Part shown: piece after piece, positions 1 through 38,732 of the stretch
Layout of the letters: each line of letters opens with the position of its first letter
Numbering within the stretch: position 1 is the first letter of the stretch
Origin: Abditibacteriaceae bacterium
GTDB lineage: Bacteria; Armatimonadota; Abditibacteriia; Abditibacteriales; Abditibacteriaceae
Direction: 5' to 3'
NCBI GenBank assembly: GCA_031372065.1
Contig: JANMKN010000198.1
Coordinates: forward strand, 1 to 38,732
DNA: 38,732 nt
Program-made: the position numbers and the translations under genes
The notes under the pieces: model-generated
What the model was told of the DNA's origin: nothing
What the model saw: only the letters and a program-made list of their open reading frames with translations
Databases searched by the model: none

Positions 1-104
1 CGCACTTATGTCTTGTATGTCCTCACTTATTGATAAGTGTGCGCCTACAAGCGATAAGTGAGCCGCCACACGCGATAAGTGAGGACATACAAGACATAAG
101 TGCG
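1..104. repeat. Perfect 30-bp inverted repeat (1-30 vs 75-104)
   Basis: cgcacttatgtcttgtatgtcctcacttat (1-30) is the exact reverse complement of 75-104. Confidence 0.9.
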
Positions 105-313
105 CTCATGCAGGACATAAGTTTGCCCACACAAGAGACAAACGGGCCACAACACACGATTTGTAGGGGCAAAGATGACCCGGCCCTGCTGCCTGAATCG
201 TAGCGTGAACCGGAACAGGGATAAATCCCACCCCCACATTCGTTGCACGCGCCTCCGCAAGCCAAAAGTGCCCCGCTACAGGAGATAGGAAGGCCACCAC
301 AGACGATAGACAC
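23..313. repeat. Degenerate 21-bp tandem array (about 14 units); the minus strand reads as a Cys/Gly heptad ORF (xLIACGG-like)
   Basis: ATAAGT recurs at 33, 54, 75, 96 and 117, with in-register variants at 264, 285 and 306. ORF 23..313(-) parses into heptads, most with Cys at position 5. Confidence 0.8.
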
Positions 314-355
314 GCCGCCATAGGCTAAAAACGCCCTCGACGGGGCCTCAAAATC

Positions 356-1291
356 TCACGGCAACAACTGGCGACCTTTGAGGAAAGCCTGACGTTCTTT
401 CGGAGTTTGAATATGCAGGCTCAAGGCTTCATATAAGGCGTCCAAATTCGCGACCTGTTGACTCATGCGTTTCACCAAAACACGCGCTAAAGGCCCCATA
501 TATTCAGCGAACTGGCGCTCGACGGTGTGCAAAGTTTCGGCATCCCACGCAACCACGGGAGCCGCAGGGTCCACAGCCGCAGAAGGCGCGGTTTGTGGTT
601 TATCGCTTGTCAGACGGTTTGTCGCCTTGAAAAAACTCTGGCGCTCTGTGTCGTTATGCAAAAACTGGCTGACGGCCTGACATAACGATTTCGCATCGCG
701 GTTTTCTTGTGAGTGTTGCCGCACCAAAACACGCGCCATCGGGCCGACAAAAACCGTTAATTCACGTTCGATTTGCTGCAAAACCTCGGCGTCCCAAGCG
801 GTTTCTGCGACAGCCGAAATTGCCACTACGTTTCCTAAGAGGGACGAATCGGGCGTCGAAATTAATTCACTCGCCTCGTGGCGATTCGCGGCGTGCAATA
901 AGGCCGCAATCGTATCGGACAAGCGCTCAAGGTGCAATTCCATCGGCGGCGTCAGCGCGTCCAACCAATGCGGCGTGCCGATAAAATAGCGCATATGCTT
1001 GGAAAGACTCACATCTTCGATGCGGAGCGGCACCACAGGCAAGCCTTCGCCAACCGCGTTTTGGATTTCGCGCTTGACTTGCTCGGATTGGTTGGAGGCG
1101 CCCGACAAAATCAGCAAAAAGACTTTCGCAGAAGTCAGCGCATCAATGATGGCGTCGCTCCAATCCATGCCTGGAATAATGTCGCGCGGCGCGACCCAGC
1201 ACCGAATGCCGCGCCCTTCCAAAGTGGCGCAAACCGCATCGGCCAAAGGTTTGTCTATGGATGAGTAACTAACAAAAACGTCGTGAGCCAT
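356..1291 (-). CDS. TIR-domain protein with two C-terminal copies of a ~60-aa helical domain
   Basis: TIR motifs DVFVSYSS, CWVAPRDI.PG and S.QVKREI..A (catalytic-position Glu present). Repeats WDAEVLQQIERELTVFVGPMARVLV and WDAETLHTVERQFAEYMGPLARVLV. Confidence 0.9.
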   Translation of the reverse strand: MAHDVFVSYSSIDKPLADAVCATLEGRGIRCWVAPRDIIPGMDWSDAIIDALTSAKVFLLILSGASNQSEQVKREIQNAVGEGLPVVPLRIEDVSLSKHMRYFIGTPHWLDALTPPMELHLERLSDTIAALLHAANRHEASELISTPDSSLLGNVVAISAVAETAWDAEVLQQIERELTVFVGPMARVLVRQHSQENRDAKSLCQAVSQFLHNDTERQSFFKATNRLTSDKPQTAPSAAVDPAAPVVAWDAETLHTVERQFAEYMGPLARVLVKRMSQQVANLDALYEALSLHIQTPKERQAFLKGRQLLP

Positions 1292-1410
1292 GATGATTTG
1301 GAAACTTGGGACGAAGCACTCTCCTCACGAAAAGGCCTCGCTTAATTCAACACCGATTATGACATAATAGCGGCTCTGATGGCAGATAAAGCCACAAAAA
1401 CGGGAGAAGA

Positions 1411-1752
1411 TTATGGAGTGGAAGAAGTTTCCACCAAGTGTGTAACATCGTCCGGGGAAGACTCGTTTTGCGATTTTTCGATGAGATAGCCCATCGCCAG
1501 AATCGCTTTGACGACTTGCTGCACTACCACACGGTCATAATGTTTTTCCATTTCCGAAAGGTCTTCGTAAAGCACCAAACAAGGATGTTCCTTGAGCGCA
1601 TCATTGCGAGCCGGGCCATAACGCCAGCCATCCGAGATGCGCTGATTCGCCCATACATCATGTGTGTTGCGAGCGAGCTTTTCCAAAAGCTCCTCCATGT
1701 CGTGGTCTAACGCAATGTGAGATGTGTCAAGGGGTGCCGGTCGGTATTCCAA
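1411..1752 (-). CDS. Stand-alone RyR (ryanodine receptor repeat) domain protein
   Basis: YRPAPLDTS...LARNTHDVWA..RI.DGWRYG..RND..KEHPCLV.YEDL.E.EK.YDR matches the RyR signature. TTG start preceded by GGAGG. Confidence 0.9.
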   Translation of the reverse strand: MEYRPAPLDTSHIALDHDMEELLEKLARNTHDVWANQRISDGWRYGPARNDALKEHPCLVLYEDLSEMEKHYDRVVVQQVVKAILAMGYLIEKSQNESSPDDVTHLVETSSTP

Positions 1753-1843
1753 AAAAAACCTCCTGAAACGCGTGAAGAAAAACGGGCGTGTGGTTATTTA
1801 TAGCGTTACTCAAAATGCCATTTCTGACAATGGAAGCAATAAG

Positions 1844-2227
1844 TCAATCGCCCATCATGCGACGAAAGCGTGCTTCTTGATCGCCGGACGCCTGAGAAGG
1901 TTTAATTTCCGCGTTGGCATCGCGCAAGGGCTGCACTTCACGATAAACAGCGATGTCGCGCGGCGTTTGATCCCATTTTTCGCGGCGCTGAAATAAAGCA
2001 AAAAAGCCCAATCCGAGGCGCCATTTCACGCGGTCTTGATGGCAAACGACCCATTGGCGCACTCCGACACTGACGGTTTCGCCGGGCGCGCCGCAAACCG
2101 GGCAAAAGCCGTAATCATCTTTGTCGCCATAAGCGCCTTGCGCCTCGTAATCTTCTTCGCTGACGAATTCTTCGTTGGAATCATCAAATTCGTCATCGAA
2201 AGCGTCCCGTGATTGATTCATAACCAT
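1844..2227 (-). CDS. Hypothetical protein with acidic N-terminus and possible zinc ribbon
   Basis: 127-aa ORF with a D/E-rich start followed by CPVC...VVCH. Confidence 0.6.
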   Translation of the reverse strand: MVMNQSRDAFDDEFDDSNEEFVSEEDYEAQGAYGDKDDYGFCPVCGAPGETVSVGVRQWVVCHQDRVKWRLGLGFFALFQRREKWDQTPRDIAVYREVQPLRDANAEIKPSQASGDQEARFRRMMGD

Positions 2228-2271
2228 TCACCCCTATAATTTGTCGTTGGCCTATCGTATACAATAAAGAC

Positions 2272-3072
2272 ATGACCGAACGCGCCGCGTGGTATTCACC
2301 TTATCAAGAAATGCTGATGGAAATCTTCAGTTTTTTCGGTTCGCTGGTAATGCTGGGCGCTGAAAGTTTCGGTTGTATGCTGCGCGGTGCGGTTTCCTAC
2401 AAAAACTTGATTCGCCAGATGGCCGAAATTGGTGTCGGCTCGCTGATGGTGGCCGTTGTCACCGTTGGCTTTTCCGGCGCCGTGACGGCGCTGTATATTT
2501 CGATTCAATTGGTGAAATACGGCCAGCCCAATTTAGTCGGCGGCATTGTCGGCAAAAGTCTGGCGCTGGAAATCGCGCCGGTGATTACCGCCATTGTAGT
2601 GGCCGCGCGCTCCGGCTCGGCCATGGCTGCCGAACTCGGTTCGATGACCGTGACCGAGCAAGTGGATGCTCTGCGCGCTTTGGCAACCAGTCCAGTGCAA
2701 TATTTGGTGGTGCCGCGCGTTTTGGGCAGCATCATCATGCTGCCTCTGATTACCGTGATTGCCAACGTGGCGGGTGTTTTTGGCGGCTATTTGGCGTCTA
2801 CCGTCAATGGCGTTTCGGCAACGCAGTTTATGACTTCGTTCCAAGACTACACCTATATCACCGATCAAGCCAATGGCCTTGTGAAAACGTTATCTTTCGC
2901 CTTGTTAATTTCGCTAATTGGTTGTCGCCAAGGCTTGACAACTACCGGAGGCGCTAAAGGCGTGGGCCGTGCGACAACTTCGGCTGTCGTTTTCTCCATG
3001 ATCGCGGTTTATGTGTTGGATTTCTTCCTTTCCAGCATTCTGCAAGATGTTTCGATAGAATTGACAGGGTAG
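2272..3072 (+). CDS. mlaE: MlaE-family ABC permease
   Basis: EIAPVITAIVVAARSGSAMAAELGSM.VTEQVDALRAL...P..YLVVPR and GGAKGVGRATT.AVV motifs. Confidence 0.95.
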   Translation: MTERAAWYSPYQEMLMEIFSFFGSLVMLGAESFGCMLRGAVSYKNLIRQMAEIGVGSLMVAVVTVGFSGAVTALYISIQLVKYGQPNLVGGIVGKSLALEIAPVITAIVVAARSGSAMAAELGSMTVTEQVDALRALATSPVQYLVVPRVLGSIIMLPLITVIANVAGVFGGYLASTVNGVSATQFMTSFQDYTYITDQANGLVKTLSFALLISLIGCRQGLTTTGGAKGVGRATTSAVVFSMIAVYVLDFFLSSILQDVSIELTG

Positions 3073-3078
3073 TTTTTT

Positions 3079-3151
3079 TTGGCCTTTGGTTTTGGGACTT
3101 TGGTTTTACCAACCCCAAAACCTAAAACCTAAAACCCAAGACCAAAAATCC
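3079..3151. repeat. Intergenic heptamer-based inverted repeat element (copy 1)
   Basis: TTTGG-rich 7-mers followed by CCAAAA/CCTAAAA 7-mers. The reverse complement resembles 5882-5939. Confidence 0.7.
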
Positions 3152-3943
3152 ATGATTGAATTTCGCAACGTTACTTACACGGTTCCAGCAGGCCTTGAAG
3201 ACGACCCGGAAACTCCTTTCGATGAGCGGCTGACGCGTCGCTATATTTTGAATGACGTTTCGTTCTTCGTCCCGGCACGCTCCATTACCTGCATCATGGG
3301 CGTTTCTGGCACTGGCAAAACCACTTTGCTGCGTTTGATGGCTGGTTTGCTCAAACCCGATAGCGGCGAAGTTTTAATCAACGGACGCGATGTTGTGCCA
3401 ATGAAAGAAAAGGAATTGAACGAAGTGCGCCGAAACATGGGTTTCGTTTTTCAATACGGCGCGCTGTTCGATTCGCTGAACATTGGCCAAAATGTCGGCT
3501 TTGGCCTCACGCAAATGAAGCGGCCCAAAAAAGAAATCAAAGAAATCGTAGCGGCGCGATTGGCGGAAGTTGGTCTCGTGGACGTCGAAGATAAACTTCC
3601 CTCGGAATTATCGGGTGGAATGCGCAAACGCGCGGCGATGGCCCGCGCCTTGGCGACTAATCCCGAAATTGTGCTTTACGACGAGCCAACCAGCGGCCTT
3701 GACCCGGTAATGGCCCGCGTGATAGACGATTTGATCGTCAATTTGCGTGACCGCGCGGGCACAACTAACGTGATTGTGTCGCATCATCTGACCTCGATTT
3801 TGCGCATCAGCGACAACGTAATGATGCTGCACAACGCCAAATTCGTCGTCGAAGGCACGCCAGCCGAAGTGCAAAAAAGCAACGACCCTGTTGTGCGCCA
3901 GTTTCTGGAAGGTCAAGCCAAAGGGCCTATTACGGTCAGATAA
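3152..3943 (+). CDS. mlaF: MlaF-family ABC ATPase
   Basis: Walker A GVSGTGKT, FQYGALFDS, LSGGMRKR and LYDEPTSGLDP. Start placed at ATG 3152 because the upstream extension is repeat-derived. Confidence 0.95.
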   Translation: MIEFRNVTYTVPAGLEDDPETPFDERLTRRYILNDVSFFVPARSITCIMGVSGTGKTTLLRLMAGLLKPDSGEVLINGRDVVPMKEKELNEVRRNMGFVFQYGALFDSLNIGQNVGFGLTQMKRPKKEIKEIVAARLAEVGLVDVEDKLPSELSGGMRKRAAMARALATNPEIVLYDEPTSGLDPVMARVIDDLIVNLRDRAGTTNVIVSHHLTSILRISDNVMMLHNAKFVVEGTPAEVQKSNDPVVRQFLEGQAKGPITVR

Positions 3944-3969
3944 GTTGTAGGTTAGTGGCGAAGGAATTT

Positions 3970-5868
3970 ATGAAAAACGAAGCACGCGTTGGGATTGTGG
4001 TTTTTATAGCTCTGGCGACGATGGTCGTAGGCTATTTTTATTTGCGCGGCTTAGGGCTGACATCGGATAAATACTATCTGCGCCTAATAGGTGCCTCGCA
4101 CATCGCGCCGGGCAATGAAGTGCGCTTACAAGGCGTAAAAATCGGTCAAGTGCTGGAAGTGGCCTTAGACGAAGGACAGAAGCCGCTAATAACTGTCGCG
4201 GTTAAGCGCAGCGGTGCGCCACTTCAGCTTTTGAAATCTTATAAATACACCCTGCAATCCAGCACGCTGATCGGCGAAAATGTGGTGGATGTTCGCGGCC
4301 CGTTTCGTGTGGATGCCGAAGCGTATGAGCCAAATAATCCAAGGGTCGTGATTCCAGTCACGTCTGCCGGGCCGTTAGCCGCTGTGACCGATCAAGCCAC
4401 CTTGCTGATTGGCGAAATGCGCGGCACGTTGGACAAATTGAATACCACGATTGAACGCATTAACACAGGAGTTTTATCCAACAACAACCAATTGAAAATC
4501 GCCCGCGCGCTGGATAACGTCGCCAAACTGACGCAGGAAGCGCGGCGCGGATTTGGCCCCGAAGGAATTCGAGTTGGTTTAGGCGACCCCAAAGCGCGCC
4601 AGGGTCTCAACGATACCTTGCAAAACACGGCTTTTGCTGCCAAACAAGCGGGCGCTGCCGCTGGTGATTTGCGCTTGATGGCTGCTGATCTGAAAAACAT
4701 TGTGGGCACCAACAAAGGTCAAATTGGCAGTTTGATGAGCGGCCTCAACAAAACCGCCTCCGAAGTCGGCGGTTTGGCGCAAAGCCTGTCATTTTTAGTA
4801 AAAAACGGCGGCTTGCAAGAAAATCTCAATGGCACTTTGCTCGCGGCCCGTAAAGCGGCGGAAAATGTCGAAGCGATGACGGCCAGTTTCAAAAAGGGCA
4901 CCGGCGAAGGCACGCAAAGCGATATTCAAGCGACTTTGGCCTCGGCGCGGCGCGCCGCTGAAAACATCGAAGCGGCCACTGGCGCTTTGAAAGCTTTTAG
5001 CGATGCCGACACGCAAAAAACCCTGCGTTCGGCCATTGTTTCGCTGACCGATACCGCTAATTCGCTCAAAATCACCGCTGACGCCATAAAAACCACGATT
5101 ACCGACCCCGATTCGCAAAAGCAACTCAAAAGCACGCTGACAACAATTAATCAAGCAACGACTTCACTTGCGGCCACAGCCGACAACATGAAAGAGGCCA
5201 GCGCCGGATTCAAAAACATTTTGGCCGACGAAAAATTGCAAGCCGATTTAAAAGCGCTTCCTTCGTCTCTGCGTGCCAGCAGCGAAGAATTACAAAAAAC
5301 CCTCGCAGCTACGCGCGGCACCGCGCAATCGTTTCAAAACTTGGCCGATAACGTCAGCGGTCTTTTGCCGCGATCACGGCGGCGCAATACCAATCAAACG
5401 CCGCCCGCACCGGGCACCAAACCGATTTCCAAGCCGGGCACGGAGTTTCCCAGCGGGCCGTATCTTACTTATCGCAACCTGTCGAATTTCGGTGGCAAGC
5501 CGCGCATCGGTGCCGATGTAGCGCAAAACGCTTACGGCGACCTCGGTTTCGACGCCACTTTATTCGGCGGGCCATTGCGTTTGGGCGTTTCCAACATCGG
5601 CGATGGCTCCGATTTAACGCTGCAAACGGGCCAGTATTTGGGCAAAGGCGTGGCCTTGCGCTACGGCATTTATCGCTCAGAGATTGGCGCGGGCGTCGAA
5701 CTGCGCAAAGGGCGGTTTTTCGTGGAAGGCAACGCGTGGGACTTGAACGATGGCTCGTATAATGCTTTAGTCGGCGTGAAAATCACGCCGCAAGTTGAAC
5801 TGTTTGGCGGGCGCGAAAGCATCCGGGGCGTGCATTCGACGGCACTCGGTGTTAGACTACGGCCCTGA
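3970..5868 (+). CDS. mlaD: MlaD/MCE protein with long helical region and C-terminal beta-strand-rich domain
   Basis: N-terminal TM, MCE motif G.EVRLQGVKIGQV, Ala/Thr-rich helical repeats and alternating Gly/aromatic strands at the C-terminus. AAGGA precedes ATG 3970. Confidence 0.9.
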   Translation: MKNEARVGIVVFIALATMVVGYFYLRGLGLTSDKYYLRLIGASHIAPGNEVRLQGVKIGQVLEVALDEGQKPLITVAVKRSGAPLQLLKSYKYTLQSSTLIGENVVDVRGPFRVDAEAYEPNNPRVVIPVTSAGPLAAVTDQATLLIGEMRGTLDKLNTTIERINTGVLSNNNQLKIARALDNVAKLTQEARRGFGPEGIRVGLGDPKARQGLNDTLQNTAFAAKQAGAAAGDLRLMAADLKNIVGTNKGQIGSLMSGLNKTASEVGGLAQSLSFLVKNGGLQENLNGTLLAARKAAENVEAMTASFKKGTGEGTQSDIQATLASARRAAENIEAATGALKAFSDADTQKTLRSAIVSLTDTANSLKITADAIKTTITDPDSQKQLKSTLTTINQATTSLAATADNMKEASAGFKNILADEKLQADLKALPSSLRASSEELQKTLAATRGTAQSFQNLADNVSGLLPRSRRRNTNQTPPAPGTKPISKPGTEFPSGPYLTYRNLSNFGGKPRIGADVAQNAYGDLGFDATLFGGPLRLGVSNIGDGSDLTLQTGQYLGKGVALRYGIYRSEIGAGVELRKGRFFVEGNAWDLNDGSYNALVGVKITPQVELFGGRESIRGVHSTALGVRLRP

Positions 5869-5881
5869 TTTTTAAGAGTGA

Positions 5882-5939
5882 GGTTTTTGGTCTTGGTTTT
5901 TGGTTTTTGGTTTCGTCCAAAGTCCAAAGTCCAAAGTCC
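5882..5939. repeat. Intergenic heptamer-based inverted repeat element (copy 2)
   Basis: About four GGTTTTT-like units followed by three CCAAAGT units. Confidence 0.75.
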
Positions 5940-5949
5940 ACAGGACAAA

Positions 5950-6450
5950 ATGAAAGTAATTCTGACGCAAGATGTAGAAAATTTGGGCGGCACACATGAC
6001 GTTGTGGAAGTCGCTGATGGCTATGCGCGCAACTATTTAGTGCCGCGCAGCTTGGCGATTTCCGCCAACAAAAGCGCGATGGCGAATCTCGACAACCTGA
6101 AAAAAGTCGAAGACCGTCGCCAGAACCGTTTGCGCGGCGCCGCGCAGATTCAAGCCGACAAACTCAACGGCAAAACGCTGATTGTGGAAGCCCATACTGG
6201 CAAAGAAGGCCGTTTGTATGGCTCAATTACCAGCGGCGACATCGCCGACGCGCTCAAAAAGCAGTTCGATGTCGAAGTTGATCGCAAGCAAGTGTCCTTG
6301 GGCGACACCATTCGCATGGCTGGCGTCCACGCCGTGCCGGTCAATTTGCACCGCGATGTTAAAGTGCAAGTCGCCGTGCAAGTGGGCGACCTCTCACAAT
6401 TGCCCGCCGTCGCAGAAGCCCCCGCCGAAACTGCCGAAGTCGCTGCCTAA
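5950..6450 (+). CDS. rplI: 50S ribosomal protein L9
   Basis: MKVILTQDVENLG...VEVADGYARNYLVP and GRLYGSIT..DI motifs. Confidence 0.97.
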   Translation: MKVILTQDVENLGGTHDVVEVADGYARNYLVPRSLAISANKSAMANLDNLKKVEDRRQNRLRGAAQIQADKLNGKTLIVEAHTGKEGRLYGSITSGDIADALKKQFDVEVDRKQVSLGDTIRMAGVHAVPVNLHRDVKVQVAVQVGDLSQLPAVAEAPAETAEVAA

Positions 6451-6466
6451 AGCACTTCGCACAAGC

Positions 6467-6501
6467 AAAAAGCCCCGTTCTCAAAGGAGAGCGGGGCTTT
6501 T
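6467..6501. terminator. Bidirectional intrinsic terminator
   Basis: AAAAAGCCCCGTTCTC-loop-GAGAGCGGGGCTTTT hairpin between convergent genes. Confidence 0.85.
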
Positions 6502-6523
6502 GGTTTTGGCTTACAGTAACTTA

Positions 6524-7519
6524 CTAAACAAGAGCAGTTTTATCCTTGTCTTTCGTAGTTTTTGTGCTTGTATTATTTGGTTTGGCAGAGTGCTGCAAAA
6601 CCCCACAGATCACGAATATTATAAACAAACAAAGAAAAGCCAAGACGAAATACAAAAAGTACTGAAAAAGCCACTCAATCAATGCCGCAAAAGACAACCA
6701 CAGGACTGATAGCGTGCGCCAAAATGTCCAACCTTCGCTTTGGTAACTTTTAGTCGCGGCATCATAGTAAATATGCACATAGCCGCTCATAGCTTTTGGC
6801 TGACTGTAATTTGGATATAAAACGGAGATGTCTGTAGCGCCATTTCGTTGAATCTTCAAGGTGGTTAATGAAAGTGGCGTGTAGGTCGACTTCTCCATGT
6901 AGTAACTCCAAAAATAACGCGGGCGACCATTGACGATTTCATACCCACAGACCGATTCCGCAGTGCTTTCATCCCTGCCATACCTCTGGTAGACATGGTC
7001 TAAAACCATGTCTAAATGCCCGTCGTCATTCAAATCGGTTGCCATCAAACTTACAGTTGATTCATCATCAATAAATGTGTTATTAGCTCTGAGAAATTTT
7101 GTTTGAAAATTGTGACCTTTTAACTTTATCGTCTTCGCTAATTCTTCAGGTGCAATGAATTTAAAGTATTGCAGGTCTTTTAGGGGTAGAGTGTCTAATG
7201 GCCCCGTTTCATACGAGCAATCAGGCGGGCAGACGGATAAATTAGCGATTTTAAATTCTTTGCTGTCCAACTGAACCAAGAAAAAAGTGTCATCCCAATC
7301 TTTTGACTCGTAAATACTCGCATTAGGAACGTCCAGCCGTTTCTTGACCAGCGCAAAGTGTTGGCCTATATCAACCGGCAAAGGGCCGTTACGCCACGGC
7401 GCTTGCCACCAACTCAATAGCAGCAAAAAAACACAACCCGAAAAGCCTGTTGCCAAAACGAGTTTTAACGATTTGCTTCTCTGGTTTGCGTTTTTGCGAG
7501 ATGAAATGCGCATTGCCAA
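6524..7519 (-). CDS. Hypothetical membrane protein with FG-GAP-like DxNxDG motif
   Basis: Hydrophobic N-terminal and C-terminal segments and DLNDDGHLD. AT-richer than its neighbours. Confidence 0.7.
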   Translation of the reverse strand: MAMRISSRKNANQRSKSLKLVLATGFSGCVFLLLLSWWQAPWRNGPLPVDIGQHFALVKKRLDVPNASIYESKDWDDTFFLVQLDSKEFKIANLSVCPPDCSYETGPLDTLPLKDLQYFKFIAPEELAKTIKLKGHNFQTKFLRANNTFIDDESTVSLMATDLNDDGHLDMVLDHVYQRYGRDESTAESVCGYEIVNGRPRYFWSYYMEKSTYTPLSLTTLKIQRNGATDISVLYPNYSQPKAMSGYVHIYYDAATKSYQSEGWTFWRTLSVLWLSFAALIEWLFQYFLYFVLAFLCLFIIFVICGVLQHSAKPNNTSTKTTKDKDKTALV

Positions 7520-7543
7520 CTATAAAAGTCTACTCGCCACAAC

Positions 7544-8356
7544 TTACGAAGGAGTGGTGTCATCTTTCGGTAAATCTTCGATCATGTCACCGGAGTGCAT
7601 CGTTTCAATCGGTGCGTGATGGAAAGGCGATTCGGTGGTGGTTGGGGCAAGCGGCACGGCTGCGGTTTTCGGTTTTTCGTCTTCGGGCGCGCTTTCGACC
7701 TGACTTTGCGCGCTGAGATAAGCGGCAGCGCGGCGCGCGGCTTCGAGGCGGGCACGCTGCGAAGGGCCGGGCGAGGCTTGGCGCATTTCGCTGGGCAAAG
7801 CGGGCGCATCAGTGCGCTCCGCGCCGCCGGGCATGAAACATTGGTTATACAACTGCATACTGCGCGCGATGACGTTGTGCGCGTCCACGCGTCCGAAAAA
7901 ACGCTCAATGCGCACTTGTTTGTTTTCCAACGCCTTGTAATCTTCAAAAAAGCGTTGCAATTCGGCCAAAGTGTGTTCGGGAAGGTGCGAAATGTCGCGA
8001 AAGTGCGTGAAAGCCGGGTCGTGTTCGTGAATCGCGATGATCTTGTCGTCTTCTTCATCCTGGTCAATCATCTGCATCACGCCGATGGGCCGCGCGGTCA
8101 CAATGCACATCGGCACAACGGGTTCCTGACCCAAAACTAAAATGTCCAAAGGGTCGTGGTCGTCGCAGTAAGTGCGCGGAATAAAGCCATAATTGGCCGG
8201 ATAAAACACTGCCGAATACAGCACACGATCCAAACGCAAGAGGCCGCTTTTTTTGTCGAGTTCGTATTTGTTGCGACTGCCGCGCGGGACTTCGATGATG
8301 CAATCTATGATTTCCGGCGCGCGTTTGCCGGTGTCTATATCGTGCCAAGGATTCAT
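7544..8356 (-). CDS. ppa: Inorganic pyrophosphatase (family I) with low-complexity C-terminal extension
   Basis: [19 protein letters not shown]...[16 protein letters not shown] and DDKII motifs. Start set at MNPWHD. Confidence 0.95.
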
Positions 8357-8518
8357 GAATATTGAAAGAAGACCACTCAAGTCACGGCCAGCAGAGTTCT
8401 TGCCTTTAAGGATGCCGCAAATGGCAGGCCTTGCGCAACCACCAGAATGTTTCAAACCGCGCGCTCTTATTAAACGGAGAAATTGCGAGGGCGCGAGGAA
8501 ACCGCTACAATCATTGTG

Positions 8519-10528
8519 ATGTTAAGCCCCGGAAAGCGTGGCGCCTCGCAGGATTCCCAAGGGAAATCCAACGGCGATTCTCCGCACACTCCCAGAAAAA
8601 TCTCCTCTCCAGCGGGCGGGGTTACCCTGCCCGGCCAACGCAGCCAATGGCGTTCTGCCGCCGAGCGTTACGAAGTCATCGGACGCGCCGGCGAAGGCAC
8701 GCTGTTCGCCGTTTATCGCGTGAAAGATCGCGAAAATGGCCGCATTTTCGCGCTCAAGGCCCTCAAAAACGCCTTTGTTCAGCATCCGCGCCTGACCAAT
8801 GCGCTGGCGCGAGCGCTGGAAAATCTGCTGCCGCTCAATAACCCTTATTTGGCGCGCGTTTCCGATGTCGGGCTGGCCGAAGGCACGCTTTATTTCGTGC
8901 AGGAATGGTTGCAAGGCAGCCCTTTTGAAGACCGCTTGCGCCAGGCGCCTTTGCCGCCCAATGAAGTGCTGCTTTACACGCGCCAAATCGCACAAGCGGT
9001 TGGATTTTTGCACCAAAGCGGCCTCTCGCATGGCGATTTACGCCCGCGCCAAATTTGCCTGACTTCCGACACGCAATTAAAAATTTCCGATGCCGGTTTG
9101 GGCAGCGCGCTGCACGAAGCGGGCATCATTCCCTTCGACATCCAGCAGGATACCGCCTTTTATTTGCCGCCCGAACGCTTCGATGGCGCGCCGCCTTCGG
9201 CAGCCTCCGATTATTACGCGCTTGGCGTGTTGCTTTATCGTATGCTGACTGGGCGCGTGCCGTTCGACGGCACCTCACCTTTGATTATCGCCGCGCGTCA
9301 CCGCCACGACGCGCCCATGCTACCCACGCAATTCAATCCCGCGTGCCCCCCAGAACTCGAAGAATTGTGCCTTGCCTTGCTCCATAAGCATCCACAGCGG
9401 CGTTTCCAACTCGCCGGGGAGCATTTGCGACGCATGGGGATAGGCGGTTCGCCGGTTTATCAATCGCCTTATACCGCGCTGACGCCGCCGGGCATTCAAG
9501 TCGAAGAAACCGCGCCCGTAACCGCGCATCTGGCGCCGACCGTTGAGGAAATTGACGAGGAATTCGTCGAAGAAATCGAAGAACTGCCCGTTTCACGTCG
9601 TGGCGCCCAAGAAGCGGAAGCGCCCATTGCCGAACAAGCAATGGATTTAAAATTAGCCCGCAAAAAGCAGCGGCGGCGAGAATTCGGTAGCGCATTGCTG
9701 GCGTTGTTCTGGATGCTTGTTTCGTTGGGCCTGCTCTTTGGCATGGGCTGGTTCGCTTATACCTCGTGGTTGGCCGAAATTCCCCAAGACGTGCAAGTGC
9801 CCAAATATACCGGCCTCAATCGCTACGCCGCCGAGCGCGTGTTGAATAAAGCCGGTTTAAAATTGCGCGTCGGCAGCGAAAAATTTAATCCCAAAATCGC
9901 CGAAGACACGATTCTCGACGGTTTCCCACCCGCTGGCAAGTTGGTGCGACAGGGCCGCGAAGTGACCGTCGTGCTTTCCAAAGGCGAAGAACCGATCACA
10001 TTGTATGATTTCAACGAGCTTTCGCTAACGCGCGCCCGCCAAATCATCACGCGCGATGGAATGCGCCTCGGACAGGTCACCGAACAATTTGCTGACCGTG
10101 TGCCGCCCGGTTACGTTTGCAATCAATATCCCGCGCCGGGCACGCCGTTTCGCCGTTCGGAGCCGATCAACTTGACCATCAGCAAAGGCCCGGCGCCGCG
10201 CGAAGACATCGAAACCAGCGAGCCGCTGCCGCCCCCACCGCCCCCGGATGTGCTGCCCGAAGACACGCAATCCGAAGATGCGCCCTCGGCGGGCGTGCCG
10301 ATGATTTCGCGCTCGATTCAAGTGCGCGTTGTGCTGCCCAAAACCGGCCCGGCGCAGGAAGTCAAAATCGTGGTCAACGATTCCAGCGGCGAAGACGTGG
10401 TTTATCAAGAAACGCATCAACCCGGCGATTTAATTGACGAAACCGTGCGCGTGCGCCGCGAACAAGGCGCCACCGCCCGCGTGCGCATCTATGTCGGCGG
10501 CAAGTTGTATAAAGAGAATAGGGTGTGA
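8519..10528 (+). CDS. PknB-like Ser/Thr kinase-fold protein with TM helix and two PASTA domains (catalytic motifs degenerate)
   Basis: RYEVI, ALK, HGDLRP, KISDAG, YLPPE and [15 protein letters not shown], then a TM helix and PASTA-like repeats (VPKYTGL..., Q.PAPG...I.L.ISKG). Confidence 0.9.
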
Positions 10529-10662
10529 AATCAGCCGTTTTTTATAGAACGCAAATTGCCGCAAATTTTTCTTTTGGGAAGCGCCGTCAATAGCCCCTTT
10601 CCCGGCACAGAAAGGTAAACCATCTAAAACTATTTGCGAAAATTCGCGTTCATTTGCGTTCT

Positions 10663-11265
10663 ATGAAAAACGACACTCAAGCCACCAGACTTCAGCAGCA
10701 AATTCAATTTCTCGTCGAAATAGACAAACTCAAACAGATTTTTCGCCAAAGTTCGCTAATGGACGGCACACGTCAGGAAAACGACGCCGAACATTCTTGG
10801 CATTTCGCTATGATGGCGCTGATTTTGGCCGAACACGCCACAGAAACCATAGACGTTCCACGCGTCTTACGCATGGCGCTGATTCACGATATTGTCGAAG
10901 TGGATGCCGGTGATTCCTTCGTTTACGACGACGCGGCAATGGCAACCAAAACCGCACGCGAATTAGCTGCTGCCGAGCGCATTTTCAATTTACTGCCTGA
11001 CGATCAAGCGCGCGAAATTCGCGCTTTATGGGATGAATTTGAAGAAGGCGAAACATCCGAAGCGCGCTTTGCCAACGCCATTGACCGCTTGTGTGGTTTG
11101 CTTTCCAATTATCAATCCGGCGGTGGCGGTTGGAAGCGACATAACGTCAGCGCCACGCGCATTCGTCAGCGCAACCAACACATCCAAGACGGCGCGCCCG
11201 CGCTGTGGGATTTAGCCCAAGAGTTCATTCAAGATGCCGTCAAACAAGGTTGGATAAAAGAATAA
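10663..11265 (+). CDS. HD-domain hydrolase (HD_3-like)
   Basis: EIDKLK, R.ENDAEHSWH, IHDIVE.DAGD and LW.EFE...T.EARFA...DR motifs. Confidence 0.92.
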   Translation: MKNDTQATRLQQQIQFLVEIDKLKQIFRQSSLMDGTRQENDAEHSWHFAMMALILAEHATETIDVPRVLRMALIHDIVEVDAGDSFVYDDAAMATKTARELAAAERIFNLLPDDQAREIRALWDEFEEGETSEARFANAIDRLCGLLSNYQSGGGGWKRHNVSATRIRQRNQHIQDGAPALWDLAQEFIQDAVKQGWIKE

Positions 11266-11313
11266 ACGACACTCAAAATCGATAACTTTCGATAGCGTTT
11301 TGCGTAGTGCGCC

Positions 11314-11529
11314 AATAGTGCGATAGGGTGAATAAATCGTGTGAGTGGTTCAATGAATCGTGCGATAGGGTGAATAAATCGTGTGAGTGATTCAATGAAT
11401 CGTGCGATAGGTTCAGCAAATCGTGTGATTGGTTTAAAGAATCGTTCCACTGGTTCAGCTAATCGTGCGTAGGGTGCGATAAATCGTTCCACTGGTTCAG
11501 CTAATCGTGCGATAGGGTCAGCTAATCAT
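11314..11529. repeat. 21-bp tandem array (about 10 units) with constant AATCGT
   Basis: AATCGT at 11335, 11356, 11377, 11398, 11419, 11440, 11461, 11482 and 11503. The intervening 15-mers are related and partly duplicated. Confidence 0.92.
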
Positions 11530-11532
11530 ATT

Positions 11533-12357
11533 TCACAGCCGATAAATTTCGATAGAGTTCTGTCCCCAAATGCGCGACTGTTCATCACCCGAAAGCGCGC
11601 TGATAAAGTCCGCCACAACATCGTGCCAGCGCGTGTAATCGCAGGCCACAAGGCAAACCGGCCAATCAGAGCCAAACAAAACGCGCTGGGCGCCGAACGC
11701 TTCCAAAACAGTTGCGACATAAGGCCGCAACTGCGCGGGCGTCCACGTTTGGAAATCGGCTTCGGTTACCATGCCTGATAATTTACACGACACATTTTCG
11801 CGCCGCGCCAGTTCACACAAATTGGCGCGCCACGGCTCGATTTCGCCCGCTGAAATGCGCGGTTTGGCGATGTGATCTAATACAAATTTCTGCTGCGGAT
11901 GCCGATCCACCAATTCAATCGCTTTGGGCAGATGTTTTTCCAAAATTAGCAGGTCATAAACAAGGTCAAAGTCGCGCAAAATCGTTAGGCCGCGATGGAA
12001 ATCGGCGCGCTCCATCCATTCCGGCGCTTCGCCCTGCAAAACATGGCGCACGCCCTTGAATTTCGCCTGCGCCACGAGTTCTTCCAGCGATTCGCGCACA
12101 ATTTCATCGCACAGCGGCACCCAACCGACTACGCCTTTGATGAAATCATGTTTTGCCGCCAAATCCAGCAGCCAGCGCGTTTCTTCAAGTGTTTGCCGCG
12201 CCTGAACCGAAACTACGCCCTCCACGCCACATGGCGCAATAATCTGCCGCAAATCTTCCGGCAGAAAATCGCGCCGGATGACGCTCATTTCGTCGCCAAT
12301 CCAGTCATATTCTACGGCCTCGTAACGCCAAAAATGATGATGCGAATCTATTTTCAT
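11533..12357 (-). CDS. Amidohydrolase_2 family protein (L-fuconolactonase-like)
   Basis: IDSHHHFW, GVVGWV, KGVRH, VLDHIAKP, KLSG.VTEA and FGSDWPVC motifs. Confidence 0.92.
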   Translation of the reverse strand: MKIDSHHHFWRYEAVEYDWIGDEMSVIRRDFLPEDLRQIIAPCGVEGVVSVQARQTLEETRWLLDLAAKHDFIKGVVGWVPLCDEIVRESLEELVAQAKFKGVRHVLQGEAPEWMERADFHRGLTILRDFDLVYDLLILEKHLPKAIELVDRHPQQKFVLDHIAKPRISAGEIEPWRANLCELARRENVSCKLSGMVTEADFQTWTPAQLRPYVATVLEAFGAQRVLFGSDWPVCLVACDYTRWHDVVADFISALSGDEQSRIWGQNSIEIYRL

Positions 12358-12470
12358 GGGAAAGGCAGAGTGTTTATAAAAAATGCCCTCTGGAAACATG
12401 ATCCCAGAAGGCACGCGGCGGGTGGAATACCCTTACTTCTCAACAAAACGAAAAATAATAGCGTAAAAAA

Positions 12471-12512
12471 TCGGGATGGCCGGATTTGAACCGACGACCT
12501 CCTGACCCCCAG
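12471..12512 (-). pseudogene. 3' half of tRNA-Pro(GGG); probable att-site duplication
   Basis: The minus strand reads CTGGGGG TCAGG AGGTC GTCGG TTCAAAT CCGGC CATCCCG A: anticodon loop, T arm and acceptor 3' strand. No D arm or 5' half is adjacent. Confidence 0.88.
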
Positions 12513-12746
12513 TTATGGATGTGCCAAGCGATATTGACACGATTTTAATGCTTATTTCCCGCTCAATTGGGTTCTTCTCTATCCTCAAATTGAGAACAGT
12601 AAGCGCTTGTTTACTGTCGTTTAATAAGTATACTTCCCGCTTTGCTTCTTGGCCTTATTTATATGATTTATGTGCCTCCGCGCAAAGATTGGCTGTGATT
12701 TCGAACCATTAATAATTAGAATTTAAAAGTGGGAATTTCAGATGAG

Positions 12747-12778
12747 TTCGCGGCCTAATAGACTTCGCGGCCTAATAG
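12747..12778. repeat. 15-bp direct repeat TTCGCGGCCTAATAG x2
   Basis: Copies at 12747-12761 and 12764-12778. Confidence 0.85.
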
Positions 12779-12867
12779 TTGGCATCTGTGATTGAATTGA
12801 AAGATAAAAACTAATACGAAATCTCAGGCAAGCACGAGTTCACTGAATCATAAAACGGAGCTGATCA

Positions 12868-14547
12868 TTACAGAGTGTATTGCCAATATGGTTCGGCATT
12901 TATTTCCAAATAAAGTGTGCTATTGGCCGACTCAATCTCTCTCCAGCGATTGGCAGATGCTATCTTTTGGTGAGCTTCGTAAAATGCAGGAGATGTGAGG
13001 ATTTGTCCTTTTTCTGCAATGCCGCTCAAACGAGACGCAAAGATTACCTCTGTCCCTAAGACAGTCTCCTCTTGAAACGCCGTAGGCCCAATATAACCTG
13101 ACGCAATTTTCCCATATCCGATTCCAATACCAATACCTTGAAAGACCTCATTGAGTTCGGGAGTTAAGCTAATTTCTTCTCCAATGATAGAGCAAGCAAT
13201 TCTCATAGCCTGTTCGACCGTTTGCTTAGCAGGCCCTTCTAAGACTATCATTGCGGCGTCACCAATAAATTTATCCAATCTGGCCTGAGGTTCAATCGCA
13301 CGCATACGCCTCACAAATATCTCATTTAACTGATTGGTAAAGTCAACTAAGGCCTTGAGTCCGCCTTCGCGCTGTAACTGGCATGTCGCGGCCGTAGATT
13401 TACGCAGGTCAGCAAAAATAATGCACGCCTCAACCTCACGAGGAGGTTGAAGTGTGGGATGCAGAGTAACCTTCTTTCTATCTCCGATTTCGAATAAGCG
13501 CCAGTTGATGGTGCGGTAAGCTCGCGCGACGTGGTGCAAATATTCCACGGCTTCAAGTTCAATGGATACATGGCCAGAATAATATTTCATACGTTCTGTT
13601 CCCATATATTGTTTAGGAACCTCTTCTAAATAAAACCAAAGGTAATCATCGAAAGATTCTGCCGGATTGAAATAACCAGGAGCAAGGTCTGCGGCATGGT
13701 GAAGGCTATGATCAGATAAGTGAGCACCATAAATTGGCAAAATAAGCTCCTCACCATCCTTGAATTCATGGGGCAACATACGCCCCTCATCATTATCCCC
13801 ATTTTTTCGTTCACCATCTTTGAGAATGAGACAGTGTCCTATATCTAGATTTAGGCCCACCCAATCAGATGTAAGGTAGCCGCGTTGGATAGCATCGTTA
13901 ATTTTGAAACTCAAACGTTTCAGGTGTTCAACGCTGCGTAAAAGGAAACTCTGGCCGGGTTCCAGTTCCAAGGCAATGCCAGAAGTAGGCAAACTGCCAA
14001 ATTGCTCTTTATAAGTATTAGCCACATCTATTAAAGACTGGCGAAGGCGATTTAGTGCCTCATCATCACCGTCAAAGTAGTGATCGTTCTCTTGTAAAAC
14101 TGGCCTTAGTGCTCCTCGATATGAGTAAATACGCCGTCCAGTGCGTATTTGGATGCAAGGTAGCCGTAAACATTCGGCAACGCGTAATAGAGTCACAAGA
14201 GACTGAATCGCAGTTTGACGAGCCGGTGATCCTACAGGTTCAGAGATACCAGGAAAGCTTGTGGTAAACGAAACAACTTTGATGCGTGTGCGAACTTTAT
14301 CTTCTGCTTCAGCAAGTTGTTCCATGAGCCAATTCAGAATTCGGGGAGCATTCGTCAACTCCCACTGGTCGCCATGAAGTTTTGCAACGGGATTTAAACC
14401 TTGGGCCAATTCATGAATATCTGGCATATCGGGCCAATAAATATCCAGTGCGTGGACACCAGCTTCAGCCAAAAGAGCTGCGCTTCTCGCTAATCGGCGA
14501 TTAAAGCACGACGTAATAACAGCTATTTCTCCTGTATTAGTGTTCAT
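12868..14547 (-). CDS. Xylose isomerase/AP-endonuclease-2-like TIM barrel fused to a class III nucleotide cyclase
   Basis: TIM metal motifs IALELEP, LNLDIGH, HLSD and SIELE. Cyclase motifs IIFADLRKST, LDKFIGDA, GIGIG.G and VLG.EV..ASRL...A..GQIL. Confidence 0.85.
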   Translation of the reverse strand: MNTNTGEIAVITSCFNRRLARSAALLAEAGVHALDIYWPDMPDIHELAQGLNPVAKLHGDQWELTNAPRILNWLMEQLAEAEDKVRTRIKVVSFTTSFPGISEPVGSPARQTAIQSLVTLLRVAECLRLPCIQIRTGRRIYSYRGALRPVLQENDHYFDGDDEALNRLRQSLIDVANTYKEQFGSLPTSGIALELEPGQSFLLRSVEHLKRLSFKINDAIQRGYLTSDWVGLNLDIGHCLILKDGERKNGDNDEGRMLPHEFKDGEELILPIYGAHLSDHSLHHAADLAPGYFNPAESFDDYLWFYLEEVPKQYMGTERMKYYSGHVSIELEAVEYLHHVARAYRTINWRLFEIGDRKKVTLHPTLQPPREVEACIIFADLRKSTAATCQLQREGGLKALVDFTNQLNEIFVRRMRAIEPQARLDKFIGDAAMIVLEGPAKQTVEQAMRIACSIIGEEISLTPELNEVFQGIGIGIGYGKIASGYIGPTAFQEETVLGTEVIFASRLSGIAEKGQILTSPAFYEAHQKIASANRWREIESANSTLYLEINAEPYWQYTL

Positions 14548-16040
14548 GATGTCACCTCTGTCCCTTGGTCATCCAAATCCACGATCACTAAGCGATCATT
14601 TTGGATATGTAAAAGGCGCCCGTAGCCTTCCATGCCCTGTTGCACTCCCACATATTTTTGTCCCTCTCGTGCTTCCACGAACACACGAGCAATACGAGGC
14701 ACCTTAGATGCTGGTCGCCTGGGATATTTTGTTGTAGCGTTATAAAAATAAGCCATGTTATATGCCACTGGATTAGCCTCATCCAGTGGCATATTCGTCC
14801 TAGAGAGCGAAAACAGCCACATATAAGAGGGCAACTGGTCTTCTGGGATTAAAATTTTTAGGCTGTTGATGGCAATGCGCATATCGACCGCATCCAACAA
14901 GCCTAATCCAGCAGTCAAAGAACGGCGAAGTCGGCGATAAAAGTGCCTCTTGGACACGAGTTCAACATGCCACGGCAATGTTTCTTGCAATGTATCCATG
15001 TGACAATTTTTGAGAGGGTAGCGGACATCACGAGGCACCACGGCAATAGCAACTGCTTCCTGTTCCTCGCCCTTATCAAACCAAGACATACCTTGAAATA
15101 GCATCGGCCAGGTTGCTTCCAAGTAAGGGCCAACAAACGGATCATGATAAACGAATGTCGCTTCATTATCGTCATTATATCCCGTGCCGATTAAAAGAAT
15201 AGAATGCCTCTCCCACCCCGGTGGAGGTGAGGGATATGCAGGGTAGAGCTTCGCAAAGTCAATATGTAACATAACGGGCAAGCCAGCCTCAATATGCTGT
15301 TGAATAAGAGTAAGAAATTCGGTTGCAGCCTGTAAGTCACTGTGTTCCTCACTTTTTAGCCTTAGCCATGCGATATCTAGACCCCACAAGTTGCAGTTTC
15401 CCTTGCGTAGTATGTTAAGTGAATCGGAAGGACTTAGCCCTTGAGCTTTAATTACGGTAGGCTTAATTGGTTTAGGCCCCCAACCAATACGATCATTGCG
15501 CAAATTCATCCATAATACCATGTCAAGGGAACCTAGAGGTCGCGAGTCGTAAGGTATCATCGTTATCATTGCCATATAAAGGCACGCGTGAGAGCAAAAA
15601 CCGCCGAGAGGGAAGGCTGGCATCACATAAGGCAAACACCAGAAATAAGGTTCTCCATATATCTGCGACAATTCGCGGGCGCCGGGCAGGTTGTAGCGAG
15701 AACTTAACATACGAAAGGGTGGAGCTAAAAAGGCATCAGCGATCGCTGGGATATCAGTATCCCCAGCTTCTCTTGGACGGACGTTGGCATAACCAATATA
15801 ACGCCCATGATGACAAGGGCCATCTTCGAAAAGATGAACGCGGGTAACCCATCGCTCTGGTTGAGGGCGCTGCAAAAATTCCAGCTCATTGCGCCACCAT
15901 TCAGAGGGTGCGCGCCGACAATCGCCAATATGCAGATTTCCATCAAAAGCCTGCTGAAGTAGTTCTGTTACAGTCTCAGCGTGCGGAGGAAGCGATAAGG
16001 TATCTTTTGACTTCTCCAGAGTGTGATAAATGCTTTTCAT
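14544..16040 (-). CDS. Papain-like (C39-type) cysteine peptidase-fold protein
   Basis: Putative triad GFCSHACL (Cys), HSILLIG (His) and FVYHDP..GPY (Asp), plus IEAGLPVML. Overlaps the cyclase start by 4 nt (ATGA). Confidence 0.75.
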   Translation of the reverse strand: MKSIYHTLEKSKDTLSLPPHAETVTELLQQAFDGNLHIGDCRRAPSEWWRNELEFLQRPQPERWVTRVHLFEDGPCHHGRYIGYANVRPREAGDTDIPAIADAFLAPPFRMLSSRYNLPGARELSQIYGEPYFWCLPYVMPAFPLGGFCSHACLYMAMITMIPYDSRPLGSLDMVLWMNLRNDRIGWGPKPIKPTVIKAQGLSPSDSLNILRKGNCNLWGLDIAWLRLKSEEHSDLQAATEFLTLIQQHIEAGLPVMLHIDFAKLYPAYPSPPPGWERHSILLIGTGYNDDNEATFVYHDPFVGPYLEATWPMLFQGMSWFDKGEEQEAVAIAVVPRDVRYPLKNCHMDTLQETLPWHVELVSKRHFYRRLRRSLTAGLGLLDAVDMRIAINSLKILIPEDQLPSYMWLFSLSRTNMPLDEANPVAYNMAYFYNATTKYPRRPASKVPRIARVFVEAREGQKYVGVQQGMEGYGRLLHIQNDRLVIVDLDDQGTEVTS

Positions 16041-16309
16041 TTTTCATAGGCCACGGATCTAATAGGCGTCTAGTCCAATCCGTGTTTTTAGCCCAAGCCT
16101 TTTCTGTTTTCTACAAATAATTCAATTTACCACTAACCTTGTTCGGTTCTTGAAAATCGACTACCCCAGATTATCTACCCAAACTGGCTATTGGCTATAT
16201 AGATAAACATTGAGCGTCATTTTCATTTAATTCTGAACTTAAATACTTGAGTTTGTGCGATGAACCGCATAGCCTCCATTTCGACAATCCTAATCTGGGT
16301 GCTGCACTC

Positions 16310-16346
16310 AAAAAGACGATGTAAGTAGAATAACTAACATCGTCTT
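16310..16346 (-). terminator. Intrinsic terminator downstream of the 74-aa ORF
   Basis: AAGACGATGTAAGT / ACTAACATCGTCTT 14-bp stem with one mismatch, followed by a T run on the minus strand. Confidence 0.65.
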
Positions 16347-16352
16347 AAAAGA

Positions 16353-16577
16353 TTACGACTCGCTGTCGGGTTCTTGTGCGCGAGACAGGAAGGGCGTCAT
16401 TACTCGATCTGCATCGCCGTTCAATGAATCAACGCGCTGATCTTTAACAGCGGCCCGTGCAATTGCGCGCGCGCGCGCCTCAGCAGTCTGAGCCTGATTG
16501 AGCTCTTCTAAGAGCATCCGCCCTGCTTTACTGCCATAAGCGCTCAACACCCATTTTTCATTTATCTCTTTTGCCAT
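16353..16577 (-). CDS. Small hypothetical protein (74 aa)
   Basis: GGAG 6 nt before the ATG, helical composition, and a terminator directly after. Confidence 0.55.
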   Translation of the reverse strand: MAKEINEKWVLSAYGSKAGRMLLEELNQAQTAEARARAIARAAVKDQRVDSLNGDADRVMTPFLSRAQEPDSES

Positions 16578-16980
16578 AACTCACTCCAGTCGAGAATTGA
16601 CCTCTTCTCTTCAAGAAGACGCGCAAAAGATGCGGAAGATCTTTTCAGATTCCTCATTTGTTTGCTGTCTTCCCAAATACATGGTCTTTTGGTTGGGCGG
16701 ATTGTGTGCCACAACTGCTTGTCAATGTCGCCACGCAGGCTTCTGATCTCCAAGTGGACTTACTACAACAAGAAAGCAATTCAGCTTCTTGCGTCACCCA
16801 AAACGTTACACATTACAATCTATACAGCTTGCGTTACTATTATAGCAGGGTCTGGTTGAATGCAACAAGATCTACATCGGGTGATCTAAAAATTTGCTTT
16901 GAAAGCTAACGGTTGTTGGAAACCGTGTTCTTATACGTTGCTGTTTTGTGCCATAGACATTCTTAATTTGAGTATGCCGA

Positions 16981-18966
16981 TTAGGAGACATACACCAGAG
17001 ATGAAGCATATATCTTGTCAAAGACGGGCTGCCAGAGCGCCCAATCCTTGGCCGGGGCCGAAACCGAGATCACATAGCTGTTCCAGCCATCGGTATAGCC
17101 CAGAAGTCGCTTGTGCAGGCGCGGGCTACCCTCTTTGTCCATTTCGTAATCCCACACGCTGGCCGCCTGCCCTGCCCAAAGCGTGCTGCCTAAATTCAAG
17201 CGGCGATAAGCCTTGCCAAAGCGCCGTTTTAGCTCCGCCTCCGCGCCGCTCCAGTTGATTGGCTGCGGGGGAATGGATTGACTGCGCGCGCCGACTTCCA
17301 AGAGCATGAAAACCGAAGCCAGCGTCGAACGGGAAAACAAGCGCCGGTAGCGCCCTTCACTTTGCGATTCGGCCCGCCACAAAGCGGGAACGGTCGCGCG
17401 CAAGGTGGGTCGCCCGTCCACCTGCCTTGCTTCCCAGTTGCCGCTATTCACGCGTGCCACTTCGCCTTGGCAGCGGCGGGTCTGCTCCTCGTTCAATTGC
17501 GCCAGCATCGTTTTATCCCCGGCCTGCGCTTCCGCCTGCCTTTCCGCCTGCGCCAATTGCCAGCCCAATTGCTCCACGCTGTCGGACGACGAACTTTCGT
17601 CGCTGTTGAGGCGCCATAACGCCACCAAGTCCTTGCTAAAACTTTGCAGCGCGGCGCGGTTGGTTTTGAGATTGGCTTTCAGGTAAGAGGCGGCCCCAGC
17701 CCCATTGCCCGCCTTGAGACGGGCCAACAGTTCTCTGGCCTGCGGGCTGCTTTGGCCGATACGATCCCGCGCGCGGCGCAAGACAGCGCTGCCGCCCCAG
17801 AGAGTAGCTTGGGTAACGAGGTCACCAGAACGCAAAATCCCGGCATGACCATCGGCATAGATAATGGGTGCTTGCGGCCCCAGCCCATCGCCATTATGCC
17901 GCAGATCGAAGTTGCAATCCGCTGTTTCAACTTTCCCGGAAGTCTGCCGCGCGGCAAAGGAAGGCCACGAGGGATAGGGCGGCAAGAGCGACAGATCATG
18001 CTGGGTGCCGCCATCAGCCAGCAATAGGGTGGCAGTGGGAGCATCCGCTTCCGAGCCTTTGGCAGTGGCTAACACAGGGTTCAAGGCATAGGACGAAACC
18101 AAGCCTTGTGCTGTTACTTGTGATGCCGCGCCTTGTGACGCTGTGGGCACAGGTGGCCCCACCGGACAGATCAAATCCTCTGCCTTGGCGCGGCCCCGTA
18201 GCAGCGATACCCATGTCGCGCGCTGGCCTTGTTTGCTTTGGTAATCCACGGGCGGAAAGCGCCCGTCGTAATCCTGCGCATAGGCCGAGAGCGCCAGCGC
18301 CACGGCGCGAAGGTGCGTGCTGCATAGTTCCTGCTTGCCCGCGCCGGTATAGGGATAATAGGCTTGCGCAATCCCGGCAAGCACGGGCGGCCCGGTCAAG
18401 CGCCCAAAGGCCAGCGCCACACAGCAAGTGCCCACCAGCGCCAAGGCGCGGTTGAGCGTTGGCAGCTCAGACCACAGCGTGCGGTTGAGGAGCCGGGGCC
18501 GAACCGGACTGCTATAGTGCCACGGCAGCGCCAAATCCCTGGCGGATGTTGGTCTTGAATATGATGGTATGGATGGCGGTTCATGGCGTAAGGGAGGATG
18601 TGCGGGCTTAGGTGCTGGCTTAGGTGCGGGCAGGCGGGATTCTGTGGGCAAGTCGTTTGGCAGGCCTGACGACTCAGTTCTCAAATGTTCGGTTACTGAC
18701 CGCCCAGTTACTGACGGCTTGGTTCTTGGCAGCTCGGTTACGGGTTCGGTGAGGGGCATAGACGATCCGCTTGCTGAATCGCTTACTGGATTTACTGGCA
18801 CGGCTTGATACGGCTCAAGTCTTTGCTCTTGAACTTCCTCAGCAGCAGCGCCAAAGTCATCGGCAACCTGAGCATCGGTGACCTCCGTGACCTCCGCTGC
18901 TAATGCCTTCTTCTCTTCTGGGCCTGCCTGCTTATTCTGCTCGCTTAACACATCATCAAGTCGCAT
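16981..18966 (-). CDS. Membrane protein with DUF1559/H-X9-DG-like domain and possible C-terminal PsbP-like domain
   Basis: C..HLRAVALAL.AYAQDYD.RFP, SYALN and RH...YADGH motifs, after a Pro-rich N-terminus and a TM segment. Confidence 0.75.
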   Translation of the reverse strand: MRLDDVLSEQNKQAGPEEKKALAAEVTEVTDAQVADDFGAAAEEVQEQRLEPYQAVPVNPVSDSASGSSMPLTEPVTELPRTKPSVTGRSVTEHLRTESSGLPNDLPTESRLPAPKPAPKPAHPPLRHEPPSIPSYSRPTSARDLALPWHYSSPVRPRLLNRTLWSELPTLNRALALVGTCCVALAFGRLTGPPVLAGIAQAYYPYTGAGKQELCSTHLRAVALALSAYAQDYDGRFPPVDYQSKQGQRATWVSLLRGRAKAEDLICPVGPPVPTASQGAASQVTAQGLVSSYALNPVLATAKGSEADAPTATLLLADGGTQHDLSLLPPYPSWPSFAARQTSGKVETADCNFDLRHNGDGLGPQAPIIYADGHAGILRSGDLVTQATLWGGSAVLRRARDRIGQSSPQARELLARLKAGNGAGAASYLKANLKTNRAALQSFSKDLVALWRLNSDESSSSDSVEQLGWQLAQAERQAEAQAGDKTMLAQLNEEQTRRCQGEVARVNSGNWEARQVDGRPTLRATVPALWRAESQSEGRYRRLFSRSTLASVFMLLEVGARSQSIPPQPINWSGAEAELKRRFGKAYRRLNLGSTLWAGQAASVWDYEMDKEGSPRLHKRLLGYTDGWNSYVISVSAPAKDWALWQPVFDKIYASSLVYVS

Positions 18967-19050
18967 GATTTTCTTCTCCTGTCAGAAATGTTCTATCCGA
19001 ATACCTACTCAAAGGCGCTTAATCAAAACTGCCCATCCAATCCCAACCAC

Positions 19051-20145
19051 CTATCCAAACGGGGGCACCTGCTGGCCGCTGTCCACATCCCACCACACCG
19101 CTTGCAACACGCGCTGCGGCGTGATCTCTTCCTGCAAGGCGACGCGGAACAACTGGTGCGGGCCGCTATTCGAGGCGATGGCTTTGGCGATGGTTTGCAG
19201 CCGCTTGGCGGTGGGCGCCACAAACAGCACGCGAAAGCCCAGTCCCACCGGCACCTGAAAATCGCGGGCAAAGCCGCCACCTTGCCAGTAGGCTGCGTAA
19301 GCCCGGCACTTGGCGGCCAAGGTGCGCTGCGGCTCGGTGCCGCGATCCACTTCGATAAAGGCATGATGTCGCACGAAGCCGTTAGGCTGCAAACCAGTGA
19401 GTCGCACCAGAGCGCCGCCGTCCGGCACAAGGGAGACATTTTGCTTGCGCCGCCCCGCTTCTTCGAGCGTCACGCGAAAGCGCACCCGCTCCCCCGGCAG
19501 CCATTCCAACAGCCGATACTCCTCCGCACCTTTGGCGCCCTGCAAAGCATCGCCTTTGGCCCCCTGCAAAGCATCGCCTTTGGCCCCCTGCATACCTCCC
19601 TGCGTGGCCCCTTGCAAACTGAGGCGCATCTGCCCGATGGCGAGCAGATGATCCAGCGCTGCCGGAGCGGGCAAGCGGGAGGGGGGAGGGGCCGACACCT
19701 CGCCGTGTATCACGCTTAAAACCCGCGCTCCTTCGCTGTCCAGCAGGTAGACCGGCTCACGGCTGCCCTTGGCTAAAGGCCGCGCGATGCGGCGCAAGTA
19801 GCGATGGTGGAAAAGCAGCTTGAGTCGCCGGGTCAACGTCAGTCGTGAAACAAAACGATGCGGCACATGAGGGTCGCAGGCGCGCAGCGTTTCGAGTTGC
19901 GAGGTCGTCAAAAAGCGGTAGTGCCAGACATCTTCCAGCACGGCGAGGTCACGCGGCGTCAGCAAGATCGGAGGCGCCTGCGGCAGTGCTTGTGGCGCTG
20001 CCCCTCTTTGCCCACTCTTCTGTCTCGCCCCATTCACCGGCCCCGCTTCTCGCCCGGCGGCGCGTCGGTAGCGTGGCAAAGCGCGCGGCAAGGCACCCGG
20101 TTCATCGGTGGCGTTTTCAGTGGGAATCTGGCTGTCGTTTTTCAT
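19051..20145 (-). CDS. Replication-relaxation family protein
   Basis: LTPRD..VL..V...RFLTT.QL, RRL..L, H.L.I, VPDG and AFIEVDRGTE motifs. Internal 24-bp repeat (QGAKGDAL). Confidence 0.88.
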   Translation of the reverse strand: MKNDSQIPTENATDEPGALPRALPRYRRAAGREAGPVNGARQKSGQRGAAPQALPQAPPILLTPRDLAVLEDVWHYRFLTTSQLETLRACDPHVPHRFVSRLTLTRRLKLLFHHRYLRRIARPLAKGSREPVYLLDSEGARVLSVIHGEVSAPPPSRLPAPAALDHLLAIGQMRLSLQGATQGGMQGAKGDALQGAKGDALQGAKGAEEYRLLEWLPGERVRFRVTLEEAGRRKQNVSLVPDGGALVRLTGLQPNGFVRHHAFIEVDRGTEPQRTLAAKCRAYAAYWQGGGFARDFQVPVGLGFRVLFVAPTAKRLQTIAKAIASNSGPHQLFRVALQEEITPQRVLQAVWWDVDSGQQVPPFG

Positions 20146-20510
20146 CTTGCTTACGGTTCATTTTGTGGTGCATCTTGTCGTTTCACAGCACCTTGCGCTT
20201 GTATGGTGACTATATGTTTCGGTTATGCGTTTGCGTGCCCTAAACTGTATGTTTCTCACCGCATGGCCGAAACATACACCTTAAAGCGGCGTTTTACGCG
20301 TAAATCCACGCTTTTTCACGCATAAATTGTGCTTCTGCGCTTTGGCGCTCACTTGCAGCCAAATTACGGCGACATGTGCCATTTTCAGGGCGCGCAATAG
20401 GCACGCAAAAAGACACCTTGTGATTCAGGGTGCTGCATACCACTCGGCACAGGAATTTGCATGGCAGTTTGCCTTTCATTTGGTTAGCGGGTGGCGTCCT
20501 CTATGCAGTC

Positions 20511-23500
20511 CTATTCTGCCCCTTTTGCCCCTTGATGATCGTCTTGCTTTACTGGCTCATTTTGATTGTCCCGCTCGTTTTTCCCTGCAACTGCCCCCTC
20601 TGCCGTTTGCTCTGCCGCCTGCTCTGGCAGGCCAAAAAAGAGAGATTGAACTGGCCTTGTTGGGGCTGGTATTTGTTCGCTTGGTTGCTGTTGGCTTGGC
20701 GACGATTCTGCGGACGGCTGTTTAGTGGGCTGCTGTTTGCCCTGCCTGCTGGCCGGGCGTGCATCGGGCGGCGGTGGCAGTTTAGGGGACTGATTAACGC
20801 CATCTGAATCTTGGAACTCATCTGCGCTAACATCGAAGCTAACATCGAAGCTAACATCGAACTCCTCCTCTAATTTGCCCCCTTGTTGGCTTGGTAGTTG
20901 GCTTGGTGGCGGCGCATTTTTCACCGGGGCTTTGGCCGCGCTGGGCTTCTCCTTACGGGCCTCCTTGGTTGTTTCTTTAGTTGATCCTTTCGCTGCTTTT
21001 TCGGCCAACGCCGCTGCCTCCAAAAGTTGGCGCAGCGCCTCGTCACTCTCCCGCAGTTCGGCCTCTACAGCGGCCCGTTCGCGGCACAGCAGCGAATGCG
21101 TCCTCTGCCGGATATAGGCTGCCGAATCGGGATCGGCGCCCAGCGTGGCCGGTTCCAAGGGCGAGAACGTCTGAATCAAAAAGCTATCGGCAGAGCGCCC
21201 CAAGCGGGCCACCGCCTGCCCACGTTCCAAGTCGGTCAGTTCCTTGGCGCCATACAAGCCGCCGAACTCACCTTCTAACGCGCGCCCGCTTTGCGCGCTG
21301 ACGCGAAAGCTAATCAGCGTCCCGGCATTGCTGCGGATGGCGGTGGGTAGACCTTCGCCCAATTGCTCCAAAAACTGATTTGCCATCACTAAAGACAGGC
21401 CCGCCTTGCCCGCTTCGGAAAGGATCTTCTCGAAGCTGCTGACGACGAAGTTCTGAAACTCATCTACATAAAGCGTAAAGGGTGTTCGTTCCTCGCGGCC
21501 TAATCTTAAATTGTGCATGGCGGCGAGTTGGATTTTGGAAACCAAAAGCGCCCCTAAGAAATGCGCATTGTCTTCGCCGATGAGACTTTGTGCGAGGTTG
21601 ACCAGTAGAATTTGCCCCTCGCGCAGCATTCTCCCGGCGTGCAATTTGGTCTGTGCGCCGCCGATGATATTGCGCACGACGGGACTGGAAAGGAGAAGGC
21701 CCAGTTTGTTGTAAACCGGCGCGAAAGCTGAGGCGCTGTAGCCGGGAAATTCGCTGGCCCAAAAGGTGTGCAGATCGGGGTCGGGCACTTTGGTCAGCAA
21801 GGCTTTGCGGTAATCTTTGCTCGCCAAAAGTGGACGGATGTCGCGCAGAGTCAGCGTTTTCGCTTCATGCGGCGTGCTGTAGGGAGACGACTCCGCCGCT
21901 AACAACGTGAGCAGAGCGTGGCGCAGAATGTGTTCAAGGCGATCACCCCAACTGGCGCGAAAGAGGCGGTGCAGAATCGCCAGCAGGTCGGAAACCAAGA
22001 GGCGTTTTTCCCATTCGCCCTCGGCTTGCAAAAGTCCCAGAGCGGGCGGGTGCGCCGTGTCAGAGAGATCGAGATAGAACACGTCGCCCTCGCGATGCGG
22101 CGGCACGCGGCGCAAAACGTCGAGCGCCAAATCGCCATGCGGGTCAATCAGGCACAGGCCCCGGCCAGAAAGCATATCTTGGCAGATGAGGTTGAGGAGC
22201 AGCGTGCTTTTGCCCATGCGGGTGGCGCCCAGCATATAGAGGTGGCGGTTGCGCATCGCATCCGGCCAGCGCACGATTTGCGGGTTTCCGTCATGAGGTT
22301 CTTTTGCGGGAAAGTCGTTTTCACCAGAGGCGAGCAGGCCAAGCGCCGCGCCAGGAACCACCTTGAGATAATCCGGCAAGTCACGGCGGCGCGGGTCATA
22401 GCGCAGCAGCTTGGGATGCAGCAGGCGCTCAGAGGGCGGGTGCCACAGGCCCGCCAGTTCGCTTTGGGAGAGCAGCATCCCAACGCGACGACTGCGCCGG
22501 TCCAGCAGGTCGCGCACGCGGTCACCGGCACCGTAACCGTTCTCTCCATAGCCCGTGTCATCCAAAGCCACCAACGCATTGCCTTCTTCCAACTCGCTGC
22601 CCTCGCTCCCGTAAGCGTCCACCGCCGTGCCAATGCGTCGGCAAATATCAAAGGCGCGTTCGGATAAGTGATGTTCGGCTAAGTGATGTTCGGATAAATT
22701 GTGTGCTAAGGCGGCGCCGTCTGAATGCTTCTGGCGGGCGGTAAATGCAAAAACCCGCAAGGCCACCGCCCACAGCGGCGCGACCAACTTGTAACGCAGG
22801 GCACGCTGCAAAGGCGTATCGCGCGTGTTGGGATGGGCGGCCTGAGTGGCGCCGTCGAACTGCTGCACCAGTAGCGCAAGCGAGGAGGCCCAGTTGTTCT
22901 GCGCCGGCGTCACCAGCAGTTGCACGCCCCCCACTTCCCCGGTTTGCAAAGTGCCCAAGGCACTGAGCAACGTGCCGTGCGGGTCGGCGGCGAAGGTTTC
23001 AAAGAGTTTGAGCGGGCGATAAGCGGGGTGATACAAGCCGAAATCCACCGCGCGCTGGGCGACATCACATTCCAGCAGAGGCAACAAGGCGCGCCGCAAG
23101 GCATCGTTTAGCAGATAATCCTTGGAGGCCGGTTTTGTGGTTTGACAGTTTTCAGCGCCCTCAGCGCGTGCCAGCGGAAAACAGTGGGCAAGGGCGGCGA
23201 TAAGGGCCGCGCTATCTTGCCGCGCACAAGCGATTTGGTAGCGAATTGAGCGGGCCTCAGCGATCAGTTCCAGCGCCAGCGGATAACGCAAGTGACGCAG
23301 CAGCGCAAAGAATTCCCCTGTTTGCGCGGGCGTTACCTTTTGCTCAACGGGCAAGGCAAGCGTGAAAAAGTGGAGCGAGGCGTTTGTATACGTGTTATCG
23401 TCGCGATTATCGCGCGGCTGGGGCACGCCATGCCAGCCGCCGCTTATGGCGTCGGTGTGGGGATCGAAAGGCACAAAAGCCGGTTCCAGTGCGATGGGTT

Positions 23501-23666
23501 CGGGAAACAGGTCGTAACCGCGCAAGCGCCGCTCCCACGCGTAAAGCGCTTCCAAGCGCCCCTCCGCGCCCGCTGCCAAATCGGGCAGTGGCGCGTTCCA
23601 GTCCGCGACCCTCTTTTCTCGGTTTTTCCCGGCGTGCGCGCCGCCCTTATACCAGAACCAAGACAT
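20511..23666 (-). CDS. VirD4/TraD-like type IV coupling ATPase
   Basis: RNRHLYMLGATRMGKS (Walker A), IDPHGDL, LYVDEFQNF (Walker B) and LSEAGKAGL.L..ANQ..Q. Low-complexity tail. Confidence 0.88.
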   Translation of the reverse strand: MSWFWYKGGAHAGKNREKRVADWNAPLPDLAAGAEGRLEALYAWERRLRGYDLFPEPIALEPAFVPFDPHTDAISGGWHGVPQPRDNRDDNTYTNASLHFFTLALPVEQKVTPAQTGEFFALLRHLRYPLALELIAEARSIRYQIACARQDSAALIAALAHCFPLARAEGAENCQTTKPASKDYLLNDALRRALLPLLECDVAQRAVDFGLYHPAYRPLKLFETFAADPHGTLLSALGTLQTGEVGGVQLLVTPAQNNWASSLALLVQQFDGATQAAHPNTRDTPLQRALRYKLVAPLWAVALRVFAFTARQKHSDGAALAHNLSEHHLAEHHLSERAFDICRRIGTAVDAYGSEGSELEEGNALVALDDTGYGENGYGAGDRVRDLLDRRSRRVGMLLSQSELAGLWHPPSERLLHPKLLRYDPRRRDLPDYLKVVPGAALGLLASGENDFPAKEPHDGNPQIVRWPDAMRNRHLYMLGATRMGKSTLLLNLICQDMLSGRGLCLIDPHGDLALDVLRRVPPHREGDVFYLDLSDTAHPPALGLLQAEGEWEKRLLVSDLLAILHRLFRASWGDRLEHILRHALLTLLAAESSPYSTPHEAKTLTLRDIRPLLASKDYRKALLTKVPDPDLHTFWASEFPGYSASAFAPVYNKLGLLLSSPVVRNIIGGAQTKLHAGRMLREGQILLVNLAQSLIGEDNAHFLGALLVSKIQLAAMHNLRLGREERTPFTLYVDEFQNFVVSSFEKILSEAGKAGLSLVMANQFLEQLGEGLPTAIRSNAGTLISFRVSAQSGRALEGEFGGLYGAKELTDLERGQAVARLGRSADSFLIQTFSPLEPATLGADPDSAAYIRQRTHSLLCRERAAVEAELRESDEALRQLLEAAALAEKAAKGSTKETTKEARKEKPSAAKAPVKNAPPPSQLPSQQGGKLEEEFDVSFDVSFDVSADEFQDSDGVNQSPKLPPPPDARPASRQGKQQPTKQPSAESSPSQQQPSEQIPAPTRPVQSLFFGLPEQAAEQTAEGAVAGKNERDNQNEPVKQDDHQGAKGAE

Positions 23667-23696
23667 GGGTTTAAATCTTAGGGGTTGAAAATCCCC

Positions 23697-24446
23697 TTAG
23701 TTTTCCGCTGCCGGATTATCAATCGAGGAATGAGTCGGGCCGCTGGGCGGCACTGACGGTGGTAGCGGCATGGTCGTTGGCAATGGCATCACATAGCCAC
23801 CCTGTGCGTAGCCGCCTTGCCCATAGCCAGTGGGCAGAACGCCACCTTGCTTATATTTGGCGTAGAACGATTGCAGGACGGGACGGCGCTCATGCTCTTC
23901 CAATGGTTTCAGGCCGCGCTCTTCGGCATACTCGACCAGCACTTCCTGAATGGCGCTGTGAATGAGGGTCAGGCACATCTCTGTCACATCGAAGCGATAG
24001 AGCGTCAAAGACGAGGGCTTGAAAACGACAAAGTATTTGAGCAGCGGATGTTCCAGCCACAGGAATTGCTTGGAAAAGGCCCAGTAGGAAACAAAGAGGC
24101 CACCCGGCAAAGGAAAGGCATAGAGGTAAACCACCAAGTCATCGTAGCGAATAATCAGATAGCGGGGCCGCGCACCAAAGATAGTGCCGTTGCCAAAGAG
24201 GTGGCCGGGGCCAAAACCGACCTTGGAATCGGGCAGTTGCGCCTCGTTCAAGCGCTCTTTGAGGCGCTGGTAAACGCGGGCATAAAAGAGATCGGCGGGT
24301 TCGGATAACCCTTGCACAGGATAGCTCCAATGCTGGATAGTCCACTCGGCGCGCGGCTGCCCCCAACCATAGCAAGCTAAAATCAGCAAGATACATCCGG
24401 CGATGCCCAAACCTACTGATAGCAACGAATCCATAGTCGTTTCCAC
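23697..24446 (-). CDS. Hypothetical membrane-anchored protein upstream of the coupling ATPase
   Basis: N-terminal TM and Pro-rich tail; 30 bp from the next gene. Confidence 0.7.
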   Translation of the reverse strand: METTMDSLLSVGLGIAGCILLILACYGWGQPRAEWTIQHWSYPVQGLSEPADLFYARVYQRLKERLNEAQLPDSKVGFGPGHLFGNGTIFGARPRYLIIRYDDLVVYLYAFPLPGGLFVSYWAFSKQFLWLEHPLLKYFVVFKPSSLTLYRFDVTEMCLTLIHSAIQEVLVEYAEERGLKPLEEHERRPVLQSFYAKYKQGGVLPTGYGQGGYAQGGYVMPLPTTMPLPPSVPPSGPTHSSIDNPAAEN

Positions 24447-24574
24447 TCCGTGTTTACAAGGAATTTATTCTTTGCCAAAAACAACAACGGGAACATCAAT
24501 GCCAAAATATAACAGCTAAAACATAACCGCTAAAACACAACGAGCTACAACAGGTGCTGTTGATCAGCAAAGGA

Positions 24575-24623
24575 CGGCAGGGAAAGCCAACTGAATTCAG
24601 CCTGTATTGGGCATTCCCTGCCG
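24575..24623. terminator. Hairpin downstream of the 929-aa gene
   Basis: CGGCAGGGAA (24575-84) pairs with TTCCCTGCCG (24614-23). The loop is long and the U tract weak. Confidence 0.4.
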
Positions 24624-24631
24624 CTTCCTGC

Positions 24632-27421
24632 CTACCTCCCGTAACGGCGTAGGGCATCCAGTAGCGAACTGGCGGCGGGCGAGAGGCCGTTTGGCAATAC
24701 TTCCCGTGTTTCTGCATCAGTGGGCATCGCAATAAGCTTGGCTTCCACGCGATCCTTGAGGCTAAGGCGAATCAGAACCGGGCGGTGATCGCTGATTTTT
24801 TTGATGTAATCGGGAAACTCCTTGTCCGCTGCCACGATGAAGTAATCGCCCGCATCGTAATCTTTGGCTAAATTCGGCGACAGGAAGATATGGTCAATCA
24901 AGGAGCGCGGGCCTTTGACATACGAAAAGGCACCGTCTTCTTCATCCTTGGCCGCCAAAGGCGTGAGGTGAGGCGCAGCGGCGTTATGGGAGCCACCCGC
25001 TACCAAATCCGCGAAGTCACCGCTGGCTAAGGTGGCATTGACATCGCCGCCTAAAATCCAGTCGCCGTCTTCGCCCGCCTCAATCATGCGGCGCACCGCA
25101 GCGGCTAAAATGCGGCTGGCTAAACGGCGGCGCTTGCTGCCTTCGTCCATCGCTTTGAGATGCAATGGCACCAAGAAAAAGTCGAACTCTTCTTTGAAGG
25201 AATCCTCGCGGCTGGCCGAGCGGAAGTAATAAAGCGCCGGGTAACGGTCAAAGATTTTGCCTTCGACGACTTCGAGTTGCAAATCGCTAAAACCAGTAGG
25301 AAATGCGTCTTGGCCTTCCGCGCTTTCCAGAAACGAGCCATCGCCAAAGTCGCGGCTGCTCAGTTGCAACCACGCTTCGATCTCATTGGGCCAAGCGCGC
25401 TTTTCGCCTCGCACCGTTTTGCGGTTCCACATCAGTGCTGTGGCCTGTTTGCCGCGCCCGGAGTTCGGCTCGGAAAAGGCGCAGTCAAAATCCATGTGGT
25501 ATTTGCTGTTGAGGTGATCCACCAACGCCTGCGTGGCTTCGGCTCCGGTTTCTTCGAGCGACCAGATGTCCAGATTCATCGCCACGATCACTTGGGCGAC
25601 CTCATCCAATTTGTCTTCGAAGCGGTTGACCAGCCATTCGACGTTCCAAAAGCCGACATCCAAATCGTCGCTTTCGCCCCGATAGCGGTTGACCACCACT
25701 TCCACGCCGGTTTCGGGGTGCGCGGTTTCGCGGCCCAAAGCGCCGAAAAAGCCCATCAGTTCGTCGGTGCCTCCAAAAAGGGCCAACACTTCGCGCGCCA
25801 TTGTGGCTTCTCCCCCGCCACCATTGCCGTTACCATTGCCGTTTCCCCCATTGGTTCCCCCGCCATGAGCGAGGTTTTCCAAAAAGGCGGCGATGGCCGA
25901 GAACTTGATACCCTCGTTTTCGATGCGTCCCGAACCGTCATCGGCGCTGCGGCTGGCGTGGTGCAGGGCAATGGGCGACCACTCGTTGCTCATCACGCAG
26001 GAGCCGGAACTGCCGGGCAAAGTGTCCGAATTGTAGCGAACCGCCAAAAGGTTTTGATTGACGACCTGGTTCTCTTGCACTACGACCACTTTGGGATCGC
26101 CGTTGGGATGCTGAATGATGTTGGCATAGTCGCGCTCATTGACGACGCGGGCGCTGCGATCCAGCGGCACAAAACCAAAGGTATCACCCGGTTTGCCATC
26201 CACCCAAACGAACGTGAAGTCCAGCGCTTCTTGAGAGAGCGCGTTTTGAATCGGGCTGGTAATGAAAAGGCGCTCCGGGTTGAGGCGGTAAACGGTTTCC
26301 GTTAAGAGACGTCCATCCGGCCCCGTCTGGTAGTTGAATAGCGCCCGCCCATTGCGCGCCACTTCCACCGAATTGAGAACGTGATGGTTGGTGAGCAGAA
26401 TATTGGGCGACACCAAAAAGCCAGTGCCCGACCACGCGCCGCTACGTCCGTCGTAGCTAACGCCGGAGGTTTTGATTTTGCAGACGGCTGCGGCGCGCCC
26501 GGTGCCGACTTCCAAAAACCACGCGGGCAGGAAATTAACTTCTTCCACAATGGCTTCCAAAGTCAGCGGCGAGATAGCCATTTCCGCCACCGTTGTAGGC
26601 GCGGACGCGAGAAACGGCACATTCAGCGAAAGGTTCTCATTTTCCGAAATGGCGCCAGAGGAATAAGCGGCGGGCGCGGCCACTGCAAACGCTTCGGCTC
26701 TCCTGTTTTCGAAGTTGGCGCTGTCGCTATTGGCGATTTCGCGATTGGCGATTTCGGGAGCGACAAAGGGGCCGGGATCGGGCACGTTGTCTTTGCCGAT
26801 ACGCTTGCTCAGAAAATGTGCCACCAAGGCGCCCAGCCATGGGAGACGTGGTTTGAGCCATTCCGCCTGATCCCGCGCATTGAGATCGCCGAATTCGATA
26901 ACGAACTCGGCATCGGTGGTTTGGGTGAAGGCAAAGCCGTAGTAGCCGCGCAGGTTGGCGGTAAAGTTATCGCCCATGAAGCCAAAGGGCCAGTAGCGAC
27001 CATACAGCGCCTTCCATGCTGATGCCGCCGGTTTGTCAGTGGGGTCGTTATAGCCGACGCTGGCTTTGCTGCTGCCGTTTTCCGATCCGTCGAAATGCAT
27101 AAAGACGGCGACTTTGCAGCGATAACGCCCCGACAGACTGGCTTTGGCGCGGATCACGCTGACGCCTGCTTGCCGCAAAATGCGCGTCGCTTCGTTGGCG
27201 ACAACTGGCGTCCAGTCAATCTCGCGGCCCAGTGGCCCTTCAGCACCGGTGGCACCCGTGGTGCGCCCCTCGTGGCCGGCTTGGATAAAAACATCCGCTG
27301 TGGCCGTAATAGCGGCTTCCAAGTCCAGCGCATCTTCTGTTAGTTCATCCGGTGCATCATCGTCCAAATAACCTTCGTCAATCATCGAATCCTCTCCCGT
27401 AAAATAAGAATCAAACGACAA
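24632..27421 (-). CDS. Fusion of Amidase_3-like, trypsin-like serine protease and EEP (endonuclease/exonuclease/phosphatase) domains
   Basis: Amidase: IQAGH, REI, MHFDG and VIEFG. Trypsin: GTGFLV...LLTNHHV, LDF and DTLPGSSGS...ALHH. EEP: FWNVEW, LEE, LHLKA, GGDVN, IDHI and SDHRP. Confidence 0.88.
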   Translation of the reverse strand: MSFDSYFTGEDSMIDEGYLDDDAPDELTEDALDLEAAITATADVFIQAGHEGRTTGATGAEGPLGREIDWTPVVANEATRILRQAGVSVIRAKASLSGRYRCKVAVFMHFDGSENGSSKASVGYNDPTDKPAASAWKALYGRYWPFGFMGDNFTANLRGYYGFAFTQTTDAEFVIEFGDLNARDQAEWLKPRLPWLGALVAHFLSKRIGKDNVPDPGPFVAPEIANREIANSDSANFENRRAEAFAVAAPAAYSSGAISENENLSLNVPFLASAPTTVAEMAISPLTLEAIVEEVNFLPAWFLEVGTGRAAAVCKIKTSGVSYDGRSGAWSGTGFLVSPNILLTNHHVLNSVEVARNGRALFNYQTGPDGRLLTETVYRLNPERLFITSPIQNALSQEALDFTFVWVDGKPGDTFGFVPLDRSARVVNERDYANIIQHPNGDPKVVVVQENQVVNQNLLAVRYNSDTLPGSSGSCVMSNEWSPIALHHASRSADDGSGRIENEGIKFSAIAAFLENLAHGGGTNGGNGNGNGNGGGGEATMAREVLALFGGTDELMGFFGALGRETAHPETGVEVVVNRYRGESDDLDVGFWNVEWLVNRFEDKLDEVAQVIVAMNLDIWSLEETGAEATQALVDHLNSKYHMDFDCAFSEPNSGRGKQATALMWNRKTVRGEKRAWPNEIEAWLQLSSRDFGDGSFLESAEGQDAFPTGFSDLQLEVVEGKIFDRYPALYYFRSASREDSFKEEFDFFLVPLHLKAMDEGSKRRRLASRILAAAVRRMIEAGEDGDWILGGDVNATLASGDFADLVAGGSHNAAAPHLTPLAAKDEEDGAFSYVKGPRSLIDHIFLSPNLAKDYDAGDYFIVAADKEFPDYIKKISDHRPVLIRLSLKDRVEAKLIAMPTDAETREVLPNGLSPAASSLLDALRRYGR

Positions 27422-27445
27422 TCACATCAGGCACAGCGAATGCCA

Positions 27446-27593
27446 CGCTGTAACTGTCGTTTTGCAGCAAGTAGCGGGCGACTTCGGCTTTGGTGCTGCT
27501 GTCTTGCTCTTGCAACAACTGCGTGCCGTCCCACACTTCCAAGAGCGAGACACCGGTTTCCTCGCGCATACGGCGCAGACCATCGGCGGAATA
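27446..27593 (-). pseudogene. RHS stub (148 bp), homologous to 33342-33489
   Basis: Encodes YSADGLRRMREETGVSLLEVWDGTQLLQEQDSSTKAEVARYLLQNDSYS. Confidence 0.9.
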
Positions 27594-27664
27594 GACCACT
27601 ATAACCTGCTTCTCACTAGTTTTTATACACGCCAAATCAGAAAATCTAACACGCCTCACTTGAC

Positions 27665-28297
27665 TTAGTGAATGTTGATGCCAATTCTTGGAGAAACAAC
27701 CTTCTTCTTTAAAACGTAAATATTATCTTTTTTAAGTATTGCGCGAATTTTTGCAGACCAAAGGTTAGCTGGTGGTGGAACTAAAATTGCTTCCACCTTA
27801 TATGCACCCTTGGTCACTTTACGAGGAGGAATTGCTAGGGGATTGACATTGGTCTTGAGAACTTCACCTGGTCGTAGTGTAGTTAAGCCCCACAGTTCAG
27901 TCCTCCTAATTCTTATTTCCGCACCGTAGCTTTCAAGATTTGTGATTAGGTGCCCATTGTTGTCGTAGAAGGCAATTCTCAAATAAAGCGGAATCCTACT
28001 AAAAGCAATCTCCCGGTTACCAGTGTTGTGAATGGAAACCTGAAAAAGCGAACTCCTCAGTTCTTGAGAATAAACTGATTTCGGCCCTTGGAGAGTAATT
28101 ATCAGATCCGTAATAGGATCAGACTTGGAATTAACCACATTCGATGAGACCGTTGGCTGTTGTGCAAACGCAGCATCAGACAAATGGCCATTATCCGTGC
28201 CTTGGTTTAACGTAAACACATTAAAACCAAAATAGAAAGCAACAACCATAGCAGTCAAGTTGACACCCAGTTTTGTTCGATTCACAAAGACCCCCAT
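27665..28297 (-). CDS. Putative immunity protein 3 (secreted or membrane-anchored, beta-rich)
   Basis: AT-rich gene directly downstream of a toxin-like tip, with an N-terminal hydrophobic segment. Confidence 0.6.
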   Translation of the reverse strand: MGVFVNRTKLGVNLTAMVVAFYFGFNVFTLNQGTDNGHLSDAAFAQQPTVSSNVVNSKSDPITDLIITLQGPKSVYSQELRSSLFQVSIHNTGNREIAFSRIPLYLRIAFYDNNGHLITNLESYGAEIRIRRTELWGLTTLRPGEVLKTNVNPLAIPPRKVTKGAYKVEAILVPPPANLWSAKIRAILKKDNIYVLKKKVVSPRIGINIH

Positions 28298-28337
28298 TAC
28301 CCTATGGCTTTCAATTCATAATCATGACCTTACTTCA

Positions 28338-30506
28338 TCATCGCCAACATCTACTCCCATTGCGACCACGAAAACGAATATTATACAAGCAGCAAGCCCA
28401 TGCCTCATTCCTCTGCCTACTAATGTCAGTATCAGAACCACCATGAGAAACCCCACAGGCGTGGGCAAGTTCATGCAAAAACACCGCATCAAATGGTGCT
28501 ATGCTATGATCATAGGCATTGCCGCAGTTCACATGAGTTAAGTCATTCAGACAAATATTAACGACAGGAGAAATTCCTGGATATGGTTGGTTGTGGGGTC
28601 TGGCACCTGGGGTATAGCCACAATTGGTGGAACACATAGGGTCAGCGGCTGTTTGACATTTGACTATGCCCGTTTGGCGACAAAAGTTGCGCAAACATTC
28701 CAATCTGTTTGGTGTAAGTAATTGCAGATTAAGTGCATGGCGACGGCTTGTCTGCGTAATGCAATGATTTATTTGATTAAGAAGGCTTGGTGACCAAGCC
28801 CCCCTTATTGTCTCACAAAAACCTTCCACTTTCCTAACTATGTTGAGTGGGCAATCACTATCATAATTACAATAATGAGGATGTTGAGGTTTTTCTCCAG
28901 AGGAATCGAAGTTGATGACTGGATTATTAAATCCGTAACCATAGGATGTCTCGCCCTGCAATTGTTCCTCCAACCGCGCCTGACTTAGCCACAGGGCCAC
29001 ACCGGGCATATAATTTCGACCATGCAGGCGGCGTGGTGGATTCAAGTTTGGTGCTGGTTGGCCTACAAATGGCCGCCCCGGCTGCCAAGGCATGGGCATG
29101 GATGGCAAGGGCGTGGCAACCGCAGGAGCAGGCATCACTGGCGGCTGCACTATTGACACCTGCGAGAACGATGGTTGCGATGCCATTCCTGTTGGAACAA
29201 TTTGCAAGTGTGCAGAAGAAGCGCGCAATAGCACGGGCAACTGTGGCGCGCTCAGAGAGGCAGGGTTATTCAGCAAAGGAAGCGCACAAGCCTGAGTGGG
29301 AACAGACCAATGCGGCGCGTTTTGCAGCACCACTGGCTCTGTCCAATGGCCGTCTGAGCCTTGAAAGGCAATCTGCACGCGGCCTGCGGGTGTGCCGCTT
29401 AAACGCCAGTTGGCGTCCTTGATTTTTAACTTTGCCATGATTCGTCCAACCTCCAATTTTGCTTTGACGGGCAGGCCCGCCAAATACTGCGGGTATTTGT
29501 CTTGAAACGCTTCCAGCGGCGGCAATTCTTCCAATTCCGCCGCGATGTCAAAAGCACCATCGGTGAACCCGAAAGTGAGTTGCAAGCATTGGTCAATGGT
29601 TTGGCAGATGGCCTTGCGATCCGCGTAACCATACTGCCGCACGCTATCGGCTAACTGCTTTGCCAGTCTGTAAACCTCTGGTAATCCCCGCTCTAACAAT
29701 TTTAGAGCAGAGGCCACTTCTCCAACGCCACGCGGCGATGCCGAGGGTGCGCTTTCTTCGGTAGGATTCAATAGAGACGTGGCAATCGAGAGCGCGACAA
29801 GGGCCGCCTCGCGCCGGTAAGGGGGACAGTAGCCGGACGCGACAGCCGCCGCCAAGGACAAAATCGCTTCTCGTTGCTGCTCTGCAATGATGGTCATGTC
29901 GAAGCCGCGTTCTCGAATGACCTCATTGACCTTGCAATCCAAGACGAAGGACTGCACATATTGAAGCTGCCGCACTTTGCCCGCATCGGAGAGGCTGCGC
30001 AGCGAGCGGTCATCTTCGCAATCTTCCACCAGCGCCAGCCAGACGTGGGCTAATTCATGGGCCAAGATCGTCTCGTGCAGATGGGCCGCGTCCAGAAAGA
30101 ACAGAATTCTGCCGGGGTCAGAGGCGTCGTCCACCCAATGGCCGTGCGCATGGGCCTGCCACGAGCGCAGGTGCGGTAAGGTATCTACGAAGAGCAGGTA
30201 TTTGCTGGTGCAACGGTCCGTTTCGATGAAAAAATCCATCAACCGCTGCGAGAGATTTTGAGGAATGATGATCGGCAGGAGATCACGCGGGTCTTGCGCT
30301 TTGACAGGGCCGTTATCGCGCGCCAGAGACCCTAAATCCGGCGCGAACATATGGCCGTCCACCATCCACTTCATGCCATATTGGTTCGTCATCAGGGCAC
30401 CCATCGGCGGCAGACCATGCTGCATGGCCAGCCGGTTCCTGCGCTCCTTGAGAGCCAGAATGTCTTCTATGGAGAGAGAATTCGGCATCATTTGAGGACT
30501 GTTCAC
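28338..30506 (-). CDS. Chimeric toxin-like protein: HExxH domain, Pro-rich linker, degenerate RHS core end, and Cys-rich HExxH tip
   Basis: LAHELAH, then RNYMPGVALWLSQ...SYGYGFNNPVINFDSSG, then a tip with FLHELAHACG and 15 Cys. The DNA turns AT-rich at about 28930. Confidence 0.75.
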   Translation of the reverse strand: MNSPQMMPNSLSIEDILALKERRNRLAMQHGLPPMGALMTNQYGMKWMVDGHMFAPDLGSLARDNGPVKAQDPRDLLPIIIPQNLSQRLMDFFIETDRCTSKYLLFVDTLPHLRSWQAHAHGHWVDDASDPGRILFFLDAAHLHETILAHELAHVWLALVEDCEDDRSLRSLSDAGKVRQLQYVQSFVLDCKVNEVIRERGFDMTIIAEQQREAILSLAAAVASGYCPPYRREAALVALSIATSLLNPTEESAPSASPRGVGEVASALKLLERGLPEVYRLAKQLADSVRQYGYADRKAICQTIDQCLQLTFGFTDGAFDIAAELEELPPLEAFQDKYPQYLAGLPVKAKLEVGRIMAKLKIKDANWRLSGTPAGRVQIAFQGSDGHWTEPVVLQNAPHWSVPTQACALPLLNNPASLSAPQLPVLLRASSAHLQIVPTGMASQPSFSQVSIVQPPVMPAPAVATPLPSMPMPWQPGRPFVGQPAPNLNPPRRLHGRNYMPGVALWLSQARLEEQLQGETSYGYGFNNPVINFDSSGEKPQHPHYCNYDSDCPLNIVRKVEGFCETIRGAWSPSLLNQINHCITQTSRRHALNLQLLTPNRLECLRNFCRQTGIVKCQTAADPMCSTNCGYTPGARPHNQPYPGISPVVNICLNDLTHVNCGNAYDHSIAPFDAVFLHELAHACGVSHGGSDTDISRQRNEAWACCLYNIRFRGRNGSRCWR

Positions 30507-30518
30507 TTGCCTATGCTC

Positions 30519-30629
30519 CGTTTTGCAGCAGGTAGCGCGTCACTTCTGCTTTGGTGCTTGAATCCTTCTCCTGCAACAACTGCGTGCCGTCCCACACTTC
30601 CAAAAGCGACTGTCCGCTTTCTTCGCGCT
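30519..30629 (-). pseudogene. RHS stub (about 111 bp)
   Basis: Encodes REESGQSLLEVWDGTQLLQEKDSSTKAEVTRYLLQN, followed by GA and a stop. Confidence 0.88.
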
Positions 30630-30675
30630 GACGACATAATTTACACCTGAATAAGTTGACATTGCTATAGGCTCT

Positions 30676-31002
30676 CTATGGTTTATTAGTGTTGTCGGAC
30701 GGCTGACGACTCCTCACCTTTTTAGCTCTTATGTAAACCAAAATTGTAAAGCCCAATCCTCCTAAAAAAATATATAAATTACTTTGCCGGTGACTGAAAA
30801 ACAATCCAATTAGGCCACACAGTATTACGCCCATCATAAGACGCAAACTAATACCCTTGTCGGAAAACATAACGGCACCGATTAGGCTTCCGAAAAACAC
30901 TGCCTCAACGGTAGTCATTCCACGAAAGAAACTTGTAACAAGCATTCCCAAAAACAAAGCCGGAATGCATATCCATAGCTCTTGATTGTTGGACAACTTC
31001 AT
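30676..31002 (-). CDS. Putative immunity protein 2 (small multi-pass membrane protein)
   Basis: About four hydrophobic segments; starts 12 bp after the orphan tip and is preceded by GAGG. Confidence 0.7.
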   Translation of the reverse strand: MKLSNNQELWICIPALFLGMLVTSFFRGMTTVEAVFFGSLIGAVMFSDKGISLRLMMGVILCGLIGLFFSHRQSNLYIFLGGLGFTILVYIRAKKVRSRQPSDNTNKP

Positions 31003-31014
31003 ACATTCCTCGAA

Positions 31015-32016
31015 TTAAAACAAATTGGAGGGTGGAGAAATATTAAGGTCAGGCCGAGGCTTTCCCTGTCCACATTTTCCACACAAACTGTTTATCGAAA
31101 CTCCCCCAACAGTTATCTGACGAACATCGATATTGTATGCACTTGCCCCTTGTGTTACACAAGCTGCAAATGCATTGCAAAAAACCTTACCCCAGTTTGG
31201 CGTTGATGCAACTGTGGCACACTCAGCATCCACACTGTTCTTAAAAGATAGACCTCCAGCCTGCCAACAATTCTGGCTTAGTAAAGCGGATGAACTCATA
31301 CGGTTCAGAAATAAACGACGAGCAAGGAAGCCAAAATAGCATGCAATACATGATTGGCTTGAAGTCAGCAAGATTTGAGACCTTAGTGCGTCATTCATAC
31401 AATTCCACTTGTCACAGAACGAGCAGTTCCTACAAAACCACTCACAAGTTCCCGCTGCAATAACGATAGCAGCCAACTTCACCCCACAGGCAGTGCCGCA
31501 AAATGTCTGTAATAGTGGAGGAACCCGCAAACCTATCGGATCAAATTGGATAACCGGATTATTCTCCACATACCTCCACAGATTCCAATCCCCGCCCCTA
31601 AACCCAATCGGGTCTTGGCTCAGCCAGCGCCCTTGTGTGCCGCTGAGGTGTCGCGCCTTGACCCACATCCGGCTGTCGGCATCCCACTCGTAGCCGTAGA
31701 AGGCGCCGAACTGCATCAGGGTGCTGCCCGCGCCACTTGACGCCTGCTTCTGCCCGAAGGCGCGATAGAGCAGGCTCAGGTTGCTAGTGCCGTCGCTGTT
31801 GAGCAACAATCGCGTGTTGCCCTGCACATCGTAGCCGAAGAAGCGCCAAGTGTTGTCACTCGCCAGACGCTGCGCCCGCAGGCCGCTGTAACTGTCGTTT
31901 TGCAGCAGATAGCGCGATACTTCGGCTTTGGTGCTTGAGTCCTTCTCCTGCAACAACTGCGTGCCGTCCCACACTTCGAGCAGCGAGACGCCCGTCTCCT
32001 CGCGCTTGTGGCGCAA
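31015..32016 (-). CDS. Orphan RHS core with Cys-rich C-terminal tip
   Basis: About 460 bp (31556-32016) is near-identical to 33014-33474. QDPIG...NNP....DPIG is followed by an unrelated tip with 15 Cys. Confidence 0.88.
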   Translation of the reverse strand: MRHKREETGVSLLEVWDGTQLLQEKDSSTKAEVSRYLLQNDSYSGLRAQRLASDNTWRFFGYDVQGNTRLLLNSDGTSNLSLLYRAFGQKQASSGAGSTLMQFGAFYGYEWDADSRMWVKARHLSGTQGRWLSQDPIGFRGGDWNLWRYVENNPVIQFDPIGLRVPPLLQTFCGTACGVKLAAIVIAAGTCEWFCRNCSFCDKWNCMNDALRSQILLTSSQSCIACYFGFLARRLFLNRMSSSALLSQNCWQAGGLSFKNSVDAECATVASTPNWGKVFCNAFAACVTQGASAYNIDVRQITVGGVSINSLCGKCGQGKPRPDLNISPPSNLF

Positions 32017-32083
32017 TTATTCTTAGAGTTCCTAAATAAAAGCGATTTTACCTTTGCAACACACAGGGATCAGGTTGTTTTAT

Positions 32084-32488
32084 TTACGAACTCCAAGGAT
32101 TAGGATTACCCGTCCGTTTTACGCGCATTTTATGAACTACAAAAGTAACAGGGACGGATGCGATCAAATTGACTCCACTGATTATGTTCACAGTCGCCCA
32201 AACCGCTCCATAGAATGCTAATACTGGAGGCCATACTTTTAAAGATAGAACGAAAAAAAATACACGAGAAAAGAAACTGGCTTCTGGCAAAAGGAGATAA
32301 GAGATCGTCAAGCCTATCGTGTCAATTGGTGATCTTAGGTATATTAAGAAGATACCTAAGCGGACAAATGTGAAAATGGCAAGCACCCAAACATAGTCGG
32401 TCTGCACCCTCTGCCAGCGCCCAGTTCTGATTTTATCAAGGCTGTGACTGATCTCATCGTCTCCCATAAATAATAAAGTGCCCACCAC
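32084..32488 (-). CDS. Putative immunity protein 1 (membrane)
   Basis: Hydrophobic, AT-rich ORF directly after the main RHS gene; start uncertain. Confidence 0.6.
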   Translation of the reverse strand: MVGTLLFMGDDEISHSLDKIRTGRWQRVQTDYVWVLAIFTFVRLGIFLIYLRSPIDTIGLTISYLLLPEASFFSRVFFFVLSLKVWPPVLAFYGAVWATVNIISGVNLIASVPVTFVVHKMRVKRTGNPNPWSS

Positions 32489-32535
32489 AAAATGCGCTTA
32501 CATAAGCGCACAGGAAATACCCGACCACCACGCTA

Positions 32536-35500
32536 TCAAGAAATTGTAGGAGGGGTTGGCAAATTCGTTCGTCCGCATTTAGCTCCATCAAGCAGTGCAT
32601 TATTCCGACAAGCAATTGAGCCTTTACCTTGCATATTACAGCAAATCTCCAGCATTTCCACACAATCTCGGCAAGCTTGACTTACCGTCCCTGACGTGGC
32701 GTTTTTGGCATATTGTTTACAGGGCGTTACACCAGCTTGCCACCCGTAAGCCTGACATGGGGAAGCACCAGCCGCACAGGCAATTGACTCGCAGTTACCA
32801 CTAAATCCCTTTCGCAACAAACATTGAGCAATTCCCCACCACTTTTCAGCTCCTGCTTCTGCGACACATTGGATTATGTCAGCGGTTGTTGGAGCCTTCA
32901 CGGGTGGCGTTTTATTTCCACATCCAGGTAAAAATATGACACCAATCGCGATTACAATTCCTATTGCAATTGTAATTGGATCAACCTCTCCAGATGGATC
33001 AGAGAATTTAATAGGATTATTCCCCACATACCGCCATAGATTCCAATCGCCACCCTCGAACCCAATCGGGTCTTGGCTCAGCCAGCGCCCTTGCGTCCCG
33101 CTGAGATGCCGCGCCTTGACCCACATCCGGCTGTCGGCGTCCCACTCGTAGCCGTGGAAGGCGCCGAACTGCATCAGGGTGCTGCCGCTGCCCGCAGACG
33201 CTTGCTTTTGCCCGAAGGCGCGGTAGAGCAGGCTCAGGTTGCTGCTGCCATCGGCGTTGACGAGCAGCCGCGTGTTGCCCTGCACATCGTAGCCGAAGAA
33301 GCGCCAAGTGTTGTCACTCGCCAGACGCTGCGCCCGCAGGCCGCTGTAACTGTCGTTTTGCAGCAGATAGCGCGTCACTTCGACTTTGGTGGTGGAATCC
33401 TTCTCCTGCAACAACTGCGTTCCGTCCCACACTTCCAAGAGCGAGACGCCGGTTTCCTCGCGCTTGCGGCGCAAGCCATCGGCGGAATAAAGGTAGGTCG
33501 AACGCGCGCCGCTCGGATAGGCGACATTCGTCAGGCGGTTCTCTTCGTCCCAAGTGTAGGAAGTCAAAGCACCACCCGCGTTTTGCAGTGTCTGGTTGCC
33601 GTTTTTGTCGTAGGAGTAAGTCGTGATGGCCGCGCCCGTCTGCTCGCTGCTCAGTTGGTTGGCGGCGTCATAGACGTAGCTGGTGCGCACATCGCCGGAG
33701 TTCACCTGCGTTAAGCGGTTGCCCAAGCCGTCGTAGGTGTAGGTGGCGCGGTAGCCGCTCGCGCCATCGCGCCATTCACTCAGCAGTTGGTTGGCCCGGT
33801 CATAGCTGTAGGTGGTGCGCGTGCCGTCCAACTCGGCGATGTTGGAGAAGTTGCCCACCCGGTTCAGGGTGCCATTGAAGTTCACGATCCCCACATTGGG
33901 GCCGGTCTGGTAGGTGTAGCGGCGATACAGTTGGCCCGCTGCGTCATAGGAGGGTTCCATCTGCTGGTTCGGCGTGGTCGAGCTTATATGGGTGTAGCCC
34001 AGACGACCCAGACGATCCAGCAAATCATAGCAACTGGCCCCGCCCGGCCCGGAGATGTCAATCCGCCGGTGGGTTCGGCCATCGGTGCTGTTGTAAGCGT
34101 AAGTGGTGCGCTGGTTGTCCAACTCCACCAAGGCGGTGCGCCGCCCGATGCCGTCGTAGCTACTGGTCAGAATCGCCCCGGCGCTGTCCTGCACGTTGAG
34201 CAGTTGCCCCAGCGCGTCGTAGCTCAGGCTGTAGCGGCCACTGCTGTCCTGCCACGCCGTTTCCAAGCCGCGCGCGTCATACTGGTGCGTCACCCGCTTG
34301 CCACCCGTATAGGCGACGGTGGCGATGCGGTCCAGCGCGTCATAGGCATAGCTGGTGATCTGGGCGCGCCCATCGGTGCGCCCCGTCTGGTTGCCCACCG
34401 CGTTGTAAACGTAGCTGGTGCGCCGCCCCAGTGCGTCCTCGTTGGAGAGCAGGCTGCCGCGCGCGTCGTAAACCATCGTCGTCATGCGCGCGTTGGCGTT
34501 CAGCAAGGTCGTCAGGCGTCCCACCGCGTCGTAAGAAAGCGTGGTGAAGTAGCCGCGTTGATCCTGCTCGGCCACCATGCGGCCCCCAACGTCATAAACA
34601 TTGGTGGTGGGATAGCTCAACTGGTTCAGGCTGGCTACCGCCTGCCCCGCCGCGTCGTAGACCGTGGTAGTGAAGTAGCCTTTGCCGTTCTGCACCGCTG
34701 TTTGGCGCCCCGCCGCGTCGTAAACGCTGGTGGTGCGCTCGTTCAGCGCGTTCTGCACCGCCACTTGGCGCCCAACGGCATCGTAGCTGAAGGTCGTCAG
34801 TTGCACGTTGAACTGCTGCACGCTTTGCAGGCTGCCGCGCGCATCGTAGCTGCTGGTCACGCGGTAATCGCTGGCATCCTGCACCGCGATCTGCCGCCCC
34901 GCCGCATCGTAAAGAAAGCTGGTGCGGTAGCCGAGCGCGTCGTAAGTGGCGCTCAGGCGTCCGGCCAAGTCATAGACCGTGGTGCTGGCGTAGCCCAGTT
35001 GGTCTATGCTGGCGACGGGCCGGTTCAGAACATCGTAAACGCTGGTGGTGATGTAACCCAAAGCGTCCATGAAGGTGACCGGACGCCCGGCGATGTCATA
35101 GGCGGTGGTGCTGCGCCGTCCCAGTGCGTCCACGCTGGCAACCGCGCGCCCCAGCAGGTCATAGACCGTGGTGGAGATAAAGCCGAGCGCATCCATGAAG
35201 GTCACCGGACGCCCCGCCAAGTCGTAGGCGGTGGTAGTGCGGTTGCCCAACGCGTCAATGCTGGCCTGCGGGCGACCCAGAGCGTCATAGACCGTGGTGT
35301 TGATAAAGCCCAGCGCGTCCATGCTGCCCACCGGGCGGCCCGCCGCGTCATACAAGCTGCTATGGATGCGGCCCAGCGGGTCGGTCACGCCGAGCAATCG
35401 GCCCGCGTTGTCGTAGGCGAAGCTGGTGACATTACCCAGCGCGTCCTGTAGGGTGGCCGGCTGGTCGAAGACGTTGTAAGTGGTGCTGGTGCGATTGCCC

Positions 35501-37095
35501 AAAGCGTCAATGCGCACCAGAAGGTTGCCTACGCCATCGTAAGCCATCGTGGTGACGAAGCCCAGCGCGTCCATCATCGTCACCGGGCGGTTCTGCGCGT
35601 CGTAAGCCGTCGTCACCCGCAAGCCCAGCGGGTTAGTGCGCGCGATGACGTTGCCCGCCGCATCAAAGCTGCTCGTCACCCGCTGGTCCAGCGGGTTGGC
35701 GGCGCTTTGCATATTGCCGAGGCTGTCGTAATTGTAGGTGGTGCGCTGGCCGAGGGCGTTCTGCACTTCCACAAGCTGCCCGCGCCCGTTGTAGGAGTAG
35801 GTCGTCGCCTGCCCCAACTGGTCAATCGAAGCCTGCAAGCGCCGCTTGGCGCCGGTGGTGTCAAAACTGCTGCCGCCATAGCCCCAGATCATCGTCGTCA
35901 TGCTGCCGTCGGCATACTGGATGGTGGTCGGGTTGTTGTAGGCGTCATGACTGATCGTCGTCACCGCGCCGTAAGGGTCGGTCTTGGCGGACGGGTTGCC
36001 AACGCTGTCATAGGTCGTGCTCCAAATGGCGCCGACCATGTTCTGGCGGCTGATCTCCTGCCCTTGCAGGTTGCGGCTGACCGTGGTGACGTTGCCGGTG
36101 GCATCGGCCACCGCGCGCAGCTTGTAATCGCTATAGAGGCTTTGCGTCACCACCACGCCGGTGGCGTCCTGCGCCACCATCTGCCCGTTGCTATAGGTGT
36201 AAAGGCTGGTGCCCGCGCCCGCCACGGTGCGCTGGTAGACGCGCCCCGACACGTCGTAGGCATAGGTCGTGGCATAGCCGTTCGGGTCGGTGATGCGTGA
36301 GAGCACCGGCACGCCGCCGATGCTATCGTAGCCATAACCGGTCTGGCAACCGCTGGGGCCAATCACCGTGGCTAACACCGGCTGGCTCGCCACGCTCAGG
36401 TATTGGAAGGTGGTCAGGCGCTGCGCCCAGTCCTGAATGCTTTCCAGCATACCGGCATAAGTGCCGCTGGGCGCGTAGCTGTATGTCACCCTGCGGCCCA
36501 GCGTGTCGCGCAGCGATTCCAGCTTCTGGCTGCCGTTGTAAACGAAGGTGTGGCGGTTGCCCACCGCGTCGGCGGCATAGGCAACCGAGGTAATCTGCGC
36601 GGTCGTGTTGTAAGGGTAAACCGTGACTTTGCCGTCGAGACTTTGCTCTTGCCAGTAGTCGCTCCCGCCAGAAGTGAAGGTCGTCAACGTATTCAACAAG
36701 TCCGAGGTGACCGCTTCATAGGCGCTGCCGTTTAGTTGGTAGTTGCCAACCGAGCCGTTGCCGCGCGTCAGGGTGACGTAGGTAGGAGTGCCCGAAGCCT
36801 GCGCCGTCAGTTGGGTGCTGATGGTGCGCCCATAGCCATAGAGCGCGTTGCTGGGCGCGTTGATCGCGCCGGTATTGGCGTTGGAAAAATAAGCAATGTC
36901 CACATCCATGCCAGGGCTGGGCAAATGAATCTCTGGGTCCACGCGCAGGTTGCCATCCGGCTCTGGCGCGACGCGATAGGCCGCGCAGTTGCGGCACGAC
37001 TCAGCAGGCGCCGAGGGCAGACCCAGCGCCTGCGCGCTTAACGAAAGTTCCAAAACGCCGATGCCCAGCTTTTCAACGTCAATGATTCCCAGCAT
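32536..37095 (-). CDS. RHS/YD-repeat protein with Cys-rich C-terminal tip
   Basis: Many 21-aa TT.YD..GR.....DALG repeats. Core GRWLSQDPIG...RYVGNNP....DPSG, with DPSG at 32989-33000 and a ~150-aa tip. Confidence 0.95.
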   Translation of the reverse strand: MLGIIDVEKLGIGVLELSLSAQALGLPSAPAESCRNCAAYRVAPEPDGNLRVDPEIHLPSPGMDVDIAYFSNANTGAINAPSNALYGYGRTISTQLTAQASGTPTYVTLTRGNGSVGNYQLNGSAYEAVTSDLLNTLTTFTSGGSDYWQEQSLDGKVTVYPYNTTAQITSVAYAADAVGNRHTFVYNGSQKLESLRDTLGRRVTYSYAPSGTYAGMLESIQDWAQRLTTFQYLSVASQPVLATVIGPSGCQTGYGYDSIGGVPVLSRITDPNGYATTYAYDVSGRVYQRTVAGAGTSLYTYSNGQMVAQDATGVVVTQSLYSDYKLRAVADATGNVTTVSRNLQGQEISRQNMVGAIWSTTYDSVGNPSAKTDPYGAVTTISHDAYNNPTTIQYADGSMTTMIWGYGGSSFDTTGAKRRLQASIDQLGQATTYSYNGRGQLVEVQNALGQRTTYNYDSLGNMQSAANPLDQRVTSSFDAAGNVIARTNPLGLRVTTAYDAQNRPVTMMDALGFVTTMAYDGVGNLLVRIDALGNRTSTTYNVFDQPATLQDALGNVTSFAYDNAGRLLGVTDPLGRIHSSLYDAAGRPVGSMDALGFINTTVYDALGRPQASIDALGNRTTTAYDLAGRPVTFMDALGFISTTVYDLLGRAVASVDALGRRSTTAYDIAGRPVTFMDALGYITTSVYDVLNRPVASIDQLGYASTTVYDLAGRLSATYDALGYRTSFLYDAAGRQIAVQDASDYRVTSSYDARGSLQSVQQFNVQLTTFSYDAVGRQVAVQNALNERTTSVYDAAGRQTAVQNGKGYFTTTVYDAAGQAVASLNQLSYPTTNVYDVGGRMVAEQDQRGYFTTLSYDAVGRLTTLLNANARMTTMVYDARGSLLSNEDALGRRTSYVYNAVGNQTGRTDGRAQITSYAYDALDRIATVAYTGGKRVTHQYDARGLETAWQDSSGRYSLSYDALGQLLNVQDSAGAILTSSYDGIGRRTALVELDNQRTTYAYNSTDGRTHRRIDISGPGGASCYDLLDRLGRLGYTHISSTTPNQQMEPSYDAAGQLYRRYTYQTGPNVGIVNFNGTLNRVGNFSNIAELDGTRTTYSYDRANQLLSEWRDGASGYRATYTYDGLGNRLTQVNSGDVRTSYVYDAANQLSSEQTGAAITTYSYDKNGNQTLQNAGGALTSYTWDEENRLTNVAYPSGARSTYLYSADGLRRKREETGVSLLEVWDGTQLLQEKDSTTKVEVTRYLLQNDSYSGLRAQRLASDNTWRFFGYDVQGNTRLLVNADGSSNLSLLYRAFGQKQASAGSGSTLMQFGAFHGYEWDADSRMWVKARHLSGTQGRWLSQDPIGFEGGDWNLWRYVGNNPIKFSDPSGEVDPITIAIGIVIAIGVIFLPGCGNKTPPVKAPTTADIIQCVAEAGAEKWWGIAQCLLRKGFSGNCESIACAAGASPCQAYGWQAGVTPCKQYAKNATSGTVSQACRDCVEMLEICCNMQGKGSIACRNNALLDGAKCGRTNLPTPPTIS

Positions 37096-37235
37096 AATCC
37101 TCTGCTCCCTATCGTCTGCTCCCTACCCTCTGCTCCTTGTGACGCTCTCTGCGGCACTTATGGTTAGCCACCCTGTTTAGCCACCCTACAGGACACAGTT
37201 CCTAATCAACACGGCCTAATCAACACGGCCCTTCA

Positions 37236-37475
37236 TCAGAAGGCAAGTTTCCACGGGTTGTCAGCCACCGGCTTGGTCGTCACATTGGCAGGGCAACTGC
37301 CCGATTGGCAGCCGCACTGATCCGTGGGGCACACCTCCACGGGTGTCCCAACGGGCGTGCTGCGCGGCCACACGTCGGCAAAGTCCTGGGGCGACTTGGA
37401 TTGCGCGCCGCCGCAATCCGCACAGAGCGGCATCACTGTCACATTGCCCCCCAAATCCGGCGCTGGTCCAATCAT
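37236..37475 (-). CDS. Small Cys-rich protein (79 aa)
   Basis: Strong AAGGAG RBS; CADC and CPTDQCGCQSGSC motifs. Confidence 0.7.
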   Translation of the reverse strand: MIGPAPDLGGNVTVMPLCADCGGAQSKSPQDFADVWPRSTPVGTPVEVCPTDQCGCQSGSCPANVTTKPVADNPWKLAF

Positions 37476-37586
37476 GTCATTCTCCTTAAACTTCTCATTC
37501 TTCTCTTGCCCAAGGCTAACCCTGTCTTGGCTTTGTCGTTAGCCTTATCGAGCTTTATCGCTGACAGGAGTTCTGCCGACAGGAGT

Positions 37587-38204
37587 TTACCGTTGACAAG
37601 ACGGCGGGTTTGAACCCGGCTGCAACAGGAAGCTGAATTCGGCGGAGGCATTGCAACCATTGTCGTCTGTGGACGTGACCTCACCGCTATAAATCTGGTT
37701 ATAGTGGCACCCGCTGTAAACCGCCGTAGTAGTGCCCTGCCCGGAAGTCGGGGCGGGAGACCATACGATGTCGGTTAGTGGTCCGGTGCAATCCCCCACA
37801 TCAAGCGTCACATTCAGCGTATAGCCGCTCCCGGTTCGGTTCGTGGCCGCACAAGTCGTGCTTGGCGCGCATTCACAATACGAATCGTCCCATTCAATAG
37901 TAAAATCCGCAGGGCGACAATTACCTTCGTTATTGTAACCATCAACAACCAGACTGCCTGAGGGATCCGTGCCCTCAGGCACATGGCTCCAATAGGGCGC
38001 GATATAGCCGGGAACGCCCACGTTGTTTACGACTTCGCTCAAGTTCGTAATGGCGTTTTGGTCGGAAAACAGCGGATCACCAGTCAGGGTCACTTCATTG
38101 TCATTACAGGCCGGGTCATGGTTCATCGAGCCGGAAAGCCCTGTAATCGTCACAAGCCCGTAGACTTTGGCTTGGCATTGAACCGTAAGTGCGCGATGAG
38201 CCAT
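37587..38204 (-). CDS. Cys/Thr-rich beta-type protein (Ig/PKD-like C-terminus)
   Basis: GAGG upstream; W...SGQGT..A.Y and Y...VTSTDDNGC pattern. Confidence 0.7.
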   Translation of the reverse strand: MAHRALTVQCQAKVYGLVTITGLSGSMNHDPACNDNEVTLTGDPLFSDQNAITNLSEVVNNVGVPGYIAPYWSHVPEGTDPSGSLVVDGYNNEGNCRPADFTIEWDDSYCECAPSTTCAATNRTGSGYTLNVTLDVGDCTGPLTDIVWSPAPTSGQGTTTAVYSGCHYNQIYSGEVTSTDDNGCNASAEFSFLLQPGSNPPSCQR

Positions 38205-38286
38205 AGTGTTGGTTGTTCCTCTTTTGACTGAATCGATTAAGTCCGGTGTTCTACCCAGTCCTCGTCAAGGCTATTCCGTTAACCCC

Positions 38287-38637
38287 TCAATTACGCAGAG
38301 CGTTTTGCAGAGCCTTGGTTGCTAATGCCGCACAATGCTCTTTGCCCAGCGGCAAGCCGCCCAGCACCAGTTCCAAATCGCGCGGTTCAATCACTTGCGC
38401 TTGCTCTTTGGTTTTGCCCTCTACCCACTTCATCAGCCAACTACCGCAGGCGATGGCGGTCGGGCAGCCATAGGTCTCAAACCACGCCTCGCCAATTTGA
38501 TCGCCATGCCACTTCAGATAGACCTTCAAATACGGCCCGGCCCCTTCCAAGCCTTCCTGTCCCTCGGCATCGGCATCCGCCAAGGTGCCCCTGTGGTGCG
38601 GCTCCAGATAGTGTTCGGTCAAAAGCGAGGCGTTCAC
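38287..38637 (-). CDS. IscU/NifU_N-like protein, divergent
   Basis: HY..P...G, F.TYGC..AIA..S...WV.GK and LP..K.HC motifs; the first CGD motif is replaced by AGP. Confidence 0.88.
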   Translation of the reverse strand: MNASLLTEHYLEPHHRGTLADADAEGQEGLEGAGPYLKVYLKWHGDQIGEAWFETYGCPTAIACGSWLMKWVEGKTKEQAQVIEPRDLELVLGGLPLGKEHCAALATKALQNALRN

Positions 38638-38732
38638 GATAATTTCGATTGGTGAGTGCTGTTAAAGTCGGTCAAAATGCCCTCAAAATGAAAGCCTACA
38701 TATATAAATGCTTTTTTTGGGCATTTTGATAG

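What the first reader, a model, noticed from the sequence alone, without database searches (positions are those of the whole stretch)
12868..16040. Candidate new nucleotide-signalling or defence module: papain-like protease coupled to a TIM-barrel/class III cyclase fusion
Seen: two AT-richer genes overlapping by ATGA, the first cargo inside the att scar. The TIM barrel keeps all four metal-ligand motifs (E, DxxH, HxxD, E). The cyclase keeps both metal Asp residues, the DKF Lys and the Arg, but the canonical VNxASRL reads VIFASRL (Asn to Ile). Known: Pycsar uses class III-fold cyclases, and island edges are defence hotspots. This architecture has no visible cyclic-nucleotide-binding effector and matches no system I recognise. 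Inference: a protease-activated cyclase, or a cyclase plus sugar/nucleotide-modifying barrel producing a non-canonical messenger.
Basis: partly seen in the sequence, partly recalled or inferred. Interest (0 to 1): 0.78.

Follow-up and report, generated by a model that had tools for sequence, protein, structure and literature searches.

The report
Protease–TIM barrel module, optional cyclase
A papain-like enzyme and a metal-binding sugar-isomerase-like barrel sit together, adjacent or fused, in every full locus we could check in scattered bacteria, sometimes with an added nucleotide cyclase, and likely form an undescribed defence module in which the barrel, not the cyclase, is the protease's fixed partner.

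Summary
The two intact, AT-rich ORFs overlap by ATGA and lie just inside a 77-bp tRNA-Pro att duplication.

The conserved unit is papain-like enzyme + xylose-isomerase-like TIM barrel. They are adjacent or fused in 14 of 14 assessable loci, and all 30 hits of 800 aa or more among the top 150 papain homologues are papain–TIM fusions. The Cys-His-Asp triad is intact in 139 of 143 homologues, and ten barrel residues are invariant in 38 of 38.

The class III cyclase is optional: 7 of 13 loci, 2 of 30 fusions. It comes in two subtypes, and all 13 scorable copies lack the catalytic Asn. Distant papain relatives stand alone (6 of 6 loci). The pair is rare (7 of 401 genomes in its phylum, 0 of 26 family relatives). 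It has no conserved third gene and matches nothing in PADLOC except weak PycC similarity. It is not Pycsar.

Best reading (0.4): a conflict module whose protease is the executor, gated by the barrel, with the cyclase as add-on. No function was tested.

The parts
14544..16040 (-). ORF A, 498 aa: papain-like (C39/ZUFSP/phytochelatin-synthase-like) enzyme, triad C149-H279-D300; core about residues 110-340 with uncharacterised N- and C-terminal domains
   Evidence: no strong hydrophobic segment
13471..14547 (-). ORF B N-terminal domain (aa 1-359): xylose-isomerase/AP_endonuc_2-like TIM barrel; E194, E196, N233, D235, H238, H276, H284, D287, E330, E332 invariant
12868..13470 (-). ORF B C-terminal domain (about aa 367-559): class III nucleotide cyclase, D380/K426/D430/T495/R506 kept, Asn replaced by I502; optional in the family
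12437..12513 (-). att scar: exact 77-bp duplicate of the tRNA-Pro(GGG) 3' end whose intact copy lies on G000:C183 next to an integrase
16981..38637 (-). Core of the mobile element that carries the pair (relaxase-like gene, coupling-protein-like gene, Rhs arrays); a related core sits at tRNA-Leu in congener G266 without the pair

Best explanation
The two genes encode a papain-like Cys-His-Asp enzyme and a metal-site TIM barrel that occur adjacent or fused in scattered bacteria, and they likely form an anti-phage or similar conflict module in which the protease is the likely executor, the barrel its predicted metabolite-gated controller, and the cyclase an optional add-on that would supply or bind a nucleotide for the barrel. 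Shown: folds (predicted models), conserved active-site residues, linkage, fusions, optional cyclase, mobile-element position. Inferred: cytoplasmic complex, defence role, direction of control (barrel acts on a ribose- or sugar-phosphate-type ligand and licenses proteolysis of a host or phage target), and any cyclase activity.
For: Nested pattern: distant papain relatives, homologous over most of their length (hhalign 98%), stand without a barrel in 6 of 6 assessable loci, whereas the barrel family was never seen without the papain: 7 of 7 genomes among 401 and 7 of 7 loci found through barrel motifs with upstream DNA. 30 of 30 long hits are papain-TIM fusions. Both active sites are conserved at 23-25% mean identity. 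Patchy spread: 0 of 26 family relatives. Terminal cargo of a tRNA-integrated element whose inferred other end carries integrases, Mrr-like, WYL and type I-E CRISPR genes. Other loci lie near an integrase, SNF2 helicase and transposase (L078) or a TIR-CHAT gene (L022). Family cyclases sit on long branches, a trait the Pucsar preprint 10.64898/2026.08.12.744502 (section 5 read) reports for immune cyclases. No precursor peptide, transporter or metabolic gene recurs.
Against: No functional data. Several loci have ordinary neighbours: ribosomal genes (L020), FtsK (L018), cyclophilin-like genes (L025), RapA-like helicase (L069) (names read from sequence). Defence enrichment was not tested statistically. 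The barrel's best matches are sugar isomerases and epimerases, which are metabolic. One fusion (L018/P0053) lacks the catalytic Cys yet keeps the barrel residues, which fits a barrel that can work without proteolysis, or decay. The direction of control rests only on the nested pattern.
Confidence: 0.4

Rival explanations
1. Conflict module with the roles reversed: the papain senses infection and releases or activates the barrel, which is the toxic effector, an endonuclease-IV-like phosphodiesterase acting on DNA, RNA or nucleotides.
For: The barrel model matches endonuclease IV at Z 18.9-19.1, within about 2 of the sugar epimerases. Invariant H238, H284, D287 could form a further metal site. 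The window's clade has a basic RxGRR loop. The Cys-less fusion L018 keeps its barrel site.
Against: No conserved His in the N-terminal half of the barrel, where endonuclease IV has two Zn ligands (recalled). The profile's best solved match is xylose isomerase. The RxGRR loop is not family-wide (R135 in 10 of 38). No conserved cleavage motif in 30 linkers.
Confidence: 0.2
2. A non-defence modification or repair pair: the papain fold acts as an acyl-transferase, amidase or isopeptidase and the barrel as a keto-sugar isomerase or eliminase on the same small molecule or modified protein.
For: Top papain folds include phytochelatin synthase (Z 13.8) and isopeptidases PeiR, UfSP and ZUP1. Barrel matches are sugar epimerases, isomerases and glycoside hydratases. 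Fusion of two enzymes suits substrate channelling.
Against: No conserved substrate, precursor, transporter or regulator gene in 15 neighbourhoods. Very patchy spread, AT-rich, on a mobile element. It does not explain repeated association with divergent cyclases.
Confidence: 0.2
3. One reading: the protease activates the cyclase, and cyclase plus barrel make a non-canonical nucleotide messenger that is the output of the system.
For: Both metal Asp are kept in 14 of 14 family cyclases and the Arg in 12 of 13 scorable ones; the Asn is replaced in 13 of 13 but present in 15 of 15 ordinary cyclases. PMC4886424 (one passage read) notes active cyclases without this Asn. Cyclase-bearing barrels occur in at least two separated clades.
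Against: Cyclase absent in 6 of 13 loci and unfused in 28 of 30 fusions. No conserved receptor. The two subtypes differ at the base-specifying Lys (DKFIGD versus SFTGD), so one shared product is doubtful.
Confidence: 0.12

Closest known systems
Pycsar / Pucsar (PycC or PucC cyclase plus CNBD-TIR or TM effector)
   Same: Class III cyclase fold with two metal Asp; weak PADLOC PycC hits (best E 4e-6); Z 17-18.5 to PycC structures; long-branch cyclases in mobile context
   Different: No CNBD-TIR or TM effector; cyclase is fused to a TIM barrel and optional; closer in fold to CyaB and CyaC (Z 22-23); keeps adenine-type Lys and Thr in this clade
Xylose isomerase / sugar phosphate isomerase-epimerase superfamily (PF01261)
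   Same: TIM barrel with the E, DxxH, H, D, E metal pattern; profile hit to 6N98 at E 1.4e-5; Z up to 21
   Different: Glu at the position of the xylose isomerase EPKP Lys; HxxD in the beta7 loop; always tied to a papain-like gene; no sugar-pathway neighbours
C39-like / ZUFSP / UfSP / phytochelatin synthase / PeiR papain-fold enzymes
   Same: Cys-His-Asp order and fold, Z 12-14.6
   Different: 15% identity or less; extra N- and C-terminal domains; below the Pfam cut-off (E 0.016); nearest Atlas clusters are unnamed
PAACC + TIM-B systems (bioRxiv 10.64898/2026.10.19.760177, passages read)
   Same: A cyclase paired with a TIM-barrel protein in a predicted conflict system
   Different: TIM-B is of the deazaguanine transglycosylase type (PF14350) and is read there as an antitoxin; no papain partner in those passages; PF14350 was not hit here

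Membership tests
Pycsar/Pucsar | Class III cyclase with two catalytic Asp | tested here: met
   D380 and D430
Pycsar/Pucsar | Adjacent CNBD-TIR or transmembrane effector (PMC11224242, passages read) | tested here: not met
   No such gene among window ORFs and no conserved third gene in 15 neighbourhoods
Pycsar/Pucsar | Production of cCMP, cUMP or cGMP on infection | not testable with these tools
   Needs biochemistry
Canonical class III adenylyl cyclase | Lys and Thr/Asp base-specifying pair | tested here: met
   K426, T495 in the window's clade; not in the SFTGD subtype
Canonical class III adenylyl cyclase | Transition-state Asn and Arg | tested here: not met
   R506 kept; Asn replaced in 13 of 13 scorable family members against 15 of 15 controls with Asn
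AP_endonuc_2 superfamily (PF01261) | TIM barrel with conserved metal ligands on beta5-beta8 | tested here: met
   Fold, invariant residues, 15 of 22 members of A6 hit PF01261, the other 7 being generic cyclases; the window protein itself is under the Pfam cut-off
Xylose isomerase proper | EPKP Lys after the beta5 Glu | tested here: not met
   Aligned residue is Glu196, invariant in 38 of 38
Endonuclease IV | Two N-terminal His ligands of the first Zn (positions recalled) | tested here: not met
   No column with 8 or more His of 38 before about residue 229
MNIO/DUF692 RiPP enzymes | DUF692 profile match and a precursor or partner gene | tested here: inconclusive
   No DUF692 hit at E up to 1 and no recurring small ORF, but ORFs under 45 aa were not examined
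Papain-like (clan CA) cysteine hydrolases | Papain fold with Cys-His-Asp/Asn triad | tested here: met
   Fold; CHD in 139 of 143 covering sequences; triad geometry not measured
C39 peptidase proper | Pfam cut-off and ABC transporter or double-glycine substrate | tested here: not met
   16 bits against a cut-off of 24; no transporter nearby
Any PADLOC 2.0 system | Profile match of papain or barrel | tested here: not met
   None for window proteins or 13 homologues apart from PycC on the cyclase
DefenseFinder systems after 2023 | Model match | not testable with these tools
   Library not available

The most novel reading that the evidence does not exclude
Probability: 0.2. Interest if true: 0.88.

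Novelty: categorically new. Interest (0 to 1): 0.66.

Why it matters
The paper searches run here found no defence or signalling system that joins a xylose-isomerase-like barrel to a papain-like enzyme. The family offers natural one-, two- and three-domain versions (papain alone, papain–barrel, papain–barrel–cyclase, one of them a single 1056-aa chain), so the order of control can be tested directly. If the barrel reads or remodels a nucleotide, it would be a new receptor chemistry for cyclic-nucleotide immunity and would give a role to Asn-less class III cyclases. It also flags a large unnamed papain-like family (794 clusters at E up to 0.001). The rating 'categorically new' refers to the architecture; the function is untested.

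Tried and rejected
Pycsar membership: rejected, no effector.

Cyclase as the core: rejected, it is optional.

Autoprocessing at a fixed site: no conserved motif in 30 linkers by eye.

RiPP or sugar-catabolism cluster: no recurring neighbour; all-against-all BLAST of ORFs of 45 aa or more within 2.2 kb linked only L025 with its near-duplicate L026, plus one weak unrelated hit.

Phage origin: none of 15 pattern matches in viral contigs was confirmed, using one barrel pattern only; PHROGs hit only the cyclase.

Pattern scan of GTDB: 37 of 42 matches were chance; 5 were family loci, 2 of them repeats of loci already held. L028 is an ordinary sugar isomerase and was dropped. Four weak papain hits (E about 1e-4) were dropped; L014 is a generic C39-like protein and the other three were not studied further.

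No RNA holder was listed (three DNA runs, one study). The fusion profile found no solved relative. The N- and C-terminal domains of ORF A were not folded alone, so their folds are open.

Paper searches (listings only, except as cited) showed no description of this pair. Subscription papers, the original Pycsar paper (not held) and the bioRxiv supplements and figures (Pucsar Fig. 1A and Table S1, ParA supplementary data) could not be seen and might contain it.

Full report
Observation. They are among the most AT-rich 0.3-2.2% of 1689 long ORFs in the genome. Window 12437-12513 is an exact 77-bp copy of the 3' part of tRNA-Pro(GGG). The intact gene is on contig C183, followed by a tyrosine integrase. 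The pair is therefore the terminal cargo of a tRNA-integrated element. That C183 is the other end is inferred from the att orientation, since the assembly is broken. C183 also carries a second integrase, a serine recombinase, Mrr-like and WYL genes and type I-E CRISPR-Cas. In congener G266 a related element core follows tRNA-Leu and a serine recombinase, with no pair in that slot.

ORF A. The AlphaFold model (118 sequences, pLDDT 91) has a papain-like core: Z 14.6 to PeiR, 13.8 to phytochelatin synthase Alr0975, about 12 to C39, UfSP and ZUP1. C149-H279-D300 is intact in 139 of the 143 homologues, out of 150, that cover all three positions. It may be a protease, isopeptidase or acyl-transferase; the fold does not decide. 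The flanking domains were not resolved.

ORF B. The model (pLDDT 88) shows a TIM barrel (Z 17-21 across sugar epimerases, xylose isomerases and endonuclease IV) and a class III cyclase (Z 23.2 to CyaB). Ten polar barrel residues are invariant in 38 of 38 sequences. The profile's best solved match is xylose isomerase, with Glu where that enzyme has its EPKP Lys. No conserved His lies in the N-terminal half, unlike endonuclease IV (recalled). The cyclase keeps D380, K426, D430, T495 and R506. The Asn is replaced in 13 of 13 scorable family cyclases (P0007 is truncated) and present in 15 of 15 ordinary ones. A second subtype also lacks the Lys. One passage of PMC4886424 states that some active cyclases lack this Asn, so activity is open.

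Linkage. The papain profile finds 794 clusters at E up to 0.001. Among the best 150, all 30 proteins of 800 aa or more are papain-barrel fusions, and only two, P0056 and P0076, also carry a cyclase. A separate downstream cyclase gene cannot be excluded for the other 28, as their DNA was not seen. In DNA, 14 of 14 assessable loci have both domains: the window; six found through the papain (L018, L019, L020, L021, L022, L078); and seven found through barrel motifs (L023, L024, L025, L027, L041, L044, L069). L026 starts inside the barrel and could not be scored. A cyclase is present in 7 of 13 (window, L021, L022, L023, L044, L069, and as a separate tandem gene in L041) and absent in L018, L020, L024, L025, L027 and L078; L019 is cut. 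A barrel-profile search of 401 genomes of the window's phylum gave 7 hits, all beside the papain. Five of these helped build the profile, so only G356 and G391 and the lack of orphan hits are new information. Papain and barrel distances correlate over 42 pairs (Spearman 0.37, 0 of 2000 permutations), but 30 are fusions, 4 are the inferred pairs and kin are not independent. Cyclase-bearing barrels need at least two changes on the barrel tree; the cyclase tree cannot separate one origin from two.

Spread and context. The module was found in 7 of 401 genomes of the own phylum and 0 of 26 of the own family, 1 of 401 in the phylum of G401, 1 of 301 in that of G402 (the centre genome itself) and 0 of 301 in that of G403. 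More distant papains, homologous over most of their length, stand without a barrel in 6 of 6 assessable loci (L079, L081, L082, L083, L128, L129; L082 and L083 are near-identical; L080 is cut). No third gene recurs in 15 neighbourhoods. Some contexts look like islands (window, L078, L022), and others are ordinary (L018, L020, L025, L069).

Mechanism. The data form a nested series: papain alone, papain plus barrel, then cyclase added at the barrel's end. I did not search for the cyclase without the barrel. The simplest reading makes the papain the working core, the barrel a dependent partner and the cyclase a later layer serving the barrel. With the patchy spread, low GC and mobile position, I favour a conflict module in which the barrel binds or converts a nucleotide or sugar-phosphate ligand and gates the protease (0.4). 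Folds, residues, linkage and position are shown; defence, binding, direction and cyclase activity are inferred. The Cys-less fusion L018 counts against my reading.

Comparison. It is not Pycsar or Pucsar: no CNBD-TIR or membrane effector (PMC11224242 passages; Pucsar preprint section 5). It is not the PAACC/TIM-B pair, whose barrel is transglycosylase-like (passages). PADLOC gives only weak PycC hits and NCBIfam nothing near a cut-off. Eight paper searches listed no description; figures, supplements and subscription papers were not seen. This scan's earlier notes held nothing on the pair.

Verdict. Interest 0.66.

Noticed in passing
window 16353-16577 and 16562-16753 (-): Two short overlapping ORFs just upstream of ORF A with no homologue elsewhere in the genome or in fetched loci and no family hit; a 14-bp hairpin at 16313-16346 follows them.
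   Followed up: partly
window 12744-12777: Tandem 17-bp direct repeat between the att scar and the end of ORF B.
   Followed up: no
window 14760-14794: 17-bp-arm hairpin with a 1-base loop inside ORF A, about 210 bases before the start of ORF B.
   Followed up: no
window 16981-38637: Element core with a Replic_Relax relaxase, a TraD-like coupling protein, a trypsin-like protease fused to an endonuclease domain, and an Rhs gene with orphan tips sharing a 148-bp repeat; related cores in G266 (at tRNA-Leu) and G046.
   Followed up: partly
L130/L131 (G000:C183): After tRNA-Pro: two tyrosine integrases, a serine recombinase, a cysteine desulfurase scoring as DndA/SspA, Mrr-like, WYL and type I-E CRISPR-Cas. 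The window ends in a NifU-like gene at 38287-38637.
   Followed up: partly
L128:8580-12718 and L129:7844-10870: Two standalone distant papains lie beside a ThiF/E1 gene whose N-terminus looks JAB-like (label recalled), hinting at a link to ubiquitin-like systems; not seen in the other four such loci.
   Followed up: partly
L041:787-2049 (-): Separate gene with two tandem divergent cyclase-like domains directly after the barrel; Pfam and PADLOC miss it.
   Followed up: partly
L022:7787-9690, L018:8751-11363, L078:8551-10009: Possibly decaying copies: papain split into two ORFs in L022, catalytic Cys missing in the L018 fusion, barrel broken at a run of N and followed by a transposase in L078.
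   Followed up: partly
P0160, P0172: Weak Pfam 'Guanylate_cyc_2' (PF09778) hits fall on the papain domain, not on a cyclase: a naming trap for this family.
   Followed up: yes
window 11269-11562: Array of 21-bp-period repeats between the HD gene and the lactonase gene, with look-alikes on at least three other contigs.
   Followed up: no
window 356-1752: TIR gene next to a small RyR-domain gene, outside the element; already the subject of another finding.
   Followed up: no
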